In this document: positions 1 to 63,482 of the stretch, piece by piece
How the letters are laid out: the number at the start of each line of letters is the position of its first letter
How positions within the stretch are numbered: the stretch's first letter is position 1
IMG/VR virus record: IMGVR_UViG_3300000303_000014
Span: 1 to 63,482 of that record
Source of the DNA: a virus
Direction: 5' to 3' (one strand)
DNA: 63,482 nt
Notes under the pieces: generated by a model
What the model was told of the DNA's origin: nothing
Seen by the model: the letters and a program-made list of their open reading frames with translations, nothing else
The model's database searches: none
Program-made: the position numbers and the translations under genes

Positions 1-54
1 CTTGCGCCCAACGAAGATGCACGGATAACGCTCACTGATTACATGATGGCAAAG
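1..54. repeat. Terminal direct repeat, copy 1. It is identical to 63429..63482 and is most simply an assembly overlap of a circular or circularly permuted genome.
   Basis: The first 54 nt (cttgcgcccaacgaag...atgatggcaaag) recur exactly as the last 54 nt. The long + strand reading frame is continuous across the junction. Confidence 0.9.
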
Positions 55-2706
55 CACGGATTGGAGCGAAACCGGGTGATGTCTGAACGTGATGCACAAA
101 AGGATTACGAAGCCATACAAAAAGCGCACCCGCACAGCAAGAAAACCTTGCAGGATTTCATCGATGAGTACCGTCAAAAGGACTATGCAGGGCTTACCGC
201 ACTTACCGGCACGGACAACGTGGCAGACGCCGAGGCGGAGGCGCAAATACTTGTCAACGATTACGAGGCGGCACATGACACCGCCGCTTTATGGAAACGC
301 ACCAAGGACGTTAGCAATGCCATACTTTCCAAACTGTATGAAACCGGCATGATGTCAAAGGACACCTACGACAATGTGCGCTCCATGTATGAGTATTACA
401 TTCCGTTGCGCGGCTTTGATGAAAAGACAAGCGAGGAGGCATACGCCTACCTGAACAGCAAGAACAGCGCATTCAACGCCCCCATCAAGACGGCAAAGGG
501 AAGAAAATCAAAGGCAGACGATCCGTTTGCCTACTTGCAAAACATGGCCGAGAGTGCCATCATGCAAGGAAACCGCAACAAGCTGGTGAAGCAACGATTC
601 TTGAACTTTGTGCTGAATCATCCGAGCGACCTTGCCAGCGTAAGCGACCTGTGGGTGAAGTACGACAAAACGGTGGATGAATGGAAACCGGTGTTCCCGG
701 ATAATATCAACGAGGGTGACACCGCCGAAGAAGTGGAACGAAAGATGCAGGAGTTTGAGGAGCGGATGAAATTGCTTGCCGAACAAGAGCCTGATTTGTA
801 CAAGCATGGGAAAGATGCCGTTAACATCCCTTACCGTGTTGTAGAAAAACGTGATTTGCGCCAGCACCAAGTAGTGGTGAAACGTGGAGGACGTGATTAT
901 GTCATCACGATAAACGGTAATCCGAGAGTTGCACAGGCACTCAACGGACAGACCAACCCTGATAACGACATGTCGGGAGCAATTGGAGCCATACTAAGAG
1001 CCGGAGAGCGGATAAACCGTGAACTGAGTGCCTTGTACACCACACGAAACCCGGATTTCGTCGTGTCGAACTTTATCCGTGATATGTTATATTCCAACAG
1101 CATGGCATGGATAAAGGAAAGTCCGAACTACGCCTTGCGTTACCACCGTAACTTTGCGAAAGTGAACCCTGTAAGGATGAAAATGTTGTTGGCCAAATAC
1201 CGCAACGGCACTCTTGACATGAACAATGAAACGGAACGCATGTTCCACCAATTCATGATGAACGGAGGCGAAACCGGGTATGCCAACATCCGCGACATTG
1301 AGAGACACAAGAACGACATCCGGCGTGAAATCCGCAAGGCTAACGGCAGGATACCCATACGCAAAGCGTGGGATTGGCTGTCAGAGAGGTTTGACGAGTT
1401 TAACCGTGGTGTGGAAAACTGCGCCCGCTTTGCCGCCTTCGTGACTTCACGAGAAATGGGCAGGACAATAGACCGGTCCATCTACGATGCAAAGGAAATC
1501 AGCGTGAATTTCAACAAGAAAGGAAGCGGAGCAAAATTCATGGGCACGACCGGGCAGACAGGATTAGGCAACGCCAGCGCATTCCTATCAGGACTGGGCA
1601 GAAGCGGTTTCGTTTTTTGGAATGCTGCCATACAAGGTACGGCCAACTTCGGACGGCAAGCCAAACGGCATCCGGCCAAGGCATTGACGGGATTGGCCGT
1701 CATGTTCCTGCTTGGCGCGGTTGTAGCTTCTCTCGGATATGGCGACGATGACGAAGATGACAAGAACAGCTATTGGAACCTTCCCGAATATGTGCGCAGG
1801 AGCAACCTGTTGTTCCGTGTCGGAGACCAATGGATAAGCATTCCGCTTCCTGTTGAATACCGTGCGATATACGGACTTGGCGAGTTGATGACCAGTACGC
1901 TCAGCGGAAAAGAGCACTTCACCGATGCAGAAATCGCCAACAAGATAGCCGGACAGATAAGCCAATTGTTACCACTTGACATTTTGGAGGGAGGCGGAGG
2001 ATTCAAGGCACTTATCCCAAGTTCTGTAAAGCCGTTTGCCGAAGCATACGGATATAAGAAAAGCTGGACCGGCCTACCCTTGTATAAAGACACACCTTAT
2101 AATAAGGAAATGCCCGAATGGACGAAAGCCTATAAGAGTGCAAACAAATACCTCGTTGACTTGTCCGAGGCACTCAATGAAGTTTCAGGTGGCGACAAAT
2201 ATACGAAAGGCGCGATTGATATCAATCCTGCAAAGGTGGAATATGTTTTGACCGGCTATTTCGGAGGTGTGGCCAATACGATAGACCGGCTTACCAAGAT
2301 GGGCGAAACCATGATAGGCCAGCGCGAGTATGAGCCACGCAGTTTCCTGATACTGAACCGCATTCTGAAAAACGGTGACGAGCGTACGGAATACAAGGCC
2401 GTCAACAATGAGTATTTCCGATTGAAAGAGGAACACGACAAGTTGAGGACACGGCTTAGGAATTACGAGCGTGACACAGATAACGGCGTGTTTGATTATG
2501 CAGAGAAGATAGACTACCTCTATAACTCGCCTGAATACAGAAGATATGAAATATTCGAGAATTACCGTCCTGACATTGATGACTTGTATAACTTACTTAA
2601 AGAAGCCAATTCCAACGGTGACAAGGAAGCGGTGAAGGACATCGAAGCCCAGTTGAACGAAGTCAAGAAGATGATGATAAAAGACATGAACGATACCCGT
2701 AAATAG
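1..2706 (+). CDS. C-terminal 901 codons of the giant polyvalent virion-associated protein. This is the continuation of the ORF that starts at 49305.
   Basis: The frame is open from position 1 (codon ctt) to TAG at 2704..2706 and is in phase with the frame running off the window end. It contains a hydrophobic segment ALTGLAVMFLLGAVVASLGYG followed by an acidic DDDEDD run. It lies directly upstream of the portal gene. Confidence 0.85.
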   Translation, partial: LAPNEDARITLTDYMMAKHGLERNRVMSERDAQKDYEAIQKAHPHSKKTLQDFIDEYRQKDYAGLTALTGTDNVADAEAEAQILVNDYEAAHDTAALWKRTKDVSNAILSKLYETGMMSKDTYDNVRSMYEYYIPLRGFDEKTSEEAYAYLNSKNSAFNAPIKTAKGRKSKADDPFAYLQNMAESAIMQGNRNKLVKQRFLNFVLNHPSDLASVSDLWVKYDKTVDEWKPVFPDNINEGDTAEEVERKMQEFEERMKLLAEQEPDLYKHGKDAVNIPYRVVEKRDLRQHQVVVKRGGRDYVITINGNPRVAQALNGQTNPDNDMSGAIGAILRAGERINRELSALYTTRNPDFVVSNFIRDMLYSNSMAWIKESPNYALRYHRNFAKVNPVRMKMLLAKYRNGTLDMNNETERMFHQFMMNGGETGYANIRDIERHKNDIRREIRKANGRIPIRKAWDWLSERFDEFNRGVENCARFAAFVTSREMGRTIDRSIYDAKEISVNFNKKGSGAKFMGTTGQTGLGNASAFLSGLGRSGFVFWNAAIQGTANFGRQAKRHPAKALTGLAVMFLLGAVVASLGYGDDDEDDKNSYWNLPEYVRRSNLLFRVGDQWISIPLPVEYRAIYGLGELMTSTLSGKEHFTDAEIANKIAGQISQLLPLDILEGGGGFKALIPSSVKPFAEAYGYKKSWTGLPLYKDTPYNKEMPEWTKAYKSANKYLVDLSEALNEVSGGDKYTKGAIDINPAKVEYVLTGYFGGVANTIDRLTKMGETMIGQREYEPRSFLILNRILKNGDERTEYKAVNNEYFRLKEEHDKLRTRLRNYERDTDNGVFDYAEKIDYLYNSPEYRRYEIFENYRPDIDDLYNLLKEANSNGDKEAVKDIEAQLNEVKKMMIKDMNDTRK

Positions 2707-2787
2707 TTAAACAGCCCTTGATACTTGGAATGGCTACTTTTGCATCAGGCGAGAGCCACTTCCAAGCATCATAAAAAACGAAACGAT

Positions 2788-4761
2788 ATGCAGCATACGA
2801 ATAAGAATACAAGACTGTTCCCGATGAGCCGCATCATGCCGAAACGCGGCGATACGGAGATAGACACCGTGGCGTTCTCGGAAAAGCATTTCGGCGACCG
2901 CCGGGCGTTTGACGTGCTGATGGAAGCGCAGCATTACTGGAACCAAATGGACGATTTCCGTCATGACCGGGAGCGCAACAAGCGGTACACCTACGGCAAG
3001 CAGTGGGATGACGTGATATGCGTGGACGGCAAGAGCATGACGGAGGAGGACTATATCAAGACGCAGGGAAGCGTGCCGTTGAAAAACAATCTCATACGCC
3101 GCCTTGTCCGTAATGTCCTCGGCGTTTACCGCAGCCAAATGAAAGAACCTACTTGTACCGCCCGTGACCGTGACGAACAGAAGTTAGGCGAAACGATGAG
3201 CACCATACTGCAATGCAACATGCAACTCAACCGCATGAACGAGGTAAACGCCCGAAGCATGGAGGAGTTCCTGATTTCAGGTTTCATCGTACACCGGAAA
3301 AGCTACGGTTGGCGTAACAATAAGGAAGATTGCTGGACGGACTATGTGCAACCCAACAATTTTTTCATTGACAACAATATGCGCGATTTCCGAGGATGGG
3401 ACGTCACTTGTCTTGGCGAAGTGCATGACATCAGTTTCGGGCAGTTGTGCGAACAGTTCGCCCATACGCCACAAGACTACCGCAGATTGAAGGACATATA
3501 CAAATGGGCCGCACGAAGAGAGTACATCGCCAGTTATGCCGAACGGTTCGGCTACAGCCGCTTGGAAAACTACGATTTCCTGCTGACCAACGAGCCGGGA
3601 AGATGCAGGGTGATAGAAGTGTGGCGAAAGGAGCAGAAGCCCCGTTACCGTTGCCATGACTACCAAAACGGCGACATCTTCAAGATAGACATTGAAGACT
3701 ACGAGACGGAAGTCGGGCAAGTGAACCGCGAGCGTATGCAGATGGCCAAGTCCGCAGGAATGCCCGATGAGGAAGTTCCGCTGATAAAAGCCACATGGTT
3801 TGTGGATGACTACTGGTACTTCTACTACCTCTCTCCGTTCGGCGACATCCTGAAAGAAGGTGAAACGCCATACGAGCATGGAAGCCACCCCTACGTGTTC
3901 AAGGCGTATCCGTTCATTGACGGCGAGATACATTCGTTCGTATCAGACGTAATAGACCAACAGCGGTACACCAACCGGCTGATTACGCTATACGACTGGA
4001 TTATGCGGGCATCGGCCAAAGGCGTGTTGCTGATGCCTGAAGACTGCCTTCCCGACGGTGTGAGCATGGATGACATAGCCGACGAGTGGGCCCGATTCAA
4101 CGGCATTATTGTGTACAAGCCCTCGACGAGCCGTCAGGTTCCGCAGCAGGTGGCCAATAACTCCACGAACATCGGCATTTCGGAGTTGCTGAACCTGCAA
4201 CTGAAATTCTTCGAGGACATCAGCGGAGTGAACGGCGCACTGCAAGGGAAACCCGGTTTCTCCGGTCAAAGCGCGGCCATGTACAACCAACAGGTGCAGA
4301 ACTCGACAATGGCCTTGCTTGACATGTTAGAGTGTTACAGCCAGTTTACGATAGACGGTGCTTATAAGGACGTGAAGAACATGCAGCAGTTCTACGACAC
4401 CAAGCGAGTGTTCAACATCGCAGGCAAGAGCGGCGCACAGATTGAATACGACCCGAAGAAGATACGCGACGTGGAATTTGACCTTTCCATCACCGAAAGT
4501 ACTTCGACACCTGCTTACCGCCAGCTTGCCAACGACATATTGATGCAGCTGTTCCAGTCACAGGCTATCAATGTGGAGCAACTGTTGGAATTCGGCGATT
4601 TTCCGTTTGCGGACGAACTGTTGCAGAGCATCAAGGCGCAACGTGAACAAATAGAACGTGGCGGCACACCCGACGGCATATCGCCCCAGCTGATGCAACA
4701 GGCGCAGCAAGGCGCAAATATGGATGCCGTGAACAGGCTGCACAACGCTATGGTAGCATAA
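2788..4761 (+). CDS. Portal protein (probable)
   Basis: A 657-aa ORF counted from ATG 2788; the listed 2725 start is TTG. Its size and its position next to the giant head-associated protein and near terL fit a portal. The call rests on position and size only, with no diagnostic motif. Confidence 0.6.
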   Translation: MQHTNKNTRLFPMSRIMPKRGDTEIDTVAFSEKHFGDRRAFDVLMEAQHYWNQMDDFRHDRERNKRYTYGKQWDDVICVDGKSMTEEDYIKTQGSVPLKNNLIRRLVRNVLGVYRSQMKEPTCTARDRDEQKLGETMSTILQCNMQLNRMNEVNARSMEEFLISGFIVHRKSYGWRNNKEDCWTDYVQPNNFFIDNNMRDFRGWDVTCLGEVHDISFGQLCEQFAHTPQDYRRLKDIYKWAARREYIASYAERFGYSRLENYDFLLTNEPGRCRVIEVWRKEQKPRYRCHDYQNGDIFKIDIEDYETEVGQVNRERMQMAKSAGMPDEEVPLIKATWFVDDYWYFYYLSPFGDILKEGETPYEHGSHPYVFKAYPFIDGEIHSFVSDVIDQQRYTNRLITLYDWIMRASAKGVLLMPEDCLPDGVSMDDIADEWARFNGIIVYKPSTSRQVPQQVANNSTNIGISELLNLQLKFFEDISGVNGALQGKPGFSGQSAAMYNQQVQNSTMALLDMLECYSQFTIDGAYKDVKNMQQFYDTKRVFNIAGKSGAQIEYDPKKIRDVEFDLSITESTSTPAYRQLANDILMQLFQSQAINVEQLLEFGDFPFADELLQSIKAQREQIERGGTPDGISPQLMQQAQQGANMDAVNRLHNAMVA

Positions 4762-4787
4762 ATGACTAACAATAAACAAATAACGAT

Positions 4788-5252
4788 ATGGAGAAAAAGA
4801 CCATTTGTATTGATTTTGATGGAGTTATCCATGATTACAGCAACGGATTTCAGGGAGAGGACGTGTTTGGCGGCATGATTCCAAACGCCAACATCGGCAC
4901 ATCCGTCTTGAAAGAAAAAGGTTGGACTATCATTATTTTCACCACCCGGAAGAAAACAGAGAAGCTGAAAAAATGGCTGGAGGACAACAAAATCGCCTAC
5001 GACTACATCAATGAAAACCCCGAACAGCCGGAAAGAACGAGCGGCAAGGTGATTGCCGACGTGTATCTTGATGACCGTGGAATCTGTTTCAACGGACGCT
5101 GGGACCAATGGCTCATCCGTGAGATTGCGGACTTTGAGCCGTGGCAGAAACGCCAGCAAAAGGAAATGGAGCAATTATCCAATTTCCGGGAGCCGGAAGA
5201 CAGCATTTGGGATAGAGGCTGTGAGCGGAGGATTAAAGCCAGCTCCTTGTAA
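4788..5252 (+). CDS. HAD-superfamily phosphatase or nucleotidase-like protein
   Basis: The N-terminal ICIDFDGVIHDY matches the HAD motif I DxDGV. A later VYLDDRG matches the acidic motif IV. Confidence 0.6.
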   Translation: MEKKTICIDFDGVIHDYSNGFQGEDVFGGMIPNANIGTSVLKEKGWTIIIFTTRKKTEKLKKWLEDNKIAYDYINENPEQPERTSGKVIADVYLDDRGICFNGRWDQWLIREIADFEPWQKRQQKEMEQLSNFREPEDSIWDRGCERRIKASSL

Positions 5253-5255
5253 GCG

Positions 5256-5293
5256 AAAGGCGGACAGCACCATTATGGGATGCGTCCGCCTTT
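5256..5293. terminator. Hairpin between convergent genes, a candidate bidirectional terminator
   Basis: A 10-bp perfect stem, aaaggcggac (5256..5265) paired with gtccgccttt (5284..5293), flanked by short T/A runs. Confidence 0.45.
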
Positions 5294-5422
5294 ACTGCAA
5301 TCTGTAATCAGTTACGATTCTTTGTACGTTTCTTGTTCGTTGTTTGTTGCTTGCCTACACCGGCCACCTGATACGTGGCAATAGGGTCATTCGTTAAAGT
5401 CCGTATGCCCTCCAAGTTCTGT

Positions 5423-5779
5423 TTACCCTTTGCCGTGTACTTCATTTCTTTTGGATTTCTTGATGCAAGCGTTGTACCAATCAAAATATTGTCGGCGTTT
5501 GACACTCTCTATTTCGGGAGATATTGCGCACGAGCCGTTGCGGTAAGGCGTGAAATAGAAACATTCCCGTTCGATGTCGGCGACATACGCCTTGCGCATT
5601 ATATACCCTTTCTGTTTTAGTTTGCGGAAATTGAACCTATCCATGATGATGAGTTTGCAACCGTCCGCCGATGCTGGCATGACATAATAGCGTTCGCCTG
5701 TTTGCTGATGTGCCTCGTCAGCCTTTCTCACTGCCTCCCGTAAACGGAGGGATGCTTTTAACTTTTGAAAGATGTGCAT
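5423..5779 (-). CDS. Hypothetical protein
   Basis: A 118-aa ORF with an ATG start, last gene of the leftward packaging operon. No motif recognised. Confidence 0.55.
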   Translation of the reverse strand: MHIFQKLKASLRLREAVRKADEAHQQTGERYYVMPASADGCKLIIMDRFNFRKLKQKGYIMRKAYVADIERECFYFTPYRNGSCAISPEIESVKRRQYFDWYNACIKKSKRNEVHGKG

Positions 5780-5799
5780 AATGTTAAAGTATTAAATGT

Positions 5800-7896
5800 T
5801 TATATTGTTGCGGCTGAAACCGCTTTTTTCTTCCTTGCCCTCGTTGATAACCTATTCCGCATGATGAACTTGGGAAGTTCCATTTCATAGAAACAGACGT
5901 GCAGCCCGATAGCCCGTGTCATGAGCAAGTCATCGTGCTTGCCGACCACCGCGCCGAAAGACCCATTCGGTTTCTTTTCGTAAACAAGATACTCGTCAAG
6001 GCAACGCCGGTCACGCTCGATGTAGGCATTCTCACGGATTACCTTCACGAGCGTGGAAATGACCATCGGCTTGGTGGCCACATTCGTGTGGAAGCCGTAT
6101 TTTGTGGGCAGACCGGCCAAAATGTCCTCCTCAGACTGCTTACGTGCGTAGAGATTCGGATAAACGTTCTTAATCTGATTGAGTATGAACTGCGACTGGT
6201 CACCGTCCACGTCACGCTCCTTGTCGTGTGTTTCAAGTGTATTGCTCTCAATGACCAGCAATGAATTGTCGTAAAAAGCCGCTATCTGTGCCGCCTTCCA
6301 CGCCAGCAAGTCAATGTCGCAGTGGCCGTACCACTGGGCCACAACTACCGGTTTGCCGCCGTCGGCCATGAAAAGGCGGTCGAAAACGACGATTACCGAC
6401 CAGTCCGCCTTGTTGGAACGACCGCCCACATCGACTACCGTCAGGTAACGGTTGAGCACCTTTTCCGCCTCGTCCACCTCCGGAAGTTCCCATACCCAAA
6501 GCATCCCCTGCTTGTCCTCGGAGAAGCGCAGGTTCTTCAACGCATTCTTTCCCTCGTCGGCATCGGCATAGACGTCGCCCACGTAGCGAGGCTCTTTGCA
6601 ACACTTGTCGAAGTCCTCCACCTTGTATTTGTCGAACACCATCGTGCCGGAATGAACAAACGCCTCAATATCGTCTGACGGATATTCGGAAGCCATGGAT
6701 GCATGGTCGTTGTATTTGGCACGTTCAAGAACGTACCAATTGATGGCTTCGAGCGTAGCCCCTTTCTCCCACAACGCCCACAGATAGCGTCCGCTCTCCT
6801 CGCGGGCAGACGATACATTAGCATTCTCCCTATTGTCATACAGGTTGGCTGCAAAGGCTTTTATGTCAACTATCGGCTGTGAGTATTTCTCAATGTCGAA
6901 CCACGACACGAACATCGCCTCAAACTGCGAGTCGCCTTTTTTAGCCGCATCGTATTCACGCTGGAAGAAATTACCTGTGCCGTTGGCCGTACTTTCATAA
7001 ACAATCATCGTGTAAGGCCGGTAGAGGACACCCGAACAGGCGGAACGCACGATGTCCTCCGGCTTCTTGCCCTCCGTGGCTTTCCACAAGCCCACTTCGG
7101 AAAGATGCACAAGGCTGTAGTCACCGCCACGGCAACCGTCCGGCCGTTCCGCCGTGCCAATCTTTATCTTGCAGTTGCGTTGCGGCACACGGTAGATGCT
7201 GCCCGACTTGCCCACGCCCACCAGTTTCGGCTCATTTTCCTTGTAGGCTTCTCCCAGACGGTGGAGCATTTCGACAGGATATGCCTTGATCATGCGGTCG
7301 AACATATCCTTTATTTCGTCAGACCCCGTACCCTGATGTGCGATGATGAGCGAGTTAAGACCCACTTTGTGGATGAGTTGCAGCCACGCCATATAGAGCT
7401 GCGAGGTGGTGGAGCCGCCCCACTGGCGAGCCTTAAGCAAGACTATGCGTATGGGCTTCTCCGCCTTGCGTAATCTTTCGAGCCGTGCGACAAACCTACG
7501 CTGCGGACGTGTCAGCCGGAAAAGCACATCTTCGCCGCCGTCCTTATTCTTGATGTAAACCTGCGTGGCCGCCCAAAACGGAAAATCGTAACGGAAGCGC
7601 AATCGGACAAACTGCTCGATGACTTTCAGGCGATCTGCTTCGTTGTATTCAACCTCCATGCAATCCGTCAGGAACGCACGAACAGAGCCGCACTTGACAA
7701 GCTGCGCCACGAGAGGCACTTTCATCATTTCGACCGGCACCCATTGCATTTGAATGGGAAAATCGTCGATTACGATTTTCTTCCGCTCCCCCACCGAGCC
7801 ATATCCGGTAACAGGGTCGAACTTGGCGTAGATTTCCGCATTGCGCCGTTCGTTTTCTTTGATAATCTCCTTTATGGCCTTTTCCCTTACCGTCAT
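5800..7896 (-). CDS. terL: Terminase large subunit
   Basis: The ATG at 7896..7894 overlaps the TGA of the upstream gene in an ATGA arrangement. It carries the ATPase P-loop-like LLKARQWGGSTTSQ. The size is about 698 aa, with an acidic nuclease-like C-terminal half (VVDVGGRSNKADWSV). Confidence 0.8.
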   Translation of the reverse strand: MTVREKAIKEIIKENERRNAEIYAKFDPVTGYGSVGERKKIVIDDFPIQMQWVPVEMMKVPLVAQLVKCGSVRAFLTDCMEVEYNEADRLKVIEQFVRLRFRYDFPFWAATQVYIKNKDGGEDVLFRLTRPQRRFVARLERLRKAEKPIRIVLLKARQWGGSTTSQLYMAWLQLIHKVGLNSLIIAHQGTGSDEIKDMFDRMIKAYPVEMLHRLGEAYKENEPKLVGVGKSGSIYRVPQRNCKIKIGTAERPDGCRGGDYSLVHLSEVGLWKATEGKKPEDIVRSACSGVLYRPYTMIVYESTANGTGNFFQREYDAAKKGDSQFEAMFVSWFDIEKYSQPIVDIKAFAANLYDNRENANVSSAREESGRYLWALWEKGATLEAINWYVLERAKYNDHASMASEYPSDDIEAFVHSGTMVFDKYKVEDFDKCCKEPRYVGDVYADADEGKNALKNLRFSEDKQGMLWVWELPEVDEAEKVLNRYLTVVDVGGRSNKADWSVIVVFDRLFMADGGKPVVVAQWYGHCDIDLLAWKAAQIAAFYDNSLLVIESNTLETHDKERDVDGDQSQFILNQIKNVYPNLYARKQSEEDILAGLPTKYGFHTNVATKPMVISTLVKVIRENAYIERDRRCLDEYLVYEKKPNGSFGAVVGKHDDLLMTRAIGLHVCFYEMELPKFIMRNRLSTRARKKKAVSAATI

Positions 7897-8402
7897 CGCT
7901 TTATGTGTATTGGTTTGTTGAGCAAGGCGACCACGAAGCCGCAGAGATAACAGTACAGGTGCAACCAAGCATTGGTATTGGGCATGAAAAATCCGATGCC
8001 GATGTAGAAGAGCATCCAGCACTGGTAATACCGCTTACGCAGCACCTCGAACGAGATAGAGCCGAACAGCACGTACACCACACCCGAAAGTCCGACCGTA
8101 GGATTGTCAAAAGGCAGGAATCCCCCCAACGTATCAACAGGCACGGTCACGGCTAATAGATAAGCCACGAGCATACGCCTGAAAGAAACATCGTAGGAAA
8201 ACACCACGGAGAGCAAGCACCAAGCATTGAGTGAGGCATGGAAAACGCCCGAATGGAAGAATGGGTATAAAAACCTTCCGGCCAAAGGGCAATGCGCATA
8301 GATGCCGACCGAATGCCAGCCGGCAATGTGGAAGAACGACAAGACCGTCACCAACAGCGCAATTACAACAGCCGAAGCCTTTTCAACTTTTCCTGCACCC
8401 AT
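7893..8402 (-). CDS. Rhomboid-family intramembrane serine protease (minimal six-TM core)
   Basis: FFHSGVFHASLNAW matches the Hx4Hx3N motif. VGLSGVVYVLFG matches the GxSG catalytic Ser motif and resembles GlpG GGLSGVVYAL. NAWLHLYCYLCGFVVA supplies the catalytic His in the last TM. The protein is hydrophobic throughout. Confidence 0.85.
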   Translation of the reverse strand: MGAGKVEKASAVVIALLVTVLSFFHIAGWHSVGIYAHCPLAGRFLYPFFHSGVFHASLNAWCLLSVVFSYDVSFRRMLVAYLLAVTVPVDTLGGFLPFDNPTVGLSGVVYVLFGSISFEVLRKRYYQCWMLFYIGIGFFMPNTNAWLHLYCYLCGFVVALLNKPIHIKR

Positions 8403-8794
8403 TTCTTACGAGCCTTACAAACCATGATTTTCGCACTTCCCGGAGTGAGATAGAATTTAGGCGCGGGCTGTGCCACGACGATGCTGCAACACGTCCTGAT
8501 TGTGAGTTCAGGCCGTTTCTTCCGCAAGGCCAACACACGCCTTAAAATTTCCTCGAACATTTCACGTTTCAAAGGGCGCATATCTTTCAGTGGCACACCT
8601 CGCAACATGGCGTATATAACCTTAGTTGCCCGTATGTCACTCACCCAAAAACGCTGGGATTGCATATTGACGATAGCGGCATACACATCGGGCATACGGA
8701 TGTAAGCGCAGGACGAAATGTATTCGTCATACGCCCGCATAAGGTCTTGCATACGCTCCTCGGCGTATTCCATCATCGCTCCGTGGTGCTTCAT
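8363..8794 (-). CDS. Hypothetical protein, first gene of the packaging operon. A terminase small subunit role is possible on position only.
   Basis: A 143-aa ORF with an ATG start that overlaps the rhomboid gene by 40 nt. No motif recognised. Confidence 0.55.
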   Translation of the reverse strand: MKHHGAMMEYAEERMQDLMRAYDEYISSCAYIRMPDVYAAIVNMQSQRFWVSDIRATKVIYAMLRGVPLKDMRPLKREMFEEILRRVLALRKKRPELTIRTCCSIVVAQPAPKFYLTPGSAKIMVCKARKKWVQEKLKRLRLL

Positions 8795-8814
8795 AATACA
8801 GTTTATCTATGTTT

Positions 8815-8822
8815 CAAAATTA
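8815..8822 (-). promoter_or_regulatory. Candidate Bacteroidetes -7 promoter box (TAATTTTG on the - strand) for the packaging operon
   Basis: It matches the TAnnTTTG consensus about 20 nt upstream of the ATG at 8794. Confidence 0.35.
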
Positions 8823-8869
8823 GCGATTGGAGCGTAAAAAGTTATACCTCGCCAATTGGTTTGTTAGCC

Positions 8870-8877
8870 TAAATTTG
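8870..8877 (+). promoter_or_regulatory. Candidate Bacteroidetes -7 promoter box (TAAATTTG) for the head and tail operon
   Basis: It matches TAnnTTTG about 38 nt upstream of the ATG at 8916. No convincing -33 TTTG was seen. Confidence 0.35.
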
Positions 8878-8915
8878 CAATGTGACAAATCGCAAAACAA
8901 TTAAAAATCAAGAAT

Positions 8916-9704
8916 ATGCCTGATAAGACAACAGTTAAGAGCAACCGCGAACAATATGCGGAACGGTTGAAGGCCAAATATCCCGACCGTGAATTTGCCG
9001 ACGATGAAGCATTATGGGGGCAAGCCAATGAAGATTACGACGGTTACGACAAGGAACTGGCCGGATATAAGGAACGCGAGAAAGCGTTTTCCGACCTGTT
9101 TACGAGCGACCCCCGGAGTGCCGCTTTTCTGACGAACTGGCGCAAAGGCGGCAATCCTGCCGTTGAACTTGTGCGCATGTTCGGCGACGATTTCGTGGAG
9201 GAGCTGAAAGACCCGGCAAAGCAGGAAGAACTGGCCAAGGCCAGCAAAGACTATGCGGAGCGCGTAGCCAAGGAAAAAGAGTTCGACGAGCTGTATCAAA
9301 AGAACATATCCGAAACGCTGAACACCCTTGAAACCATGCAGCAGGAAGACGGTGTGAGCGATGACGAGATAGACCGTGCCATGGAGTTCCTCGTAGGCAT
9401 CGTAAAGGACGGCATTGTGGGAAAGTTTTCTCCTGAAAGCATACAAATGGCATTCCGTGCCATCAACCATGATTCGGACGTGGCCGTAGCCGCAAGAGAG
9501 GGCGAGTTGAAAGGGCGCAACACCCGTATTGAAGAAAAACTGCGCAAGAAGCAACGCAGCGACGGCACCGCCAACCTTGACGGAAAGAACGGAGGCGGCG
9601 GAAAGGCAAGGGATATGCCCGACTTGGGCGCATTGAACCGTTACGATGACGGAGGGCAGACCATTTGGGAGCGCGGAGGAGAAAAGCGCAGACCGGCACG
9701 GTAA
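8916..9704 (+). CDS. Scaffolding-like protein
   Basis: A 262-aa, highly charged and helical protein (E/K/D-rich) immediately upstream of the capsid gene. Confidence 0.45.
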   Translation: MPDKTTVKSNREQYAERLKAKYPDREFADDEALWGQANEDYDGYDKELAGYKEREKAFSDLFTSDPRSAAFLTNWRKGGNPAVELVRMFGDDFVEELKDPAKQEELAKASKDYAERVAKEKEFDELYQKNISETLNTLETMQQEDGVSDDEIDRAMEFLVGIVKDGIVGKFSPESIQMAFRAINHDSDVAVAAREGELKGRNTRIEEKLRKKQRSDGTANLDGKNGGGGKARDMPDLGALNRYDDGGQTIWERGGEKRRPAR

Positions 9705-9739
9705 GTTAAGAATTAAAAGTTAAGAGTGAAGAATGAAGA
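9705..9739 (+). repeat. Five tandem heptamers (gttaaga attaaaa gttaaga gtgaaga atgaaga) starting right after the stop codon
   Basis: Read directly from the sequence. The same element follows the TAA stops at 23797 and 24340. Confidence 0.7.
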
Positions 9740-9770
9740 ATTTATAAACAACAATTAAAACCCCAAAAAG

Positions 9771-11246
9771 ATGAAGACGTTAAAGAAAAGTACAAGTTTT
9801 CTGTATCACGTAATGCTGACGCTGTTGGCTATCGTGATTGGCGCAGCGAGCGGTGTTACGATGGCCGCAGCGAGTGACTTGCCCGACGCAGGAAAGACCA
9901 ACGCCGGTGCAGACGCTGACGGAGGCAATGACCCTACCGCCGGTATCGCCACCGAAACGCAAGGAAGGACGGACAGCGACCCCGATTTTTACATGGCGGA
10001 CGTGGACAAGCGCATTGTCAAAATCCGCCCTATGGCAAGTCCAATCGACCAAATCAGCCGCTATGCGAAATCGACCAGTTGCGACAGCTTCGAAGTGAAG
10101 TATTACAGCGTTGGCACGAGGGAAATCAAGTGTATGACAAGCGATGCCGTCACCGCCATGTCGAGCGGAGCAAGTACGAAGCTGCCTGTAAGCGACCCCA
10201 ACATGTTCACGTTGGACGATACTATCCGCGTAGTAGGTGTTAAGGGCGTGACCAATCCCGACACCGGCCAGGCATACGAAAAGGACGACCCCAACACGCC
10301 CGACCTTGTGCTGTGCGTATGCGGAAAGGATGCCACGACCAACATGCCCACCGTATATGCCGTGAACGGCGCGATGGACTCGTCGAGCAAGCAGCCGATA
10401 TGGGTTCCTGCCATTCCGAAGAGCACCGTATTGGTGCGCATGGGCAAAGCCTGCGGCGAGCTTGACGTGCAGACAGGACGTTTCAACAACATCCCGATGC
10501 CCGAAACGCAGTACTGCCAGAACTTCATGATTCAGATTGAGCAGTCCACGTTCGACAAAATTGCCAAGAAAGAAGTGAATTGGAGTTTCTCGGACATTGA
10601 GGAGGACGGAATCTATGACATGCGCCTCGCGATGGAGAACACCTACCTGTTCGGCGTGAAGAACCGCATCAAGCACGTTACTAAAGACGGCATGATGACA
10701 TGGTTCACCGGAGGTTTGTGGTGGATGGCCGGAAAGGACATCGAAGTTGGAGAATGGGATGCGGAGAAAGAATGCGCCGTTATCTCTGATGACAACCTCG
10801 TAGATATTACGAAAGACCTGTTTGTCGGCACGGGCATAGGCAACAAGCGCAAGATTCTGTTCTGCGGTTCTGAAATGCTCTCGGCTTTCTCGAAAATCAA
10901 AAGCGAGAAGTTCCGCCTGAAAGACACGGTGGAAGTATGGAACCTGAAGTTCAAGAGTTGGGACACCGACTTCGGCGAGGTGCTGACCATCCACCACGAA
11001 CTGTTTGACATGAACGGCATGAGCGACTGCGGCTTTGCGATGGATCCCGAATACCTGTCGAAAAAGACCCATGTAAGCTGGGCGCGCAACGTGCTTGACT
11101 TGCAGAAGGCCGGAATCCGCCGCACGGATGCCGTAGTAATTCAGGAAGTGAGCTGCCTGTACCTGCGCTACGCAAAGGCACACGCCCGAATGAGACTGGC
11201 AAAAGCACCCACTACGGACGGAGGCAGCAGTGATTCCGGAGATTAA
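9771..11246 (+). CDS. Major capsid protein (probable), with an N-terminal hydrophobic extension
   Basis: A 491-aa ORF placed after the scaffold-like gene. DVDKRIVKIRPMASPIDQISRYAK followed by EVKYYSV resembles the N-terminal signature of SU10-type and HK97-fold capsid proteins. Residues 10..35 form a TM-like helix rich in small residues. Confidence 0.6.
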   Translation: MKTLKKSTSFLYHVMLTLLAIVIGAASGVTMAAASDLPDAGKTNAGADADGGNDPTAGIATETQGRTDSDPDFYMADVDKRIVKIRPMASPIDQISRYAKSTSCDSFEVKYYSVGTREIKCMTSDAVTAMSSGASTKLPVSDPNMFTLDDTIRVVGVKGVTNPDTGQAYEKDDPNTPDLVLCVCGKDATTNMPTVYAVNGAMDSSSKQPIWVPAIPKSTVLVRMGKACGELDVQTGRFNNIPMPETQYCQNFMIQIEQSTFDKIAKKEVNWSFSDIEEDGIYDMRLAMENTYLFGVKNRIKHVTKDGMMTWFTGGLWWMAGKDIEVGEWDAEKECAVISDDNLVDITKDLFVGTGIGNKRKILFCGSEMLSAFSKIKSEKFRLKDTVEVWNLKFKSWDTDFGEVLTIHHELFDMNGMSDCGFAMDPEYLSKKTHVSWARNVLDLQKAGIRRTDAVVIQEVSCLYLRYAKAHARMRLAKAPTTDGGSSDSGD

Positions 11247-11259
11247 ACAATATGTAGTA

Positions 11260-11287
11260 ATTCAGGGAGGTTTTTCCCTCCCTGAAT
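11260..11287 (+). terminator. Strong hairpin after the capsid gene, acting as an attenuator or mRNA stabiliser
   Basis: An 11-bp perfect stem, attcagggagg paired with cctccctgaat, with a T-rich loop. There is no downstream T-run. Confidence 0.45.
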
Positions 11288-11311
11288 AAACCTTTCAAAA
11301 AGGATAGTAGT

Positions 11312-11710
11312 ATGATAAAGCAATATAAATCAAAGACCGCAATCAGCGTCAATGTCGTACTGCCAAGCAAAAAGAGCATACACATTGCATTTGCCGCCCA
11401 GTCGGACGGTAGCAGCGTATATGTGACCGACAATGCCAACATCCAGTATGCGTTGGAGCACCACTACAAGTATGGCAAGCTGTTCAGGCTCGTGGACGCA
11501 AGGGATGATAAAGAGGAGACCGAAAGCCACAATCCCGAAACAACGGATGAAAAGCCGGAGAGCAAAATACGCAAGGTGAAGATGAGCGACATTGCCGCCG
11601 CCAAGGACTTTTTGGCCGACACGTTCGGCATCAGCCGCACGTCGCTACGTTCGGAAAAGTCCATCATGGAAGCCGCCAAAGCCCATAACATTGAATTTGA
11701 AATAGGTTAA
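11312..11710 (+). CDS. Hypothetical head-associated protein
   Basis: A 132-aa ORF directly after the capsid gene. No motif recognised. Confidence 0.6.
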   Translation: MIKQYKSKTAISVNVVLPSKKSIHIAFAAQSDGSSVYVTDNANIQYALEHHYKYGKLFRLVDARDDKEETESHNPETTDEKPESKIRKVKMSDIAAAKDFLADTFGISRTSLRSEKSIMEAAKAHNIEFEIG

Positions 11711-11729
11711 GATAAAATCATATCACATC

Positions 11730-12362
11730 ATGATAGTACAAGCGGAGAAAATGGCCAAGGACGTGCGTATCGCCGTTGACATGAACCACGACAGTACGCC
11801 GTTGCTCTTAGAAGATGACATTGACACGATAAGTTTCAACGACATCATCTATGCCAAACTGACGGACGCTGTACGCATGGTGGAAATGGAAGCCCCCCTG
11901 CACCTGCTGGAACAAGGACACCAGTTCGGTGAAAACATCGTATGGGGCGATGGCGGCAAAGGCTGGTTAATACTGCCCGATGACTTCATGCGCCTTGTCG
12001 TGTTCAAGATGAGCGACTGGCATCACAGCGTGTCGGAAGCCATCACGCAGGATGACCCGAAGTATTCGCGTCAATGGTCGAAATGGAAAGGCGTCTGCGG
12101 CAATCCCGAAAAGCCGGTAGTGGCCATCGTGAACCGTGCCGAGGGGAACGTATTGGAATTTTTCTCCTGCAACGATGACACCGCCACTGTGGAACAGGCC
12201 GTTTACATACCCCTTCCACGGATAGACCTTGACGGAGGAATCGACGTAAGCGAGAAATGCTATAAGGCCGCAGTTTACCGGGCAGGAGCACTTGCCCTGT
12301 CGAGCATCGGCGACCAACTGGCCACAACTATGGTAGAACTCAGCAAGTCATTGCTGGATTAA
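11730..12362 (+). CDS. Hypothetical structural protein. A head completion or adaptor role is possible on position only.
   Basis: A 210-aa ORF in the structural operon. Confidence 0.6.
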   Translation: MIVQAEKMAKDVRIAVDMNHDSTPLLLEDDIDTISFNDIIYAKLTDAVRMVEMEAPLHLLEQGHQFGENIVWGDGGKGWLILPDDFMRLVVFKMSDWHHSVSEAITQDDPKYSRQWSKWKGVCGNPEKPVVAIVNRAEGNVLEFFSCNDDTATVEQAVYIPLPRIDLDGGIDVSEKCYKAAVYRAGALALSSIGDQLATTMVELSKSLLD

Positions 12363-12374
12363 AAAGAGAAGAAT

Positions 12375-13616
12375 ATGAGCAGCCTCAACAATGAAGCCAT
12401 ACAAGGAAATTTATCGGTGAGCCGCGACCACGTTGTCGGCGGACACCTGAAAGCGCGCGGAAATTCCCAGTTTGACCACAACGTGGTAATTAAGGGATGG
12501 CTCGACGCGAAAAACATCAAAGGACCGTGCAAGGGGCTGTATGCTTCCGAGGAAGCATTGAAGAAAGCATATCCCAAACCCATGCCCGGCTGGTATGCCC
12601 TTGTAGGCGACACCCTACCAGCCGATGTGTACCGCGTGGATGGCGGCGAATGGGTGGCTACCGGCGAGAAAGGCGGCGAGGTGAACCTATACCTTGACCA
12701 GCTTGAGCAAGACGTGGCCGACCTTGACGATGAGGTGAAGGACATCCAAGAGCTTATCGGGAACGGATTGCTGGTTGCAGGCAGCGTACAGTTTAACGCT
12801 ACGGCTACGGCGGTAACCCTAACATACAAGCTGCGCAAGTCTGACGGAACGGAAACGCCGTACAACGTGACCGTTCCCATTGTCACTGCGGAGAAAGCCG
12901 GTATGATGAGCGCAGCGGACAAACAGGCGTTAAACAATGCAGGAACAAACATCACCAAGCTGAACGAGGCATTGAACAACGAGATTAAGGCAAGAACCGA
13001 AGCCGACAAGAAACACTCCGAAGACATCACCGAACTTGAACAAGCCGTGTGGCCACTGACTGTATCGCTCAATGCCACCCCGACCATTGCCGAAGTAGGC
13101 GTAAGTACCAAAATAGAACTTGCATGGAACGTGACACGAAGAGGAGGCGATGTTGCGGACGAGAGCGAAATGACGCTGAACGGTGAAGAAGTGTTTTCGA
13201 CGGCAAAGGATGTTACCATCAATGAAAGCACCCCCAAGACACTTACCTACACACTGAAAGCGACCTACGAAGGAATGACCGAAAGCGCATCAAAACAGGT
13301 GAGCGTGGTATATCCGTCTTATTTCGGCAGCGTAGGCGCGGACTGGACACCCACGGAAACAACCGTCAGGGCATTAAGCAAATCCTTGCAGACCTCACGG
13401 GCATCCACCCATACGGGCATAAGCACTTCGAACGGAAAGATAGCCTACTGTTATCCGGCATCGTTCGGGAAGTTGACGAGCGTGAAAGACGGAAACGGCT
13501 ATGAAGTGATAGACAGTTATACCCTGTGGACGGTGAACGTAGGCGGAGTAAGCTACAACTGCTATTTATTGACAACCCCGGTAACCTCGTCAGGCGTTAC
13601 CCAAATATACAAATAA
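12375..13616 (+). CDS. Tail fibre or tail spike-like protein
   Basis: A 413-aa ORF with coiled-coil segments (LDQLEQDVADLDDEVKDIQELI and NITKLNEALNNEIKARTEADKK), followed by a beta-rich C-terminus. It lies in the tail module. Confidence 0.5.
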   Translation: MSSLNNEAIQGNLSVSRDHVVGGHLKARGNSQFDHNVVIKGWLDAKNIKGPCKGLYASEEALKKAYPKPMPGWYALVGDTLPADVYRVDGGEWVATGEKGGEVNLYLDQLEQDVADLDDEVKDIQELIGNGLLVAGSVQFNATATAVTLTYKLRKSDGTETPYNVTVPIVTAEKAGMMSAADKQALNNAGTNITKLNEALNNEIKARTEADKKHSEDITELEQAVWPLTVSLNATPTIAEVGVSTKIELAWNVTRRGGDVADESEMTLNGEEVFSTAKDVTINESTPKTLTYTLKATYEGMTESASKQVSVVYPSYFGSVGADWTPTETTVRALSKSLQTSRASTHTGISTSNGKIAYCYPASFGKLTSVKDGNGYEVIDSYTLWTVNVGGVSYNCYLLTTPVTSSGVTQIYK

Positions 13617-13619
13617 GCT

Positions 13620-14768
13620 ATGGCCGGAATACAACTTATAGACACTTTCAAGTATTCGGGAAAGAAGTTCTTGGACTTGCGTCAGTCATGCGCAACACTT
13701 GCAGAACTCAAAGCGACCGTTGAGACCAGCATACCTGACGGATTCACTAAATACTGCACAGAAACCAATTGCTGGTATGAGTATAACAGTAAAAATGAAG
13801 AATGGGAGGATACAGGACGCTGGCGAAAAGCTTCACCAATAAGCGAATTTCTCTCAATGGAATATATTTTTGCCATTGTTGATTTTGAAGATAATTTGCT
13901 TTTCGGTATCCGTAACGACGGAGAAGTGGTTTACAACAAGGGTATGAGCGATGAGGTACGTGTCAGGCTTGACGAATTGAGGGGAATACGGACCATGCAC
14001 AACGAAAACCTTGTGTTTGCCATTACCGACGCTAACGGGAATGTGCTGTTCGGAATAAACTGCAAAGGCGAGATAATATATGACAAAGGCGTACCAGGAG
14101 AGGTAAAGCCCATACTGGAGCGGCTCAACCGCGACCTGAAACGGACAATGGAGCGCATGAGTGAGGCCGAATCCGTCATAAAAAAGATGAAGGAACGGCT
14201 TCAAGAACTTTCCGGTTACACGCTCATGGAAGATGAGAACTTCATATTCGCCATCACCGACCCTTACGACCGTTTGCTGTTTGGCATAGCCCATGACGGC
14301 AAGGTTGTTTTCGACAAGGGAGTACCGGGCGAGGTTCAGGCAAGATTTGAAGAACTTAAGGGCTATCAAATCATGCACGATGACAACTATCTGTTCGCTT
14401 TGACTGACAAGTTTGGAAATGTATTGTTCGCCGTAAGGTATGACGGTTCAATCGTGATGCCGAAAGGAATCGTGCGCGTATTGACCTTTGAGGAATATAC
14501 AAAAGAGCCTTATACTCCCGACACTCTCTATGTCATACAAGGCAAAAAAGGGCGCATTGAAGGAGCTTTCATAAACGGAAGAGCCTTATCAGCCGGAGAA
14601 GAATATGCATTCATGTGCGATGCCAACCTGCTTGTTTATCATGGCAGTATGACCGTTTTGCCCGAAATATGGATAGACCACGAAGAAATGCGATTGATGG
14701 TAGAATACCCGTCATCCTATTCAGGGCCAATCTTCCATGTAGAGGACGGCATGTTGTTTTTAATTTAA
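13620..14768 (+). CDS. Tail-module protein with four copies of a 45-50 aa repeat
   Basis: The repeats are EYIFAIVDFEDNLLFGIRNDGEVVYNKG, NLVFAITDANGNVLFGINCKGEIIYDKGVPGEV, NFIFAITDPYDRLLFGIAHDGKVVFDKGVPGEV and NYLFALTDKFGNVLFAVRYDGSIVMPKG. Confidence 0.7.
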   Translation: MAGIQLIDTFKYSGKKFLDLRQSCATLAELKATVETSIPDGFTKYCTETNCWYEYNSKNEEWEDTGRWRKASPISEFLSMEYIFAIVDFEDNLLFGIRNDGEVVYNKGMSDEVRVRLDELRGIRTMHNENLVFAITDANGNVLFGINCKGEIIYDKGVPGEVKPILERLNRDLKRTMERMSEAESVIKKMKERLQELSGYTLMEDENFIFAITDPYDRLLFGIAHDGKVVFDKGVPGEVQARFEELKGYQIMHDDNYLFALTDKFGNVLFAVRYDGSIVMPKGIVRVLTFEEYTKEPYTPDTLYVIQGKKGRIEGAFINGRALSAGEEYAFMCDANLLVYHGSMTVLPEIWIDHEEMRLMVEYPSSYSGPIFHVEDGMLFLI

Positions 14769-14792
14769 GTATCACCAATAACAGTAATCAAG

Positions 14793-17700
14793 ATGAGCAA
14801 ATCATTAGGAACAATCGGCTTCCGCAAACGTGGAGATTGGAAGCCAAACGAAAAGTACCGCGCCGATGATGCCGTCAACTACGGACGCTCCTTGCTTTAC
14901 GCCAAAGTTGACCATACGAGCGGTGACGAATTTGAACCTGACAAATGGGGATTCATCGCCGACGCAACAGGCGTAGAAGAAATTGCGGAGCGTGCCGAAG
15001 CCGCCGCCACACTTGCCGAAACCAACGGAACCGAAGCAGGATTGCAGGCTCAAGCCGCAAAGAAAGCAGCGGAACAGGCAACAGAGCAAACTGAAGCGGC
15101 AAAAGCCGCCACAGGTATTTTCACGGAAAATTTCAAGTTCGTTGAAAGCGATGACTTTCTTTATGCCATTGCGGATAACCTTGGCAACCTACTTTGGGGC
15201 ATACGAAAAGACGGTTCAGTATTCCAGCCACGGGGCATATCAGAAGAAGCCCGGAAACGCCTTGAGGAATTATCCGGATTGCAAATTGTAGAAGATGACA
15301 ACTACATATTCGCAATAACGGACTCCGATGGTAACTTGCTTTTTGCCATAGACCGCAAGGGAGGCAGTGTAATCAACAAACTCAGCGGCGTATGTTCGAT
15401 TGAGCAGTATGAGGGCAGCGAATACATATTCTGCGTGATGGACAGTGCGGACAACCTTTTGTTCGGCATTAAACGTGACGGAAGTTTCGTCACATCGAAA
15501 TTCGAACTTCCTTCAGACATACTAAAACAGTTGAAGAAATTGTCGGCAAACGGTATGGAAACGGACGAGCAAGACCAAGAATTCATTTATAAGATACTTG
15601 ACAAGGACGGCCTTATCGTATTTGCTGTAAAATGGGACGGTACATCCTATATGCCTAAAGGCATACCCGAAGAGCAAAAAGCGGAAAACCGCAAATTGAA
15701 CCGTAAGTTAAGCGATTTGGAAAAATCGATTGCAAATTTCACAGGAGGAACAGGCGATTGGAGCGACGCCTCATATATGCAGGTTCCGCTTCCACGCTGT
15801 GCGAAGTTCAACATCCTGTCTGACAGGATGCCGACAGCGAAAAGCGGACTTGGCACTCCCGGTGTCACTTGTGATATTCCTTGCCAAGTGGAATTTTGGG
15901 ATATGCAGGGCAACTATTTCAAGAAATGGGTGCTTTTGTCAGCACAAGGCAATTCCAGCATGGCATTCACGAAAAAGAACCTTGCCATGGACTTTTACGT
16001 CACTCGTGAAGATATGCTCAATGACGATGAGAAGTTCAAGATGAAGTTCGGTGACTGGGTAGCCCAAGACAGTTTCCACCTGAAAGCCTATTACACCGAT
16101 ACATTCAGAGGCGTAGGCGCATGTAGCTACCTGTTGTATGAAGAAATGGTAAAAACGCGCAATATCAAAGACAACCGTCCTTACAAGGCCGCTTTCACAG
16201 GCGACTACGGCACCAGCGAACAGGGTGTTGACAGCATTGACGACTTGGACAAGAATTTCGACACTGGTGCAAAATGCTTCCCGATGCCATTTCCTGTGAT
16301 TGTATATCAAAACGGAGAGTTCTACGGCATCTATTCATGGCAGATGAAGAAAGACCGCGACAACATGTGGCAAAGCAAGAAAAAGGCCAAGCACGTACAT
16401 TTGGACGGAACTCTCGGCGCAGACACCATTTGGGGAGGAAACATCAACTGGACCGCTTTCGAGGTGAGAAATCCCAAAGACCTCATTGACATTGACGGTG
16501 AGGACTATGACGGCGACCACCCCAAAGAGCTTACAGGTGACATTGAGGTTGACGAGAAAACGGCAGAAGTAAAGCAATACATCATTGACCTGAGCGGCCG
16601 TATCGCAGAACTGAAAGCAGCAGAAAGCGCAAAGGAAGTATCAACCATCCAAAGCGACTATAACACGATCACAACAAATAATACGCATACGTCATCCACC
16701 GGATTGAACGTACTGCGCAGCGTGGCATTCATCGGTAAAGACGAATGGCTGGTATATCTGACAAAGGACGAAACCGGTACCAACGACAGCAAACTGATGA
16801 ACTACTACACCGAACGCCTAAATACGGCTAACGGCGTAGCAGCCTTTGCCCAGAAATACCCGGAAATCAGCGTTCCTAATTATGCCGCAAAGGTATGGGA
16901 AGACAGCGCACTTGTCAATGAAAGCGTGTGGAATACATTGTTGGCACAAGCAGGACTTGACGGCTATACGCTTAACTTCAACGGCAATACGGGAAATGTT
17001 TATCCGACAGGCAAGGAAATCTCCCTTGCTTCTCCGACTGACGAATACCCATACCTTAAAATTGTCAAGGCTCACGACCTCATTTCAGCAATGGAAGAAT
17101 ACCTTGCCACAGCCAATGAGGAAATGAGGACACTCATCGGGAAATACTTCATGCCTTCATTCATGGTTGACTATATCCTTGAAACCAACCTTGTAAGCGA
17201 CGGTGACGGTTACAACAAAAACTGGCAATGGACCACATGGGACGGTGAGTTGTGGACAGCCAATCCATACGACCACGACGGCATTTTCGGAGCATACCAC
17301 ATAGGAAACTTTGTAAACAGCCCCGGCAGCGGATGGTTGGGAAATTCAACGAGCATACCATCGGGGTGGATAATCAAGTATTTCATGCCCGAACTGAAAT
17401 CCCGCTATGCGGAACTGCGTACAAAGGGGATATTCGATGCAGCCCATATTGCCGGAATCATAATGGACTGGTGCTTGCGCATAGGCTACGACAACTTTGA
17501 ATCGGAATACGAGCGTTGGCCGGAATCCCCCTGCAACCGTCCAAGCCTGATAAACAGTGATAACTGGACGCGAAGCACCAGCTATGTATCATCCACATGG
17601 GCTGAAGGAACGACCTATTCAAAAAACGGAACGTGTAAAAAAGGCAGTAAAGTATATAAAAGCCTTATGTCGGGGAATATCGGCAACGACCCCGAAACAG

Positions 17701-17972
17701 ACGATGGTACGCATTGGGAAGATGTCACATACGATGAGGCCAAGAGCTATGCCGAAAATGAAGTATGTTATTACGGAAAAACAACGTTCTACGGCTTCAA
17801 ATGTATCTCCCCATGCCAAGGCATACCACCGTTGAGCGGCTTCTACACAATCTATCCTTATGAACTCGGTCATTACGACAGCGTTTACAGGGTGCAGAAT
17901 TGGCTTGAGCAGCGTATCAAGTACATGGACACATTACTTGGTTACACATCGGCATCAACAAACAAGGAATAA
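14793..17972 (+). CDS. Large tail protein with three parts: the same N-terminal repeats, a CotH-like domain, and a C-terminal CBM5/12-like carbohydrate-binding motif
   Basis: The repeats include DFLYAIADNLGNLLWGIRKDGSVFQPRG and NYIFAITDSDGNLLFAIDRKG. The CotH-like blocks are FHLKAYYTDTFRGVGACSYLLYEEM, PVIVYQNGEFYGIYSWQMKKDR and YNKNWQWTTWDGELWTANPYDHDGIFG. The C-terminus reads GTCKKGSKVYKSLMSGNIGNDPETDDGTHWEDV. Confidence 0.6.
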   Translation: MSKSLGTIGFRKRGDWKPNEKYRADDAVNYGRSLLYAKVDHTSGDEFEPDKWGFIADATGVEEIAERAEAAATLAETNGTEAGLQAQAAKKAAEQATEQTEAAKAATGIFTENFKFVESDDFLYAIADNLGNLLWGIRKDGSVFQPRGISEEARKRLEELSGLQIVEDDNYIFAITDSDGNLLFAIDRKGGSVINKLSGVCSIEQYEGSEYIFCVMDSADNLLFGIKRDGSFVTSKFELPSDILKQLKKLSANGMETDEQDQEFIYKILDKDGLIVFAVKWDGTSYMPKGIPEEQKAENRKLNRKLSDLEKSIANFTGGTGDWSDASYMQVPLPRCAKFNILSDRMPTAKSGLGTPGVTCDIPCQVEFWDMQGNYFKKWVLLSAQGNSSMAFTKKNLAMDFYVTREDMLNDDEKFKMKFGDWVAQDSFHLKAYYTDTFRGVGACSYLLYEEMVKTRNIKDNRPYKAAFTGDYGTSEQGVDSIDDLDKNFDTGAKCFPMPFPVIVYQNGEFYGIYSWQMKKDRDNMWQSKKKAKHVHLDGTLGADTIWGGNINWTAFEVRNPKDLIDIDGEDYDGDHPKELTGDIEVDEKTAEVKQYIIDLSGRIAELKAAESAKEVSTIQSDYNTITTNNTHTSSTGLNVLRSVAFIGKDEWLVYLTKDETGTNDSKLMNYYTERLNTANGVAAFAQKYPEISVPNYAAKVWEDSALVNESVWNTLLAQAGLDGYTLNFNGNTGNVYPTGKEISLASPTDEYPYLKIVKAHDLISAMEEYLATANEEMRTLIGKYFMPSFMVDYILETNLVSDGDGYNKNWQWTTWDGELWTANPYDHDGIFGAYHIGNFVNSPGSGWLGNSTSIPSGWIIKYFMPELKSRYAELRTKGIFDAAHIAGIIMDWCLRIGYDNFESEYERWPESPCNRPSLINSDNWTRSTSYVSSTWAEGTTYSKNGTCKKGSKVYKSLMSGNIGNDPETDDGTHWEDVTYDEAKSYAENEVCYYGKTTFYGFKCISPCQGIPPLSGFYTIYPYELGHYDSVYRVQNWLEQRIKYMDTLLGYTSASTNKE

Positions 17973-17981
17973 CAAGAGAGA

Positions 17982-19646
17982 ATGACTAATCGATTTATCA
18001 ACGTCCAAAAAAACAAGATTATGGCAAAAGGATTGAAAATTCAACTTCCTTCGGCAGTCACAGACGCAGAGGGATTGCACAAGCTCGAACATTATTACGG
18101 TATCGAGTTCACGCGCGGAGCGAGCAACGGCGGCGGCGACAACGGCTACCACAAAATGATTGGCGATGAAACGCTATTGAAGGAAATGCGTTTCCATAAC
18201 CAAATGAAAATTGTAACCGTCGGCAAGGACGCAGCCATTAAGAGTACGCTCAACCAAGTGAACTGGAACAAAATGGACAGCGGCGATGCTTCTGTCATTG
18301 ACGGCAGCGATGACACGGATGTAATCCAAGCACACACCAAGAACGTGTACGCCATCATAGGCGGAACAAACCCGACCTACGAGCGTTACATCGTGTCAGA
18401 CCAGCCTTTCACCTATGACGGGGACGAAGCAAAAGAGTATCTTGCCTACGGTGAAACTCCCGACTACGTTACATTGCTGAACGGTGTAGTGCGTTCAATT
18501 CGCAATGATGACGTGGACGGAACCCACGGAGCAGGAAACGGAACGAACCACAGCAGCGCAGGATATGGCACGGCAGAAGCCGGCGGCTACCCAAAAACAC
18601 AGTTAAGCCGTTTTGCGTTCGAGCAATATGCAAGAGCAAAAAACACCGACCCGAACAGCAACCTTCCGTATATGAACATCTGTAATCAGGATGTCGAATT
18701 GACACAAGCATTCATGTTCATCGAGTTCAGGACGAAACAGCTCAACGGCATACTCGGTCACGGCATGTCAACCGTCTCCATACCCACGAAAGAAACTTGG
18801 GGAAAAGTGAGCGGCTTCCGTATCACTACCGACAACGGTGCTACATATAAGTATGTAGGACTTGGCACGAACCTCTACCTCAACAGTTCAACAACAGGCA
18901 CTACCATGTGGGCAATCCTCAACGGCTCATGCCCGCTGCTCAAGATGTTCGAGGCACAATTGGCCGTATCAAACGGTGACACGCTTGAAGCCGTGAACAA
19001 CTCGGACGGCGAACCGGTACAAGGCTTGTCTGACGGCGTAATGACAGGTATTTGGACAAAGACGTTCTCATTCAAGGTGAACGCTTCGCTCACATCCGGC
19101 GGCGCTCCTGAACTGCTCAGCGTGGATGCTGTATTGCGTGTTCCCGTATGGCGCGGCAGAACACGCCTGTGGGGAAACTGCTCACAATGGTACAGTGGTT
19201 ATGAACTCCTGCGTTACCTTGACGAAGGTGGTCTGACCCATCACAAGATTTACCGCTCGCCCAGCGTGGAAGCATTGGTAAAAGACAGCGATGTTACAGA
19301 CAAGACGGAAGAAGGACAGTTTGAATTCGAGAAAAAATACAACTATCTCGGAGAATTGCCTACCATCACCGTAGATGCCGGATATTGGGCAAAAGAGACC
19401 CATAAGGACGGCGACATATCCACTCCATTGGTAAAGACCGGCGGAGGCGCACTCAGCACCTACGAGAGTGCATTCTTCTGGGCGCAGAAACACCCCACAG
19501 CAGGTACGTACTCCCGTCGTGGTACTCTCTTTGGCGGCTATGCGAACGAGAGTCTTGCCGCCCTCCGTTTCGCGACTTGCTTCAATTCGCCCTCGCTTGC
19601 GTTCACGAACCTCGGTTCCGGCTTCCGTGTGGAGCTTTCCGACTGA
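17982..19646 (+). CDS. DGR target protein, a probable receptor-binding tail protein with a C-terminal variable region
   Basis: A 554-aa ORF; an alternative ATG lies at 18021. The last 40 or so codons are the VR, reading RGTLFGGYANESLAALRFATCFNSPSLAFTNLGSGFRV, a pattern typical of C-type-lectin-fold DGR targets. Confidence 0.8.
   Translation: MTNRFINVQKNKIMAKGLKIQLPSAVTDAEGLHKLEHYYGIEFTRGASNGGGDNGYHKMIGDETLLKEMRFHNQMKIVTVGKDAAIKSTLNQVNWNKMDSGDASVIDGSDDTDVIQAHTKNVYAIIGGTNPTYERYIVSDQPFTYDGDEAKEYLAYGETPDYVTLLNGVVRSIRNDDVDGTHGAGNGTNHSSAGYGTAEAGGYPKTQLSRFAFEQYARAKNTDPNSNLPYMNICNQDVELTQAFMFIEFRTKQLNGILGHGMSTVSIPTKETWGKVSGFRITTDNGATYKYVGLGTNLYLNSSTTGTTMWAILNGSCPLLKMFEAQLAVSNGDTLEAVNNSDGEPVQGLSDGVMTGIWTKTFSFKVNASLTSGGAPELLSVDAVLRVPVWRGRTRLWGNCSQWYSGYELLRYLDEGGLTHHKIYRSPSVEALVKDSDVTDKTEEGQFEFEKKYNYLGELPTITVDAGYWAKETHKDGDISTPLVKTGGGALSTYESAFFWAQKHPTAGTYSRRGTLFGGYANESLAALRFATCFNSPSLAFTNLGSGFRVELSD
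19517..19631 (+). repeat. DGR variable repeat (VR)
   Basis: A 115-bp repeat with 100 matches to the TR. All 15 mismatches lie opposite TR adenines. Confidence 0.9.
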
Positions 19647-19682
19647 CGAACGGCGAAACCCAAGACGAAAACCGAAAACCTA

Positions 19683-19704
19683 CCTCTCCGCTCCGGCGGA
19701 GAGG
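19683..19704 (+). promoter_or_regulatory. Hairpin downstream of the VR, a candidate DGR target-recognition element
   Basis: cctctccgc-tccg-gcggagagg forms a 9-bp perfect stem with a 4-nt loop, about 50 nt after the VR end. There is no T-run. It is flanked by T-poor A/C-rich repeats. Confidence 0.5.
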
Positions 19705-19793
19705 TCTTAAACCGAAAACGCAACCCAAGCCTAAACCGAAAGCCGGACGTGGCTGTAGGGAGGACAACGATTTCAAAATTAAAATTAGAGAAT

Positions 19794-20120
19794 ATGGAAA
19801 GACAAATTTATTTTGCAGAGAAGCCCCAGCCTTTAGAATGGGGAGAAAAAAGAATAGTTCCTCTGAACATTAATGAGGAAGTGACCGTAGGCAGCGACGG
19901 TGCCATGCGAAAAGGCTACCGGGCCGACCTTGTGCCGAAAGTGAAGCAGCCGCTGACGGTTGAAAACATTGTTGACGCGGCCATCGCCGCAGAATACAGC
20001 GAAGATGCGTTGAAGCGCATCATGCGCAACTTGGCCAAAAGCGATGACGCGGAAGTGGAGAAATACAAATCTTTCGTGAAAGAAATCACCGAAGCGGCCA
20101 AGGAGGCAGGTTATGAATAA
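19794..20120 (+). CDS. Hypothetical acidic protein in the position normally occupied by DGR avd
   Basis: A 109-aa ORF from ATG 19794 (MERQIYFAEKPQPLEWGEK...); the listed 19749 start is GTG. It lies between the VR and the TR and does not resemble a basic four-helix-bundle Avd. Confidence 0.55.
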   Translation: MERQIYFAEKPQPLEWGEKRIVPLNINEEVTVGSDGAMRKGYRADLVPKVKQPLTVENIVDAAIAAEYSEDALKRIMRNLAKSDDAEVEKYKSFVKEITEAAKEAGYE

Positions 20121-20134
20121 AAAGTAGAGTTGTC

Positions 20135-20172
20135 GGGAAGTCCTGAAACGGGATGACCATTCAGGACTTCCC
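20135..20172 (+). terminator. Hairpin between the accessory ORF and the TR
   Basis: gggaagtcctga (20135..20146) pairs with tcaggacttccc (20161..20172), a 12-bp perfect stem with a 14-nt loop. Confidence 0.4.
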
Positions 20173-20203
20173 TCTCTTACTCCGGCAACGGTTGTCTGTG
20201 TAA

Positions 20204-20318
20204 TCGTGGTACTCACTTTGGCGGCAATGCGAACGAGAGTAATGCCGCCCTCCGTTACGCGAATTGCAACAATTCGCCCTCGAATGCGAACACGAACATC
20301 GGTTCCAGCTTACGTGTG
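20204..20318 (+). repeat. DGR template repeat (TR)
   Basis: A noncoding copy of the VR that would read RGTHFGGNANESNAALRYANCNNSPSNANTNIGSSLRV, rich in AAT/AAC codons. It lies 210 nt upstream of the RT gene. Confidence 0.9.
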
Positions 20319-20528
20319 AAAGCAAAAAAACAGAAAGAGTACATTCACAGAGACCCCACCAGCATGGTGAAAAACGACAGACAAGACAACGGGAAGGTTA
20401 TCAATTAACATCCACAGACGAGGTTGTCCGCTTATTAGTAAACAACCGTTTGTATGGTTGTTGGAAGTTAGCGAAAAAGGCTCACACGGGCACTTTGGTA
20501 AAAATAGTAATGCACAAAGTAGCTATCA

Positions 20529-21827
20529 ATGAAAAGATTGAAGAATGTTTGGAGTAAGATATGTGACGAATCACTTTTGAGGGATGCCATCTTGAACGCC
20601 TCGAAAGGCAAGATGAAATACCGCAAGGTAAGAAGGAAGGTGAAGCGAGTGGACATATACGCCAAAAAGCTATCGGACATGCTTGCAAGCGGTAAATTCA
20701 CTCCATCGCCTTACAAGGTGGACAAGATAAAGACAGAATACGGCAAGGAAAGGGAGATATTCAAGTTGCCGTTCTACCCGGACAGATGCGTACAACACGG
20801 CATAAGCATAGTAATGCGTCCGAGATGGGACAAAAGCCTTACGGCGGACACATACGCCTGCCTGAAAGACAGAGGAATAAACTGCAAGAAACGAAGATTC
20901 AACCTGAACCGCAAGGTAAGAAGTGCCATACGCAGCTATAAGCATAGGAAAGTGTATGTACTGAAGATAGACGTAAAGAAATGTTATCCAAGCGTTGACA
21001 ACGCCATACTTGCCGAGCGATACAGAAGGTATTGTGCCGACCCGTCGATGTTACGCCTTATGGATGACATCAACCATAACGGCAAAGGACTTCCGATAGG
21101 CAATTTCCTCTCGCAACTGTGGATAAACATCTACTTGGCACCATTGGACAGGTTTGTGAAAGAAGTGCTTAAAGCAAGACACTACTTCCGCTATATGGAT
21201 GACATAGTGATACTCTGCGAGGACAAGGCGACACTGCACGAATGGATGTGGAGAATACAAAATTTCCTTTGGTATGTGTTGCACTTGGAACTTAACTCTA
21301 AACGTCAGATATTCCCTTTGGGGTACAACCTGACGGAAAGAGGGCTGGACTTTGCCGGTTATGTGTTCCGTCATGACAGCACGATGGTAAGAAAACGCAT
21401 CAAGCAAGCCTTTGCACGGAGAAGGCACAAGCCAAAGAGCATACCAAGCTATATGGGTATCCTGCAACATTGCGATTCGAAAAACTTAGTAAACAAAATC
21501 GTAAAAAGAGACAATGACATGGAATTATCAGAACTGTTGAAAAGAAAGATTGAACGTCCGTTCGAGGGCGACAACATAAAGATAGAGGCCATTGTTGACC
21601 GGCCGATTGAAGTGTTGGACTTCCAAGTGCGGCCCAGCGAGAAGAAGCCGAACACCGACTACCTGAAGATGCAGATACGCTTCGAGGGAAAGAAGCGTTT
21701 TGTAGGCGGCGGTTACCAATTCCTGTGTGAAGTGTTGAAGCAGATAGACAAGAGCAACCTTCCGTTCAACACCATTATCCGCAACAAGCGCGGGTATTAC
21801 TTTGAGGGTACAATAGACGAGGAATAA
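20529..21827 (+). CDS. DGR-type reverse transcriptase with a C-terminal extension
   Basis: It carries LPIGNFLSQLWINIYL (the DGR-specific [ILV]GxxxSQ motif), the catalytic motif YMDDIVIL, and the fingers motif FYPDRCVQHGI. At 432 aa it has roughly 110 aa beyond the thumb region. Confidence 0.9.
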   Translation: MKRLKNVWSKICDESLLRDAILNASKGKMKYRKVRRKVKRVDIYAKKLSDMLASGKFTPSPYKVDKIKTEYGKEREIFKLPFYPDRCVQHGISIVMRPRWDKSLTADTYACLKDRGINCKKRRFNLNRKVRSAIRSYKHRKVYVLKIDVKKCYPSVDNAILAERYRRYCADPSMLRLMDDINHNGKGLPIGNFLSQLWINIYLAPLDRFVKEVLKARHYFRYMDDIVILCEDKATLHEWMWRIQNFLWYVLHLELNSKRQIFPLGYNLTERGLDFAGYVFRHDSTMVRKRIKQAFARRRHKPKSIPSYMGILQHCDSKNLVNKIVKRDNDMELSELLKRKIERPFEGDNIKIEAIVDRPIEVLDFQVRPSEKKPNTDYLKMQIRFEGKKRFVGGGYQFLCEVLKQIDKSNLPFNTIIRNKRGYYFEGTIDEE

Positions 21828-21831
21828 GACC

Positions 21832-22389
21832 ATGTTGTTTGACCATGATTCTGTAATGGAAACTGGCACGAGAGCCGTAGGCATATCCCTGTTCGGCAGC
21901 GAGCTGGTAAGCGTGATGACGGACGCACGCTGGATGCTGCTTGCCATCACCATTTGCGTAATGGCGGACTTCCGCTACGGTTGGGGAGAGAGCAGCAAGC
22001 GATACAAGCGGGCTAAGGAGAAAGGCGATAAAATCGTCATGGCGCAGTATAAATGGCGCACGTCAAGGGCAATGCGCCGGACGGTGAACAAGCTCATTGA
22101 TTACTTTATGTGGGTAACGTTGGGCATGTTCTTCGGCTGGGCGATACTGAAACCGTTGGGTGTGGATCACGTTATGGGCGGAGTCGTCGCCACGGCTGTT
22201 GCCATAGCGTGTGAGGCAAAATCTTTCTGCGGCCACTTCTTCTACCTGCACGGAATAAAGATAGAAGAAAAGTCGGTGAAAGGATTTCTACGTGCTTTTG
22301 TAGTAGCCTTTGCCAAGCGAAAGAACGAGGACTTGGGCGAGGCTTTGGAAGAGGGATTTAACAGTAACGATAAAACAGAAACGAAATGA
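21832..22389 (+). CDS. Holin (three predicted TM segments)
   Basis: A 185-aa ORF with hydrophobic segments WMLLAITICVMADF, FMWVTLGMFFGWAIL and GGVVATAVAIACEA and a charged C-terminus. It overlaps the amidase gene in an ATGA arrangement. Confidence 0.55.
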   Translation: MLFDHDSVMETGTRAVGISLFGSELVSVMTDARWMLLAITICVMADFRYGWGESSKRYKRAKEKGDKIVMAQYKWRTSRAMRRTVNKLIDYFMWVTLGMFFGWAILKPLGVDHVMGGVVATAVAIACEAKSFCGHFFYLHGIKIEEKSVKGFLRAFVVAFAKRKNEDLGEALEEGFNSNDKTETK

Positions 22390-22829
22390 GAAGTATCAAA
22401 AGGATTTTCGTGCATTGCACGGCAGGGAGCCAGCGTCAGACGGTGGCAGACCTTCAGGCAGAGTTCAAGCGTAAGGGATGGAAACACCCCGGCTATCACT
22501 ATGTGGTTCAGTCTGACGGGAAAATCACCCAGTTGCTCGGCGAACAATTCGTGAGCAACGGCGTGAAAGGCTACAATTCGACGGCCATCAATGTGGCCTA
22601 TATGGGTGGCATTGACGCAGAGGGAAAGGCCACGGACAACCGCACGGACGCGCAGAAAGAGAGTCTGCGGAAGCTGCTGAAACTGCTGAAAAGCCGTTAC
22701 CCCAAAGCGGAGATAATGGGACACAGGGACATCAGTCCGGACACGAACGGCAACGGAAAAGTGGACAGTTGGGAAAGGATTAAGGAGTGCCCCTGCTTTG
22801 ACGCTAAGGAAGAGTATAAAGAGATATGA
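22386..22829 (+). CDS. N-acetylmuramoyl-L-alanine amidase endolysin (T7 lysozyme / PGRP family)
   Basis: IFVHCTAG, GYHYVVQSDG, GYNSTAINVAYMGG, MGHRD and ECPCFD align with the conserved blocks of T7 lysozyme. Confidence 0.85.
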   Translation: MRSIKRIFVHCTAGSQRQTVADLQAEFKRKGWKHPGYHYVVQSDGKITQLLGEQFVSNGVKGYNSTAINVAYMGGIDAEGKATDNRTDAQKESLRKLLKLLKSRYPKAEIMGHRDISPDTNGNGKVDSWERIKECPCFDAKEEYKEI

Positions 22830-23353
22830 GAGCACTGGGAAGAATGGGGCAAATGAGCCTGATCACGTTGGCTGTTATGGCGGCTATCCTATTGGCCGGA
22901 TGCAGGAGCGTGAAGTATGTGCCGGTGTACATACAGAACGACAGCACGGAAACCCACGTAAAGACTGTGACGGAATACGTTAAGGACACGTTGCCCGTCA
23001 AGATACCTGCACAGACGGCAGAACGGACAACCGCCGACACAACGAGCCATCTTGAAAACGACTATGCAGAAAGCTACGCACGTATCAATCCGGACGGAAC
23101 GCTGTACCACAGCCTGATGACGAAGCCACAAGACTTGGAGGTGGAGTATGACAAGCCCATACAGCGTACGGACAGCATCGTCAACAGGAAAGGCACGACC
23201 ACCGTTGTACGCACCGTGGAAGTGGAACGCGAACTGACGTGGATAGAACAGGGGCAGATATACGGCTTCCGCATATTGGCCGTACTTATCACCGTATGGC
23301 TGATATGGAGGTACAGGAGCAAGATAACAAACCTAATACGCAAACTGATATGA
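22826..23353 (+). CDS. Unimolecular spanin-like lipoprotein
   Basis: It has a lipobox (LLAGC) after a signal peptide and a single C-terminal TM (FRILAVLITVWLIWRY). It lies directly after the endolysin with an ATGA overlap. Confidence 0.55.
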   Translation: MRALGRMGQMSLITLAVMAAILLAGCRSVKYVPVYIQNDSTETHVKTVTEYVKDTLPVKIPAQTAERTTADTTSHLENDYAESYARINPDGTLYHSLMTKPQDLEVEYDKPIQRTDSIVNRKGTTTVVRTVEVERELTWIEQGQIYGFRILAVLITVWLIWRYRSKITNLIRKLI

Positions 23354-23799
23354 ACGAACATGTATTAAAGATAAAGAAAGAGGACGTGTATAACGAAGTG
23401 GCCAAAACCACCTCGTACACCGGTGCCAAAATGGAGGACGATGCGGCATACGAGCGCATCTTCACCACTGCGGAAGACAAGACCATGCTGGAGAGGTTTT
23501 GGAACGAGAGCAAGAACGCCATTGCCGGAAGCCTGAAAAAGTTTCTTGCAAGCGAAACGGAAACGGACGGCACCTATACGCTGACTTTGGAACTATCCGC
23601 CTCGTTTGACGATAGCCTGTTGGAAAGCATGGAGCGCAGCCTGTTCAGCTTCTTTGTGATGAACATCACCGCCAAATGGTACACGTTCACCAACAAAAAT
23701 GAGGCAACCGACTATGCGGCAGGAGCGGCCACGAACTTGGAGGACATCATGCGCAAGGCTTTTTTCAAGAAAAAGCCCCGGAGACCGACATACAACTAA
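23350..23799 (+). CDS. Hypothetical protein, paralog 1 of 3
   Basis: ATG 23350 overlaps the spanin stop. The C-terminal block reads FFVMNITAKWYTFTNKNEATDY...KKPRRPTYN. Confidence 0.65.
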   Translation: MNEHVLKIKKEDVYNEVAKTTSYTGAKMEDDAAYERIFTTAEDKTMLERFWNESKNAIAGSLKKFLASETETDGTYTLTLELSASFDDSLLESMERSLFSFFVMNITAKWYTFTNKNEATDYAAGAATNLEDIMRKAFFKKKPRRPTYN

Positions 23800-23820
23800 G
23801 TTAAGAGTTAAGAATTAAAA
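23800..23820 (+). repeat. Tandem heptamers (gttaaga gttaaga attaaaa) right after the stop codon
   Basis: Read directly from the sequence. It is the same element as 9705..9739. Confidence 0.65.
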
Positions 23821-23829
23821 TTTACGACT

Positions 23830-24342
23830 ATGGCTGAGAACAAAAAGACACTGACAGTCACCCAAGAGGTGAAAGAACTGATGTATGACATCATGAACAA
23901 AGCCTACCTGACCGGTCAGGCACGAGAAGCCGGAGGAATGACCTATGAGGCCAGTTCGAACATGCAAGCCTCTGAGGACAACGAGAACAGCTACCAGTTG
24001 AGGCGCAGCCTTGCCAACGCATTCAGCAGCCTGAAAAGCCTGCTCGGTGAATACTTGGACGAGGACAAGACATCCTCAAACGACCGTATTCCCACAGAAA
24101 TTGACAATGACGGGCAACTGGTATTGGCATTCAAACTGCCCTCGAACTACAACAACGCATCGGCAGACAGCCTCGGCAACGGCATACACGCCTACTTGGT
24201 GGACATGGCCCTGTATGAATGGTTCACCATCACGAACAAGGCGGACGCACAGGACTACCTGAACCACTCGACGGCCAGCCTTGAAACGGTGAAACGCGCT
24301 TTGTACAAGAGAAGCCGCCCGACACGTCCGACATACAATTAA
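23830..24342 (+). CDS. Hypothetical protein, paralog 2 of 3
   Basis: The C-terminal block reads YLVDMALYEWFTITNKADAQDY...KRSRPTRPTYN. Confidence 0.7.
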   Translation: MAENKKTLTVTQEVKELMYDIMNKAYLTGQAREAGGMTYEASSNMQASEDNENSYQLRRSLANAFSSLKSLLGEYLDEDKTSSNDRIPTEIDNDGQLVLAFKLPSNYNNASADSLGNGIHAYLVDMALYEWFTITNKADAQDYLNHSTASLETVKRALYKRSRPTRPTYN

Positions 24343-24359
24343 GTGAAGAGTGAAGAATT
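24343..24359 (+). repeat. Tandem heptamers (gtgaaga gtgaaga att) right after the stop codon
   Basis: Read directly from the sequence. Confidence 0.6.
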
Positions 24360-24890
24360 ATGGTGTACTGCTGCGGAAAAGAGCCAAAACATAAGGAAGC
24401 GACCTTGACCTTCAAGCGAGCCGAACTAATCTACGATGCGAGCAACTACTCGTTCGTAGAGGCGGACATCATGCCGGAGGGTGACGAATGCAGACGGCAT
24501 CAAGTGTTCGACATCGGGCAAGCAGGTAACGTGGACCGGGTGACAAGGGTGCTGAACACCGCCCATGCGGAATGCGTGGAAATGCTCTATCCCTACACGA
24601 AAGAGGAGATACCCGACGAGCAGGAGGCATTGGACGATGTACTGAAAGAGCCTGAAACTTACGAAATAAAGCTGACATTGCCGGAAACATTCTCACTGAC
24701 CACCCTACGGCTGCTGGAAGAGCTGATACACGAATACTTGGTGTGTAGGGTGCTTGCCGACTGGATGAGCATCACCAATCCGGAGAGCGAAGCAAACTGG
24801 CAACGGAAGTTCACCACGCTACGTGAAAAGATACGGACGGCATTGGTGTCAAGAACCAAGATGATAAGACGGAAACTATCACCGTTTTAG
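24360..24890 (+). CDS. Hypothetical protein, paralog 3 of 3 (more diverged)
   Basis: The C-terminal block reads YLVCRVLADWMSITNPESEANW...RRKLSPF. Confidence 0.7.
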   Translation: MVYCCGKEPKHKEATLTFKRAELIYDASNYSFVEADIMPEGDECRRHQVFDIGQAGNVDRVTRVLNTAHAECVEMLYPYTKEEIPDEQEALDDVLKEPETYEIKLTLPETFSLTTLRLLEELIHEYLVCRVLADWMSITNPESEANWQRKFTTLREKIRTALVSRTKMIRRKLSPF

Positions 24891-24997
24891 GATTGTTATT
24901 ACCAAATAAGCAAGAGCCGAGGTGCATCACGCATCCCGGCTCTTTCGTTACAATCTAATTAACCTTAAAAACTAAACTAACCTATAAACAATACGTT

Positions 24998-27736
24998 TCA
25001 TCGCGGCTTATTGGTGAACCGTGGCGTGAACTGTACGGAACAACCATAGGCGGACTCAGCCTTGTCGAACTTGCAGATGAGCGCAAGGCGGAAATACTTA
25101 TATGGAGATCCACGGAATCCACGCAGATACTTGTCTGTGCTGCTCCACAGAATATGCCAGTCAAAGAGGTTACGAGAACCGTAGAGTACTTGGCACACAT
25201 GGCCGCTCCGGAAATATCCACGTTGGATAACTGTGTCTATCGTCTTGAACACATCGGGCTGCCCCAGCTTGAACGGACGGGTGACGATGAGAGCCGTTAT
25301 GCCTTCCGCATCGGAGGTGGAGAAATTGACCAACTTATTGCCGGACACCATGGCGAGCGCATCGGGATAAGCATTCACATTGTCCGTGATTTCGCTGTGT
25401 ATCATGCCCCATGCTTTAGACTTCAGGGAATAGACATAGGCGTAGCTGACAGACGGATTATAAACGAGGATGCGTTGCCCGGTGTAATCGTAAATCATGC
25501 GGCATCCGACAAGGAACTCACGGAACGGAAGCAGCGAAGCGTTTTCAAGCGTTATGCGTTCCTGCTCATCGGCAAACTGATTGAACACACCGACGAGTTT
25601 ATCAGCGGTGGGCAAATCGGAGAATGAAAAAAGGTCGCGGCTGTTGATGCTTTCGGACAGGCAGACGGTTTCCGAACCGCTGATGAGCATTATGCCCCGG
25701 TCGGTGGCAAAGAGAACGGCACTATCAATTTGCGTGATGCTATCGGGATTGATGCAGACATCGCGCGTGATTGGCTGTTTTGCCGAATAGGTGCCAGTGT
25801 CCGATACCTCCAACGCCCAAACGCCATCAGTGGAAAAAGCGTAGAGGGGAAACTGACCGAACTGGCCCTGCGAAAGAGCCTTGGCCGCAGAAATGATGCC
25901 GAGAATTATACCTGTGCCAATGGTATTGATACCCAGCACTGGGAAGTAGAACGGATTATTTACCTCGGATGTATAGATTTTGTTGGGTACGTCAATGGTG
26001 CGTTCGGCCAATGTGGACACACCGAAAGAAGAGTACTTTTCATTCTCACTGACGTTTATTCCCTCCCAGCCTCCGAAGTAATAAGCACCGTTTAGCGTGG
26101 GATGAGGCTCAAGAGGAACTTCATAATAGGTTGAAAGATATTGGTTAATTTCAAGCACCGCCTTATACGCATTGGTATTCGGATAGAAGAGCCAAAGGTA
26201 TGGCGTATTAAGTCCGAAACTGCCCACATCGCCACGAACCACAATGTCACGACCATCTTGCTTGATGAAATAATAGACTAATACGGAAACGCAATAATCC
26301 ACACTTTCAATCGGCACATCCGTAAAGTTATGCACGTTGCCATCCGTAAAAGAAAACATCGCAGCCGCCGGAAAACCTGTAAACAACTGTTTTTTCAGGT
26401 TGGCTATATTGAAGCGTGAATTATAGTTGTAGGAATACTTCGGTATAAGCAAGTCGTGGCTGTCGTAATCATCCGTCATGACTTCACGAGTGACCAATGA
26501 TTGCAGATATTCCTTATTGACAGGAATAATGGTACGTTCGGTTTTCAAATCGGTCACGTTGACAGACTTCAGGAAATAGAACAGGTGATTGTCCGTGATG
26601 TCGCCCTTAATCGCATCGCCGTCACGCTGGGGCAGCATTAACCGCCATGCCGGGTATGTCAACTTTTCAGGCTCGAATGTGAATGCATACAATTCGGAAA
26701 ACCGTGACTTCTGATAACGTATAGGAAATTTTGTCGTATCTGCCTTTTGCCCGACATTCTTACAAATAGAATAACAATCCGAATAATCAGTGTACAGAAA
26801 CCTCGTACACTCCCCATTCTGATTGTATGTATAAATAGGCGCAGAAACGAATATATCCACCGACTTGATGATGTCATTCCAGTTTTCGAGTTCGGTTATA
26901 GCCGTATCTTTAGTAACCGCATAGTCAAGCTGGTGAAACATTCCGGCAAGGCGCAGCGTAGCCTGATTGATAGCCGTAGAAGTATCTTCGCCATGCATGT
27001 GGGTGACGAAGCATTGCGGAGCAAGGTCGGACGAGCAAACCATGAGAACCGGCGCGGAGTGCATTGTAAGCGAACCATCGTAGAGGCGGTAAGCATAACG
27101 CACAAAGAACGGGAACATGAACTTACCCACATTGGTGGAATTGTCGGCAATGAACTTGTTGACCTTGGCCAGCACTTGTTCCGTTATCCTCGTCTTATTG
27201 TTGTCTGTAAAGTCTTTCCAAACGTCGCCATCGAAGAAATCAATGTTGTCGAAATTGATAGTAAACTCGTCATCGCGTATCATTTTGCCCTGCAATCCGA
27301 AAGAAATTGGGCATTCGGGAAGATGAGTGCCAAGATAGAGATAACCTTCGGACAGGCTTTTCCACAAAAGATAATGTGCCCCTGTGGAAGTAAGCGCAAT
27401 CAAAGTGTTGCCAACCGAATTGAAGCTATAAATCTCAACGGCAGAGGGGAAATTATACAGATGTTGCAGGAATTGTGCGTTCTCCGTATCGCCGTCGGTA
27501 AAGAACGTTTCGTTGGTAGACGTATCAAGAATGATGTAATACTTGAAAGCGGAAGTCTGATGTATGAACACCACCTTTTGGTTCTCGCCCAATGAAAACA
27601 GAACTTTAGGCGGCAGGACTGGTTTCAACGCCCCATCCTCCGGAACCAATCCTACCGACATGGCCAAATCACCGTCAGGACATTCATAATCGGACGGATT
27701 GGCCGTAAAACCGTTGTATTTAATCTCTTGTATCAT
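24998..27736 (-). CDS. Large hypothetical protein (912 aa). A virion or tail component is possible.
   Basis: A long uninterrupted ORF with an ATG start, beta-rich, with no motif recognised. It is the last gene of the leftward operon and is convergent with the structural genes. Confidence 0.8.
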   Translation of the reverse strand: MIQEIKYNGFTANPSDYECPDGDLAMSVGLVPEDGALKPVLPPKVLFSLGENQKVVFIHQTSAFKYYIILDTSTNETFFTDGDTENAQFLQHLYNFPSAVEIYSFNSVGNTLIALTSTGAHYLLWKSLSEGYLYLGTHLPECPISFGLQGKMIRDDEFTINFDNIDFFDGDVWKDFTDNNKTRITEQVLAKVNKFIADNSTNVGKFMFPFFVRYAYRLYDGSLTMHSAPVLMVCSSDLAPQCFVTHMHGEDTSTAINQATLRLAGMFHQLDYAVTKDTAITELENWNDIIKSVDIFVSAPIYTYNQNGECTRFLYTDYSDCYSICKNVGQKADTTKFPIRYQKSRFSELYAFTFEPEKLTYPAWRLMLPQRDGDAIKGDITDNHLFYFLKSVNVTDLKTERTIIPVNKEYLQSLVTREVMTDDYDSHDLLIPKYSYNYNSRFNIANLKKQLFTGFPAAAMFSFTDGNVHNFTDVPIESVDYCVSVLVYYFIKQDGRDIVVRGDVGSFGLNTPYLWLFYPNTNAYKAVLEINQYLSTYYEVPLEPHPTLNGAYYFGGWEGINVSENEKYSSFGVSTLAERTIDVPNKIYTSEVNNPFYFPVLGINTIGTGIILGIISAAKALSQGQFGQFPLYAFSTDGVWALEVSDTGTYSAKQPITRDVCINPDSITQIDSAVLFATDRGIMLISGSETVCLSESINSRDLFSFSDLPTADKLVGVFNQFADEQERITLENASLLPFREFLVGCRMIYDYTGQRILVYNPSVSYAYVYSLKSKAWGMIHSEITDNVNAYPDALAMVSGNKLVNFSTSDAEGITALIVTRPFKLGQPDVFKTIDTVIQRGYFRSGHVCQVLYGSRNLFDWHILWSSTDKYLRGFRGSPYKYFRLALICKFDKAESAYGCSVQFTPRFTNKPR

Positions 27737-28106
27737 CGTTCAATATATGTCTGTAAATAATAGGAATGGCCGTGCCGACCGTCAGGTTCACGGGCGTACC
27801 GCAAGAAAGCTCCACCTTGTCGAGCGACGAGCCACCTGCCTTGATGAGCGCACGGCATAGCCTTTGCGACCATGCCCGGAAATGACGGCTACGGGAGTGC
27901 GTGGGAAAGCAAGCCGCCTCATGCCGACCGACCGTAGGCGCATGGAGCTTGACGTAAATATAGAATTCTTCTCCACCGTCCATAACATCAATTACATCAC
28001 CTTTCTGCAAGGATAGAATGCCCGCCACACGGGCTGAAATGTCGATGCGCCCGTTGGTGTGAAAGGTTATGTCCGTTTTGCGTGTGTTTCCGAGGATGCT
28101 TTGCAT
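27720..28106 (-). CDS. Hypothetical protein, possibly with an AbrB/SpoVT-like N-terminus
   Basis: A 128-aa ORF. GRIDISARVAGILSLQKGDVIDV resembles a swapped-hairpin DNA-binding motif, but the match is weak. Confidence 0.55.
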   Translation of the reverse strand: MQSILGNTRKTDITFHTNGRIDISARVAGILSLQKGDVIDVMDGGEEFYIYVKLHAPTVGRHEAACFPTHSRSRHFRAWSQRLCRALIKAGGSSLDKVELSCGTPVNLTVGTAIPIIYRHILNDDTRD

Positions 28107-28510
28107 AGGCGTATGAGTTTTTTGGATGGAACATCAAACTGGTAATAAGTCTTTCCCTGCGGTGTCCGATGGACTGAAACCGACAGTTTAACCGGGCGAA
28201 GTGCAGGAAGTCCGTATTCGTAGAGGATGCGCCCGACTGAGGGGCAGAGCGTTTCAAAGCCGATGCAACGGTACTTGCCGTTGTACTGGATTTGGCAAAG
28301 CTGGGTCGGCTCGTCAATGCCGGGATTGAGCATGAAACCGAACGAGTTCAAATGCGGTATGCGGAACACGAACACGGAAACATTGTCCCCCGAACTTTTC
28401 CGCATGTGGGTGAAAAGGTGCTTAGACAACGTAACAGAGTTGTCGGCAGGGTCGGCAATCACGTAGTAGCGAAGCGACCGCCATTTGCGTATGAGTTTAG
28501 TGAATATCAT
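28067..28510 (-). CDS. Hypothetical protein
   Basis: A 147-aa ORF with an ATG start. Confidence 0.6.
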   Translation of the reverse strand: MIFTKLIRKWRSLRYYVIADPADNSVTLSKHLFTHMRKSSGDNVSVFVFRIPHLNSFGFMLNPGIDEPTQLCQIQYNGKYRCIGFETLCPSVGRILYEYGLPALRPVKLSVSVHRTPQGKTYYQFDVPSKKLIRLCKASSETHAKRT

Positions 28511-28553
28511 TATGCGAAAATAGTTTATTTGACCGTAGCCGGAGGTTTATGTT

Positions 28554-28796
28554 TTAACGACTGGCCATGCGTTTGGGTTGTGAATAGTCTTTCCGTGAGC
28601 GGAACGATATTGTTTCGATGTAACGAAACGACAATGTGGTCATCAGTTCGTCACGGTGTTTGGCCGCTTGCTCTTTCGTCAGGAAGATGAACGAGCAGAG
28701 CTGCATTTCGGCAGTGCCTTTCGTGCCTACGATATTGGCGTAGTATTTACGACCAAAGAGGAAGGCGATGATTTCTTTCAATACTGTTGTTTGCAT
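28554..28796 (-). CDS. Hypothetical protein
   Basis: An 80-aa ORF from ATG 28796; the listed 28802 start is GTG. Confidence 0.5.
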   Translation of the reverse strand: MQTTVLKEIIAFLFGRKYYANIVGTKGTAEMQLCSFIFLTKEQAAKHRDELMTTLSFRYIETISFRSRKDYSQPKRMASR

Positions 28797-28798
28797 AA

Positions 28799-29269
28799 TC
28801 ACTTTATTTTTAGATTTTCTATTTCAATGAGCATATTCTTGATGTAATAGTCACAAGTGCAGTTTATCTTGCGTTTTCCTTTTCCTATAATTGTTTCGCA
28901 TCGAGACTTGCATTCCTTAAAGTCCTTTACGTAGTAAGTGCAGCTTTCAGGCGGTTGTATATCAGTATTAGGGATGCGGTCCAGCGAATAGAACACCTGT
29001 TTGTCGTAGATTTCGGCAGCGGCATTCTCCAAACGGCATCCTTTTGAGGTACGCCAATTTTCCATGAATAGGACGGCATCGCATTCCAGCAATGCTTCGA
29101 TGTCATTACCCATGTGTTCTGAGTAAGTTGCATCCGGATCTGGCGATATGTCAAGCGGCGACACAGGTGTGTGGCCTTTGGCTTGGATTACTCCGGAGGC
29201 GTATATGCAACTGGCTTCGACTTTTTCAATGTCGTGGCCGGTGATTGGGAGGCTGATATATATTTTCAT
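28799..29269 (-). CDS. DUF4406 / nucleoside 2-deoxyribosyltransferase-like protein with a Cys-rich C-terminal tail
   Basis: MKIYISLPITGH...VSPLD...ECDAVLFMENWRTSKGCRLENAAA matches the MKIYIxGPITG...CDxxxxLxxWxxSxGxxxE pattern of that family. Confidence 0.55.
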   Translation of the reverse strand: MKIYISLPITGHDIEKVEASCIYASGVIQAKGHTPVSPLDISPDPDATYSEHMGNDIEALLECDAVLFMENWRTSKGCRLENAAAEIYDKQVFYSLDRIPNTDIQPPESCTYYVKDFKECKSRCETIIGKGKRKINCTCDYYIKNMLIEIENLKIK

Positions 29270-29288
29270 CGTATTTTTGTATATAATT

Positions 29289-30449
29289 TTATTGGATTCT
29301 TGTATTCAGGAACGATAGAATGTGCTTAATCACCTCTACCGTCCACCCATTTCCGAGCATTTTATACTGCTGTGTTTCTGAACACCCCCACTTGTACCAC
29401 GAGGGAATGGTTTGCAGACGTGCGCACTCGGTAGGGGTAAGGCGACGGATATAACCATTGAGAAGAACAGCGGGCGCAGATCCTGCATGTGCGGAACAGA
29501 GGGCAGGCGAAATGCCACCCACAGAGTAAACACGGTTCTGCTGGAACGGTTGGCGACCGTTGCTTTCCTTGCTTCCGTTAAGTTGAATCACGCGACGTCC
29601 TGACACCAACAGATTGTTCTGATGCCAAGAGCTGCTTGTCAATGTCGGAGTCTTGCCGCCAAAGAAACCGCCTTTGTTTCCGCCATGCGGCCGTTGGTAG
29701 ATTTGCGGCGTTATGAGCGTTGTACCTGTTGTGAGCGACATTTTTGAAGAATTGTTTCCTACGGTCAGCGTACCGGATTTTGGGGGATTGACGCGCGGTG
29801 CAAAGTTGGAACCACAGTCCAATCTTCTTTTAATCCTTTCAATCGTGGACCGCTTTGTGATGTGGTATTTGTTGGCGACTTCGTTTTCAGGCTGCAAGAT
29901 GTCAGCAAGCAATATGCCCCTATCTTCAGGAAGAGGAATGTCCGTATAGACATCGCCGAACAGCCCCTCCTTGCGTATGCGTATGTCCGACCAATACAGG
30001 CGCACACGTTCCTGAGCAGAAACGAGCGACGAATTGATGCGTACAGGACGTATGCCAAGGTATTCACTTATTATATTCTCAAACCGTTTATCCATGCGGA
30101 CGTTTTCGAGCATGAACCTTGCATTGGGATTGACGGCTTTCACTTCGTGCCATATCCGTACAAATTCAAAGAAGAGCGCACTACGAGGGTCGTTGAAATT
30201 GAGTTGCTTCCCGGCAAAGCTGAATCCCTGACACGGAGAGCCGCCAATCAGCAAGTCTATGCGTGGCAGGTCTTTTGCCCTTACTTTCCGCACATCGCCC
30301 AATTGCACCGTACCGGGGAAGTTGAGCTGCGTTTGCTCAATGGCATGACGGTCTATCTCGGAGGCAAAGTAGTTGTCCACTTTCATTCCGAGTTCACGCA
30401 GGGCGATTTGTCCGCAGCTCATTCCATCGAAAAGACTTAATACGTTCAT
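29289..30449 (-). CDS. DNA (cytosine-5)-methyltransferase
   Basis: It carries motif I LSLFDGMSCG, motif IV GGSPCQGFSFAG, motif VI MLENV, and the C-terminal motifs QNRVYSV and GNGWTV. Confidence 0.9.
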   Translation of the reverse strand: MNVLSLFDGMSCGQIALRELGMKVDNYFASEIDRHAIEQTQLNFPGTVQLGDVRKVRAKDLPRIDLLIGGSPCQGFSFAGKQLNFNDPRSALFFEFVRIWHEVKAVNPNARFMLENVRMDKRFENIISEYLGIRPVRINSSLVSAQERVRLYWSDIRIRKEGLFGDVYTDIPLPEDRGILLADILQPENEVANKYHITKRSTIERIKRRLDCGSNFAPRVNPPKSGTLTVGNNSSKMSLTTGTTLITPQIYQRPHGGNKGGFFGGKTPTLTSSSWHQNNLLVSGRRVIQLNGSKESNGRQPFQQNRVYSVGGISPALCSAHAGSAPAVLLNGYIRRLTPTECARLQTIPSWYKWGCSETQQYKMLGNGWTVEVIKHILSFLNTRIQ

Positions 30450-31012
30450 GGCTTTACAAGTTCAAAATCATAGACGAACACGTAGGGATTGCGTTCCCAT
30501 GTGCCTTTTCCGCTCACCTTGTCAATGAGGTGAGCAAAGGCTTCACGGAGTGTTTTCCCAAGAAACATCTTACGCCCAGTTTCTTTTTGGTAGTTGACGT
30601 AATACTGGGATGCCACCCCATCCCATTCCAATCCTTCTTTCAAGCAATCCTCGTCCGATGTGTCCTGCAAGTGCTCTACGCGCACGTCGGTTATGCGGAT
30701 GTGGTGGGGCATCAGGTCAGCTCGTACGAACATCTTGTTATCCCAGCCTGCGCTAACCGCGCCAACTGATATTGCAATTTCATTCCATCGTGGTATTCCA
30801 TTTTTACAGAATCCGCCACAATCGCGATAGCTTTGCGCCACTGCAACCACTTCTCCGACGTCGTATCTGGCATCGTCGATAAGTGTGGGGTCTTCCATCA
30901 TCGCGTATTTATCGATGACGGACTGCAGAACGACCCGCCTTGTCTGCGTCTTGCGACCATCCAATACGGCTTGCGTAAGCCCGAAACGGTCATTGAACAT
31001 TATCTTTTTCAT
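30446..31012 (-). CDS. ASCH/PUA-like domain protein (tentative)
   Basis: The N-terminal FGLTQAVLDGRKTQTRRVV resembles the ASCH signature. It overlaps the methyltransferase gene in an ATGA arrangement. Confidence 0.45.
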   Translation of the reverse strand: MKKIMFNDRFGLTQAVLDGRKTQTRRVVLQSVIDKYAMMEDPTLIDDARYDVGEVVAVAQSYRDCGGFCKNGIPRWNEIAISVGAVSAGWDNKMFVRADLMPHHIRITDVRVEHLQDTSDEDCLKEGLEWDGVASQYYVNYQKETGRKMFLGKTLREAFAHLIDKVSGKGTWERNPYVFVYDFELVKP

Positions 31013-31238
31013 TGTTGAGCCATTTTAAGAAGTTATTGTTGATGTTAAACCAGTATCTGTTCCCTTCCTTTGTGTCATGCCACACGAACGCACAAGTAAA
31101 CAAGTTGGCCGGCGAAGTCCTTTTCAGGTAAACACTCACGGACATTCTGTGCTGCACGCCACGGTTGTAGTTGGCTGTGAACTTGTCGTAAATGCGCTGT
31201 GCTTTGAGCCACTGTATTATCTGTTCAGGCGTTTTCAT
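30990..31238 (-). CDS. Hypothetical protein
   Basis: An 82-aa ORF from ATG 31238; the listed 31259 start is GTG. Confidence 0.5.
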   Translation of the reverse strand: MKTPEQIIQWLKAQRIYDKFTANYNRGVQHRMSVSVYLKRTSPANLFTCAFVWHDTKEGNRYWFNINNNFLKWLNNEKDNVQ

Positions 31239-31425
31239 TTCCGAATAGTTTTGGTTCACGTTTGTTGTTCAATATCCCATTAACGCGGATGATTTCATCG
31301 TCCACACGTTTTTCGAGAGCCTTGCTCTCACGCAAGGCAGACTGGCTGCGTGTACGGAAATACTCTTTCTGCTTGTCGCGCAAGGCGGCGACCAGCTTGA
31401 AAAATGATTTTGCGTCCATTGTCAT
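31225..31425 (-). CDS. Hypothetical small helical protein
   Basis: A 66-aa ORF with an ATG start and an ATGA overlap with the upstream gene. Confidence 0.5.
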   Translation of the reverse strand: MTMDAKSFFKLVAALRDKQKEYFRTRSQSALRESKALEKRVDDEIIRVNGILNNKREPKLFGNENA

Positions 31426-32162
31426 TCTTGCTCTAAAAGTTTATGATATTGATTATCATTCAAGCTCTCCTGCATATACATGATTTTGATAAGCCGTTCT
31501 TTTTCCTCTGCCGTCAATTCCCTACAATCACCTTCTGATTTGAGTTCCTTTATTCCTTGAATGAAATCCTCTACCGAATATGTGGCTTTGAGCTTAAATT
31601 GCTCGCAGAAATCTTCCTCTTTGTCATAATCAGTCAGTAAGAATTCACGTTTGTTGGCAAGTATGCACTTGTTTGGTAATCCGCATAAAATAGTGCTTCC
31701 TCTCGTTAATCCGAGTTCCTCCATGCTCTCATGAAAACCTAAGTCCCCATTTTGAAACAGGAAAGGATAACCAAATAATGCTACGCCTACATTTCCTCTT
31801 TTCTTAACATATTCCGGATTGTCGTGGATATTACCGATAACTTCAAAGTTTTCAGGGTGGTTAAGGAACTTATACCCGAAATCATTGTCTTTATAGCAGA
31901 ATTGCGGCGCGTCATATACGACTTCGACAAATATGTCGGTTCCGGATTCACACAAGATGTCATCCTCGTAGATTTCCAATCCGTTGGCATCGTAAAGTCC
32001 TGTGAATTGGCCTACTGTTTGGGAATAAACGTTTGCCCAAAATAGAGAGCCGTCAGGATTGACGTCATAAATTTCTGTTTTACCACTGCGTCCTAAGAGG
32101 TAACCGTACACCCATTCGTCGTTATAGAGCGACTTGCCACGAAATTTAATTGTCCTGTTCAT
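31422..32162 (-). CDS. YopX-family protein with an extra C-terminal domain
   Basis: IKFRGKS...WVYGYL...QTVGQFTGLYDANGLEIYEDDIL...FEVIGNIHDNPE matches the YopX domain pattern. About 110 additional C-terminal residues follow. Confidence 0.75.
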   Translation of the reverse strand: MNRTIKFRGKSLYNDEWVYGYLLGRSGKTEIYDVNPDGSLFWANVYSQTVGQFTGLYDANGLEIYEDDILCESGTDIFVEVVYDAPQFCYKDNDFGYKFLNHPENFEVIGNIHDNPEYVKKRGNVGVALFGYPFLFQNGDLGFHESMEELGLTRGSTILCGLPNKCILANKREFLLTDYDKEEDFCEQFKLKATYSVEDFIQGIKELKSEGDCRELTAEEKERLIKIMYMQESLNDNQYHKLLEQE

Positions 32163-32464
32163 TTGTTGTCCTCCTTTCCGTATGGTAGTAGGTCATCAAT
32201 GTATGCCCAACGCGCCCATGCCAAAGGGCATGATTTCATGTTGCCTCCTACCATATTCACACTGAATCTGCCATCATCGTGTTCAACAAGTATGGGACGA
32301 AACGGTATAGGTATTTCTTTATTCGCCTCGTGCCACACGGAGTTGATGCGCCAATGTGCGCCATGATAGAAACCTTTATGCAAATAATCTCTATCAACTA
32401 CGCTTGTCTCATATTCTCGGTTTGCGAACTCATCTGCCGCCTTATTAATCGTTTCTTTATCCAT
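32159..32464 (-). CDS. Hypothetical protein
   Basis: A 101-aa ORF with an ATG start and an ATGA overlap with the downstream yopX-like gene. Confidence 0.6.
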   Translation of the reverse strand: MDKETINKAADEFANREYETSVVDRDYLHKGFYHGAHWRINSVWHEANKEIPIPFRPILVEHDDGRFSVNMVGGNMKSCPLAWARWAYIDDLLPYGKEDNK

Positions 32465-32966
32465 TGTATATTTGTTTGATTTTTAATTTCATTCTTTCTT
32501 CTGCAGCCCGTACGTTGGCTATCTTTGTTGCGAGCTTCTCACGGGCTTTCTGCAGATCTGTATCGGTATTCTCATCAAAGAACATGTTATGCGCCCGGTT
32601 GTAGGCTACATATTCCTCAATCTTGCGCCGAACCTTTGTAACCTGTGCCTTTGCCGATATGAGCCGATGCAAATCCTCGTTCAACCGGGTATCCATTCCC
32701 AAACGCTTATCGTAATAGCTCGTGTAGCATCTGATGTTTCCTTTCGGGTATTGGCATACGAACCTTGACTTTCTCCACTCGATTACCCACCGCCTGCGCT
32801 CGTACACCTCACGGGGCAAATCGTAGCAAAACAGGCGTTCGTAATTGCATCTCCCGTCCGTGCGTTCGATGCTGATGAATACCCAATGCTGTACCTCCAG
32901 CTCTTTTTCTGCTTTGGCATAGTCCTTTGCCAGCTGTATGAAGTCATCTATGCGTTCCTGTGCCAT
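32457..32966 (-). CDS. Hypothetical protein
   Basis: A 169-aa ORF with an ATG start. Confidence 0.6.
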   Translation of the reverse strand: MAQERIDDFIQLAKDYAKAEKELEVQHWVFISIERTDGRCNYERLFCYDLPREVYERRRWVIEWRKSRFVCQYPKGNIRCYTSYYDKRLGMDTRLNEDLHRLISAKAQVTKVRRKIEEYVAYNRAHNMFFDENTDTDLQKAREKLATKIANVRAAEERMKLKIKQIYNG

Positions 32967-32993
32967 TGATTAGAATAATGTAAGTTGAAGAGG

Positions 32994-33224
32994 TTATTTA
33001 TTTCTCTTTGCTATTGTCCTTGCATATCTGTGGCATCTGTCACGGTAGTGGCAATTCCCTGATTTTGCTTGTGTAAACTTCTCATGCCAAGCATCCCAGT
33101 TATCATAGCCTTTGGTCGTTTCATCGTTATGCAAAAAGTCTAACAAATCGAAACACATAAAAGCCTTACTATCTAATTTTGCGTCATGAAGCTCTACAAG
33201 CCCATTATTCCGTGGTCTGCCCAT
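32994..33224 (-). CDS. Hypothetical protein
   Basis: A 76-aa ORF with an ATG start. Confidence 0.5.
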   Translation of the reverse strand: MGRPRNNGLVELHDAKLDSKAFMCFDLLDFLHNDETTKGYDNWDAWHEKFTQAKSGNCHYRDRCHRYARTIAKRNK

Positions 33225-33540
33225 CTTGACCTCCTTTCTTCAACTTTGATATAAGAATATCCGCAAGTTCAACGGACACTTCCGCATCTGCTTCAGCAGT
33301 TAATGAATGGTATTCTTGCGGAGCAAAAAGCATATTTGCGAACAATTCTTTCGCAATTTCATACCGCCGCTGTTCCCAATCAATTTCAGATTTGATAGCT
33401 GGTTTCATTTTCTTTTCCTTGCGAGATAATCTTGTCTGCTCTGCAACACAAGGCTTACATCGGTGAGGATATGACTTTGAGAACTCATTTAACGGCTTAT
33501 ATTTACCGCAAATCTCGCATTGTCTTTTTTGTTGTTTCAT
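33205..33540 (-). CDS. Hypothetical protein with an N-terminal zinc-ribbon-like CxxC...CxxC
   Basis: The N-terminus reads QCEICGKYKPLNEFSKSYPHRCKPCV. Confidence 0.55.
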   Translation of the reverse strand: MKQQKRQCEICGKYKPLNEFSKSYPHRCKPCVAEQTRLSRKEKKMKPAIKSEIDWEQRRYEIAKELFANMLFAPQEYHSLTAEADAEVSVELADILISKLKKGGQDGQTTE

Positions 33541-33565
33541 TATTCAAATTGTTTATAGGTTGTTT

Positions 33566-34489
33566 TTATGTAAAGTATTCTCGGCAAAGGAAACCCTTGC
33601 GCGGGCTAAAGTCCTTGAAATCGCACGAGCGGTATAACTCTTTGCGGTCAGCCCAATGAGCCATGTCCTTTTGCCATTGCGGTATCCGCTGGTGAGGATT
33701 GTTGAGGTCACGATACGGCTGCGCATGGGGCAACACGTACTTATACTTCCGCCAGTAGTTCAGACGATGGTAGCTCTCGGCAAAGTCAATCAGGATGCAG
33801 TACAGAAAGAACTCGCCCTTGTAACCAGCCTGACGGACAAGCTGTATGGCACGTTCGCACTCCACAATCTGCGCGGTGGTGTCGCAGCCGAAGCGGATGC
33901 GCTTAATCCACTTGACACGAGCCAACAGCCGGGCCACATCAAGAGTGACCAGCCGGGCATCCAAGCCCTGATTGAAGTCCACATGATACCCACGTTCGGC
34001 AATTTTCTCTAACTGGGAGAGGCCGTAATCACAGGCGAGGACATTGTTGTCCATCAGGACGGCGTAAGGACGTTCGCCGTGAAGCGTAATGTCATCAACA
34101 TCCATGTACGGACGTATGCCACCCTCTTTCTGCGGCACGACGCACCAGCGGCAGCGGTTGGGACAACCACGGGTGAGGAAGCCGTAGGAAGTGCGGCTGT
34201 CAACCGCAGGATAGAGCGAATAATCGGGCTGGAGCCGGTCCATATCGCCGGGAAGCGAGGAACGGATGTCGTAGCCGGTGCCACCGCGAACGACTTCGCC
34301 ACGCACATTGGCGATGACGAAACCATAATCAGGCGTGAACGAGAACACCTTTGCCATATACAGGCGGTCGTAGGTGTCGAACGGATTGTACCACTCGACG
34401 GTATCGCCCTGCGACTTGTGCCAAGCGGAGACTTTCATCAGCGCGAGATTAGGGTAATTGCTATCCACGGCAAGCAATGCTACGTTCAT
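33566..34489 (-). CDS. Radical SAM enzyme of unknown specificity
   Basis: GFLTRGCPNRCRWCVV contains the CxxxCxxC 4Fe-4S/SAM cluster motif. The protein is 307 aa, with an N-terminal Rossmann-like segment NVALLAVDSNYPNLALMKVSAWHK. Confidence 0.7.
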   Translation of the reverse strand: MNVALLAVDSNYPNLALMKVSAWHKSQGDTVEWYNPFDTYDRLYMAKVFSFTPDYGFVIANVRGEVVRGGTGYDIRSSLPGDMDRLQPDYSLYPAVDSRTSYGFLTRGCPNRCRWCVVPQKEGGIRPYMDVDDITLHGERPYAVLMDNNVLACDYGLSQLEKIAERGYHVDFNQGLDARLVTLDVARLLARVKWIKRIRFGCDTTAQIVECERAIQLVRQAGYKGEFFLYCILIDFAESYHRLNYWRKYKYVLPHAQPYRDLNNPHQRIPQWQKDMAHWADRKELYRSCDFKDFSPRKGFLCREYFT

Positions 34490-34492
34490 GGC

Positions 34493-35224
34493 TCAATCCT
34501 GCTTAATGGTTCTGAAAGACGTTTCGTTACCAAAATCGACGATGCGCATCATTTCTCGGAAGCGGTCGGCAAACCGCTCATCGTAATACTGGCGTATCTC
34601 GTCGGCGGCGAGGTTGCTCGTGGCCATCGTGCAGAGTTGTTCCTCGTAGCGGTAATTGACCATATCCATTGCGGCGTTGACGTAATCACCGTAGCTGAGG
34701 CTATCGCGCGGCTCTGTGCCGAGGTCATCTATGCAGAGTACTTCCACATCGCGCAGACGCTTATAACGCCCGACATCGGAAGCGTTGTCACGAGTGCGGT
34801 TGTTGTAAGACTTGGCGAGCAAGACCAGTTCCTTGGCTGTGATTATCTCGAAGCCGTAGGAGGGGAAACGGTCTTCGCGTGTGCTGTATCCCTCATCGGA
34901 GTGAAGGTAATTGTAGAGCGACTTCATGGCCTTTACCAGCGTAGTCTTGCCGTTGCCCCGGTTGCCGCAGAGGAAGAGGCCAAAGGTGGTGTCATCGGAC
35001 GTGAGCCACCGGGCAATATCGGCAATATGATTCAAGTAAGCAGCGGAAGCCATAAACCGGCGATGACGCAACGCCACTTCGGACTTACAGGCTGCAAGCA
35101 GCATGACATATACCTGACGTTCGGTGTAAGGAAGCCTAAAACGAGCCACCATACGTTTTCTTCTCATCAGTGACGAGAAGATTTCCTTTACGTCTATTTC
35201 TTGATTCGGTTCTATTTTTAGCAT
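34493..35224 (-). CDS. DnaC/IstB-like AAA+ ATPase (helicase loader)
   Basis: It has Walker A (LCGNRGNGKTTL) and Walker B (VLCIDDLGTE). The start is uncertain: ATGs at 35224, 35167 and 35152 all overlap the upstream gene. Confidence 0.75.
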   Translation of the reverse strand: MLKIEPNQEIDVKEIFSSLMRRKRMVARFRLPYTERQVYVMLLAACKSEVALRHRRFMASAAYLNHIADIARWLTSDDTTFGLFLCGNRGNGKTTLVKAMKSLYNYLHSDEGYSTREDRFPSYGFEIITAKELVLLAKSYNNRTRDNASDVGRYKRLRDVEVLCIDDLGTEPRDSLSYGDYVNAAMDMVNYRYEEQLCTMATSNLAADEIRQYYDERFADRFREMMRIVDFGNETSFRTIKQD

Positions 35225-35939
35225 TGTTATTCTGTTTTGCGGCCACTATGCGCAGCCAGTTGTTAAAGTGTTGTTTGGCATCGGAGAGACTATCATGCCT
35301 TTCCTTGCCATCGGAAGCACAGTGAAGACGGAACTCATCGAGCTTGGCGCGTAACGCCTCCACATCCATGTGGTGGAGCACCTGAAGCTGGTCGAGCCAA
35401 GCCGTTTCATTTTTAAGCGCATCAATTTCCTGTTCGAGAGTCAATGAATACGGTTCAACCTTGCCCGGAGGAAAATTACCCACTTTGGCGGAAGTCCGTT
35501 TGGCCGGTTTTCTTTTCGGATGGGTGGCAGACTTTACGCTGTCATCGTCAGCGGTGATAAGATTATAAACCGTGACGGTAGCCACACGCTTGCAAAGACG
35601 GTTGATATTCATGTACCTTACCTGTATTCCTTTCGATGTCAACACGCTTTCGTCCTTGAACAGTTCCTTAGAGAACAACCCGATGTTCAGGCAGCACGTT
35701 ATGACCTCGCGTATATACGCCTCATCATACCCAGTCTGTTCCGAGATTATGAAGGGCAGCTCTTCATCCCACCTGATGTAGTACCCATCACGATAGATAA
35801 GACATAGCAGGAGAGCATATACGGTTATGGCCTTGCCACCTTGATACTTGATTAGTTTCCTAATGCGCAAGTCCTGAAAGAAGTCGATGTCGAAAGGGAA
35901 ATATCCCAAACCTTGCTTTGCTGTACGTGCCATATTCAT
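35136..35939 (-). CDS. Replication initiation protein with a Lin1244/Lin1753-like (DUF4373) N-terminal domain, DnaD-like
   Basis: The domain reads GLGYFPFDIDFFQDLRIRKLIKYQGGKAITVYALLLCLIYRDGYYIRWDEELPFIISEQTG...IGLFSKELF. Confidence 0.7.
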   Translation of the reverse strand: MNMARTAKQGLGYFPFDIDFFQDLRIRKLIKYQGGKAITVYALLLCLIYRDGYYIRWDEELPFIISEQTGYDEAYIREVITCCLNIGLFSKELFKDESVLTSKGIQVRYMNINRLCKRVATVTVYNLITADDDSVKSATHPKRKPAKRTSAKVGNFPPGKVEPYSLTLEQEIDALKNETAWLDQLQVLHHMDVEALRAKLDEFRLHCASDGKERHDSLSDAKQHFNNWLRIVAAKQNNNAKNRTESRNRRKGNLLVTDEKKTYGGSF

Positions 35940-36361
35940 TCACAGTCATTAAGGAAGTCTGTAACTTCTCGCATGAAATCATCGAAGGAGTAGCAGACCA
36001 CGTATTTATACTCATCGTCCTTGGTAATGACCGACTGCCACCAACGCTGGCTGGCACTTTGCCTTCCGTCTTTCCTTTTCATTTCGATGAGAAGCGCACC
36101 ATAGCGGCGGTTGCTTTTCAGGAGAATGAAATCGGACACTCCGGCAATGACCCCCTCGGCTTTCAGGCGGGCGCCGGTCACAGCGTCGCGCCGACCTCCG
36201 TTTGGCACGGCGAAAAGACGCCCCCGAAGATGAGGATACTTGAGGTTGAACCACCGCACACAAGACACCTGTGTGCGGTGTTCGGCATCATCCGGTTTCT
36301 TCCGCCGTGCCCCGGCGTTGGAGCGGGCCAACAGTTCATCAAGCGTCATCTTGTTTTTCAT
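35936..36361 (-). CDS. VRR-NUC domain nuclease
   Basis: It carries EHRTQVSCVRWF, AVPNGGRR, GVSDFILL and LLIEMKRKDGRQSASQRWW. The ATG is at 36361; the listed 36379 start is TTG. Confidence 0.75.
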   Translation of the reverse strand: MKNKMTLDELLARSNAGARRKKPDDAEHRTQVSCVRWFNLKYPHLRGRLFAVPNGGRRDAVTGARLKAEGVIAGVSDFILLKSNRRYGALLIEMKRKDGRQSASQRWWQSVITKDDEYKYVVCYSFDDFMREVTDFLNDCE

Positions 36362-36977
36362 GGCCGTGCGTTTTGTCAATCACCACATCTTTGCACCCAG
36401 TCGCACTGATAGTGACTTTCTGCCCATCGGGAATGCTGTCAATGAACTTTTTCGCCGCCCGTCTGCAACTTGGAGAGCTTGCTACGGAAGCTGACGCTTC
36501 CTGAAGGATTCTGCCCTCGTAAGTCTCGGCTTTCCCATGCAGCGCATCGGGAGCATAGAGGAATACGTCCATGATCTTGGTTTCCTGTACGGCCTCGCAT
36601 ACCCAATCAGCCATAGTGCCGCGCATGTGTTCGTTAAGCCGTTTTCGTGCATCGTCAATGTCATGCGCCTGAACAAGCAGGTAAAGAGGCTGCTTCTTTT
36701 CGGCCATTGTTTTCTCATCGAGCGTGATAATGTTAATTTTGACCTTATACCATTTGTCTGCCTCGGTATTGTCGGTGCTGACAAGTTCGGAATAGTTGGT
36801 AATCTTTTCGGAGACCACCGAAAACTCGCCGCTGATGAAACAGGACATTTCACCTATTATGCGGCTTTCGGCCTCTGTAAACGAGAGCGCATCTACGATA
36901 TACAACTCCGTCACTTTCTTCTGCATCCCATTTTCAAGCGTCTTCTCGTAGCGGATGCCACATTCAAATAATCTCAT
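36339..36977 (-). CDS. DUF4494-like protein
   Basis: RLFECGIRYEKTLENGMQKKVTELYIVDALSFTEAESRI...KWYKVKINIITLDEKT matches my recollection of the Bacteroidetes DUF4494 pattern. Confidence 0.55.
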   Translation of the reverse strand: MRLFECGIRYEKTLENGMQKKVTELYIVDALSFTEAESRIIGEMSCFISGEFSVVSEKITNYSELVSTDNTEADKWYKVKINIITLDEKTMAEKKQPLYLLVQAHDIDDARKRLNEHMRGTMADWVCEAVQETKIMDVFLYAPDALHGKAETYEGRILQEASASVASSPSCRRAAKKFIDSIPDGQKVTISATGCKDVVIDKTHGHEKQDDA

Positions 36978-37252
36978 TTCAACAGGTTTTTAAGTTCATT
37001 ACTCAGTTTGAAACTCACTGTGCGGTGAGCAGGAACGATGCACGTTTCGCCCGTGGCAACGATACGCGCCTTTTTCTCCTTGACATTGCGGACGGCAAAC
37101 GTGCCGAATCCACGGAGGTAAACGTTATCACCGGCTGCAAAAGCCTGAGAGAGAATCTGCATCGTGCTTTCGACGGCTTTTTTCGCTTCGGAGCGACGCA
37201 GGCCGGTCTGCTGCGAAATCTTCTCTATGAGTTGTTGCTTGGTTACTTTCAT
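36974..37252 (-). CDS. HU/IHF-family DNA-binding protein
   Basis: A 92-aa ORF. KQQLIEKISQQTGLRRSEAKKAVESTMQIL...LRGFGTFAVRNVKEKKAR...PAHRTVSFK shows the typical HU fold signature. Confidence 0.85.
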   Translation of the reverse strand: MKVTKQQLIEKISQQTGLRRSEAKKAVESTMQILSQAFAAGDNVYLRGFGTFAVRNVKEKKARIVATGETCIVPAHRTVSFKLSNELKNLLK

Positions 37253-37403
37253 TTTTTATGAGTTTATTGTTTAACTTGTTGATTAACTGTCTTAACATGT
37301 GCGCCCGGCAAACATACCGTTGGCCGCGTTGCCGGTCGTATAGCACTGCGGCATCACCGAGATACTTGATGATGGTCCGCACATCGGTCTTGCATACATC
37401 CAT
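37128..37403 (-). CDS. Doubtful small ORF. Only its first 50 or so codons (37253..37403) lie outside the HU gene.
   Basis: The ATG lies 1 nt after the SNF2 stop. The distal part overlaps HU by 125 nt in another frame and reads as junk. Confidence 0.25.
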   Translation of the reverse strand: MDVCKTDVRTIIKYLGDAAVLYDRQRGQRYVCRAHMLRQLINKLNNKLIKNESNQATTHREDFAADRPASLRSEKSRRKHDADSLSGFCSR

Positions 37404-37404
37404 A

Positions 37405-38838
37405 TCAGCCTGAATTTAGGAAAGATGAAACCAATTCGTCGAAGTACATTTCATCGGTGGGAATGTCATCGTCGGAGTTCATTATCTCTGCGGCGATAGA
37501 CTTCTTCTGATGAATAAGCGAGTAGATGGTGTGATCGATAGTGCCCCGGCCAAGCAGGTAGTAGCACGTCACGTTGTCCTTCTGCCCGATGCGGTGGGCA
37601 CGGTCTTCACACTGGCAGCAGTCGGCATACGTCCAAGCGAGTTCGACGAAAGCAACATTTGAAGAAGCCGTAAGGGTAAGTCCTACGCCCGCCGCCTTAA
37701 TGGAGCAGATGATGAGCATCGTATCGGGATTGTTCTGAAAGGCATCTACGGATGCCTGTTTGCTGACGGCACTGTCACGCCCTGTAACCGTAACGGAACC
37801 TGGAAACGCCTTTACCAACGCATCGACCACTTCGTGAAGCGAGCAGAACACAATGAGCTTCTTGCCGCTGGAGAGGAACGTGCGTATGAAGTCAACCGCC
37901 TGTGCCACCTTGCCGAGCGTGGCAAGCTGACGCAGCGTCATGAAGCGGACAAGAGCCTCCATGCGCATCTTGCGGCGTATCTCCCAGTCGGTACACTCGG
38001 TGTACTGTCGGAGATATTCGGCGAGGTCGGCAGCGGCAAGGCTGTACTCCGGCGCGTTGCTGATGTCCACATACAGATCAACACGAGTTTTGTCGGGAAG
38101 CTGTGGCAGCACCTTGGCCTTTTCGCGGCGAATCATGCAGTTGGCATACAACTTATCGCTCAACACGGAAAGAGGCACGGCAGGTTCGGCCTTCTTATCC
38201 TTCGGGTCTGTGCAGTAGTCGGCAACGAACGCAGAGCGTCCGCCGAACTCCTGAAGCCGGTCCATGATGGAAAGTTGTGACACCAAATCCTCCGGACGGT
38301 TGACAACAGGCGTTCCTGAAAGGAGAATCACGTATTCCTTGCCCGTGGTTATGCCTTTGGTGAAAATGGTCTGTTGTGCCGATGGGTCTTTCACACGATG
38401 ACTTTCATCGATGATGACGGACTTGAATATCCTAATCTGAGGACAGAACACCACATCCTTAAGCCGGAAGGACTTTCCAGCCCGAATATCCCACACAAAA
38501 TACTTGCGGAGGCTCTCGTAGTTGACAACGGCCACTTGGTGCATACCCATTGAGAGCAGGTAAGGCCACGTAGTGCGCACGGCATTGTCAAGAACAATGG
38601 CGGACTTGTCGGTGAACTTCTCGAACTCGCGCTGCCAGTTTATCTTCAAAGAAGAGGGGCAGATGACAAGGCAGGGATAAGCGTCAGCCGTATCGACGAT
38701 GCCGATGCTCTGCAAGGTCTTGCCAAGACCCGGCTCGTCTCCGATGATAAGGCGTTTCTTATCCAGCCCGTAGATGATGCCCTCTCGCTGGTAGGGATAA
38801 GGCTCGACACGCAGGTGATGTTTCAGTTCGTTTTGCAT
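37405..38838 (-). CDS. SNF2-family helicase
   Basis: It carries YPYQREGI, motif I GDEPGLGKTLQS, motif II IIDESHRVKD, and motif VI QCEDRAHRIGQK. Confidence 0.88.
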   Translation of the reverse strand: MQNELKHHLRVEPYPYQREGIIYGLDKKRLIIGDEPGLGKTLQSIGIVDTADAYPCLVICPSSLKINWQREFEKFTDKSAIVLDNAVRTTWPYLLSMGMHQVAVVNYESLRKYFVWDIRAGKSFRLKDVVFCPQIRIFKSVIIDESHRVKDPSAQQTIFTKGITTGKEYVILLSGTPVVNRPEDLVSQLSIMDRLQEFGGRSAFVADYCTDPKDKKAEPAVPLSVLSDKLYANCMIRREKAKVLPQLPDKTRVDLYVDISNAPEYSLAAADLAEYLRQYTECTDWEIRRKMRMEALVRFMTLRQLATLGKVAQAVDFIRTFLSSGKKLIVFCSLHEVVDALVKAFPGSVTVTGRDSAVSKQASVDAFQNNPDTMLIICSIKAAGVGLTLTASSNVAFVELAWTYADCCQCEDRAHRIGQKDNVTCYYLLGRGTIDHTIYSLIHQKKSIAAEIMNSDDDIPTDEMYFDELVSSFLNSG

Positions 38839-39026
38839 GGCTTATACCTCCATCCGTTTAATTCGTAGACACGCTTACGTGCTTCCTCGCGGTTGTAGTA
38901 ATACGGCTCATCAGGGAGCGGAGAAGCCGTAGCCACCGTATCGGAAACATAATCGTAGCGATAGATGCGGAAAGCACGGCCACGGGGCGCGTAATAACAT
39001 TGTCCTACTTTCGGTTTCATAATCAT
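38823..39026 (-). CDS. Hypothetical small protein
   Basis: A 67-aa ORF with an ATG start. Confidence 0.5.
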   Translation of the reverse strand: MIMKPKVGQCYYAPRGRAFRIYRYDYVSDTVATASPLPDEPYYYNREEARKRVYELNGWRYKPCKTN

Positions 39027-39464
39027 TCATTTAAAATTCTCTATTTCTACAAGCAAGTCCTGACGATTGATGCCGGGAATGTACTGGTGGAGCACAAGGT
39101 TGACACAATCGTCGTAGAACCGCTCAAATTCCTGTTCATCCATTGCCGAGAACGATATGCTTCGGTATTCAATCTCACGTTCGCCGAAGTCGTTGACTGT
39201 AGATGAATAATAACCGAGGTCGTGCTTGAAGCGGCGCAACATGTCGTTCTCGCTCCGCACGTTCCACCGCTCAACGAGCGGCAGGGGAAGGTTGTCGAAC
39301 GTCAGGCGGACGAGCGCAAAAAACTTCTTGTGGAAGCGGTAGTTGCGCGGAAGGCTGACGCGGCAACGGACTGTTGAGCCGACACGTAGACGCTGTTTCA
39401 AGTCGTGGTCGCTATTGTAAAGCGGCACAAGACCGTAGGGAGTTACACGGCAATAGATGTCCAT
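39027..39464 (-). CDS. DUF1367-like phage protein (tentative)
   Basis: PRNYRFHKKFFALVRLTFDN and SISFSAMDEQEFERFY resemble the DUF1367 pattern. Confidence 0.5.
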   Translation of the reverse strand: MDIYCRVTPYGLVPLYNSDHDLKQRLRVGSTVRCRVSLPRNYRFHKKFFALVRLTFDNLPLPLVERWNVRSENDMLRRFKHDLGYYSSTVNDFGEREIEYRSISFSAMDEQEFERFYDDCVNLVLHQYIPGINRQDLLVEIENFK

Positions 39465-39470
39465 ATCATG

Positions 39471-39686
39471 TTACTTTGTTATTCTTGGGATTATGCCGAT
39501 AGCAACTAAAGTCATTTTAAGCTGCATACCTTCAGGTCCAAACTTTTCAAAGTCCATAGAGATTGGAGCTTCCGTTACCGTCCGCCAGCGTTCATCCGTC
39601 AGTTTCTCGCCGAGCAACATCATTGTTGCGGCCACTTCGTCACGGTCGAACTCGACCACGAGACGCATTTTCTTTTCTTCATCCAT
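39471..39686 (-). CDS. Hypothetical small protein
   Basis: A 71-aa ORF from ATG 39686 (MDEEKKMRLVVEF...). The longer listed ORF overlaps the upstream gene and its N-terminal part reads as junk. Confidence 0.5.
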   Translation of the reverse strand: MDEEKKMRLVVEFDRDEVAATMMLLGEKLTDERWRTVTEAPISMDFEKFGPEGMQLKMTLVAIGIIPRITK

Positions 39687-39702
39687 TTGTTTATCTGATT
39701 TA

Positions 39703-40380
39703 TTAGTTATTACTGTTTTGCACCGTGAGCAGCCACCATTGAAAGGCAAGCTCTTCATACTTCTCCCGTCCACGGTTGTATATCTCATCGCCACGGTTGA
39801 TGAACTTCTTGAATACCAGGCAATTCTTCTTGCTGATGGCGTAGATGAAATCGCGCTGGCTTCCGGCAATGTCCATGTACCATGCACGGCTTCTATCCCA
39901 GTCGAAGAAGTCCACCGCCTCGTCGAACTCCGCCTGAGAGCGGGCGAAAGTGGTTTTCAAGTCGCCACCAAAGCCGAAAGCGGACAGGTACCAGTCCCAC
40001 TTGCAACGGGTGTCGAGGTAAAAAGGCCAGTCGCAGTAGGTGAACATCTGACCGTGGTTCACCATGAAGCGTTGCGTGTCGGCCAATTCGAGCACGTTGG
40101 CCAAGAACGGATCATGCCGCGCCTCCATACGGAGAGAGCGTTGCATTTCCTTGGCATGGCGGAACTCGTCATCGGTGTATTGCACATCGTCCACGGTGTA
40201 GCGGTAGTAGTCCACGCGAGCCGGTTCGGTGATGAGCGCATCGACCAATGTGCCGAAGCGGAACGCCGCCTCACGGTCTCCGAACTGCTGGCGTGGGTGG
40301 AGGATGTCGCGCAGGGCTGTAAGGTCGCTGTTCGACACCTCCGTACGGTTGTAGTATTCATCGGGATTATGATTGGGCAT
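39703..40380 (-). CDS. PD-(D/E)xK exonuclease (RecE/YqaJ-like partner of RecT)
   Basis: FGTLVDALITEP resembles the GxxxHxxxLEP-like block. FGGDLKTT supplies the D-x-K catalytic block. Confidence 0.6.
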   Translation of the reverse strand: MPNHNPDEYYNRTEVSNSDLTALRDILHPRQQFGDREAAFRFGTLVDALITEPARVDYYRYTVDDVQYTDDEFRHAKEMQRSLRMEARHDPFLANVLELADTQRFMVNHGQMFTYCDWPFYLDTRCKWDWYLSAFGFGGDLKTTFARSQAEFDEAVDFFDWDRSRAWYMDIAGSQRDFIYAISKKNCLVFKKFINRGDEIYNRGREKYEELAFQWWLLTVQNSNN

Positions 40381-40382
40381 GA

Positions 40383-41714
40383 TTATTTTGCTTTAACTTC
40401 TTCCACGTATTCCACGCTCTCATTCTGTATGAAAATCTCGTCCTTGTTGGCCAGTTTCTCGCAGAAGGCGATTTGCTTTTTGAACATCTTGGAAAGCTCC
40501 TCAACTGAGAGCGAGCAGCCTTCCTTGCTCCACCAAAGGGAGATAACGGGCATGATGCCTTCGGGATTAAGGAGGCTGATGCGCTTGGTGACCTTTGTCT
40601 TGGGCTGGTAGGTGGAAGCGGCTGCTTGGCCGTCGAAAAGAGAAGTCATTTCAGCCGTCTTGCGTTCCAGCTCGGCCTTGCGCTTTTCTTCTGCCTCGCG
40701 TTCGGCACGTTCTTTCTCGGCGCGTTCGGCTTCGGCACGTTGTCGGGCTTCCATTTCGGCCTTCATCCGGGCCGCTTCCTCGGCGTTGGCCTGTGCGATG
40801 CGTTCGAGGTTGGTTTTTTTTGAGGGCATACGGTCAATGGTGTAGTTAATAGTATCACCCACTTCGGCGGCATACTGCCCACTGAATTGCTTGTATAGCG
40901 TATGTTTAAGTTCGTTTTCGATGTCGGCTACCTTGACACCGAGGGGAATGCGGAGCGATGTGTGCAGACTGCCCATCCATTCAGCAGACAGCCCTTTGTC
41001 CACTTCTTCCTTTATGTTGCGTAACATGAGCAGCGAATTGTCGTAGTTTTCAAGCGTTACGTCGTTGTCAATCTGCGTAATCTGATTGATTGTCGTGTTC
41101 ACATAGTCTTGGAACTTGCGCTTGAAATCGTCCTCCACGTCAAGGCGGAACTTGCGGCGGGCTTCTTCGGCCTGACGGCGTTCCATTTCCTCGCGCAAGC
41201 GGCGTTCTTCCTCGGCGCGTTTCTTTGCGGCGTACTGGTTGCGGAACTGCTGGAGGTCGTAGGCTACGGTGCCGGGCTTGGAGGGGTCAATCTCGTTTTC
41301 CATCGTGGTGAATGCCGAGCGCACTTCGTCGAAGAGCTTAGTTACAGGCGAGCGGCGTTCATTCATTACCTTAACCGTGCGCCGGGCCTTGTCAATGAAG
41401 GCAGCGGCCTGTTGGTCGAGTTCGTCGTTCATGCCCTGCGTACGCACGGCGTTGAGGATGGTAAGACCGAAGTCTATGCAGCGGTCGTGGGAGTTCTTAT
41501 TATCGTTGTAGGACTGCGGCGCAGCCTGTACGATAGTCTGTATGTTTTCAGGCCGGATTATGGCCAATTCGTTGTTGTTCATATCGTTGTCGTTTTGTTG
41601 CGGCTCGCATTGCTTTGTAACCGCATGGTGAATATATCGGTGTAACTTGTCGCAGTAGAGGCCGTTGATGCATTGGCGGCTCATAGTGCAGTTGGCGCAT
41701 TCTTTCGGCGGCAT
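40383..41714 (-). CDS. Coiled-coil protein with an N-terminal Cys cluster (DUF1351-like, tentative)
   Basis: A 443-aa ORF from ATG 41714; the listed 41729 start is TTG. It has CANCTMSRQCINGLYC and two E/R/A-rich coiled-coil tracts. It lies between the RecT and exonuclease genes. Confidence 0.65.
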   Translation of the reverse strand: MPPKECANCTMSRQCINGLYCDKLHRYIHHAVTKQCEPQQNDNDMNNNELAIIRPENIQTIVQAAPQSYNDNKNSHDRCIDFGLTILNAVRTQGMNDELDQQAAAFIDKARRTVKVMNERRSPVTKLFDEVRSAFTTMENEIDPSKPGTVAYDLQQFRNQYAAKKRAEEERRLREEMERRQAEEARRKFRLDVEDDFKRKFQDYVNTTINQITQIDNDVTLENYDNSLLMLRNIKEEVDKGLSAEWMGSLHTSLRIPLGVKVADIENELKHTLYKQFSGQYAAEVGDTINYTIDRMPSKKTNLERIAQANAEEAARMKAEMEARQRAEAERAEKERAEREAEEKRKAELERKTAEMTSLFDGQAAASTYQPKTKVTKRISLLNPEGIMPVISLWWSKEGCSLSVEELSKMFKKQIAFCEKLANKDEIFIQNESVEYVEEVKAK

Positions 41715-41719
41715 CTGTG

Positions 41720-42682
41720 TTAGAAACAATCGTCGTTACCGGCAGCAGGGGCTACCTTCACTCCGGCGGACGTGTCGGCAGGAGCGGCAAAGGAATTTTC
41801 TTCCTGCGGTGCGGGCGCATCGCCACCGGCCATGCCGCCGTAGGGGTCAAAGGATGTTTCGGGCTGGTTGTTTTCTTCGATTATTTCGCTTTCCAGCTGT
41901 GTGCCCTTGCCAATGGCTATCTTGGGGTAGGTTTTGAAGGCGTGTTTGATGCACTTGGCCTTTAGGAAGCCTGTATCTATCTGGCCATCGAGCGAAGTGT
42001 ATAATTGGTTGGGATTTTCAACGTATCTACGTGCTGTATTGTCCCAGTAGCGGTTTGCCTTTCCGGAGTAATCAGAGAGGCGTTTCCAATCCTGCTCGGT
42101 CATCACGGAATAGTCAACCGTGCCGTCGGGACGTGTAATCTTCAGGAAACAGGCTATGATACGGTTGGACTGGCGAGGGATGCGGCAGCAGTAGTTGACG
42201 TACTTACGCCTGTCTTTCTCGCCGAACTCGAAGCCGTCGCCCTCATAAACGATAACCGGATTGTCGGCGTGGAGTATCTGCCCGGCCTTTGCCCTGAGCA
42301 CCAATTCGCCGTAGCCGGAAATGGTGAGGTTGCAACGTTTCTCGTAGACGTTCTGCCCCTGCTGGTTCTTGCCGATGCAGTAGTTGCGTGGTAGGAGGTA
42401 ACATAACGCCTGTGCGCCCGGCTCCAGCGTGAGGCCGCGAACGGCAAGATCGATGAAGGAGATAAACACGGACATTCCGGTACATTCGCGAAGCTGGTTG
42501 TTGTCGCGAAGCTGGTTGTTGAAGTACATGGCCTCACGTTCGTATGCGCCCTCGCCGCCTTCTTTCCAAATGGCGTTGTAGACGTTGATGAACTGCTGGC
42601 GCACGTAGTCGTTGCGGATTACGTCAGGGGCTTTGAGCGACTGAATGATCTGCGCTTGGTTTAATGTTTCTTGATTGTTCAT
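41720..42682 (-). CDS. recT: RecT-family single-strand annealing protein
   Basis: The blocks are SVFISFIDLAVRGLTLEPGAQALCYLLPR, LTISGYGELVLRAKAGQI, VIVYEGDGFEF and AKCIKHAFKTYPK. Confidence 0.7.
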   Translation of the reverse strand: MNNQETLNQAQIIQSLKAPDVIRNDYVRQQFINVYNAIWKEGGEGAYEREAMYFNNQLRDNNQLRECTGMSVFISFIDLAVRGLTLEPGAQALCYLLPRNYCIGKNQQGQNVYEKRCNLTISGYGELVLRAKAGQILHADNPVIVYEGDGFEFGEKDRRKYVNYCCRIPRQSNRIIACFLKITRPDGTVDYSVMTEQDWKRLSDYSGKANRYWDNTARRYVENPNQLYTSLDGQIDTGFLKAKCIKHAFKTYPKIAIGKGTQLESEIIEENNQPETSFDPYGGMAGGDAPAPQEENSFAAPADTSAGVKVAPAAGNDDCF

Positions 42683-42701
42683 AATCTTGTTTGTTTATAG
42701 G

Positions 42702-42974
42702 TTATAAATCGAAGTAATCTTGGTGTGTGTGCTGTGCTTCCCTCAATTCGGCGACGAAGTACTCTATCTTTCCCGGACGCTTGCAGGGATGTATCTTACC
42801 CTGCTTACGCCAACGGTCAACATTGCCGCGTCCAAACATGGCGTATGCCTTGCGCTGACTGACCATTTCGGGATCATTGCGCTGTGCTGATAACTGGCGC
42901 ACGACCTCTGAGGCCACATCGCGGACGAATGTTGCGTAGGTAACGGACTTGTCGGAGAAATCGAGGGTGAGCAT
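42702..42974 (-). CDS. Small DNA-binding protein (excisionase/MerR-like HTH, tentative)
   Basis: MVSQRKAYAMFGRGNVDRWRKQGKIHPCKRPGKIEYFVAEL resembles Xis-type HTH_17 proteins. Confidence 0.45.
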   Translation of the reverse strand: MLTLDFSDKSVTYATFVRDVASEVVRQLSAQRNDPEMVSQRKAYAMFGRGNVDRWRKQGKIHPCKRPGKIEYFVAELREAQHTHQDYFDL

Positions 42975-42986
42975 GGCTACGTAGTT

Positions 42987-43181
42987 TTAATGGCTTTCGC
43001 GCAATTCCCTATAGGATATGCGGAGCAACACCCATGAAAGGTAGATGAACACAAAACTCACGAGATAGCCGAAAACTGAGGTGATGTGGCCCAATACGAT
43101 GTGGCCGACCACACTTGCTACTACGCATAGAAATATCAGCGCGGCAATAATCAGTTGAACGAACGTAAATGTCTTATCCAT
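42987..43181 (-). CDS. Small membrane protein (two TM segments)
   Basis: A 64-aa ORF with the hydrophobic segments FVQLIIAALIFLCVVASVVGHIVL and VFGYLVSFVFIYLSWVLL. Confidence 0.55.
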   Translation of the reverse strand: MDKTFTFVQLIIAALIFLCVVASVVGHIVLGHITSVFGYLVSFVFIYLSWVLLRISYRELRESH

Positions 43182-43201
43182 AATTGAAATGATTTAATCG
43201 G

Positions 43202-43390
43202 TTACTGAATTCTTTTCACGATGACGATGCGGCGCTTCTTGTCTATCTCTGTGGTGTACTTTCGGTTGAAGCGGAAACTCAACGTGCTCGCCATCGAACG
43301 TGCGGAGGTGCATCTTGCTGCCGGGTATTCTTTTGCTTCCCCGACCTTCATTTGCTCTAATTCGCTTGTAAACGTCTGTTTTTTCGGCAT
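43202..43390 (-). CDS. Hypothetical small protein, first gene of the leftward early operon
   Basis: A 62-aa ORF with an ATG start. Confidence 0.5.
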   Translation of the reverse strand: MPKKQTFTSELEQMKVGEAKEYPAARCTSARSMASTLSFRFNRKYTTEIDKKRRIVIVKRIQ

Positions 43391-43431
43391 TTTATTCTTG
43401 TTTTTGATGTTTAATGTTTAACTTTATGGTG

Positions 43432-43439
43432 CAAAGGTA
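43432..43439 (-). promoter_or_regulatory. Candidate -7 box (TACCTTTG on the - strand) of the leftward early promoter
   Basis: It matches the Bacteroidetes TAnnTTTG consensus about 40 nt upstream of the ATG at 43390. It lies adjacent to the operator palindrome. Confidence 0.4.
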
Positions 43440-43447
43440 ATCATTTG

Positions 43448-43463
43448 TGATTTACATAAATCA
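43448..43463. promoter_or_regulatory. Operator-like palindrome tgattta-ca-taaatca
   Basis: Perfect 7-bp inverted arms. An additional tgattta half-site lies at 43468..43474. Confidence 0.55.
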
Positions 43464-43510
43464 CTTTTGATTTAATTATTTTCGTGAGTTTACATTATTT
43501 AACCTTTTAA

Positions 43511-43525
43511 CGATTTAATAAATCA
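43511..43525. promoter_or_regulatory. Second operator-like palindrome cgattta-a-taaatca
   Basis: It uses the same half-site as 43448..43463 and lies just upstream of the repressor start codon. Confidence 0.5.
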
Positions 43526-43534
43526 AATTTGATT

Positions 43535-43912
43535 ATGAGAATAGAGCGGGTTAATATAGGTTTGGCAATCGAACAAAAAATAAACGAGCTTGGATTGTCA
43601 AAGTCTGAATTTGGCAGAAAGATTGGTATTCCTCAACAAAATGTGAATAGGATACTTGAGAAACCAAATATAGACACAGAAAAGTTAATCACGATAAGTG
43701 AAGCACTTGGATATAACTTCTTTGCGGATTATTCAGGTGACCATAATGCTGTTGCCAATGGTGACGGTTCTGTAGCCGTTAGTGGTAACAACAATAGTAA
43801 CGTAGTAGCTGGTGGGGAAACGGCTTTGCTTCAGGAGCGGATAAAGCATTTGGAGGAGTTGCTTGCTGAGAAGGAGAGGCTGATACAGGTGTTGATGGAG
43901 GGGAGGAAATGA
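43535..43912 (+). CDS. XRE-family HTH transcriptional regulator (CI/Cro-like repressor) with a C-terminal coiled coil
   Basis: The HTH reads LGLSKSEFGRKIGIPQQNVNRILEKPN. The C-terminal zipper reads LLQERIKHLEELLAEKERLIQVL. The ATG is at 43535; the listed 43529 start is TTG. Confidence 0.75.
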   Translation: MRIERVNIGLAIEQKINELGLSKSEFGRKIGIPQQNVNRILEKPNIDTEKLITISEALGYNFFADYSGDHNAVANGDGSVAVSGNNNSNVVAGGETALLQERIKHLEELLAEKERLIQVLMEGRK

Positions 43913-44277
43913 AGGATTCAAGAACGTATTATTTGTTCTTGGGAATACTTGTTTTTGTGGGGATTGTTTGCTCGTATGCACATACGATATTCCCTGTAAT
44001 GGACGTTGATGAATACTTCGTTGATGAAAACAACGTCATCCATAATACACTATGTCCATACAAAGGTGTGCCATGGTTTACGAATAAACAAAGCAAATAT
44101 GAATTTATAAAAAACGGAGATTGGGAATTTTGCAAAGAGTGCTTTTCGGAAGACGAAATAAGCAAATTGATGATGCTCCATGAATGCAATATTGAACTAT
44201 ACATAGATAATCTATTGCATAAAGGTGCATCAACAGAATATATTGATAGCAAACTTGAAGAAATGAAACTTGAATGA
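43909..44277 (+). CDS. Membrane-anchored hypothetical protein (moron)
   Basis: It has an N-terminal TM (YYLFLGILVFVGIVCSY), sits in AT-rich sequence, and has ATGA overlaps on both sides. Confidence 0.6.
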   Translation: MKDSRTYYLFLGILVFVGIVCSYAHTIFPVMDVDEYFVDENNVIHNTLCPYKGVPWFTNKQSKYEFIKNGDWEFCKECFSEDEISKLMMLHECNIELYIDNLLHKGASTEYIDSKLEEMKLE

Positions 44278-44972
44278 TGAGAAAGATAGTAAATCTTTTA
44301 CCAATAGCCATAAGCATTATACTTGCATCATGCTCGAATGATGATACAGATGTGTATGATGAATTGTTGTCTAATACGACATGGCACCAGTTCTACGTCA
44401 TACCTGATTCGGAAGTAGTAGAGGAAACCTATACGATACCCGAAGAGATACTATCCCGGCTGGAATCAACGAAACGTACCGAGGAGGCAAAAGATACGAT
44501 AGGCGACATTCAGCAGACCAACGAATATGTACTGACTTTTGGAAGTGATGAAACGTGCGAGTTGAACGACATACATCATTTCGGGGGTACTTACCAAATT
44601 GAGACCTACGAAGAAGAAATAACTTACTATCCCAACCAAACATACCGAGAGGATGTCGGCGAAGGATATACAACGGAAATCATCGTGTTGAACGACAGTA
44701 TTACATTGCGAAGCCTGAAAGGTGAAGAGCTGGTAAGGCAGAACACGATGTTCTTAGGAAAGAATAACGAGATAAGGAGTAAAGGCCGGACGATAGACGT
44801 ATCAGAACCATCTGATTACGATGTAGAAGATAAGGCCGAAGCGTATCACATGACGTACACGAGGAATGGCAATCGCTTAGAACTTGCTGGAGATAAAAAC
44901 CTTTCAGGAGTTATAAGCGAGGACTTTAGCGAGATAGATTTTGAGGAGATAGGAAGTTTCGGAAGGAAATAA
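44274..44972 (+). CDS. Lipoprotein (moron; a candidate superinfection-exclusion or surface protein)
   Basis: It has a signal peptide with a lipobox (IILASC) and sits in AT-rich sequence. Confidence 0.65.
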   Translation: MMRKIVNLLPIAISIILASCSNDDTDVYDELLSNTTWHQFYVIPDSEVVEETYTIPEEILSRLESTKRTEEAKDTIGDIQQTNEYVLTFGSDETCELNDIHHFGGTYQIETYEEEITYYPNQTYREDVGEGYTTEIIVLNDSITLRSLKGEELVRQNTMFLGKNNEIRSKGRTIDVSEPSDYDVEDKAEAYHMTYTRNGNRLELAGDKNLSGVISEDFSEIDFEEIGSFGRK

Positions 44973-45108
44973 TTTAAATTATGATATAGACAAAATGAAT
45001 GTTGTCTAATTGTCGCTTGAAATTATATAAGTGACTGATAAAAAAGCATTCTTGGCTGCGGCGCAGGCGGCGGTAGAGGACGCTCAGTAATTAGCTGATT
45101 ATCAGAAA

Positions 45109-45151
45109 AATAGGCGGCAATTAGTTGTATTTCAACAGGTTGCCGCCTATT
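45109..45151. other. 12-bp perfect-stem hairpin in the int-proximal intergenic region
   Basis: aataggcggcaa (45109..45120) pairs with ttgccgcctatt (45140..45151), with a 19-nt loop. Confidence 0.6.
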
Positions 45152-45208
45152 GCTTTGTATAAGAGTATGTGCATTTTGGTACGGAAAATGTGCAGGATGA
45201 ACGCAAAT

Positions 45209-45259
45209 GTTGTACAAAAGTTGTACGTTTCCGACAACGCTGTTGTATGGGTGTTGTAC
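45209..45259 (+). repeat. Four phased GTTGTA(C/T) direct repeats plus one inverted copy upstream of int
   Basis: The copies start at 45209, 45220, 45242 and 45253, giving spacings of 11, 22 and 11 bp. An inverted acaac lies at 45234..45238. Confidence 0.6.
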
Positions 45260-45322
45260 AGGCGAAATCAGGCGGTTATCAGAGGTTAGCGGATTTTCAC
45301 ACCAAACAATTGGAACATAGAT

Positions 45323-46804
45323 ATGGCAACATTGAAAGCAGTAGTAAGAACGATGAGGGCTGACGGCTTCTATCCCGTCTACATACGTGTAACCCATCAC
45401 CGTGCATCAACGTTTATCAAGACGGACAAAATGGTGACCCGTAAGGAACTGACGAAATCGGGCGAGATTAAAGACCCGTTCGTGCTGCAATTCTGCACGC
45501 AGCGCATCTTGGAGTACAACGAGAAGCTGAACAAGGCGGACATTGGGAATTGGACGGCGAAGGAGGTGGCGGAGTTTCTGACCAAGGAAAGCGAGGACGT
45601 CTGTTTCTCGGATTATGCACGTAAGCACATAGACCGCATGATTGACCGGGGACAACAACGCAACGCACGGAACTACGAACTGGCGTTGCAGCACATGGAA
45701 CGGTTTGCAGGCACGACGAGGATTATGTTCTCGCATCTTACTTCCAACTTTGTGGCCCGGTGGATACAGTCGTTGGAACAGACGCACAGGGCTAAGGAGA
45801 TGTACCCCATTTGCATGAGGCAGGTGTTCAAGGCGGCGCAACTTGAGATAAACGACTACGACAACGGCATCATCCGCATCAAGACGAATCCGTGGGTGAA
45901 GGTGCAGATACCGAAAGCAGACAGGACGGAGAAACTGGCGATAACGCCGGAGGCTTGCCGGGAGTTCTTCTCGTTCCCTTTGCCGGAGAGCAAGATGAAG
46001 CTGCCGCTCATGGAGCTTGGCCGGGACGTGGCGATGATGGTGCTTTGCCTTGCCGGGATCAACACGGTTGACCTGTTCAACCTGCGCAGGGAGGACTACC
46101 ACGGAGGCATCATACACTACCAGCGGGCGAAAACGAAGAAGTTCAGGGCGGACGGTGCGTATATGGAAATGCGTGTTCCGGCCATCATCCTGCCGCTGTT
46201 CGAGAAGTATGCCAACAAGAACGAGAATGACGAGCACCTGTTTGACTTCTACAGCCGCCACACTTCGTATGACAGCTTCAGTGCGAACGTGAACGGTGGC
46301 ATACGTCAGGTGTGCGAGGCGATGGGGATGTCAAAGGACGAGGACTATTCATCGTACACGTTCCGGCACACATGGGGCACGGTGGCGCAGAACGATTGCG
46401 GAGCGTCCATCAGCGAGGTGGCGTTCGCGATGAACCACAGTAGCGGCCACAAGGTGACACGAGGCTACATAAAACTGGACTTCACCCCGGCATGGGAGTT
46501 GAACGAGAAGGTGGTGGACTTCATTTTCTTTTCCGACAAGCCGTCTGTACGCGAACGCAAGGAAGAAGAGCCGCATTTCCGCTTGTCGTACCGTTACCAA
46601 GTGCATGGCACGGCGTTCTTTCAGGGGAAAAAGGTTGCAGAGGTGATAGACACCGGATTTGACAACGTGGACGAGGTTATCAGGAAACTGGCCGGGCAAC
46701 TGCCTGATGACATCCCGGCACGTTCGATGGTGATGTTCAGGATAGAGAACGTTGACAAGGGGCAGACGGTGGTTTACCAGCGGATGAAGGGGAAAGGATT
46801 TTAA
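45323..46804 (+). CDS. int: Tyrosine recombinase (phage integrase) with a Bacteroidetes-type N-terminal arm-binding domain
   Basis: YQRAKTKK contains the catalytic Arg/Lys region. YTFRHTWGT is the HxxR-type box. MNHSSGHKVTRGYI supplies His and the catalytic Tyr. The N-terminus is LKAVVRTMRADGFYPVYIRVTHHR. Confidence 0.85.
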   Translation: MATLKAVVRTMRADGFYPVYIRVTHHRASTFIKTDKMVTRKELTKSGEIKDPFVLQFCTQRILEYNEKLNKADIGNWTAKEVAEFLTKESEDVCFSDYARKHIDRMIDRGQQRNARNYELALQHMERFAGTTRIMFSHLTSNFVARWIQSLEQTHRAKEMYPICMRQVFKAAQLEINDYDNGIIRIKTNPWVKVQIPKADRTEKLAITPEACREFFSFPLPESKMKLPLMELGRDVAMMVLCLAGINTVDLFNLRREDYHGGIIHYQRAKTKKFRADGAYMEMRVPAIILPLFEKYANKNENDEHLFDFYSRHTSYDSFSANVNGGIRQVCEAMGMSKDEDYSSYTFRHTWGTVAQNDCGASISEVAFAMNHSSGHKVTRGYIKLDFTPAWELNEKVVDFIFFSDKPSVRERKEEEPHFRLSYRYQVHGTAFFQGKKVAEVIDTGFDNVDEVIRKLAGQLPDDIPARSMVMFRIENVDKGQTVVYQRMKGKGF

Positions 46805-46832
46805 TCCTCATATTGTGGTTTATATTTTTAAG

Positions 46833-46880
46833 CCCACAGGGAAAGCGTGTCTTTCTTTGTGGGTTTTCTTTTGTTTTTTG
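46833..46880 (+). terminator. Rho-independent terminator of int
   Basis: A 13-bp stem (cccacagggaaag / ctttctttgtggg, including two G-U pairs) with a 5-nt loop, followed by ttttcttttgttttttg. Confidence 0.7.
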
Positions 46881-46928
46881 AGCCTTTACGCACACGCGCT
46901 ACGCGCGCGATGGAGAAGAAGTAGAAGG

Positions 46929-46952
46929 GAAATATATATACTTATATATTTC
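46929..46952. repeat. AT-rich palindrome gaaatatata-tact-tatatatttc
   Basis: 10-bp inverted arms made almost entirely of A/T, preceded by a GC-rich tract (cgcacacgcgctacgcgcgcg). Confidence 0.6.
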
Positions 46953-46972
46953 TTCTCTTTTCTTTGTTCCCC

Positions 46973-47071
46973 AAATTCCGAAGAAAAGGGCATTTCTTCG
47001 GAAGATATACGCATTTCTTCGGAAGAAATAACAATAACTTCGGAAGAAAAGCCTATTTCTTCGGAAGAAAT
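46973..47071 (+). repeat. Iteron array A: five copies of ATTTCTTCGGAAGAAAT-like 17-mers phased at 21 bp
   Basis: The motif centres lie at 46978, 46999, 47020, 47041 and 47062. Each motif is an 8-bp inverted repeat around a single central base. Confidence 0.85.
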
Positions 47072-47133
47072 AAAGCGGTTCTTAGACCTGATTTTTGCCC
47101 TAAAAACGGCCTTTTCCGCCCTGTTTTTGCGTA

Positions 47134-47231
47134 TGTTCTGAAGAAAAAGCCATTTCTTCGGAAAGAATACGTATTTCTTCGGAAGAAATGAGTATAACTT
47201 CGGAAGAAATACCCTTTTCTTACGAAGAAAT
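47134..47231 (+). repeat. Iteron array B: five more copies of the same 17-mer phased at 21 bp
   Basis: The motif centres lie at 47138, 47159, 47180, 47201 and 47222. Array B is a direct repeat of array A offset by 160 bp. Confidence 0.85.
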
Positions 47232-47267
47232 AGCTATAAATGGGTAAGGAATTACGGTTTTTGCCAA

Positions 47268-47303
47268 TTAAAAAGGCGATGCCCGGAATGTTCAGGCACC
47301 GCC
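47268..47303 (-). terminator. Rho-independent terminator of the 47364..47654 gene
   Basis: On the - strand, ggcggtgcc-tgaacattccg-ggcatcgcc (one mismatch in the stem) is followed by tttttaatt. Confidence 0.55.
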
Positions 47304-47363
47304 ATTGGTTATGAAACACAAATGAAAAAGAAGTCGGTCTAAAGTAGAGGTAAATAGACGGAG

Positions 47364-47654
47364 CTAATCTTCGTCCGAACTTTCATCGGAGGAGAGGGCG
47401 AGAAGTTTATCCTCGATGGTCTTACGTGTTTCCACCGTGGCATCTATGGTCGTAGATTGCATCTTAGGGGCGACATATTGCGTGAGCCGTTCCATAATCA
47501 TTACACGTTCTTTCGGTTCAAGAGCGGCTAAGTCTTTAAAGAAATTCTCGCTGTTGTAATAATCACTGGTGGCTTCGGCAAGACATTCACGAATGGTTCT
47601 TGTCGTTTTGTTGGGTGTTCCCTTTGTTCGTCCTCCTGTTTTCTTTCCTCTCAT
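47364..47654 (-). CDS. Small protein with a basic GGRxKGxxNK N-terminus and an acidic tail. It may be a DNA-binding protein or a terminase small-subunit-like protein.
   Basis: A 96-aa ORF from ATG 47654 (MRGKKTGGRTKGTPNKTTRTIRE...). The C-terminus is SSDESSDED. Confidence 0.6.
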   Translation of the reverse strand: MRGKKTGGRTKGTPNKTTRTIRECLAEATSDYYNSENFFKDLAALEPKERVMIMERLTQYVAPKMQSTTIDATVETRKTIEDKLLALSSDESSDED

Positions 47655-47684
47655 ATACGTGTGTAAAAAGTTAAACTGCAAGTG

Positions 47685-47692
47685 CAAAGATA
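47685..47692 (-). promoter_or_regulatory. Candidate -7 box (TATCTTTG on the - strand)
   Basis: It matches TAnnTTTG about 30 nt upstream of the ATG at 47654. Confidence 0.35.
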
Positions 47693-47713
47693 AGGCTTTA
47701 ACTTCGCCACATA

Positions 47714-48214
47714 ATGATAAGTTTTAACAGATATATGGGATTAATAGGCAGTGCATTAGGAGCCGTCGGCAGTATCTTCGGCGGCATATCGGCATCGAAA
47801 GCGATGAAGAAGGCGAAGAAGAACGTAGAGCAGCAGATTCAGAAGAATCAGGACTGGTACGACCGGAGGTATAACGAGGATGCCACGCAGAGGGCAGACG
47901 CGCAACGCATCCTGACGATGACGGAGGAGAGCATAAAGAACCGCAACCGCCAGGCGGCAGGAACTCAGGCCGTCATGGGTGGCACTGACGAGAGCACGGC
48001 GGCGGCGAAAGCGGCCAACAACCAAGCATTGGCAGACGCAACGGCGCAGATTGCCGTGAACGGAGAGCAGAGGAAAGACCAGATAGAGCAGCAATACCTG
48101 CAACGTGACGCAGACTTGCAGAACCAGTTGCAGCAACTTGAAATAGGCAAGGCACAGGCCATATCGGGAGCCGTGCAGGGTGTAACACAGGCGGCTTCGC
48201 AGTTGCCGTTCTAA
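47714..48214 (+). CDS. Glycine-zipper membrane or internal virion protein (hypothetical)
   Basis: GLIGSALGAVGSIFGGISAS at the N-terminus is followed by a Q/A-rich helical region. It is the first gene of the operon containing the giant ORF. Confidence 0.65.
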   Translation: MISFNRYMGLIGSALGAVGSIFGGISASKAMKKAKKNVEQQIQKNQDWYDRRYNEDATQRADAQRILTMTEESIKNRNRQAAGTQAVMGGTDESTAAAKAANNQALADATAQIAVNGEQRKDQIEQQYLQRDADLQNQLQQLEIGKAQAISGAVQGVTQAASQLPF

Positions 48215-48229
48215 CCAAAGGAGGATACT

Positions 48230-49297
48230 ATGGCGACAACGATAGAAAACATATTGGGTGGTGGAAAGAAGCCGACGGCACAGACACCTCCGGCAACTTC
48301 CCCACCGCCCACACCGGATAAGGAGAGGCTGAAAATCTCGGATGAGGAGAAAAAAGGTGTTTCTCCGGCACAGGCCATGCCGACAACGAAGCAGACCGAA
48401 CCACCCCAGCAGCCTAAGAGGATGAGCTACGAGGATATGTTCAAGAAACTCAATCCGTACCAGCCTCCGACTGAGCAGGAACTTGAAAAGGAACGGAAGA
48501 AACAGCGGAGGGAGCAGATATTCGCCGCCATAGGCGACGGCATATCGGCACTATCAAACCTTTTCTTCACCACGCAATATGCGCCGAACATGTATTCAGG
48601 ACGGAATACGGCATCACAGCGGACAAGGGAACGTTGGGACAAGCTCGCAGCCGAACGCAACGCCAACATGACGGCCTACATCAACGGAGTGATGAGGGCT
48701 CGTCAGGCAGATGAAGAATACAACGCTAATGAACGTGCATGGGAGCGGCAGCTTGGTCTTGACAAAATCAAGCAGGAACGTGACAAGGCGGCTGACGCAC
48801 GCGCCGAAGCCAAAGAGAAACGCGATGCGGAAATGCACGACCTTAACAAGCAGCTCATGGACAATAAAATTACCCAAGCGGAATATGATGCAAAGAAAGC
48901 CGAGGTCGAAGCGAAGTATGCGCCGCAGCTCGAAGAAAGCAAAATCGGGCGCAACAGGGCGGCCGCAAGCGCATCGAGGGCACGCGCGAGGTACTACGAC
49001 AACGGAGGAAGCTCCGGCAACCGGTATTACGGCGAGTTCCAAGGCAAGAAGTACAAGACACAGGCGGACTATGAGAAAGCCGTGCTGGATGCCGCAAGGG
49101 ACGCAGGGGTTGACATCTACGACACCGAAGTAACCGAACGGAACTACAAAGGAGAGCCGAGGAAACAGCGCAGAGTGAAACGTTCCATAGCCGCCATTGC
49201 GGCAGAAGTAGACGAAAAGACCAACCAGTTCAACGTGGAAGATTACAGACGCGGAGGCGGCACGAGACAAGAGAACAGCGCACCTCCATTAAACTGA
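48230..49297 (+). CDS. Highly charged coiled-coil protein (hypothetical internal or ejection protein)
   Basis: A 355-aa ORF, K/E/R-rich, preceded by aaaggagga. Confidence 0.7.
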   Translation: MATTIENILGGGKKPTAQTPPATSPPPTPDKERLKISDEEKKGVSPAQAMPTTKQTEPPQQPKRMSYEDMFKKLNPYQPPTEQELEKERKKQRREQIFAAIGDGISALSNLFFTTQYAPNMYSGRNTASQRTRERWDKLAAERNANMTAYINGVMRARQADEEYNANERAWERQLGLDKIKQERDKAADARAEAKEKRDAEMHDLNKQLMDNKITQAEYDAKKAEVEAKYAPQLEESKIGRNRAAASASRARARYYDNGGSSGNRYYGEFQGKKYKTQADYEKAVLDAARDAGVDIYDTEVTERNYKGEPRKQRRVKRSIAAIAAEVDEKTNQFNVEDYRRGGGTRQENSAPPLN

Positions 49298-49304
49298 CAG
49301 CATT

Positions 49305-52300
49305 ATGCCAAACAAGATAACATACACCATTACCACCTCGGACGGCAAAAGCCACCAAGTAAGCGAGGAAAACATTAACAAGTACGGTATGCAGTCGTAT
49401 GCGTCCGCATACAAGGGCGCAACCATCCGTATGCGCGACAAGGACGGCGCGGACTATGACATACCGCTGGGCAACTATGACGACGCACAGCGTCAGGGAT
49501 TGCACCCGTTCCGTTTCAATCATACCCCGGACAATACAGACATCCGACAGGAACGTGAGCCGCAAGAAACGCAGAATACACAGACGCAGGAGCAAAAGCC
49601 GTGGAAACCGACGGCGCAGCAGAGAGCCGTTATGACGGCCAACTTGGAGGGAATCAGCCGTTCGGCACAGCGCACAATGGAAGACTTCAACGAGCGCATG
49701 GACAACTTGCAGGAATACGGCAAGCGTTTCGGAGGCGGTCAGACGGTGAGCGGCGGTTTACGGTTCAATCCCGGCACCAAGAAGATGGAGCGCACCTACC
49801 TCACCCCAACCGGCGACCGCACTTTCAACAAGGGGGCAGCGGATAAGGTGAGCCGTGAATACAGGGAAGCCGTGGACACGACCGTCGGAGGACAAATACG
49901 CCGTGCGCAGCGCAGACTTGAGGAATTGCAGGAAAAGGCACGCCAACGCCAGCAGGAGATACACGACAAATGGGAGCAGGACTACACGAACAACAAAGCT
50001 CCGCTTGCAGCCGTGCTTGCTGCTGACACCTACGTTCCCTCGTTCGACAGCGACCAGACTTATAGAGCCTTGCAAGTGGCCATCCGTCAGACGCAAGAGC
50101 AGCTAAAGACCCTGCAAGAGCAGCAAGACCGTGACAACGGTGTGGACGTGGGCTTTTGGCGCGGCTTCGGACGTGCCGCAGGCGACATCCGTTCGTGGGA
50201 CTTCGGCATTGGCGACATGAAGGACGCACTGACCATGCTACGTGCATCGGATGACAAACACGGTCTGCCACCGACAGATCAGGAAAAGGAAGCCAATCAG
50301 GAAATGTTGAAGGCCATACACGAGAACCAGCAGACGGAAGCCATGTATGGAGGCAACGCCAGCTTTTGGAACAGGGCGGGCATGATGACCGGCTACATGC
50401 CCTCGTTCATGGTGGACTTCGCACTAACCGGCGGAGGCTTCGAGGGCATCAACTTGGCCACGAGAGCGGCAGGGAAAGCGGCCACCAAGATGTTGGGCAA
50501 GGAAGCAGTCAAGGAAATGGCCGAACAGGGATTCAAGATGTATGTGAAACGCAACGGCCTGAAAGGTCTTGGTCAGGAAGCCGCCAACTGGACGGTGAAG
50601 GCTTTGGGAACAACGGCCGACGAACTGCTGATACGTGCCCCGCTGATGACCAACACCGTGCAACTGGGCGACACGGCAGCTGACATCATAGACCGCAAGC
50701 TCGGCGACGTGGAGGTTGACGAGAACGGGAACTACGATTTCACCAATGACAAAACTTGGGGCAGTGCCGTTTGGCAGGGAGAAGCCAATTCCATTATTGA
50801 GAATTATTCTGAAATGTTCGGTACGCACTTGCCCGAAGCGGCATCGCTGGAAAACCTCGGCAGACTGGCCAACGTGATAGGCGCAAAGCGGTTGAGCGGC
50901 GTGTTGTCACGAGCCAATGCAGGAGCGTTGGGCGGAATAACGGACACCACACGCAGGATATTCGGGCAAATGGGCGTGAGCGACTATCTGGGCGAGGTGT
51001 CGGAGGAATACTACGGCCAGTTGTGGCGCACTATGCTCAACCTTGATGACGCATACCAGCAGAACGCCGACGGCACACGCACCAACCTGTTTGCCACCGG
51101 GCAGTTCCACGGCGACATTTGGGGAGGCATGGCCTTGTCGATGGGATTGATGGGCGCAGGAAAGGCCACGTTGAGCGGTGCCAATTACTTGGCTATGAAG
51201 CACGACGTGAACAAGGCAGACGCACGGGCAGGCGAGCTTCTTACTCCCGAAATATGGGAGCCGCTGCGCAGCACCATAGACATGGCCACCAACGACAACG
51301 TGGGCGACGTGGCCGAAACCATCATTAACGATAAGGAACTGACCAATGAGGAGAAAGCAGCCGTGATGAACTATATGGAGCGGTCGCTGTATCTCCGTGG
51401 GGCGAACCTTTCCGAGCTGGTAAACTCCCGTGGCGGTGTACAGGACGAGAGGAAGCAACAGGCCAACGACAGCTACATTGACGGCTACAACGCACAATCG
51501 GGCGAGGAAATGCAGGATGCCCGGAACATGTACGAATTGCAGCGGCAGAAAGCGGAACAAGCGTTATCTCCCGAAATGCTTGCGGAGATAGACGCAGACC
51601 CGATTGGCGCATTGCAAGACCTTGTGGATGATTCGGAAGCCGGTCAGACCGCCATTGACTATATCAACGCCAAACAGGTGTATGACGGCATGATACAGCG
51701 TGTGCGCGATGACATTGACAGCCGCATCGACCAAAGCAACGCGATGATAGACAGCCGTGTGAACCGTGCAAGCGGCATGATACAGGGCGCAACGATGAAA
51801 GTTCAGAACGATGATGGAAAAGACAGGCGCGTGTATGTGCTGGACGGCAATCTTGCCACATTGCCTGACGGCGCGGGCATTGACCATGAGAACTCGGACG
51901 GAAGCATCATCATACGTGATGCGGATACGGGCGCAATAGAAATGGTTTCTCCCGATGCCATATTCAGCGTTGAGCAGCCTATTGACCCTGAAACGGAGAA
52001 GATGACGGCAGCGGAAGCCATCCGCCAGCAGTTCGCAGCGGAAGCGGCTGGACGTATAGACGGTGTTGTGGCGTTCAATCCGGGCGACACGTACACCTTG
52101 ACCGATGAGAACGGTCAGGCGGTACAGATACAGATTATGGCCAACCAAGACGGACTTGTCGATAACGGTGACGGCACGGTGAACGTAAGTTCAGACGGCG
52201 GACAGACCATTGTTCCCATGTCAAAAGAGGACATTCAGGCAATGGTGGACGCCACCAACAGGGCGAGAGTGGCTCGGTTGGAAGAGGAACGCGGGACAAT

Positions 52301-55300
52301 ACGGACACAACAGCCAACGTACAGCCTGAATGAAGAAATCACCATTACGGACGAGAACGGAAACACCGTGAGAGGAAGCATCACCGCAGATGCCAACGAG
52401 GACGGCCAATATGAGGTCTATACGGAAGCACCTATAAACGGCAGGAAAGTAAACCTGTTTACGGCAGAGGAGCTTGACAGGCTCCGGGCTGTTTCTGATG
52501 AAAATTTTCAGCAGAACGGAGAGGGAGCCATGGAAAACGGCAACAATGGTGCTGAAAATATTCCGCAGAATGGCAACATTGAGCCGCAAAATATTCCAGC
52601 ACCAACAGAAACCTTGCAAGTTGACGGGGAAACCTTGCAAGAAAACTTGCAAGCCGGTACCGATGGAGCATCGGCTCTCGAACGAATCCCGAAAGACGAG
52701 CAGGGGCAACCACTGTATGAGCAGGCCGACCCTGAAACGGCGTGGGATGCCATCGTTGAGCAAACGGAAGGTGACGAGGCTATGGCACAGAGCGTGGCCG
52801 ACAGCATGGTAGCCGATAAGGAAGCCGAATTGAAGAAGATTGAGAAGGTGAAGCCAAAAACCGGAACGACCATTGCAGAGAAGATTGCGGCCGAGCGTGA
52901 GCGGAAGAACGCCGTGGAACAGGCTAAAGCCAACCTTGCCTTGTGGCAGAAGATAGCGCAGACCTCCCAGCGCAGGAAGCAAGCCGCACTTGCCGAACAG
53001 TCGAAAGCAGCCGAGGAAGCCGCACGGCTTCGCCGGGCAGAGGAAGAAAAGCTCCGTGCCGAGCGTGAGGAAGCCGAACGCATACGCAGGGAGGCATTGA
53101 ACGGTGTGCCCGATTTCGTGGAAGATACGCCGCAGGACGCAAGGGCGAGAGGCTTCCGCAGGGTAAACGGCAACAAGGTTGACCGCCAACAGGCCATACC
53201 GACAAGGCAGGGCAACGAGGTTCAGGTGAAGTTTGATGACAACAACATACCAACCGGGCATGTCAGCCTGATTGACGCATCACAGTTGCAGCCGAGCCAC
53301 ATCAACGGACAGCGCAACCCCCTGCACTTCATTGACGAGGCGCAACCCAAAGAGCGCAATGACGAGGCAAGCGTCATGTCGGCACGTAAGATTGCGGCCA
53401 ACATACGCCCGGAGGAGATCACCTCGTCCGTTACGGCTTACACTGGCGCACCCACGGTGAACACGCGCGGCGAGGTGATACAAGGAAACAACCGCAGTGC
53501 GGCTTTGCGTGAAATGTGGGCGGAGCATCCCGAACAGGCGACGAAGTACAAGCAATACCTGACGGAACACGCCGCAGACTTCGGACTGGCACCCGAAGAT
53601 GTGGAAGCTATGCAGCAGCCTGTGCTGGTGAATATGGTAGACGTACCTGACGATGAAGCCATCAGCCTTGGACAGTTCGTTGCGCAGGACACCGAGAGCG
53701 GTGGAACAGAGCGCATCAAGCCGAAAAACATCGTTCAGAAAATGGGCGATGATATGAAAGGCTTTGCCGGACGGTTGCTTGCCTCGCCCGATGAGGAAAT
53801 GACATTCTCTGAATTGGTGGACCGCAATGGCATGGACGTATTGAAGTGGATGCAGGCAAAGAATTACATCACCCCAACACAGTACCGTAGCGCGTTCGAC
53901 AGCAAAGGCAATCTTACCGGCGAGGCCAAGAATGACCTTAAAGGCATAATGTATCAGAGTATTTTCCAAAATGGAAACACCCATTTGGAGGAAATGTTCG
54001 GCGCATTGCCTGCAAAGGCGCAGAAAGCGATACTGGCTACGGCGTACAGGGACTATGACAGCCCGAACTCTGAGCGCATGAACGCCGAACTGCAAGCTTC
54101 GATAAACGCATACTACGCCTTGTCGCAAATGCCCGACTTTGCAAATGCCAAGAACTACAAGGAGGCACGCAAGGCGGCAGAGGCATGGAAAAGGCAACTG
54201 TCTTTTGACGATGTTACCGGCGAAAGCTATCTTCCTTCAGAAAGATACAGTAACTTTGCGCTGTTGTTGGCCACAATGTACAAAGGGCAGACGCAAGTAT
54301 TCATACAGAATACACTGAAAAACATCTTTGACCTTGTACAAGGCACGAAAGAGGCTACCCTTTTTGAAGAGCCTAACAACACGCCGCGCACACTGGTAGA
54401 GGCTGTGAACGAGACGATGAACGGCCTTAGTGACGAATTATTGTTAAACGAGAATTTTATATACAATGGACAACGGAGAAATAATGTATTGGCTGGCGGT
54501 AGTGCAGCAGGCCAACAAGGGAGACAAGGAAGCGGTGGAGGTACTCCGTCAGGAGAACGAGTTGAGGGCGGAGACGGCACAGCCGACCGTCCAGGAGGAA
54601 CTGGAAGCGGTAGCACAGAGGAAGAAATAGAACGCCGTGAAGCGGAACTGGCTTCACGAGTAGAGGTAAGTGATGATGACTGGCAAGAGGGAGACAATGA
54701 AAAGCCGACCTACAAACGGAGCATCCTCATTGACGGCAAACATACCGCCACGCAAGTGGACCAACCCGACAAGGACGGTCATTATACCGGTTCCTATTTC
54801 GAGTTTGACAACAAGCGGTTTGGCGACATTGCCGAAATCGTCGATTACATAGACAGCGGCCATACGCTCGCCTCGAAGATTGCCCAAGCGGAAGCGGAAA
54901 CCGATACGGAGCCTACCGAAGCTCAGAAAGAGGCGGGCAATTACAAGAAAGGCCATGTGCGCATCGGTCAGTTCGACATCACCGTAGAGAATCCGAAAGG
55001 AAGTGTGCGCCGTGGAACGGATGCCAGCGGCAAAGCGTGGGAACAGACGATGCAGAACACCTACGGCTACATCCGTGGCACGGAAGGCGTGGACGGCGAC
55101 CATATCGACGTGTTCCTGACGAACGACATAGACGGCTGGAACGGCAGACGTGTTTATATCATTGACCAGTACAACGAGGACGGTACGTTTGACGAGCACA
55201 AGGTGATGCTGGGGTTCAACGATGAGGCAGACGCACAGGACGCTTATCTTTCCAACTATGAAAAGGGCTGGAGCTTCAAGCACAAGCTCGTCCTGTCCTC

Positions 55301-58300
55301 GGTCAACCTACCCGACTTCGAGAATTGGATTAACAGCAGCCACAGAAAGACAAAGCCGTTTGCGGAATACAAGAGCGTGAATAAGGCGGATGTGTCCAAT
55401 GAGCCGAATGTGCCGGAGGCTGGATTTGAGATTGCACCTGCACAGTACACCACAAAGCGTGGCAAGGTGCTTGACATGTTCCTTGTGACCTTCGCAGAAC
55501 CATTGAGCAAAGAACAACAACGGGCGGCAAGGGAACTTGCAAAGGCAGAAAAAGGCTGGTATGACCGCGACAAGGGAGGCTTCATGATGCGCAGCGAGGA
55601 AAGTGCATGTAAGTTGGCCGACACAATAACCGGCAACGAAGAAGCCGTGAGCGACGCACAACCGTTGTCGCTTGCAGACACCCGGAAGTTGGAAGAGCCT
55701 GTGATGAGGCAGGTGGATGTTGAGGGACTGATGCAGGAGATACACGAGAAGGGTGAAGCCAAGCTGAGCGACCATTTTGTGCCACAATCGGAACAGAACG
55801 AGGGAACAACACCGGATGCGGATAAAGTAGTGGATGACTTTCGTGATTCTACCTTTGGAAAGGGAATGAGTATTGAAGACTATTTGGAGACCGTTTCAGA
55901 TGTAGCACTCGATGTGTTAGAGGAAGCATATAAAGATAACAACAACATAACAGCAGCCATCGAGCAGGAGAAGTGGTTCAGAAAAAACAATGCACGAAGA
56001 GACACAAAACCGCAGCAAGTGAACATTGAGGGTTTGGTTGACGACCTGCGCGAGAGCGGGGAAGCCAAGCTGAGCGACCATTTTGTACCACAACCGGAAC
56101 AGAAAGAGGAAAACTATACGCAAAAAACAGAAAATTCGGAACAGGAAGAGGGAAACGCTTACGGTGCGAGCAACAAACTCGTTAGTCGTGAGCGATACGA
56201 GCAACTGAAAGCAAGGATGCGTAATAAGCTCGGCGGTCAGTTGAACATGGGCATTGACCCTGAAATACTGGCCATCGGTACGGAAATGGCCGCATACCAC
56301 ATTGAAGCCGGAGCGAGGAAGTTTGCCGACTATGCCACGCACATGATTGCAGATTTGGGCGATGCCATACGTCCTTATCTCAAATCGTTCTATAATGGCG
56401 CGAGGGATTTGCCCGAAGTACAGGAATCCGGCCTTGCTGGTGAAATGACCGCGTATGACGAAGTGCGCACGTTTGACGTGGCAAACTTCGACAAAGGACA
56501 TTCGGACGCTTTGGCCACCGCTGAAATGGTGGTGCAAGAGCAGGAAGCGGACAAACAGGCGGACGAAGCCAAGGAGAAACTAATCAACCAACGTAATGAA
56601 CAAAGGAGAAAAGAAGATGAACAGACAACAGCAGATACGACAGCTATTGCAAGCAAAGCAGAGGCTGTTGCAAGCAAAGCAGAAAGCGACATCGAAGCTG
56701 CAGCAACTGAGCAGCAAGTAAACAATGCCGTCGAAAGCATAGACAAGCAACTTGAAGAAGTCAACAAGCAGCTTGCGTTGCTCGGTTATTATGAGGCAGA
56801 GCCGGTTGAGAGCGACTTTAACGAGGCATACGGCTACATGCGCAATGCCGAGAAGAAAGCCGTTAAGGACGCGAACAACCTTGCCAAACGCCTTGTGAAC
56901 GATTTGGGCATTGACCCGAATAAGATTGTCGATAAGAAAGGCAAGAAGCGAAGGAGCATAGCCACGGCGAACATCGCCCCGGCAGGAGGCGAAATTTCCA
57001 TTTATCTGCCCTTGTCAAGTGAAGCCAACCTTTATCTGTCAATAGGTTTGGCACCCACATACGATCGAAAAGCCTCGACACCGTTAATAAACAGAGGCAA
57101 AGGCGGACGTTGGGAAGGTGACAATCTTGAAGTGGAACACATCATGTACCGTATTGAGCAGCCAAATTCAAACGGCAGTGAACGATATGGAAGTAACAAC
57201 TTTGCAGATACGGATGTGACTTATTCTGATTTACTGAAAGACATACGGAGAATATCTAAAAAGTATCTTCCCATAAAAGAGGAAGCAAAAGAGGAAAGCG
57301 GAGAGAAAAACAAGCCGAAAGATGCTAAGAATAAGAAAAAATCAGTATCTTCGCAAACGCAGGTAGCCGATTTGTTCGGAGGGCTGTTTGAGGAAAATGC
57401 AAGCACGGAAACCGTTGCGAGCCAAGGCAACGAACTTAACCGAAAATTCGCAATGACGGTTAAGGATGACATGCTTGCAGCCCTTGACAATGGCACGAAG
57501 CCGTATCGGAGCATATTGGACTTGCGCAAACGTGCAAGCGGTCTTGGCATGGAAGTGGACAATGACGGGCGCACCGACATCCTGCTTCAGGAGCTTGTGG
57601 AGGACGGATTGGTGAGAGCTGCCCGTGAAGTGGCGGAACGTCACGGCAGCGACAGCAGGGAAACCTACGACCTTATCTGCAAACTGTATGAAATGCAGCC
57701 CACCATTGCCGCACGGAGCAGCAACCGCATCAAGATGCAGCAATACTCCACCCCATTGCCCATGGCATGGAACGCGTCCAGATTCGTCATGACCGGGAAG
57801 AAAGACGGGAAAGTGCTGGAGCCGACAGCCGGAAACGGTATGTTGGTATTCGCCATACCGGCAGGACAAGTACACGCCAACGAACTTGACGGCACACGGT
57901 TGGCCAACCTGCGCGAACAAGGCTTTGCACAGGTGACGCAGCAGGATGCCACAGAGCCGTTCGAGGGTGGAGAGCAGTATGACGTGGTGATAGCCAATCC
58001 TCCTTTTGGGAGGCGGGAAGCCGTGGACTATGACGGAAAGCTGATAAGCGGTCTTGACCCACAGATAACGCTCAATGCTCTTGCCAGCATGAAAGATGAC
58101 GGACGTGCGGCCATCATCATTGGCGGAAATATGGGATATGGTGCCAATGGAGCCATAAACAATATGAAGCCTTTCTTCACTTACCTGTACGACCACTACA
58201 ATGTGAAAGGCGTGGTGGATATGGACGGGAGCCTGTATGCCAAGCAGGGTACGACCTATCCCACTCGAATGATACTGATAGACGGACGGAGAAGTGATGA

Positions 58301-61300
58301 GGAACGGGCGCAGAGTGCCGTATATCCGCCTGTGCAAAGCAAGGCCATCCGTAAGGCTGACAGCTTTGAAGCACTTTATGACATCATTGACGAAGTAATC
58401 AACTCAAAGGACAAGACAAATGGAACAGAAATTTTACGTAGCCAGCAAGGGCAACTCGTATCTGTCACTGACAAACCATCCCGGAACACTGACGGAAAGG
58501 GACATCGTGAACAACCTCGAACGAATGATGACGCTCGAAGCAGAGGAAGAGAGCGAAGAAATAAACCCGAAAACAATTCAGGAAGAAGCCAACAGGTTTT
58601 ACCAAGAGAACGTAGAGAGGATAATCGAAATGGTGAAACCCGGAACGAAGTTAGTGGAAATACCGCAGGAGGAAGCCGAGGAGTATCAGAACCTGACGTT
58701 CAGAGAGTGGGAGCAGTGGGAGCTTCCACGGAACGAGTGGGATTAATCCCCCAAAGGACAACAGAACAACCGAAGAAACGCACCCTTACAGAAGAAAAGA
58801 GTGCGTATAGGCCACACAACAGTGCTTTTTCCCTGCAAAGCGTAGCCCCTGCCGCCATGGTGGAGGCAATGGACCGTGTGCTGTCACAAATCGAAGAAAA
58901 GCATGGGAGCATAGATGAATTTGTCAGAAAAGAACTTGGCTATGATACGATAGATGAAGCTCATCAAGCCCTTGCCGCAGAACAAATAGACAGCGTGGCA
59001 ATGGCCATTTATCAGATGAAGCAAGGCCAAGCACTTATCATCGGTGACCAAACAGGCGTGGGAAAAGGCCGTCAGATGGCCGCACTTATCCGTTGGGCTG
59101 TAAAACGTGGAGAAAAGCCCATATTCATTACCCAAAAAGCAGACCTGTTTTCCGATATTTACCGTGATTTAGTAGATATAGGCAGCGGCGACCTTGTTCC
59201 TTTCATTTTCAATTCGGACGGAGCAATGGTTGACAGTAACGGAAATACAGTACACAAGCCTCTCTCATCCAAAGAAATGGCAAAAGTATTTGCCACAGGG
59301 GTATTGCCTGATGAATATGATTTTGCCGTCCTTACCTATTCGCAAGTGAACACTGGCGATGAAGTAAGCCAAAAGGAAATGGAGGAAGCCGCCAAAAAGA
59401 ACGGTGCCCGTTCAAAGAAAAGCAAGAACGTAAAAAGCGGGAAAGCCACTCCCAAAGCTACCTTCTTACGTGCCATTGCCGAGGACAACTACCTGTTTCT
59501 TGACGAGAGCCACACCGCAGCAGGTTCGAGCAATACTGGCGCATACTTGCAAAGCATCCTCCGCAGTGCGAAAGCGGCCACATTCGCCAGTGCGACTTTC
59601 GCCAAGCGCCCTGACACCATGCCCCTATACGCCATACGGACGGCCATGAGCCAAGCCAAGGTTGAACCCGACAAGCTGATAAGCATCATCGAGAAAGGCG
59701 GCGTGACCTTGCAGGAGATTATGAGCCGCGAGCTTACCAATGCCGGGCAGATGGTACGCAGGGAGCGTGACATGAGCGATGTCGTGACCGATTGGAAAAC
59801 CATAAACGACCCTGAAACCGTCAGGCGAGCAAGAGAGAACTACGACCGTACGATTGCTGCATTCAACGCCATTATCAAATTCCAGGAGGATTATGTCAAG
59901 CCGATGGTTGACGCAATGGATAAGGAGCTTGCGGTGATGGCAGAGAGTGCGGGTATTAAGAGGGGTACGGATAAAATGGGTGTAGAGAACGTTCCGTTTG
60001 CCAGCAAGACCTACAACTACACCAAGCAACTTATGCTTGCCCTTAAAGTGGATGCCATAGCCAATGAAGTGGATGCTGAAATAAAGGCTGGCAGACATCC
60101 GGTCATTGCGTTGGAAAGTACGATGGAAAGCAGTATCAAGGACTATTCCGCAGGAGAAGTCATTGCAGAGCCTACCTTCAGCGCAAGTTTGCTTAGAGGT
60201 CTTGACACCGTGATGCAATATACCATCAAGGACGAGAACGGAAAAGAACAGCATGCGCGTTACTCTCCTAAGCAGTTAGGTTCAGCCGGGGAGAAAGCCT
60301 ACTATGAATTGCAGGACTTCATCCGTGAGAGCACCAGCGACATTTTCATCAGTCCACTTGATGCCATTATTGAACGGTTGCACGATATGGGGTATAAGGT
60401 CGGTGAGCTGACCGGACGCAACTTGTACGTGGAGCGTGACAGTGAAGGCCGTGTAGTGGTGAAACGCAGGACAGACAAAGACAAAAAGAGGATGCAGCGC
60501 GAGTTCAACAATGGTGAGCTTGACGTGCTCATCCTCAACAAGTCCGCCTCGACCGGCATCAGCCTGCACGCATCTGAGAAGTTCAGCGACCAGCGTCAGC
60601 GGACGATGATCATCGCCCAGCCACTCAGCGACATCAACGACTATATGCAGATGATTGGCCGTATAGACCGCACAGGACAGGTACATAGGGGATATTATAT
60701 CAACCTCGGTTTGCCTGTACCGGCAGAAAACCGTTTTCTGATGATGCTGTCCACCAAGCTGAAATCGCTGAATGCCAACACAACCACCTCACAGGACAGC
60801 GAAAGCAACGAAGTGGAAGCTCCCGACCTTCTGAACAAATACGGTAGCCAAGTGGTTGTGGAATACCTGCGTGACAATCCTGACATATACGATAAGATGG
60901 GCACACCTTTGAAAAAAGGAGGGGAAGGCGGCGGACGTGTGCAAACCAGCGAGCTTGACGAGTATAAACCGCAAGAGGATGACGCACGTAAGATTACCGG
61001 TTACGTTGCTTTGCTGACCACTCAAGAGCAGGAAGAATTTTATGATGATGTGGTAAGGCGGTATAATGAACTCATCAAGTACCTGAACGACACGGGGAAC
61101 AATGATTTGAAGATAACCGTCATGCCGCTACGTGCCAAGACGTTGGAAAAACGTGTGTCATCTGAAGGAATAGACCCGACCGGTGCCAACCCCTTTGCAC
61201 AAAACTCATACGTTGAGCAGGTTGAAATGGATGTGTTGCGCAAGCCGATGAAAGCAGCCGAGATACGCAAGACTATTGAACAGGTCAATAAAGGGAAACG

Positions 61301-63482
61301 TCCGGAGGATTATATACGCCAAGTCATTTCTACCATTGAAAAGGAGGACGAGGCAAGAATTGCCGCAGAGGAAGCCCGTTATGAGCGGTCAAAGGTAAGG
61401 GCGCAGGAAGATATTGCCAAGCAGACCGAGAAAATCAACCGCCAGCAGAAACGTACCGCCGAAGAAAAGCAAGCCGCCATTGCCGACTACGTGAGAGAGA
61501 CCAATGAGAATGTGGAAACCAAGCATAACGACAACATAGTGCGCCTCAATACGAACAGCGATATGCTGAAACAGCGTCTGCACATGTTTGAAGTCGGGAA
61601 GTCGTACCTCATGCCTGACAATCTTGAAAGCATGGTGTTCGATTTTTCCACGCCAGCCATATTCTGCGGCTACAAAGCAAAGGACAGCAAGATAACCGCC
61701 TCGACCACGCTTGCCGTATTTGCGACCCTTGACGGACGCAGACGTGTTGAAGTCAAACTATCCGATATAGCGGCACTGCGAAGCATCTACAAGACAACCA
61801 ATGACAATTGGGATGCCGCACGTTCCACCACGCTTGAAAACTGGGACAGCCAAATACCGACAGGCACACGAAAGACCGGCTATATCATGACAGGGAACAT
61901 CCTGCAAGCCATTGCCGACACCCAAGACGAAAGAGGAGGTTTCCCCGGCCAGCTTATCAGTTACACCGACATTGACGGGAACGTGCATGACGGCATATTG
62001 ATGCCCGACAAATGGAACAGGTCTATGTTGAAAACCAGCGGTGCGCCCATCATCAGCCGTATCAAACAGATAAAAGATTATATGCCTGTAGCCAGCCATG
62101 ACGGTAAAGTGGAGATTACAGGCAGCAGTTGGGCGAAAATGTATTACCTGACCGTGCCCAAGACGAAAAAAGACGGTGCTGTTTATTACGAGAACAAGAC
62201 GTTGCTTCGTTCCGTCAATGGCGGGAACTTCTATCCTTACCGTGGGAAGTTGCGTGCGGACATTCCGGCAGAGCATATTGAAAGCGTGGTAAAGGAGTTG
62301 TCAAAGTTGGGCGTAAAGGTACAGGAAGAGGATAAAGAGGATGACGTTATGCTTCGTAACGGAAATGGCGCACTGACTGATGATGACTTGGCCAATGCAA
62401 ATGACCCTATGTCCAAGTTGCTGGGCAAGTCCACGAGGACGGCACGGCAGCGAAAGGCATTCGCCGAGCGTGAACGTGGTCGCATGGTGGAACGTGTACG
62501 AGAGCTTGCCGAAACGCTGCATCTTGACAACGTGGACATCGTAACCGATGCGTCCACGTTGCAAGGCAACCGGGCAAAGGCCAAAGGCTTCTATTCACGC
62601 AGTACAGGACGCATTACGATAGTTATACCGAATCAAACGAGCGTGTTCGATGCGGAACAGACACTGCTGCATGAAGCCGTGGCCCACTACGGACTTCGTG
62701 AGTTGTTCGGCGAGCATTTCGACACGTTCCTTGATAACGTGTTCCAAAATGCCGATACGGATGTGCGCAGACACATTGTAGAGCTGGCAGAACGGCGCGG
62801 TTGGGATTTCAGGACGGCCACTGAGGAATACTTGGCATCATTGGCCGAGAATACGAATTTCGAGAACGTTAATGCAAGCTGGTGGAGCAAGATAAAGGAA
62901 CTGTTCCTACGGATGCTCCACAAGATAGGCTTTGAGGACTTCTCCGGCGTAACCTTGTCGGACAATGAACTCCGCTATATCTTGTGGCGCAGCTACGAGA
63001 ACCTTGCAGAGCCAGGAAGATACCGCAGCATCTTAGGGGAAGCCGCAGACGTGGCCAAACAGCATGAGTTAAAGGTCGGGAACTACGCCGTTGTAAGCAG
63101 TGAGGGCAGAAATGTTGCCGACAATGACCTTTACAGGGACGGCGCACCCGAAGTGCATGAACGTGTGTATGCCCGTAGGCGTTATGAAGAAATGGTAAAA
63201 CGTGGAATGTACCAAGTGCAGGAGGCATTGCAAGACAGTATGCTCGGACTTCGAGAAGCCATGAACGCCATTCTTCGTGGAGAAGGTAAGAAAAAGGTGA
63301 ATATCGAGGACGTGGACGGCTTCGAGAACGCCTACTTAGGAGAAAACAGGTTGTCTTCGGTCAACAAGGCCGAAGCGGACGCTTTCGCCCACCTGCTGTT
63401 TAAGCCGCTGCTGGACGAAGTGGCCAAACTTGCGCCCAACGAAGATGCACGGATAACGCTCACTGATTACATGATGGCAAAG
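49305..63482 (+). CDS. Giant polyvalent protein, N-terminal 4,726 codons within the window. The ORF continues through the junction to 2706, for about 5,609 aa in total.
   Basis: It starts at the first ATG after an in-frame TAA at 49290. None of the + strand ORFs the track lists between 49305 and the window end lies in this frame, consistent with a frame that runs off the end without a stop. I hand-translated several segments and they are coding. All long antisense ORFs in this span are shadows. Confidence 0.85.
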   Translation, partial: MPNKITYTITTSDGKSHQVSEENINKYGMQSYASAYKGATIRMRDKDGADYDIPLGNYDDAQRQGLHPFRFNHTPDNTDIRQEREPQETQNTQTQEQKPWKPTAQQRAVMTANLEGISRSAQRTMEDFNERMDNLQEYGKRFGGGQTVSGGLRFNPGTKKMERTYLTPTGDRTFNKGAADKVSREYREAVDTTVGGQIRRAQRRLEELQEKARQRQQEIHDKWEQDYTNNKAPLAAVLAADTYVPSFDSDQTYRALQVAIRQTQEQLKTLQEQQDRDNGVDVGFWRGFGRAAGDIRSWDFGIGDMKDALTMLRASDDKHGLPPTDQEKEANQEMLKAIHENQQTEAMYGGNASFWNRAGMMTGYMPSFMVDFALTGGGFEGINLATRAAGKAATKMLGKEAVKEMAEQGFKMYVKRNGLKGLGQEAANWTVKALGTTADELLIRAPLMTNTVQLGDTAADIIDRKLGDVEVDENGNYDFTNDKTWGSAVWQGEANSIIENYSEMFGTHLPEAASLENLGRLANVIGAKRLSGVLSRANAGALGGITDTTRRIFGQMGVSDYLGEVSEEYYGQLWRTMLNLDDAYQQNADGTRTNLFATGQFHGDIWGGMALSMGLMGAGKATLSGANYLAMKHDVNKADARAGELLTPEIWEPLRSTIDMATNDNVGDVAETIINDKELTNEEKAAVMNYMERSLYLRGANLSELVNSRGGVQDERKQQANDSYIDGYNAQSGEEMQDARNMYELQRQKAEQALSPEMLAEIDADPIGALQDLVDDSEAGQTAIDYINAKQVYDGMIQRVRDDIDSRIDQSNAMIDSRVNRASGMIQGATMKVQNDDGKDRRVYVLDGNLATLPDGAGIDHENSDGSIIIRDADTGAIEMVSPDAIFSVEQPIDPETEKMTAAEAIRQQFAAEAAGRIDGVVAFNPGDTYTLTDENGQAVQIQIMANQDGLVDNGDGTVNVSSDGGQTIVPMSKEDIQAMVDATNRARVARLEEERGTIRTQQPTYSLNEEITITDENGNTVRGSITADANEDGQYEVYTEAPINGRKVNLFTAEELDRLRAVSDENFQQNGEGAMENGNNGAENIPQNGNIEPQNIPAPTETLQVDGETLQENLQAGTDGASALERIPKDEQGQPLYEQADPETAWDAIVEQTEGDEAMAQSVADSMVADKEAELKKIEKVKPKTGTTIAEKIAAERERKNAVEQAKANLALWQKIAQTSQRRKQAALAEQSKAAEEAARLRRAEEEKLRAEREEAERIRREALNGVPDFVEDTPQDARARGFRRVNGNKVDRQQAIPTRQGNEVQVKFDDNNIPTGHVSLIDASQLQPSHINGQRNPLHFIDEAQPKERNDEASVMSARKIAANIRPEEITSSVTAYTGAPTVNTRGEVIQGNNRSAALREMWAEHPEQATKYKQYLTEHAADFGLAPEDVEAMQQPVLVNMVDVPDDEAISLGQFVAQDTESGGTERIKPKNIVQKMGDDMKGFAGRLLASPDEEMTFSELVDRNGMDVLKWMQAKNYITPTQYRSAFDSKGNLTGEAKNDLKGIMYQSIFQNGNTHLEEMFGALPAKAQKAILATAYRDYDSPNSERMNAELQASINAYYALSQMPDFANAKNYKEARKAAEAWKRQLSFDDVTGESYLPSERYSNFALLLATMYKGQTQVFIQNTLKNIFDLVQGTKEATLFEEPNNTPRTLVEAVNETMNGLSDELLLNENFIYNGQRRNNVLAGGSAAGQQGRQGSGGGTPSGERVEGGDGTADRPGGTGSGSTEEEIERREAELASRVEVSDDDWQEGDNEKPTYKRSILIDGKHTATQVDQPDKDGHYTGSYFEFDNKRFGDIAEIVDYIDSGHTLASKIAQAEAETDTEPTEAQKEAGNYKKGHVRIGQFDITVENPKGSVRRGTDASGKAWEQTMQNTYGYIRGTEGVDGDHIDVFLTNDIDGWNGRRVYIIDQYNEDGTFDEHKVMLGFNDEADAQDAYLSNYEKGWSFKHKLVLSSVNLPDFENWINSSHRKTKPFAEYKSVNKADVSNEPNVPEAGFEIAPAQYTTKRGKVLDMFLVTFAEPLSKEQQRAARELAKAEKGWYDRDKGGFMMRSEESACKLADTITGNEEAVSDAQPLSLADTRKLEEPVMRQVDVEGLMQEIHEKGEAKLSDHFVPQSEQNEGTTPDADKVVDDFRDSTFGKGMSIEDYLETVSDVALDVLEEAYKDNNNITAAIEQEKWFRKNNARRDTKPQQVNIEGLVDDLRESGEAKLSDHFVPQPEQKEENYTQKTENSEQEEGNAYGASNKLVSRERYEQLKARMRNKLGGQLNMGIDPEILAIGTEMAAYHIEAGARKFADYATHMIADLGDAIRPYLKSFYNGARDLPEVQESGLAGEMTAYDEVRTFDVANFDKGHSDALATAEMVVQEQEADKQADEAKEKLINQRNEQRRKEDEQTTADTTAIASKAEAVASKAESDIEAAATEQQVNNAVESIDKQLEEVNKQLALLGYYEAEPVESDFNEAYGYMRNAEKKAVKDANNLAKRLVNDLGIDPNKIVDKKGKKRRSIATANIAPAGGEISIYLPLSSEANLYLSIGLAPTYDRKASTPLINRGKGGRWEGDNLEVEHIMYRIEQPNSNGSERYGSNNFADTDVTYSDLLKDIRRISKKYLPIKEEAKEESGEKNKPKDAKNKKKSVSSQTQVADLFGGLFEENASTETVASQGNELNRKFAMTVKDDMLAALDNGTKPYRSILDLRKRASGLGMEVDNDGRTDILLQELVEDGLVRAAREVAERHGSDSRETYDLICKLYEMQPTIAARSSNRIKMQQYSTPLPMAWNASRFVMTGKKDGKVLEPTAGNGMLVFAIPAGQVHANELDGTRLANLREQGFAQVTQQDATEPFEGGEQYDVVIANPPFGRREAVDYDGKLISGLDPQITLNALASMKDDGRAAIIIGGNMGYGANGAINNMKPFFTYLYDHYNVKGVVDMDGSLYAKQGTTYPTRMILIDGRRSDEERAQSAVYPPVQSKAIRKADSFEALYDIIDEVINSKDKTNGTEILRSQQGQLVSVTDKPSRNTDGKGHREQPRTNDDARSRGRERRNKPENNSGRSQQVLPRERREDNRNGETRNEVSGNTAGGSRGVSEPDVQRVGAVGASTERVGLIPQRTTEQPKKRTLTEEKSAYRPHNSAFSLQSVAPAAMVEAMDRVLSQIEEKHGSIDEFVRKELGYDTIDEAHQALAAEQIDSVAMAIYQMKQGQALIIGDQTGVGKGRQMAALIRWAVKRGEKPIFITQKADLFSDIYRDLVDIGSGDLVPFIFNSDGAMVDSNGNTVHKPLSSKEMAKVFATGVLPDEYDFAVLTYSQVNTGDEVSQKEMEEAAKKNGARSKKSKNVKSGKATPKATFLRAIAEDNYLFLDESHTAAGSSNTGAYLQSILRSAKAATFASATFAKRPDTMPLYAIRTAMSQAKVEPDKLISIIEKGGVTLQEIMSRELTNAGQMVRRERDMSDVVTDWKTINDPETVRRARENYDRTIAAFNAIIKFQEDYVKPMVDAMDKELAVMAESAGIKRGTDKMGVENVPFASKTYNYTKQLMLALKVDAIANEVDAEIKAGRHPVIALESTMESSIKDYSAGEVIAEPTFSASLLRGLDTVMQYTIKDENGKEQHARYSPKQLGSAGEKAYYELQDFIRESTSDIFISPLDAIIERLHDMGYKVGELTGRNLYVERDSEGRVVVKRRTDKDKKRMQREFNNGELDVLILNKSASTGISLHASEKFSDQRQRTMIIAQPLSDINDYMQMIGRIDRTGQVHRGYYINLGLPVPAENRFLMMLSTKLKSLNANTTTSQDSESNEVEAPDLLNKYGSQVVVEYLRDNPDIYDKMGTPLKKGGEGGGRVQTSELDEYKPQEDDARKITGYVALLTTQEQEEFYDDVVRRYNELIKYLNDTGNNDLKITVMPLRAKTLEKRVSSEGIDPTGANPFAQNSYVEQVEMDVLRKPMKAAEIRKTIEQVNKGKRPEDYIRQVISTIEKEDEARIAAEEARYERSKVRAQEDIAKQTEKINRQQKRTAEEKQAAIADYVRETNENVETKHNDNIVRLNTNSDMLKQRLHMFEVGKSYLMPDNLESMVFDFSTPAIFCGYKAKDSKITASTTLAVFATLDGRRRVEVKLSDIAALRSIYKTTNDNWDAARSTTLENWDSQIPTGTRKTGYIMTGNILQAIADTQDERGGFPGQLISYTDIDGNVHDGILMPDKWNRSMLKTSGAPIISRIKQIKDYMPVASHDGKVEITGSSWAKMYYLTVPKTKKDGAVYYENKTLLRSVNGGNFYPYRGKLRADIPAEHIESVVKELSKLGVKVQEEDKEDDVMLRNGNGALTDDDLANANDPMSKLLGKSTRTARQRKAFAERERGRMVERVRELAETLHLDNVDIVTDASTLQGNRAKAKGFYSRSTGRITIVIPNQTSVFDAEQTLLHEAVAHYGLRELFGEHFDTFLDNVFQNADTDVRRHIVELAERRGWDFRTATEEYLASLAENTNFENVNASWWSKIKELFLRMLHKIGFEDFSGVTLSDNELRYILWRSYENLAEPGRYRSILGEAADVAKQHELKVGNYAVVSSEGRNVADNDLYRDGAPEVHERVYARRRYEEMVKRGMYQVQEALQDSMLGLREAMNAILRGEGKKKVNIEDVDGFENAYLGENRLSSVNKAEADAFAHLLFKPLLDEVAKLAPNEDARITLTDYMMAK
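53235..53530 (+). other. DdrB-like ParB/sulfiredoxin-superfamily domain within the giant protein
   Basis: The hand translation reads HVSLIDASQLQPSHINGQRNP...EAQPKERNDEASVMSARKIAANIRPEEITSSVTAYTGAPTVNTRGEVIQGNNRSAALREMW. It matches the LQPRDR...GAPIV...GNGR pattern of polyvalent-protein ParB domains. Confidence 0.55.
54936..55125 (+). other. Inorganic-pyrophosphatase-like module within the giant protein
   Basis: The hand translation reads GNYKKGHVRIGQFDITVENPKGSVRRGTDASGKAWEQTMQNTYGYIRGTEGVDGDHIDVFL. It resembles the family I PPase core (E.P.G...YG.IP.T...DGDP.DV). Confidence 0.4.
57740..58300 (+). other. N6-adenine DNA methyltransferase domain within the giant protein
   Basis: It carries QQYSTP, motif I VLEPTAGNG (57813..57839), and motif IV NPPF (57996..58007). 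Confidence 0.8.
58980..60700 (+). other. Strawberry-notch/SNF2-like superfamily 2 helicase domain within the giant protein
   Basis: It carries motif I GDQTGVGKGRQ (59043..59075), motif II DESH (59502..59513), and LILNKSASTGISLHA followed by QMIGRIDRTGQ (60648..60680). Confidence 0.8.
62560..62790 (+). other. Zincin-like metallopeptidase domain (polyvalent-protein type) within the giant protein
   Basis: The region reads AKGFYSRSTGRITIVIPNQTSVFDAEQTLLHEAVAHYGLRELFG. The HEAVAH motif lies at 62670..62687. Confidence 0.6.
63429..63482. repeat. Terminal direct repeat, copy 2 (identical to 1..54)
   Basis: Exact 54-nt identity with the window start. It implies a unit length of 63,428 bp. Confidence 0.9.

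Follow-up and report, generated by a model that had tools for sequence, protein, structure and literature searches.

A minimal rhomboid protease gene fixed in a probable late operon of gut Bacteroidales phages, with the major capsid protein as its candidate substrate

What is an intramembrane protease doing among the genes with which a tailed phage packages its DNA? The question is raised by a 63,482-nucleotide stretch of viral DNA (IMG/VR record IMGVR_UViG_3300000303_000014, referred to here as the window), where a 169-aa open reading frame with an ATG start (7893..8402, minus strand) encodes a rhomboid-family intramembrane serine protease (PF01694). Very few bacterial rhomboids have, to our knowledge, a known substrate, and we know of no phage rhomboid that has been studied; a search of the literature on phage rhomboid function and on membrane-anchored HK97-fold capsid proteins returned nothing relevant. 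The identification itself is already public and not new: GenBank carries the word "rhomboid" for gp8, gp50 and gp59 of the cultured Bacteroides phages BS-TP4, BKO1-TP3 and BF1-TP2, respectively, and the label "MAG TPA: Rhomboid family [Caudoviricetes sp.]" also exists. The proteins of the three cultured phages are genuine orthologues encoded at the same position, known as annotation only, and the paper describing these phages does not mention the gene. The explanation that best fits the locus as a whole, to which we assign a probability of roughly 0.4, is that of a real rhomboid, expressed late, that has the capsid protein as its substrate.

GlpG of E. coli and H. influenzae is the prototype of the bacterial rhomboid proteases (MEROPS S54, PF01694). 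A preliminary description of the window had claimed three rhomboid motifs for the phage protein, and these are present as claimed: H50-SGVF-H55-ASL-N59, G104-L-S106-G and H148-LYCYLC-G155. PF01694 aligns with residues 44-160 of the 169-aa protein (profile positions 8-138 of 143) at 30.4 bits, above the curated gathering cut-off of 22.6 and well outside what chance would give (E = 5.2e-7). The AlphaFold2 model (pLDDT 83, pTM 0.83) shows a minimal six-helix core with the GlpG fold, made up of six long helices and short loop helices, and the best 35 PDB matches found for it by Foldseek are all GlpG (probability 1.0, TM 0.58-0.70). Sequence searches of the PDB, using the single protein and 34- and 35-sequence profiles, gave no GlpG match, and the connection is made only by the fold search and by hhalign. 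The latter pairs Ser106 with GlpG Ser201, His148 with His254, His50 with His145, His55 with His150 and Asn59 with Asn154. By this alignment the catalytic pair consists of Ser106, in the GLSG motif of predicted helix 4, and His148, in predicted helix 6, both of them inside predicted transmembrane helices, while helix 2 bears the oxyanion-hole residues H50xxxxH55xxxN59 and loop 1 bears Arg43. The packing motif of helix 6, H148-xx-C151-xxx-G155, aligns with H254-xx-G257-xxx-G261 of GlpG, with Cys in place of the first Gly and small residues again at +3 and +7 from the His. As in GlpG, then, there is a six-helix fold (TM about 0.7), a GxSG on helix 4, an HxxxxHxxxN on helix 2 and an Arg in loop 1, and GLSGVVY is identical over 7 residues. 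Unlike GlpG, to which it is about 18% identical, the phage protein has no cytoplasmic N-domain, and its loop 1 is cut to about 20 residues, much shorter than that of GlpG. In the clade of the window phage the WR motif lacks its Trp, Gly preceding Arg43 in the window protein, and BF1-TP2 has W-T-R at this position.

Conservation of the active site is close to complete. The rhomboid matches 396 database clusters at E<=1e-3, and most of the 120 listed homologues carry a precomputed PF01694 assignment. Among 121 relatives (53-99% identity), Ser106, His148, His50, His55 and Gly104 are kept in every one, as are Cys151 and Gly155 of the helix 6 packing motif, with Asn59 kept in 120 and Arg43 in 119; the active-site residues are also retained in rhomboid subfamilies beyond the reach of BLAST. 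These counts bear on the idea of a catalytically dead rhomboid-fold protein, a derlin- or iRhom-like membrane chaperone or dislocase serving, for example, a capsid anchor or the packaging motor, for which the presence of iRhom1 and Der1 among the weaker Foldseek matches could be cited. Pseudoproteases, however, lack the Ser-His dyad, whereas all subfamilies of the phage protein keep Ser106, His148 and the oxyanion His/His/Asn without change or nearly so, and we regard a dead enzyme as very improbable. Judged by sequence and by predicted structure, the ORF encodes a genuine minimal rhomboid-family protease (six helices, 155-180 aa across the group) with an intact Ser-His dyad, and one that is apparently active. 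A manual count under the positive-inside rule gives a net charge of +7 for the N-terminus, loops 2-3 and 4-5 and the C-terminus, against about -1 for loops 1, 3 and 5, from which we infer that both termini are cytoplasmic and that the active site opens to the periplasmic leaflet of the inner membrane.

The gene is not a peculiarity of one genome. Essentially all of the related phage and prophage loci checked, every one from Bacteroidales, have an intact copy at the same position. The preliminary description had named as refuting outcomes the lack of a rhomboid profile match, a Ser and His outside the membrane helices, and loss or decay of the gene in close relatives, and each of these checks came out in its favour. 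At IMG/VR and GenBank loci the count is 41 of 41, and among the first 122 loci tblastn missed the gene in just two, L111, which is without the flank, and BF1-TP2, whose rhomboid has diverged beyond the reach of that search. Loci from Bacteroidales genomes have the rhomboid in 31 of 31 cases, with terL immediately downstream in 30, and it is also found in clades with capsid identity down to about 35%. In a second lineage, whose TerL is 35% identical, the rhomboid is adjacent to its upstream partner gene in 72 of 73 loci, but the pair has moved away from terL and the rhomboid lies beside a GH19 endolysin module. The rhomboid thus belongs to the fixed core genes of a large set of temperate phages with P22-type portals and SU10-type capsids in gut Bacteroidales. 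This distribution speaks to whether the gene is a moron, a host-derived passenger or lysogenic-conversion gene with no role in the virion. Rhomboid genes do occur among the accessory genes of other phages, a "rhomboid membrane protein" being listed for Stenotrophomonas phages DLP3 and DLP5 (PMC7326821). The window phage, moreover, is temperate: a 99% identical prophage lies within a 258-kb MAG contig, and an integrase-like ORF, called from its N-terminal sequence alone, is found at 45323..46804. Morons are patchy in distribution, lie at the edges of modules under signals of their own and are replaced quickly, whereas the phage rhomboid overlaps both of its neighbours with no intergenic space and the same cassette is retained across lineages with only 35% TerL identity. 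The DLP3/DLP5 protein also belongs to a different family, because the window protein has no match to any PHROG family. We accordingly find a passenger gene quite unlikely. Membership of a known anti-phage defence system was rejected, as the PADLOC models matched neither the rhomboid nor its upstream partner, and a megablast search with the locus found no match among 50,697 phage records.

The arrangement of the operon ties the rhomboid to packaging. The large terminase subunit gene terL (5800..7896, minus strand; 698 aa from the ATG at 7896) matches PHROG phrog_2, "terminase large subunit" (E = 1.8e-17), and is 75-86% identical across 41 related loci. The claimed overlap of the rhomboid stop with the terL start was confirmed: TCAT at 7893-7896 of the plus strand is ATGA on the minus strand, with the TGA at 7895..7893 and the ATG at 7896..7894. 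On the other side, the rhomboid start overlaps by 40 nt a conserved 143-aa ORF (up143; 8363..8794, minus strand), which lies upstream of terL and co-oriented with it, with the rhomboid between them. The preliminary description took up143 for a putative small terminase subunit. By position only it is a candidate for this role, which a confident structure prediction and searches of two fold libraries failed to confirm. up143 matches phrog_27246 (unknown function; E = 1e-69) and has no Pfam, NCBIfam or annotated PHROG match; its AlphaFold2 model (pLDDT 90) is all-helical, built from two tandem helix-helix-strand-helix units, and has no fold match with E<0.8 in the PDB or BFVD, so that no profile or fold links it to any known small-terminase family. 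In the rhomboid-less relatives L130 and L132, up143 overlaps terL directly, and in the second lineage it is on the strand opposite terL, some 3 kb away.

A divergent intergenic region (8795..8915, from reading of the sequence) separates the up143-rhomboid-terL operon from the scaffold and capsid genes. It contains one TAnnTTTG in each direction (8822..8815 on the minus strand and 8870..8877 on the plus strand), which may represent the Bacteroides -7 promoter element. The first gene of the divergent head operon (8916..9704, plus strand) encodes a highly charged 262-aa protein that is scaffold-like by position and composition only, matches phrog_22323 (unknown function; E = 2e-135) but nothing in Pfam, and keeps the same synteny in all relatives. 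The rhomboid is probably a late product, synthesised along with the proteins of the head and of packaging. The preliminary description had also pointed to the want of a conventional prohead protease. None was indeed detected in the head module, where Pfam found P22_portal and SU10_MCP alone over nine head-region ORFs, with no protease family, and PHROGs found no protease over three. Such an absence is ordinary, however, for head modules with a P22-type portal and a separate scaffold-like protein, and is by itself no sign that the rhomboid fills the role.

A candidate substrate is encoded across the divergent intergenic region. The major capsid protein (9771..11246, plus strand; 491 aa) belongs to the SU10_MCP family (PF17236, 95.7 bits, from residue 67) and is the sole head-module protein in the window with a predicted membrane helix. 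Its N-terminal extension, residues 1-75 (9771..9995, plus strand), which may be the rhomboid substrate, begins with MKTLKK, followed by the hydrophobic helix FLYHVMLTLLAIVIG, then AASGVTMAAAS, LPDAGKT and a Gly/Asp/Thr-rich linker; residues 14-32 have a hydropathy of 2.16, and the anchor-like segment lies outside the Pfam capsid core. What is newly noticed here is that this SU10-type capsid protein appears to start with a Lys-rich, hydrophobic, Gly/Ser-kinked segment resembling a membrane anchor, followed by a flexible linker. The anchor-like N-terminus is kept in all relatives, including BF1-TP2 (50% capsid identity), and in the second lineage. On the most far-reaching reading, N-terminal membrane anchors would be common on the HK97-fold capsid proteins of a large SU10-like family, which would imply membrane-templated head assembly in many Bacteroidota phages.

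How might the two proteins act together? In the proposed mechanism, the capsid protein would be made with its Lys-rich, hydrophobic, G-A-S-x-G-V-x-M-A anchor-like segment and flexible linker, and the rhomboid would cut within or beside the helix-destabilising Gly/Ser kink. The cut would free the capsid domain, or clear the anchor, for head assembly and packaging in the cytoplasm, and the rhomboid would be an enzyme dedicated to one cognate signal, by analogy with rhombosortase. We tentatively favour the phage's own major capsid protein, cut at its anchor segment, as the substrate, though at less than even odds. The fuller statement, in which the capsid protein is a membrane-anchored precursor released for head assembly by cleavage inside the membrane, is on the unlikely side.

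Supporting a capsid link is that the type of anchor tracks the presence of the rhomboid. In rhomboid-bearing lineages the anchor is a single-span, Gly/Ser-kinked segment, with an uncharged span of 18-35 aa (median 26) over 66 distinct N-termini, versus a mostly longer, two-part hydrophobic N-terminus (median 34.5) in 34 relatives without a rhomboid. The uncharged span was used in place of a G-x-x-G...M-A regular expression, which was dropped as a poor separator (38/66 rhomboid-bearing versus 4/34 rhomboid-less loci). Linker length differs weakly between bearing and lacking loci (50 versus 37 residues, p=0.016, phylogeny ignored). By UPGMA and identity matrices, the rhomboid-bearing phages come close to a single TerL clade, and perhaps 2-3 independent events underlie the correlation. 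The same 34 relatives, all distinct and spread over about 25 TerL clusters, combine an anchored capsid with no rhomboid-like ORF within +-10 kb, and a phage rhomboid is therefore not required for such anchors. There is also one converse exception, a locus in a rumen Prevotellaceae MAG (L320) that has the rhomboid and a capsid protein without any N-terminal helix. Representatives of anchor-less capsids exist in a library of 1.84 billion proteins (P0175, P0176, P0181 and others); IMG/VR has no close relatives of these representatives, and the nearest loci there are anchored but rhomboid-less.

The anchored but rhomboid-less relatives and L320 also count in favour of an active rhomboid with another membrane target, a host inner-membrane protein or a phage protein, the cutting of which would adjust when lysis occurs or how the phage enters and leaves the cell. 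Such a reading is favoured by the variety of membrane proteins on which the characterised bacterial rhomboids act, among them TatA, MgtE and orphan respiratory subunits. On the host side the purpose could be host takeover, superinfection exclusion or envelope remodelling; on the phage side the candidates are a holin-like protein, the lipoprotein by the endolysin and a hydrophobic segment of a giant virion protein. The window does encode suitable membrane proteins, namely a multi-helix holin-like protein (21832..22389), a lipoprotein (22826..23353), a two-helix protein (42987..43181) and two more (43909..44277 and 44274..44972), and in the second lineage the rhomboid adjoins the GH19 endolysin module. 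In the lineage of the window phage, by contrast, the lysis cassette (holin-like protein, amidase, lipoprotein) is a separate module 14 kb from the rhomboid, which is translationally tied into the packaging/head operon, and a lysis-cassette role by position was rejected for that lineage. No specific alternative substrate was seen to co-vary with the rhomboid in the data gathered. Another target is a serious possibility that we nevertheless place below an even chance.

One difficulty for the capsid as substrate is the direction of the chain. A manual charge count (positive-inside rule) places the Lys-rich N-terminus of the anchor in the cytoplasm, while known rhomboid substrates run in the opposite direction, with the N-terminus outside. 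With an N-in, type II anchor the capsid domain would end up in the periplasm, so the model holds only if the anchor is re-entrant or a hairpin, or if the rhomboid binds it in an unconventional way. This problem is reconciled if host signal peptidase I cuts the capsid protein at the conserved M-A-x-A and the rhomboid, as a signal-peptide peptidase or in quality control, clears from the membrane the highly abundant anchor peptides left behind, or jammed precursors, late in infection. The segment can also be read as a standard Sec signal peptide whose A-x-A site could be cut by the host signal peptidase, having the n/h/c layout and small residues at -3/-1 (MAAA-S or MADA-S, with the cut before the Ser) in all relatives, and phages without a rhomboid would simply tolerate the peptides. 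Against this, insertion of the export type would begin to translocate the capsid domain, and we know of no bacterial rhomboid that acts as a signal-peptide peptidase; we consider such a division of labour improbable.

Known systems offer partial parallels to cleavage of the capsid protein by the phage rhomboid. Rhombosortase (TIGR03902) processes GlyGly-CTERM sorting signals, and although TIGR03902 is the best NCBIfam match of the phage protein, its score of 25.7 bits against a cut-off of 84 means that the protein is not a member. The two share a small core and, if the proposal holds, dedication to a single signal of Gly motif, hydrophobic helix and basic cluster, but the phage signal would be N-terminal and mirror-imaged (basic cluster, helix, Gly/Ser motif) rather than C-terminal. 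AarA of Providencia stuartii matures TatA by trimming its N-terminal, membrane-embedded end, and maturation of the capsid protein would be similar in kind. In TatA, however, the N-terminus is outside and the cut removes 8 residues, whereas the capsid N-terminus is predicted to be inside and would lose about 30 or more, and AarA and the phage rhomboid have no sequence relation past the family level. The rhomboid would also resemble the prohead proteases HK97 gp4 and T4 gp21 as a head-module protease that removes an N-terminal capsid propeptide, yet those are soluble, herpesvirus-type serine proteases inside the prohead, with a fold and chemistry unrelated to those of the intramembrane rhomboid. 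T4 proheads assemble on the inner membrane, via the portal and not via an anchored capsid protein.

The locus thus presents a compact rhomboid which, unlike GlpG, is encoded by a phage and has a fixed place in a probably late structural operon, and three cultured relatives make the system tractable. For one of them, BS-TP4, the detection rate across 930 viromes was 31% (PMC12694917), and the rhomboid belongs to highly prevalent human-gut phages. With one abundant, co-encoded candidate substrate, the pairing of enzyme and substrate is directly testable. Should the capsid link be wrong, the rhomboid would still stand for a conserved late function in need of explanation, shared by a major group of gut prophages. 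If the link is right, tailed phages would have their first example of capsid maturation that depends on an intramembrane protease, and a viral substrate would for the first time be defined for a rhomboid; the link would also reveal a new control of head assembly and account for the signal-like N-termini of a large capsid family, which automated annotation has ignored.

The rhomboid gene is a 169-aa ORF on the minus strand (7893-8402) with an ATG start, and its overlaps with both neighbors are as first described. Plus-strand positions 7893-7896 read TCAT, giving ATGA on the coding strand, where three bases are common to the stop and the ATG of terL, the large terminase gene, while the rhomboid start is overlapped by 40 nt by an upstream gene of 143 aa, up143 (8363-8794, minus strand). 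The frame opened by the overlapping ATG encodes 698 aa and matches phrog_2 "terminase large subunit" (PHROG, E = 1.8e-17), as well as three further terminase PHROGs. The three motifs from which the preliminary description recognized a rhomboid were all located (H50/H55/N59; G104-L-S106-G; H148...G155), and the protein matches nearly the full Rhomboid profile PF01694 at 30.4 bits vs a curated cut-off of 22.6 (E = 5.2e-7). Sequence searches of the PDB, started from the single protein or from profiles of 34 and 35 sequences, gave no hit, the family being too diverged for GlpG to be recognized at that level; for a confident AlphaFold2 model built from 34 homologues (pLDDT 83, pTM 0.83), the 35 closest PDB structures are without exception GlpG of E. 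coli or H. influenzae (TM 0.58-0.70, probability 1.0), and iRhom1 and Der1 come next. In a profile-to-sequence alignment, computed with a GlpG core sequence that is itself only of lead quality, H50/H55/N59 correspond to H145/H150/N154, S106 to S201, H148 to H254, and C151/G155 to G257/G261. The best NCBIfam match, rhombosortase, was rejected at 25.7 bits vs a cut-off of 84, and neither a PHROG family nor a PADLOC match was found for the rhomboid. Across 121 family members (53-99% identity), six residues never vary (S106, H148, H50, H55, G104, G155), while N59 is present in 120 and R43 in 119, and these residues are also kept in subfamilies beyond the reach of tblastn; that the protein acts in a non-catalytic role is very improbable. 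A manual positive-inside count predicts the usual rhomboid orientation, in which the N- and C-termini are cytoplasmic and the active site is directed toward the periplasmic leaflet. Judged from its sequence, this is almost certainly (probability about 0.95) a bona fide, conserved, and catalytically intact phage rhomboid amid late head and packaging genes.

The window ends with a repeat of its first ~53 nt, indicating a circular assembly and a complete genome of ~63.4 kb. A 99% identical rhomboid copy is carried on a 258-kb Alloprevotella MAG contig, and integrated relatives occur in many Bacteroidales genomes, among them those of Bacteroides congonensis and Phocaeicola massiliensis DSM 17679, which together point to a temperate Bacteroidales phage; one ORF is labeled integrase-like from its N-terminal sequence only. 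The only cultured relatives found are the Bacteroides phages BS-TP4, BKO1-TP3, and BF1-TP2. Identification of the rhomboid is not new, because public annotations already exist: the records of these phages name the gene as such, with the one exception of BKO1-TP3, where it is wrongly called "glycoside hydrolase", and the paper describing them makes no mention of it. Other mislabels occur in the records of these cultured relatives, L001 and L002 (PQ571277, PQ571269) and L122 (PQ571263), where the large terminase is a "tail spike protein" and small ORFs are "YajC" or "PHD finger protein 19".

The window also encodes a P22-type portal (2725-4761), a scaffold-like protein, and an SU10-family major capsid protein (491 aa, 9771-11246, plus strand). 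Between the portal and the terL-side genes, a 154-aa accessory gene (4788-5252, plus strand) weakly matches "phosphoheptose isomerase" and polynucleotide-kinase-like PHROG families; it is patchy among relatives, being present in, for example, L005-L016 and absent from BS-TP4 and BKO1-TP3. A diversity-generating retroelement (17982-21827, plus strand) includes a reverse transcriptase (20529-21827, plus strand; phrog_1423, E = 5e-90) and a 115-nt template repeat (20204-20318); the matching variable repeat (19517-19631, 87% identity) lies at the 3′ terminus of a 554-aa ORF (17982-19646). The lysis cassette (21832-23353, plus strand) comprises a holin-like 185-aa multi-helix protein with no family match, an endolysin of the amidase type (phrog_822, E = 8e-49), and a lipoprotein of 175 aa with the lipobox LAGC, a possible spanin; directly 3′ of the cassette stand three paralogues in tandem, each encoding 170-186 aa (23239-24890, plus strand; phrog_35482/phrog_19255, unknown function). 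An open frame of ~5,600 codons crosses the window junction (49305-63482, continuing 1-2706, plus strand). Its counterparts in BKO1-TP3 and BS-TP4 measure 16.2-16.7 kb, one being annotated "DarB-like antirestriction", and the minus-strand TTG-start ORFs at 50.9-58.3 kb are its shadows.

Among relatives, the capsid and scaffold genes, the divergent series up143, rhomboid, terL, and a 118-aa gene, and finally the opposing portal gene keep this order in 41/41 loci, at identities of 51-76% for the rhomboid, 62-86% for TerL, and 66-95% for the capsid protein. The rhomboid was detected in all of the first 122 loci except L111, which lacks flanking sequence, and BF1-TP2, whose rhomboid is too diverged for that tblastn search. 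It is present in 31/31 Bacteroidales genome loci, with terL directly downstream in 30, and also directly precedes terL in clades with as little as ~35% capsid identity; that it is a mere passenger gene is quite unlikely. In a second lineage of phages with a P22 portal and a TerL only 35% identical, the rhomboid neighbors or overlaps an up143-like gene in 72/73 loci; there the pair is encoded on the strand opposite terL, ~3 kb away from it, and adjoins a GH19 endolysin module. The conserved unit is thus up143 plus rhomboid, and the terL fusion is specific to the window's lineage. The earlier designation of up143 as a putative small terminase subunit is positional. Its confident model (pLDDT 90) shows a helix-helix-strand-helix unit twice in tandem, with a P-x-F-[WY]-[VL]-[ST] strand in each copy, and no similar structure was found in PDB or BFVD, so that up143 may represent a novel fold or a small terminase of a new type. 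The divergent operons are separated by 121 nt (8795-8915), in which TAnnTTTG occurs once in each direction (8822-8815, minus strand; 8870-8877, plus strand); we take this motif to be the Bacteroides -7 promoter element.

A hydrophobic-helix scan of all window ORFs showed that the capsid protein begins MKTLKKSTS-FLYHVMLTLLAIVIG-AASGVTMAAAS-DLPDAGKT, after which comes a linker rich in Gly, Asp, and Thr (9771-9995, plus strand), while the Pfam capsid core starts only at residue 67. All relatives keep this membrane-anchor-like N-terminus, even BF1-TP2 with its 50% identical capsid protein, and in the second lineage it reads MKK..QFIFKMILMLLAVVTGGGV[ML]A[MV]AD and leads into a linker of ~100 aa. 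Searching the mature capsid domain against 1.84 billion representative proteins gave 604 homologues; among the best 150 (P0121-P0270, 28-98% identity), most full-length proteins have an N-terminal helix, and a minority start just ahead of the core without one. The family layout (P0121-P0270, loci L123-L291) is MKK, a ~20-aa hydrophobic helix, a small-residue motif, and a low-complexity linker before the SU10-type (HK97-fold) core. We found no literature on an N-terminal hydrophobic helix in SU10-type capsid proteins.

The single most likely mechanism, proposed tentatively, is that the rhomboid would cleave this anchor on the phage's own capsid protein. The anchor's charge distribution predicts a cytoplasmic N-terminus, with a chain direction opposite to that of known rhomboid substrates. 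Since head assembly has to take place in the cytoplasm, the anchor would need to be re-entrant or to form a hairpin whose Gly/Ser kink, in either case, extends to the depth of the active site. That the rhomboid instead cuts another host or phage membrane protein is possible and close behind, and a signal-peptide-clearing role is improbable. Against simple capsid cleavage, anchored capsid proteins occur without a phage rhomboid, and L320 has a rhomboid and a capsid protein without the helix. Scoring ~400 loci for rhomboid (by an iterated HMM and a general scan for multiple helices) and capsid N-terminus gave 100 distinct N-termini from loci also containing terL (66 rhomboid-bearing, 34 rhomboid-less), all 100 hydrophobic. 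Those with a rhomboid show one uncharged stretch, 18-35 aa long (median 26), usually ending G-A-S-x-G-V-x-M-A before an acidic residue and the linker. Those without one, where no rhomboid-like ORF was found within ±10 kb, mostly span 33-46 aa or have two hydrophobic stretches with one acidic residue between them, a hairpin-like pattern. By TerL identity, rhomboid-bearing phages form approximately one clade, with rhomboid-less L129/L132 at its edge and rhomboid-bearing L210 outside, so few independent events underlie the pattern and a link between rhomboid and one anchor type is weakly supported. L320 (ONJX01000008.1, rumen Prevotellaceae MAG, 6797-10432), with up143, rhomboid, terL, and a 543-aa capsid protein, is the only locus found to combine the cassette with an anchorless capsid; it could reflect capsid-gene replacement and is a useful natural test case.

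New in this analysis are the demonstration that the rhomboid belongs to the core genes of a widespread group of gut phages, its cassette with up143, and the membrane-anchor-like N-terminus that accompanies it on the capsid protein; the three cultured phages make cleavage of the capsid anchor directly testable.

Follow-up and report, generated by a model that had tools for sequence, protein, structure and literature searches.

The question raised by this locus is whether two short repeats and the adjoining reverse transcriptase (RT) gene in a viral genome (IMG/VR record IMGVR_UViG_3300000303_000014) form a functional diversity-generating retroelement (DGR), and which of its components could do the work of the accessory protein Avd. 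Throughout the text, the window denotes the whole analysed stretch of 63,482 nt, an assembly that closes into a circle and carries no flanking host sequence. We assign the locus, with a probability of roughly 0.93, to functional DGRs of the Avd-less type of Bacteroidales and crAss-like phages; it is thus an already known kind of element, an ordinary member of the Avd-less Bacteroidales/crAss-type phage DGRs, from a gut Bacteroidales phage. The features on which this assignment is based are collected in Table 1.

Table 1. Coordinates of the DGR features in the window.
Feature	Position	Strand	Remarks
Target variable protein, 554 aa	17982..19646	+	TaqVP-like; C-type-lectin-type VR at the C-terminus
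VR	19517..19631	+	Repeat recount and independent repeat finder; natural variants
VR, mutable tract	~19517-19611
VR, invariant 3' segment (IMH-like)	19612-19631
GC-rich hairpin	19682..19705	+	ACCTCTCCGC tccg GCGGAGAGGT; 50 nt after VR, between CGAAAAC repeats
108-aa acidic protein, pI 5.0	19794..20120	+	Family, AF2 model, gene context
Hairpin, 13-bp stem	20135..20172	+	Between small ORF and TR; fold -32 kcal/mol
TR-bracketing duplex, 5' strand	20190..20200	+	GGTTGTCTGTG; covariation, fold
TR	20204..20318	+	Non-coding; 27 adenines, 25 inside the mutable tract; 20299-20318 IMH*-like
Structured DGR RNA spacer	20319..20528	+	Covariation, RNAalifold, MFE fold; more helices to ~20495
Spacer, duplex 3' strand	20346-20355		CACAGAGACC
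Spacer, short hairpin	20357-20369
Spacer, A-run	20370-20374
RT core, residues 1 to ~330	20529..21518	+	IGNFLSQ and YMDD; family and structure matches
C-terminal ~100-aa module fused to RT	21519..21827	+	Homologous to mostly basic, usually free-standing ~100-aa proteins

The initial annotation described a repeat pair whose copies differ exclusively at template adenines, and both our recount and an independent repeat finder reproduced its coordinates and counts exactly: the two copies (115 nt each, offset 687 nt) share 100 identities and 15 mismatches, the TR base is A at all 15 (20215, 20226, 20241, 20242, 20257, 20263, 20268, 20269, 20283, 20284, 20289, 20290, 20298, 20307 and 20312), and the pair contains no non-A difference. 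From the TR composition alone, the chance that 15 of 15 mismatches fall on A is (27/115)^15 = 3.6e-10. The remaining claims about the repeats were likewise borne out, as the VR, said to form the final ~40 codons of the target gene, spans codons 512-550, the gap between the 3' end of the TR and the RT start is 210 nt, and the proposed richness in AAT/AAC codons corresponds to 9 AAY among 38 TR codons, with 26 of the 27 adenines at codon positions 1 and 2. All mismatches thus lie at TR adenines, but two of them probably have another origin. The 3'-most pair, 20307 (A>G) and 20312 (A>C), does not vary among the four window-type phages or the 15 protein variants, and most of the diverged relatives examined agree; the exception seen is L005, in whose TR the site equivalent to 20307 is already G. 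Given this constancy, they are probably fixed IMH/IMH* boundary differences rather than mutagenesis, which leaves 13 mismatches as mutagenesis products. No adenine 3' of 20298 is mutated, which fits a boundary of the IMH type but could equally result from selection for the GFR motif.

The RT ORF is intact, and the two motifs on which the initial annotation based its class are both present in the translation (LPIGNFLSQ and YMDD). Sequence and profile comparisons group the protein with DGR RTs: the best solved structure is 8ub7 (6e-27), which is 100% identical to Brt of Bordetella phage BPP-1, whereas matches to retron and group II RTs stay at ~1e-6 (2e-6 or weaker), and the match to phrog_1423 reaches 4.7e-90. 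Among phage RTs, crAss-like ones come closest (35-37% identity). Two other classes were considered and rejected, as the scores fell far below the NCBIfam cut-offs (group II intron RT: TIGR04416, 89.8 bits, cut-off 300; retron RT: Retron St85, 37.8 bits, cut-off 235).

Comparison of independent assemblies indicates that the DGR is genuine and recently active. Three phage contigs near-identical to the window (L001, L002 and L010) share with it a 100% identical TR, which is paired with four different VRs. Pooled over the four phages, TR adenines account for 57 of 57 VR/TR mismatches, with 23 of the 27 adenines in use, so that the expected restriction of variation to these positions holds between assemblies (as distinct from reads). 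The number of mutated adenines per phage (13, 14, 16 and 6 of 25 mutable) fits the median mutation density of ~50% reported for Bacteroides DGRs (bioRxiv 10.1101/2024.11.15.621889). Among 15 members of one 90% protein cluster, 10-15 differences are found in residues 515-544 and 1-4 in the other 511 residues, and at least 19 different VRs occur among genomes that are otherwise ~99% identical and have an identical TR; turnover of the VR therefore outpaces background divergence. VR/TR mismatches are almost all at TR adenines also in the listed relatives, where an RT is encoded at 60 of 78 loci, and mostly so in more distant cassettes. It could be argued that the cassette is nonetheless a fossil, in which retrohoming has ended and the VR/TR differences date from earlier activity: in the second phage group some close relatives lack the RT or retain a remnant (L021, L024, L054 and others), many incomplete cassettes are known from published crAss-like surveys, and no Bacteroides-type promoter motif was found near the DGR RNA. 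We consider this very improbable, because the RT has kept its reading frame and catalytic motifs, every RNA element is intact, and the diversity of VRs accompanying a single TR, as counted above, argues against it. A functional DGR thus remains our preferred interpretation.

The target protein has no match in Pfam, PHROG or NCBIfam, and its family comprises 157 clusters. Its AF2 model is confident (pLDDT 90.8), and the only significant fold match in the PDB is TaqVP of Thermus aquaticus (5vf4, E 3.7e-6; Mtd, 1yu4, at rank 7), at ~11-12% sequence identity, with TM-scores of only 0.28-0.44 and with a length of 554 vs ~380 aa. The VR ends in a lectin-type GFR motif, which together with the model supports the C-type lectin fold for which the initial annotation suggested a test. 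Like TaqVP and the 'domain group 2' of Bacteroides prophages (bioRxiv 10.1101/2024.11.15.621889), the target has a prophage/phage setting and no other recognisable domains. It is also remotely homologous to a 'tail protein' of the crAss-like phage cr55_1, encoded upstream of that phage's DGR RT. Both kinds of genes said to precede the target were found, namely tail-fibre-like genes and a CotH-like gene (14793-17972, 1059 aa); as the target gene follows them, its diversification likely alters host or glycan binding. Among its homologues none has been annotated with a known ligand, and receptor binding is predicted from this context, as is the nature of the ligand. According to an alternative interpretation, host-receptor binding falls to another protein, and the diversified one binds e.g. 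mucin glycans or acts outside the virion. The lack of an annotated homologue would agree with this, as would the mucus adherence proposed by the Hankyphage authors for their lectin-fold target and the presence upstream of separate CotH-like and fibre-like proteins that could be the primary receptor binders. We find it unlikely, given that the target gene closes the tail-fibre module just ahead of the lysis genes, that the cr55_1 protein remotely homologous to it carries a tail-protein annotation, and that the TaqVP-like group of Bacteroides prophages has been interpreted as tail-fibre components (bioRxiv 10.1101/2024.11.15.621889).

The TR is embedded in a predicted RNA structure, which was analysed in an alignment of 14 cassettes anchored by hand on conserved motifs. 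In the element that comprises the TR-bracketing duplex, the short hairpin and the A-run, 93.8% of the cells are paired, compared with 73% in shuffled (0/500) and 37-50% in slid controls, and compensatory changes are seen at 11 of the 15 pairs. RNAalifold reports four helices, the MFE fold recovers these and the covarying element (z = -2.65), and no Rfam family matches the DGR RNA. In the 'cPRT Stop' of BPP-1, a duplex between upstream and spacer sequence is followed by a stem-loop and adenosines (bioRxiv 10.1101/2023.10.23.563531), an arrangement that the RNA of the window mirrors. Several relatives also have hairpins at the place of the 13-bp-stem hairpin (Table 1). The GC-rich hairpin downstream of the VR is a candidate target-site hairpin/cruciform, or a terminator; most related cassettes have a hairpin 28-57 nt after the VR, with stems that differ and yet stay complementary (covarying). 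According to PMC3240598, target-site hairpins lie 4-34 bp from the VR and combine a stem of 7-10 bp with a 4-nt loop of the GRNA type; the hairpin of the window agrees with this in its 10-bp GC-rich stem and 4-nt loop, but not in the loop sequence (TCCG) and the 50-nt distance. Its role, the transcript ends and the priming site are inferred from these comparisons.

The following mechanism would be consistent with these data. An RNA covering ~20190-20500 would be transcribed, probably by read-through from the tail operon, since no Bacteroides-type promoter motif was found nearby, and would fold so that the TR is looped out between the conserved duplex strands, followed by the short hairpin and the adenosine run. 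The RT (20529-21827) would copy the TR into cDNA with misincorporation opposite adenines, and the target site would be defined by the invariant segment of the VR and perhaps also by the GC hairpin. In each event about half of the 25 mutable adenines would change, so that as many as 16 codons for the face of the TaqVP-like lectin fold that binds the ligand would be recoded, with ~6e14 possible peptides.

Avd accompanies ~70% of DGRs and is not universal. The initial annotation called the element complete, which holds for target, VR, TR and RT, but not for Avd: PF05635 matched neither the 108-aa ORF nor, among the ORFs of the window that are 95-175 aa long, a single one of the 92. Its model gave a further reason to reject the 108-aa ORF as an Avd candidate (pLDDT 94.7), a β-sheet with three helices instead of a four-helix bundle. 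This model has no fold match in the PDB, while its fold matches elsewhere include proteins of the crAss-like phages cr55_1 and cr50_1. The family consists of 37 clusters (125 after a profile search). Its gene lies between VR and TR in the window, and in all 10 divergent contexts looked up it directly follows or overlaps an upstream ORF, which is a recognised RT in 9 of the 10 (L092 is cut, which makes its upstream ORF uncheckable). The C-terminal module of the RT has no match in Pfam or the PDB, and hhalign identified its relationship to stand-alone ORFs (L085: probability 99%, E 1.7e-18; L089: probability 99%, E 3.1e-17). Most of the 124 representative clusters of the module family (114) do not exceed 135 aa, while RT fusions of at least 400 aa make up 5; the stand-alone forms have a median pI of 9.0, and split cassettes have the gene order RT, acidic protein, separate ~100-aa module ORF.

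That the 108-aa protein and the RT module are dedicated retrohoming cofactors, which replace Avd in this lineage, strikes us as slightly less likely than not. Besides the position of the 108-aa gene within the cassette, we note that in a second IMG/VR phage group and in 7 of 8 further contexts the small gene directly follows the RT gene or overlaps it at identities down to ~25%, and that contexts with enough sequence show A-biased VR/TR pairs; fold relatives occur in cr55_1 and cr50_1, and immediately after the DGR RTs of these phages there are length-matched genes. The module is a separate ORF in split cassettes and is fused to the RT in the window, and its stand-alone form is basic, as Avd is. 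A lineage 3 without avd and with a small acidic gene, CH1, was described by Wu et al. 2018 (PMC5758913). On the other hand, the small gene stays beside the target in relatives that lack the RT, which speaks against the proposal, though weakly, since the genomes concerned share >97% identity and lost the RT recently. Nor is the target gene ever missing, so that a link of the small gene to the target, with a role as chaperone or adaptor, is inseparable from a link to the RT. Furthermore, unrelated cargo may be situated between VR and TR, as exemplified by the RelE/XRE pair in BS-TP4, and no sequence link of the 108-aa family to CH1 was found. The roles of the two proteins are thus inferred from gene context and homology. 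Somewhat more tentatively, we propose that in Avd-less Bacteroidales/crAss-type phage DGRs this accessory pair (a ~100-aa mostly basic and a ~110-aa acidic protein) may take over the roles of Avd jointly with the cPRT-Stop-like RNA element. In the literature searched, neither protein family was listed among DGR components; the only mentions were of the acidic CH1, which looks unrelated, and of C-terminal RT extensions that were left without explanation. Taken alone, the element is one more gut-phage DGR, of a very common kind, and leaves the understanding of DGRs unchanged. It is a well-resolved example, in which natural variants define the mutable tract, its boundary and the usage of individual adenines, and three conserved features that emerge from the comparison (two small proteins, one acidic and the other basic and in some cases fused to the RT, as well as an RNA stop element with covariation) offer concrete, testable candidates for cDNA synthesis in Avd-less DGRs, a question dating from the 2018 survey, with relevance to the engineering of compact DGR-based mutagenesis tools.

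With the BPP-1 DGR (mtd/avd/TR/brt) the element shares adenine-specific transfer from TR to VR, a lectin-fold protein of the tail module that carries the VR at its C-terminal end, the RT motifs IGxxxSQ and YMDD, with Brt as the best solved match, repeats with an invariant 3' boundary segment, a GC hairpin downstream of the VR, and an RNA element resembling the cPRT Stop. It differs in the lack of Avd and of the Avd-binding stem-loop right after the TR, in the extra RT module and the small acidic protein, in the order of the cassette (target, small ORF, TR, RT), in the non-GRNA loop and the position of the hairpin, and in a target that resembles TaqVP rather than Mtd. The Avd-less DGRs of lineage 3 and of crAss-like phages (Wu et al. 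2018, PMC5758913; crAssphage LMMB, PMC7290462; cr55_1, cr50_1) share the target-TR-RT core without avd, a small acidic gene adjoining the RT, Bacteroidales hosts, crAss-like nearest phage RTs and a target remotely like the cr55_1 tail protein; in the window, however, the small gene precedes the TR instead of following the RT. Lineage 3 of Wu et al. 2018 is characterised by the absence of Avd, VRs of class CLec3 and an origin in Bacteroides and relatives. The DGR of LMMB was placed in this lineage by its authors (PMC7290462), and a placement of the window there would be indirect, from the lack of avd and from its nearest phage RTs, which include that of LMMB.

The temperate Bacteroides phages Hankyphage and BS-TP4 have an RT with a homologous C-terminal extension, CotH-like sequence together with the target, a DGR between tail and lysis genes, and, as in the window cassette, an acidic small protein, which in these phages follows the RT. 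Their CotH and VR domains are fused into a protein of >2000 aa, whereas the window has separate genes, and their small protein (161-168 aa, DUF4376-like) is probably CH1 and is not detectably similar in sequence to the 108-aa family. The backbone of the window is a BS-TP4-like genome of ~63 kb and not a crAss-like one. That the phage is temperate, as the initial annotation supposed, is plausible on indirect grounds: the window contains an integrase-like ORF and the relative BS-TP4 has been described as temperate.

The window comes from a Bacteroidales phage and carries a bona fide, recently active DGR, which diversifies a protein similar to TaqVP (the DGR variable protein of Thermus aquaticus) at the end of the tail module. 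This kind of element is already known and the window DGR is a further member; what is added here is a precise map of the cassette parts (see the table), evidence for a pair of small, conserved partner proteins, one of them fused to the RT in this case, and a covarying RNA resembling the Bordetella cPRT Stop in a cassette that lacks the usual accessory protein Avd.

Parts of the DGR cassette and neighbouring genes in the window
Feature	Coordinates	Description
Tail-fibre-like protein		upstream of target
CotH-like protein	14793-17972	1059 aa; upstream of target
Target CDS	17982-19646	554 aa
VR	19517-19631	codons 512-550 of target CDS
GC-rich hairpin	19682-19705	10-bp stem, loop TCCG, 50 nt past VR, CGAAAAC repeats on flanks
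Small acidic ORF	19794-20120	108 aa, between VR and TR
Duplex, 5' strand	20190-20200	11 nt, GGTTGTCTGTG; starts 14 nt 5' of TR
TR	20204-20318	3' end 210 nt before RT start
Duplex, 3' strand	20346-20355	CACAGAGACC
Short hairpin	20357-20369	directly 3' of duplex strand
Adenosine run	20370-20374	AAAAA, after the short hairpin
RT gene	20529-21827	432 aa
Lysis cassette	21832-23353	begins 5 nt past RT stop
Membrane protein		185 aa, multi-pass; lysis cassette; no family match
Amidase_2 endolysin	22386-22829	lysis cassette
Lipoprotein		175 aa; lysis cassette; lipobox-like LLAGC and C-terminal hydrophobic segment, spanin-like

Direct comparison of VR and TR aligned 115 bases at an offset of 687, with 15 mismatches, all 15 at positions where the TR (which contains 27 adenines) has A; the probability of this outcome by TR composition is 3.6e-10. 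The repeat finder ranked this pair first among its families, and the mismatches coincide with the 15 positions listed in the initial annotation, which had also correctly placed the VR in the 554-aa CDS and the TR 210 nt before the RT start. Codon positions 1 and 2 hold 26 of the 27 TR adenines, and nine codons are AAY; this is the usual design of DGRs, by which stop codons are avoided.

The two 3'-most differences (20307 A>G and 20312 A>C) are constant in every window-type VR and across the 15 protein variants, which all read GSGFRV here, and most relatives at 56-83% identity (L003-L011) share them, the exception seen being L005, whose TR already has G at the first position. No variable adenine lies 3' of 20298. 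TR 20299-20318 and VR 19612-19631 probably correspond to a boundary of the IMH*/IMH type (the invariant 3' segments of TR and VR), and since the two 3' differences are read as part of this boundary, mutagenesis would account for 13 of the 15 mismatches. Alternatively, the fixed differences could have been kept by selection for the GFR lectin motif, which lies within the constant GSGFRV. Under the boundary reading, 25 adenines (within 20211-20298) are mutable, with a computed repertoire of ~1.1e15 DNA sequences and 6.3e14 peptide sequences.

Natural variation between assembled sequences is the strongest evidence for an active DGR. In three near-identical IMG/VR phage contigs (L001, L002 and L010) the target protein is 97-98% identical to that of the window and the TR is 100% identical, with VR and TR differing at 16, 18 and 8 positions, respectively. 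With the four genomes pooled, 57/57 mismatches fall on TR adenines and involve 23 of the 27, so that the predicted adenine-only variation is seen between assemblies of related phages; over 10 kb of flanking sequence these genomes show 0-3 base differences per 200 nt, two recombination patches excepted. The 90%-identity cluster of the target comprises 89 sequences, and the 15 members listed exhibit 10-15 differences each in residues 515-544, with just 1-4 in the rest of the protein, and the positions that vary are exactly the codons with TR adenines. The numbers of mutable adenines changed in the four genomes (13, 14, 16 and 6 of 25) agree with the ~50% median mutation density reported for Bacteroides DGRs (bioRxiv 10.1101/2024.11.15.621889).

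The RT translation contains the LPIGNFLSQ and YMDD motifs, as initially noted, and matches RVT_1 and phrog_1423 (4.7e-90). The protein is a DGR RT and not a group II intron or retron RT: its best solved-structure match is 8ub7 (6e-27; the sequence is 100% identical to Brt, the RT of Bordetella phage BPP-1), retron and group II RTs reach 2e-6 at best, and its scores are far under the cut-offs of the NCBIfam group II and retron models.

The target has no match in Pfam, NCBIfam or PHROGs and no solved structure matched by sequence; a protein search found nothing, and comparing the DGR locus DNA with GenBank phages gave no useful match. A confident model based on 46 homologues (pLDDT 90.8) predicts the fold: its only significant PDB matches are three TaqVP chains (E 3.7e-6 to 1.3e-5, probability 1.00), with Mtd, the BPP-1 variable protein, at rank 7, which bears out the expectation of a ligand-binding fold for the VR-bearing protein. 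The target also agrees with 'domain group 2' among the DGR targets of Bacteroides prophages (bioRxiv 10.1101/2024.11.15.621889), its family comprises 157 clusters, and its profile matches (probability 95.9%) the 'tail protein' of the crAss-like phage cr55_1, encoded by the gene before that phage's DGR RT. The tail-fibre-like and CotH-like genes were both matched upstream, as the initial annotation had it, and a membrane protein, an endolysin and a lipoprotein lie downstream of the RT; these neighbours are consistent with a place for the target at the end of the tail module. We infer that it binds a receptor or glycan.

Within the CotH-like gene, the patch 16410-16884 carries 41-53 substitutions relative to the otherwise near-identical L001, L002 and L010. 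A second VR was considered and rejected: every substitution type is present and no TR matches, and for these reasons the patch is regarded as a recombination mosaic. Around 21580-22380, which covers the C-terminal module of the RT and the gene of the 185-aa membrane protein, L001 and L010 show 20-40 differences from the window per 200 nt and then become non-collinear, while L002 is identical to the window over a longer stretch; this divergence suggests a mosaic junction where the DGR meets the lysis genes.

The first 54 nt of the window recur exactly at 63429-63482, which makes it a circularly closed assembly of ~63.4 kb with no host flanks; judged by this repeat, the closed contig would be either a complete phage genome or one with a terminal repeat. 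It also encodes an integrase-like protein, RecT, an SNF2 helicase and a C5 methylase. The closest GenBank phage is Bacteroides phage BS-TP4 (PQ571277; 74% nucleotide identity over the portal region), described as temperate, whose DGR occupies the same genomic slot; in its cassette (20757-21878) 9/9 mismatches are at TR adenines and the VR ends a 2645-aa protein. About 60 of 78 related loci contain a VR/TR pair whose mismatches are strongly biased to A, and an RT is encoded at 60 of the 78, the rest including RT-less and truncated loci. They form two groups: window relatives on ~60-kb contigs, and a second one whose contigs reach 98 kb, with a target ~33% and an RT 46% identical to those of the window. 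Within a population of near-identical phages (contigs up to 98 kb) L021, L024, L036, L054 and ~10 other IMG/VR loci were compared for DGR presence: some genomes carry target, TR, RT and small gene in that order, others are without TR and RT, and in L054 the RT is reduced to its last ~60 codons. Since full and TR/RT-less genomes coexist, the DGR is a presence/absence polymorphism in that population.

The Avd family has no match among the 92 window ORFs of 95-175 aa, as in the Avd-less 'lineage 3' Bacteroides DGRs (Wu et al. 2018, PMC5758913) and in crAss-like DGRs. The 108-aa protein was rejected as an Avd: it has no PF05635 match, it is acidic (pI 5.0), and its model (pLDDT 94.7) comprises a four-stranded sheet and three helices with no four-helix bundle. 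A PDB fold search with this model gave no match. The protein belongs to a real, conserved family, which numbered 125 clusters after profile search. In the second group the homologue (hhalign probability 95.6%) lies directly after the RT, not before the TR. In eight further members, down to ~25% identity, the gene directly follows or overlaps an upstream ORF (8/8), a recognised RT in 7/8 loci, the eighth (L092) ending too early for the RT check; an A-biased VR/TR pair is present at every locus whose sequence extends far enough. Foldseek against viral models retrieved uncharacterised proteins of 111 aa (cr55_1) and 114 aa (cr50_1), and these phages have genes of exactly those lengths immediately 3' of the DGR RT (equated with the BFVD entries by organism and length only); the expanded family HMM matches the two proteins weakly. 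Hankyphage and BS-TP4 have another acidic protein after the RT (161-168 aa, DUF4376-like, the two mutually homologous), probably 'CH1' of Wu et al. (PMC5758913), and homology of the 108-aa protein to it is unsupported by hhalign or HMM comparison. In prophage L083 (389-kb ENA contig; likewise L084) a repeat array directly follows the DGR small acidic gene (6351-7158; 16.8 copies of a 48-nt unit, higher-order periods 145 and 289 nt).

The second small protein corresponds to RT residues ~340-432, which have no Pfam match and no PDB sequence match and are conserved in related RTs, including that of Hankyphage. Cassettes with a ~330-aa RT show the order RT, acidic protein, 104-105-aa ORF, and the latter is clearly a homologue of the window RT extension (hhalign 99%, E 1.7e-18 and 3.1e-17). 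From its sequence pattern the module may have the order beta1-3, helix, beta4-5, which would be OB-like. An exhaustive search with the extension yielded 124 representative clusters, of which 114 do not exceed 135 aa, and RT fusions of at least 400 aa number only five; the median pI is 9.0 among the stand-alone forms. The window RT thus carries, fused to it, a copy of a small protein that is mostly basic and usually stands alone, and such a fusion argues for a functional link with the RT. That the 108-aa gene, jointly with this module, is a dedicated retrohoming partner of the RT is a tentative proposal, to which we give slightly less than even odds. Against it, RT-less genomes of the second group retain the small gene beside the target; however, these genomes are >97% identical and L054 keeps an RT remnant, so the RT losses are recent and the counter-evidence is weak. 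Moreover, unrelated cargo can occupy the VR-TR gap, such as the RelE/XRE toxin-antitoxin pair in BS-TP4.

The 210-nt spacer between TR and RT is conserved among cassettes whose RTs share just 46% identity, and RNAalifold predicted four helices in it, with compensatory changes in 14 of 21 pairs. The two duplex strands pair with each other and bracket the TR: in 14 cassettes 93.8% of cells are paired, versus 73% after shuffling (0/500 reach the observed value) and 37-50% with the partner slid, and compensatory changes occur in 11 of 15 pairs; this alignment was hand-anchored on conserved motifs, a choice that could bias the result towards the 3-bp GGY:RCC part but not towards the variable helix. 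Plain MFE folding of 20186-20500 found the same elements (z = -2.65). The Bordetella cPRT Stop, in which an upstream:spacer duplex, a short adjacent stem-loop and unpaired adenosines set both the position and the end of cDNA synthesis, was surveyed in Avd-containing DGRs only (bioRxiv 10.1101/2023.10.23.563531). The window RNA has the same architecture of duplex, adjacent hairpin and adenosine run; unlike in Bordetella, the 27 nt from TR to duplex strand are A-rich and unstructured, without an Avd-binding stem-loop, which fits the lack of Avd in the window. An alternative-frame ORF across TR and spacer (20264-20557) was rejected as a hidden basic accessory protein on the basis of no family match, spacer indels that are not multiples of three, and the RNA covariation. 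Rfam reported no family in the TR/spacer region, and the Bacteroides -7 promoter motif TAnnTTTG has no occurrence in 17700-21900. A perfect 13-bp inverted repeat (20135-20172, GGGAAGTCCTGAA ... TTCAGGACTTCCC) lies between the stop codon of the 108-aa ORF and the duplex, and several relatives also have a hairpin just 5' of the duplex strand.

Related cassettes retain a hairpin at the same place past the VR with different complementary stems. The GC-rich hairpin of the window resembles the hairpin/cruciform needed for BPP-1 retrohoming, which has a GRNA loop and lies 4-34 bp from the VR (PMC3240598), but it is without a GRNA loop and farther away, and it may instead or as well be a terminator. 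Four copies of a CCGAAAAC-like motif in 19665-19745 flank this hairpin, and the motif also flanks the equivalent hairpins in the distant cassettes L089, L085 and L090.

What the first reader, a model, noticed from the sequence alone, without database searches (positions are those of the whole stretch)
46973..47231. Two direct arrays of five palindromic 17-mers with exact 21-bp phasing
The motif ATTTCTTC-G-GAAGAAAT has 8-bp inverted arms and occurs with minor variants ten times. The centres are at 46978, 46999, 47020, 47041 and 47062, and again at 47138, 47159, 47180, 47201 and 47222. That makes two 5 x 21-bp arrays in direct orientation, offset by 160 bp. They lie in the roughly 560-bp convergent gap between int and the small basic-protein gene.

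Two helical turns per site puts all sites on one DNA face, as expected for cooperative binding by a dimeric protein. The candidate roles I cannot separate are:
- replication-origin iterons
- a pac or terminase small-subunit recognition site
- recombination directionality or arm sites of attP
- a plasmid-prophage centromere

The ORFs predicted across the arrays (with ISSEE repeats) are artefacts.
Basis: seen in the sequence. Interest (0 to 1): 0.7.

Follow-up and report, generated by a model that had tools for sequence, protein, structure and literature searches.

The report
Replication origin of a Bacteroides prophage
The ten phased palindromes are most likely the binding sites (iterons) of this gut-Bacteroides phage's own replication initiator, so they mark its origin of replication, an ordinary kind of element that had not been mapped for this phage family.

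Summary
There are two direct 5 x 21-bp arrays of ATTTCTTC-N-GAAGAAAT at 46971-47071 and 47131-47231. Eight units are good palindromes and two are half-sites. They sit between the convergent terminators of int and a small gene.

The window is a ~63-kb temperate Bacteroides phage related to BS-TP4 and BKO1-TP3. Comparison with relatives points to replication-origin iterons for the phage's Lin1244_N/DUF4373 initiator (35136-35939, minus strand), which is followed by a DnaC-like loader.
- In other phages with a 61-94% identical initiator N-domain, the same palindromes lie inside the initiator gene, at 21-bp phasing, followed by an A-rich tract, as in lambda O.
- In 26 genomes the palindromes are either in the gene (5) or next to int (21), never both or neither.
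- Initiators with a divergent N-domain carry different in-gene palindromes.
- The second least stable 40-mer of the window abuts array A, and its sequence is homologous to the A-rich tract of the in-gene origins.

attP is excluded: it maps upstream of int, at the 3' end of host ppdK. pac, centromere and small-protein operator readings fit poorly. No binding or replication experiment exists. I class it as a new member of a known kind, of moderate interest.

The parts
46830..46866 (+). Terminator-like hairpin plus T-run that ends int. It forms the left boundary of the module.
   Evidence: Conserved in relatives (alignment A1).
46888..46909 (.). Alternating purine/pyrimidine GC-rich tract (ACGCACACGCGCTACGCGCGCG). 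It belongs to the conserved backbone of the origin.
   Evidence: Read. Equivalent tracts precede the arrays in relatives whatever their iteron type.
46910..46970 (.). Purine-rich plus (TA)n AT-rich tract, the candidate DNA-unwinding element. Positions 46930-46969 are the least stable part.
   Evidence: 46930-46969 is the second least stable 40-mer of the 63.5-kb window (dG -39.5 against a mean of -55.5, sd 4.1). Its reverse complement aligns with the ACAAAGTAAAGTAAAG tract that follows in-gene iterons (A3).
46971..47071 (.). Array A: five 17-bp dyad-symmetric iterons at 21-bp phasing. Unit starts are 46971, 46992, 47013, 47034 and 47055. The first unit is a half-site.
   Evidence: Cores are invariant and the 4-bp linkers vary among relatives (A1; position weight matrix (PWM)).
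47072..47130 (.). Spacer between the arrays, with T/A runs and an invariant CCCTGTTTTT (47119-47128). Its role is unknown; it could be a second melting or loading zone, or a bend.
   Evidence: A1. Two-cluster layouts with spacers also occur for other iteron types.
47131..47231 (.). Array B: five iterons at 21-bp phasing. Unit starts are 47131, 47152, 47173, 47194 and 47215. The first unit is a half-site. The array is a direct duplicate of array A at an offset of 160 bp.
47275..47303 (-). Terminator-like hairpin that ends the small gene 47364-47654(-). It forms the right boundary of the module.
   Evidence: Conserved in A1.
35136..35939 (-). Replication initiator: a Lin1244_N/DUF4373 N-domain, a disordered linker and a DUF7833 C-domain. 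It is the inferred iteron-binding protein and has no iterons inside its own gene.
   Evidence: Pfam PF14297 E=1.2e-25 and PF25200. PHROGs 'replication initiation protein', 'replisome organizer' and 'O-like'. N-domain 65% identical to an initiator with in-gene iterons. No repeats in the gene. AF2 model: residues 17-115 at pLDDT >90, residues 131-163 disordered.
34493..35224 (-). DnaC-like helicase loader, immediately downstream of the initiator. The pair is arranged like lambda O-P or SPP1 gp38-gp39.
   Evidence: PHROG phrog_50, E=7e-27. The same gene order is annotated in BS-TP4.

Best explanation
The two arrays are the iterons of the phage's origin of replication.

Proposed mechanism:
1. Dimers of the phage initiator (35136-35939, minus strand; Lin1244_N/DUF4373 N-domain) bind each 17-bp palindrome.
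2. The spacing of two helical turns puts the dimers on one face of the DNA, so they form a cooperative, DNA-bending complex.
3. That complex destabilises the adjacent AT-rich tract (46930-46969).
4. The neighbouring DnaC-like loader (34493-35224, minus strand) then brings in the host replicative helicase.

In many related initiator genes the same origin module (iterons plus an A-rich tract) lies inside the gene, in the part that codes for the linker, as in lambda O. In this phage lineage the module sits instead in the terminator-bounded gap next to int, and it has been duplicated into two arrays.

Shown here by sequence comparison:
- the repeat anatomy and its phasing;
- the exclusive association of the palindrome with Lin1244_N initiators;
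- the either/or placement of the palindromes;
- the covariation of iteron sequence with the initiator N-domain;
- the homology of the flanking A-rich element;
- the low duplex stability of that element.

Inferred only: physical binding, dimer stoichiometry, the site of melting, and that replication actually starts here.
For: - 47 loci are this same gap between int and the gene for the 166-aa protein (47714-48214) in relatives of the window.
   - 55 loci lie in or beside a Lin1244_N gene. In 35 of these, two or more copies sit less than 150 bp downstream of the N-domain.
   - 2 loci are at the edges of the stored stretch, and 15 are singletons at about the chance level.
   -.
2. **Either/or placement.**
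   - BKO1-TP3 (int about 70% identical at the DNA level) has no array next to int. Instead it carries ATTTCTTCCGAAGATAA and ATTTCTTCCGAAGAAAA, followed by an A-rich tract, inside its initiator gene gp19.
   - Across 26 genomes where both loci could be read, 21 have arrays next to int and none in the gene. These include the window, BS-TP4 and 19 IMG/VR contigs.
   - The other 5 have iterons in the gene and none next to int. No genome has both or neither.
3. **Covariation.**
   - All initiators linked to this palindrome share 61-94% identity over the N-domain.
   - The initiator of locus L385 has a C-domain like that of BKO1-TP3 gp19, but an N-domain only 37-45% identical. It carries three in-gene AATGYnnACATT palindromes at exactly 21-bp spacing, then an A-rich tract.
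   - More distant homologues carry further variants, always ahead of AAAGTAAAG-type tracts: AATGTAAACATT x3 at 21 bp, TTAATGTTGACATTAA, and GGCACCGAAAACCCCGTTAAA x3 at 21 bp.
4. **Shared backbone.** The junction between array and AT-rich tract (AAACTCCG..ACAAAGTAAAGTA) aligns between in-gene origins and origins next to int, even where the iterons differ. Other relatives hold other palindromes in the same gap on the same GC-alternating/AT-rich backbone.
5. **Unwinding element.** 46930-46969 is the second least stable 40-mer of the window.
6. **Phasing.** In 103 distinct arrays, all 393 spacings of 70 bp or less are 21, 31-32, 41-42, 52 or 62-65 bp. The mean resultant length at a 10.5-bp period is 0.977. 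Palindrome cores are near-invariant and the linkers are free to vary.
7. **The initiator.** It matches PHROG replication-initiation, replisome-organizer and O-like families, and a DnaC-like loader follows it. There is no other iteron cluster anywhere in the window.
8. **Precedent.** SPP1 gp38 binds repeats plus an AT-rich unwinding element both inside gene 38 (oriL) and at a distant intergenic site (oriR) (PMC6316719).
Against: - There is no experimental evidence of binding or of replication initiation for any member of this initiator family. Literature searches for DUF4373, Lin1244 and Bacteroides phage iterons found nothing relevant.
- The either/or table is phylogenetically shallow on one side. 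The 5 genomes with in-gene iterons have 98-100% identical initiators, so they amount to one lineage.
- For the other palindrome types found in the gap next to int, I could not retrieve the matching initiators. Covariation is therefore shown only for in-gene origins.
- The fold search of the initiator model gave only weak matches to winged-helix domains (E >= 0.09).
- Arrays A and B are offset by 160 bp, or 15.2 helical turns, so they are not in phase with each other. The role of the duplication and of the conserved spacer remains unexplained.
- SPP1 oriR shows that a distant initiator-binding site need not be the site where replication starts.
Confidence: 0.8

Rival explanations
1. The arrays bind the initiator but are not where replication starts. 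They could act as a control or fork-arrest locus. Possible roles are titration or handcuffing of the initiator, as in P1 incA or P4 crr, or a barrier that triggers the switch from theta to sigma replication, as proposed for SPP1 oriR.
For: - The same association with the initiator as in the main explanation.
- The two arrays are duplicated and out of phase with each other.
- SPP1 oriR is proposed to stall forks (PMC6316719).
Against: - The window has no other iteron cluster that could serve as the true origin.
- The arrays carry the same AT-rich, AAAGTAAAG-type element as the in-gene origins.
- The either/or placement implies that the two locations are functionally equivalent.
Confidence: 0.1
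2. The arrays are an operator or recognition site for the adjacent small basic protein (47364-47654, minus strand). That protein could be a regulator, an excision factor or a small terminase-like protein, in which case the arrays would be a pac site.
For: - The small gene is adjacent to the arrays in every relative.
- Its N-terminus is basic.
- Two clusters of repeats flanking a spacer recall the P1 and SPP1 pac layouts (from my own knowledge).
Against: - Homologues of the small protein are present both with and without arrays. Examples without arrays are BKO1-TP3 and loci L287, L289 and L301-L303, where the gap holds no palindrome.
- The protein matches only PHROGs of unknown function and no Pfam family.
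- The large terminase gene is at 5800-8022, more than 20 kb away.
- This reading does not explain why the same palindromes sit inside initiator genes of unrelated phages.
Confidence: 0.04
3. The arrays are arm-type or directionality-factor sites of attP for the adjacent tyrosine integrase.
For: They lie next to int. The integrase belongs to a Bacteroidetes type whose members typically have an arm-binding N-domain (Pfam SAM-like domain; the arm-binding domain is from my own knowledge).
Against: - In integrated prophages on large bacterial contigs, int, the arrays, the small gene and the gene for the 166-aa protein (47714-48214) remain contiguous. These include B. congonensis, P. massiliensis and P. 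amnii.
- The host gene ppdK ends directly upstream of int.
- The window carries the ppdK-3'-like core at 45054 and separate arm-type direct repeats, GTTGTA(C), at 45209-45259. These repeats change with lineage.
- The arrays are about 1.9 kb from that core.
- BKO1-TP3 has an integrase but no arrays.
Confidence: 0.02
4. The arrays are a plasmid-type centromere, like R1 parC (2 x 5 repeats) or F sopC, for a prophage maintained as a plasmid.
For: The 2 x 5 layout of repeats in direct orientation resembles R1 parC (from my own knowledge). The arrays consist of phased dimer-binding sites.
Against: - No ParA, ParM, ParB or ParR gene is annotated in BKO1-TP3 or BS-TP4. None was seen among the window proteins I scanned.
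- The phage integrates into the chromosome.
- The palindromes track the replication initiator.
Confidence: 0.02

Closest known systems
Phage lambda ori / O protein, and lambdoid phages generally
   Same: - The iterons are dyad-symmetric and bound by dimers of a phage initiator.
- They are followed by an A/T-rich unwinding tract.
- In relatives of the window (BKO1-TP3 gp19, L107 and others) the iterons lie inside the initiator gene, in the segment that codes for the linker between the N- and C-domains.
- Iteron sequence covaries with the N-domain.
- The initiator gene is followed by a helicase-loader gene.
- PHROG 'replication initiation O-like' is a weak match (E=1e-6).

The lambda facts come from established knowledge.
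   Different: - In the window the iterons are not inside the initiator gene. They lie about 11 kb away, next to int.
- There are 2 x 5 sites rather than one set of four.
- The protein family is Lin1244_N/DUF4373, not Pfam Phage_rep_O.
Bacillus phage SPP1 oriL/oriR and gp38 (replisome organizer), gp39 loader
   Same: - One initiator binds repeat-plus-AT-rich modules at two kinds of location: inside its own gene (oriL) and at a distant intergenic site (oriR).
- A helicase-loader gene is adjacent (PMC6316719).
- PHROG 'replisome organizer' is a match.
   Different: - SPP1 has both sites in one genome. Here each genome has one or the other.
- The SPP1 repeats are direct boxes, not 17-bp palindromes.
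- SPP1 encodes its own helicase. I did not identify a DnaB-type helicase gene in the window (only an SNF2-family helicase gene).
Satellite phage P4 ori and crr (alpha protein) and P1 oriR/incA
   Same: The initiator-binding repeats are organised as duplicated blocks. P4 crr consists of two direct ~120-bp repeats, each with several alpha-binding sites. Iteron sets also occur outside the initiator gene. These facts come from my own knowledge.
   Different: - The initiator families are different.
- In P4 and P1 the second iteron set acts together with a separate origin. Here no second set exists in the genome.
Plasmid R1 parC centromere
   Same: Only the architecture is shared: ten repeats in two clusters of five flanking a short central region, bound cooperatively on one face of the DNA (from my own knowledge).
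   Different: - parC has 11-bp direct repeats that flank the parMR promoter and are bound by ParR.
- Here there are no partition genes, the sites are 17-bp palindromes at 21-bp spacing, and they associate with a replication initiator.

Membership tests
Iteron-type phage replication origin (lambda ori, SPP1 oriL/oriR) | Several repeated binding sites in a fixed helical register | tested here: met
   There are 2 x 5 units at exactly 21 bp. Spacings are quantised in 10.5-bp steps across 103 arrays.
Iteron-type phage replication origin (lambda ori, SPP1 oriL/oriR) | An adjacent A/T-rich DNA-unwinding element | tested here: met
   46930-46969 is the second least stable 40-mer of the window. It is homologous to the A-rich tract that follows in-gene iterons. 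Actual melting was not tested.
Iteron-type phage replication origin (lambda ori, SPP1 oriL/oriR) | A phage-encoded origin-binding initiator, with a helicase loader | tested here: met
   The Lin1244_N initiator at 35136-35939(-) and the DnaC-like loader at 34493-35224(-).
Iteron-type phage replication origin (lambda ori, SPP1 oriL/oriR) | Iteron sequence covaries with the initiator's DNA-binding domain | tested here: met
   N-domains that are 61-94% identical go with TTCTTCSGAAGAA. N-domains that are 37-45% identical go with AATGYnnACATT, and further variants exist. This was not testable for the other iteron types found next to int.
Iteron-type phage replication origin (lambda ori, SPP1 oriL/oriR) | The initiator physically binds the repeats, and replication starts there | not testable with these tools
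   This needs EMSA or footprinting, a plasmid replication assay, and marker-frequency or 2D-gel mapping.
Lambdoid 'origin inside the initiator gene' arrangement | The iterons lie within the linker-coding part of the initiator gene | tested here: not met
   The window's initiator gene has no iterons. The feature is met in BKO1-TP3 gp19, L107 and more than 60 other loci.
attP of a tyrosine integrase | The site contains the crossover core and is split into attL and attR on integration, with arm sites within about 150 bp of the core | tested here: not met
   The arrays stay intact and contiguous with int in integrated prophages. The core-like sequence is at 45054 and the arm repeats at 45209-45259, about 1.9 kb away.
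pac site / small-terminase recognition site | Present in all relatives that can package DNA, usually in or near the terminase genes, and the point where packaging series start | tested here: not met
   The arrays are absent from this gap in BKO1-TP3 and in at least 16 related contigs. The large terminase gene is at 5800-8022. Virion termini cannot be tested here.
Plasmid centromere (parC/parS/sopC) | Linked genes for a partition NTPase and a centromere-binding adaptor | tested here: not met
   None is annotated in BKO1-TP3 or BS-TP4, and none appeared among the scanned window proteins. Not every window ORF was scanned.

The most novel reading that the evidence does not exclude
The module next to int is a portable origin cassette. 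It has a conserved backbone (a GC-alternating tract, an AT-rich AAAGTAAAG-type tract and a spacer) onto which lineage-specific iterons are swapped together with the initiator N-domain. The cassette has moved between the initiator gene and the int-proximal end of the prophage.

Its two-array form may be a distinct origin architecture. The arrays could be paired or handcuffed around a conserved spacer. Because the origin lies about 2 kb from attL, it could fire in situ before excision and amplify host DNA flanking ppdK, in the manner of lateral transduction.
Probability: 0.15. Interest if true: 0.7.

Novelty: new member of a known kind. Interest (0 to 1): 0.45.

Why it matters
**An origin for an uncharacterised family.** The finding gives a concrete, testable origin and initiator pair for a widespread family of temperate Bacteroidales phages. 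BS-TP4, a relative, was detected in 31% of 930 Chinese gut viromes (PMC12694917). It also assigns a likely DNA target to the uncharacterised DUF4373/Lin1244_N domain. More than 1,200 homologues were found.

**Practical uses.**
- A minimal origin plus initiator could seed new replicons or phagemids for Bacteroides.
- The different iteron types suggest replication specificity (incompatibility) groups among gut prophages.
- Annotation pipelines could stop calling ISSEE-repeat ORFs across these arrays.

**Evolution.** The data show one origin module living either inside its initiator gene or as a free-standing duplicated cassette, with the iterons exchanged on a conserved backbone.

Tried and rejected
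- **GC skew.** It follows the direction of transcription and gave no usable origin signal.
- **tRNA genes as att sites.** None were found. The att site turned out to be the 3' end of ppdK.
- **Sequence search of the initiator against the PDB.** No hit.
- **AlphaFold model plus Foldseek against the PDB.** The N-domain is modelled confidently, but only weak matches appeared (E >= 0.09), mostly to winged-helix DNA-binding domains. I treat this as inconclusive and do not use it as evidence.
- **Pfam and PHROGs for the small protein.** Only families of unknown function.
- **Scan for a second palindrome type, AACCCCWTAGGGGTT.** It found many more two-cluster arrays next to int, but none inside an initiator gene in the DNA I could retrieve. 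The initiators of those contigs could not be fetched, because the tools return only the best 80 relatives and fixed flanks.
- **Search with the L385-type N-domain.** It did not hit any contig for which I also held the int region. It did supply further in-gene iteron variants.
- **Sigma-70 promoter scan of the gap.** Nothing above the shuffle expectation. I looked by eye for a Bacteroides-type promoter (-33/-7) in the spacer and found nothing convincing.
- **Literature searches.** No prior description of this origin.

Full report
**1. The observation**

The region 46971-47231 holds ten units of the 17-mer ATTTCTTC-N-GAAGAAAT. They form two arrays of five with exactly 21 bp between unit starts (46971, 46992, 47013, 47034, 47055 and 47131, 47152, 47173, 47194, 47215). 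The arrays are offset by exactly 160 bp.

Three units are perfect and five have 1-3 mismatches. The first unit of each array keeps only the right half-site (6 and 4 mismatches). The two 97-bp blocks are 84% identical and match unit by unit, so they are a direct duplication.

The 13-mer core with up to 2 mismatches occurs 16 times counting both strands, against 1.7 expected from shuffles. Thirteen of these matches lie in the arrays. The arrays are the top-scoring tandem repeats of the window. They lie in the 559-bp gap between int (45323-46804, plus strand) and a small gene (47364-47654, minus strand). More precisely, they sit between the two convergent terminator-like hairpins at 46830-46866 and 47303-47275.

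**2. What the window is**

The window is a temperate Bacteroides phage of about 63 kb. The sequence is circularly permuted and cut inside a giant DarB-like gene. It is related to Bacteroides phages BS-TP4 and BKO1-TP3.

The main genes are:
- portal, 2725-4761;
- large terminase, 5800-8022;
- a recombination and replication block on the minus strand, with RecT, an exonuclease, NinB, an SNF2 helicase and a VRR-NUC-like protein;
- a Lin1244_N/DUF4373 initiator at 35136-35939, followed directly by a DnaC-like loader at 34493-35224;
- an HTH repressor at 43529-43912.

**3. The key comparison**

BS-TP4 has related arrays in the same gap. BKO1-TP3 has only about 150 bp there and no arrays.

I scanned 2.9 million viral contigs for the exact 17-mer and kept 119 loci. 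They fall into two groups.
- In relatives of the window, the arrays are always between int and the small gene and the gene for the 166-aa protein (47714-48214).
- In other phages, three or so palindromes at 21-bp spacing, followed by an A-rich tract, lie inside a gene.

That gene encodes a Lin1244_N protein (Pfam E=1e-23). Its N-terminal 139 residues are 65% identical to the window's initiator. The iterons occupy the part of the gene that encodes an ISSEE-type linker.

The full tally of the 119 loci is:
- 47 in the int gap;
- 55 in or beside a Lin1244_N gene, of which 35 have two or more copies within 150 bp downstream of the N-domain;
- 2 at the edges of the stored stretch;
- 15 isolated single matches, about what chance predicts.

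**4. Either/or placement**

BKO1-TP3's initiator gp19 carries the iterons and the A-rich tract inside the gene. The initiators of the window and of BS-TP4 do not.

I retrieved initiator loci and loci for the 166-aa protein gene with int from the same contigs. That gave 26 genomes with both regions.
- 21 have arrays next to int and no in-gene iterons.
- 5 have in-gene iterons and an empty int gap.
- None has both or neither.

One caveat applies. The five in-gene cases have 98-100% identical initiators and count as one lineage. The 21 cases span several initiator lineages, 56-80% identical to the window.

**5. Covariation and a family-wide rule**

N-domains of all initiators associated with this palindrome are 61-94% identical to one another. 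The initiator of locus L385 has a C-domain like that of BKO1-TP3 gp19, but its N-domain is only 37-45% identical. It carries three different palindromes (AATGTGCACATT, AATGTAAACATT, AATGCAGACATT) with centres exactly 21 bp apart, again followed by an A-rich tract.

More distant homologues show further variants in the same position, each ahead of an AAAGTAAAG-type tract:
- AATGTAAACATT x3 at 21 bp;
- TTAATGTTGACATTAA x2;
- ATTAATGCTGACATTAAT;
- GGCACCGAAAACCCCGTTAAA x3 at 21 bp.

The AlphaFold model of the window's initiator has a confident N-domain (residues 17-115, pLDDT >90) and a disordered linker (131-163). That linker corresponds to the segment encoded by the iterons in the in-gene type.

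**6. The module next to int is homologous to the in-gene origin**

Read on the minus strand, the window runs from the arrays into AACAAAGAAAAGAGAAGAAATATATAAGTATATATATTT and then into an alternating GC tract. The junction motif (AAACTCCG..ACAAAGTAAAGTA) aligns between in-gene origins and origins next to int. It does so even in relatives whose int gap holds different palindromes.

Those relatives keep the same backbone: a GC-alternating tract, then GTAGATGTAGTAGATATATATACTTTACTTTAC. Their iterons differ:
- ATAATTGTGCAATTAT;
- TTCCGGAA-type;
- ATTCTTCCGGAATAAT;
- AACCCCWTAGGGGTT.

These are mostly arranged as two clusters around a spacer. In the window, 46930-46969 is the second least stable 40-mer of all 63.5 kb, as expected for an unwinding element.

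**7. Signs of selection and phasing**

Among close relatives the palindrome cores are invariant, while the 4-bp linkers and the number of units vary (position weight matrix (PWM)).

Over 103 distinct arrays, every one of 393 neighbour spacings of 70 bp or less is 21, 31-32, 41-42, 52 or 62-65 bp. These are whole helical turns. The mean resultant length at a 10.5-bp period is 0.977.

**8. Rivals**

- **attP.** Integrated relatives on large bacterial contigs keep int, the arrays, the small gene and the 166-aa protein gene contiguous. Directly upstream of int they have the 3' end of the host pyruvate phosphate dikinase gene, ppdK. The window carries the corresponding core-like sequence at 45054 and separate arm-type repeats, GTTGTA(C), at 45209-45259. 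These repeats change with lineage. The attP reading is therefore rejected.
- **pac.** Arrays are absent from packaging-competent relatives, and the terminase gene is far away.
- **Small-protein operator.** The small protein is present with or without arrays and has no informative family match.
- **Centromere.** There are no partition genes in the annotated relatives, and the phage integrates.
- **Initiator-binding control or fork-arrest site.** This remains possible, by analogy with SPP1 oriR. It is disfavoured because the genome has no other iteron set and because the arrays carry the unwinding element.

**9. Comparison with known systems**

The in-gene form is lambda-like: dyad iterons plus an A/T-rich tract in the linker-coding part of the initiator gene, with a loader gene next door. 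The window's form is closest to SPP1 oriR, an initiator-binding repeat-plus-unwinding module at a distant intergenic site (PMC6316719). It also resembles the duplicated P4 crr blocks. The resemblance to R1 parC is architectural only.

The window's element fails the 'origin inside the gene' feature. It meets the other sequence-level features of an iteron origin. Binding and initiation remain untested.

**10. Verdict**

The best explanation, at about 0.8 confidence, is the phage's replication origin: iterons for the Lin1244_N/DUF4373 initiator, relocated from the initiator gene to the int-proximal gap and duplicated.

It is a new member of a known kind. Its interest is moderate. It assigns a DNA target and an origin to an uncharacterised initiator family that is common in gut Bacteroidales phages. 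It also shows an origin cassette that alternates between in-gene and free-standing forms, with exchangeable iterons.

Noticed in passing
window 45054-45260: This looks like the phage's attP. A core-like copy of the 3' end of host ppdK (GGCTGCGGCGCAGGC...) starts at 45054, followed by a conserved hairpin. Arm-type direct repeats GTTGTA(C) lie at 45209, 45220, 45242 and 45253. Relatives are integrated at the 3' end of the pyruvate phosphate dikinase gene. Their arm repeats differ by lineage (TGTTTAGAG, GTTTCCC, CTTACAGTA, TGTAGAG).
   Followed up: partly
window ~49300-63482 and 43-2706: A giant ORF runs off the end of the window and continues at its start. Its C-terminal 887 aa match PHROG phrog_14770 and a DarB-like antirestriction family. 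The window is therefore a circular permutation cut inside this gene. The relatives annotate it as a gene of about 16 kb.
   Followed up: partly
L002 (BS-TP4) 5640-6065: The BS-TP4-type origin interleaves a second palindrome (AATTGTACATTTAT / TGTACA type) with the TTCCGAA-type iterons, at spacings of 42/21/31/42...146...42/52/21 bp. It may be a composite origin, or it may contain sites for a second protein.
   Followed up: no
L322 1944-2300; L335 2644-2994; L344 2629-2990; L280 1938-2320; L318 1885-2031: Other relatives carry quite different repeat sets in the same gap between int and the small gene: ATAATTGTGCAATTAT, TTCCGGAA/TTCCCGAA, ATTCTTCCGGAATAAT, AACCCCWTAGGGGTT, and TGCATAGTTTG direct repeats. 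They usually form two clusters on the same GC-alternating/AT-rich backbone. I could not retrieve their initiators.
   Followed up: partly
window 47072-47130: The spacer between the arrays contains an invariant CCCTGTTTTT (47119-47128) and conserved T/A runs among relatives. BS-TP4 has a similar CTGATTTTCGCATAAAAAA. The function is unknown. I recognised no convincing promoter or DnaA box.
   Followed up: no
window 46888-46909: An alternating purine-pyrimidine GC tract (ACGCACACGCGCTACGCGCGCG) is conserved beside the AT-rich tract in all origin variants. It is potentially prone to forming Z-DNA under supercoiling.
   Followed up: no
window 29254-29305: The least stable 40-mer of the window (29254-29293) overlaps a 23-bp tandem repeat (29257-29305) at the start of a DNA methyltransferase gene (29289-30449, minus strand). 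I did not examine it further.
   Followed up: no
L564 1930-1992: A distant Lin1244_N initiator carries three direct, non-palindromic 21-bp repeats (GGCACCGAAAACCCCGTTAAA) in its linker-coding segment, followed by AATTAAATTAAAT repeats. This suggests a different binding mode within the same family.
   Followed up: no
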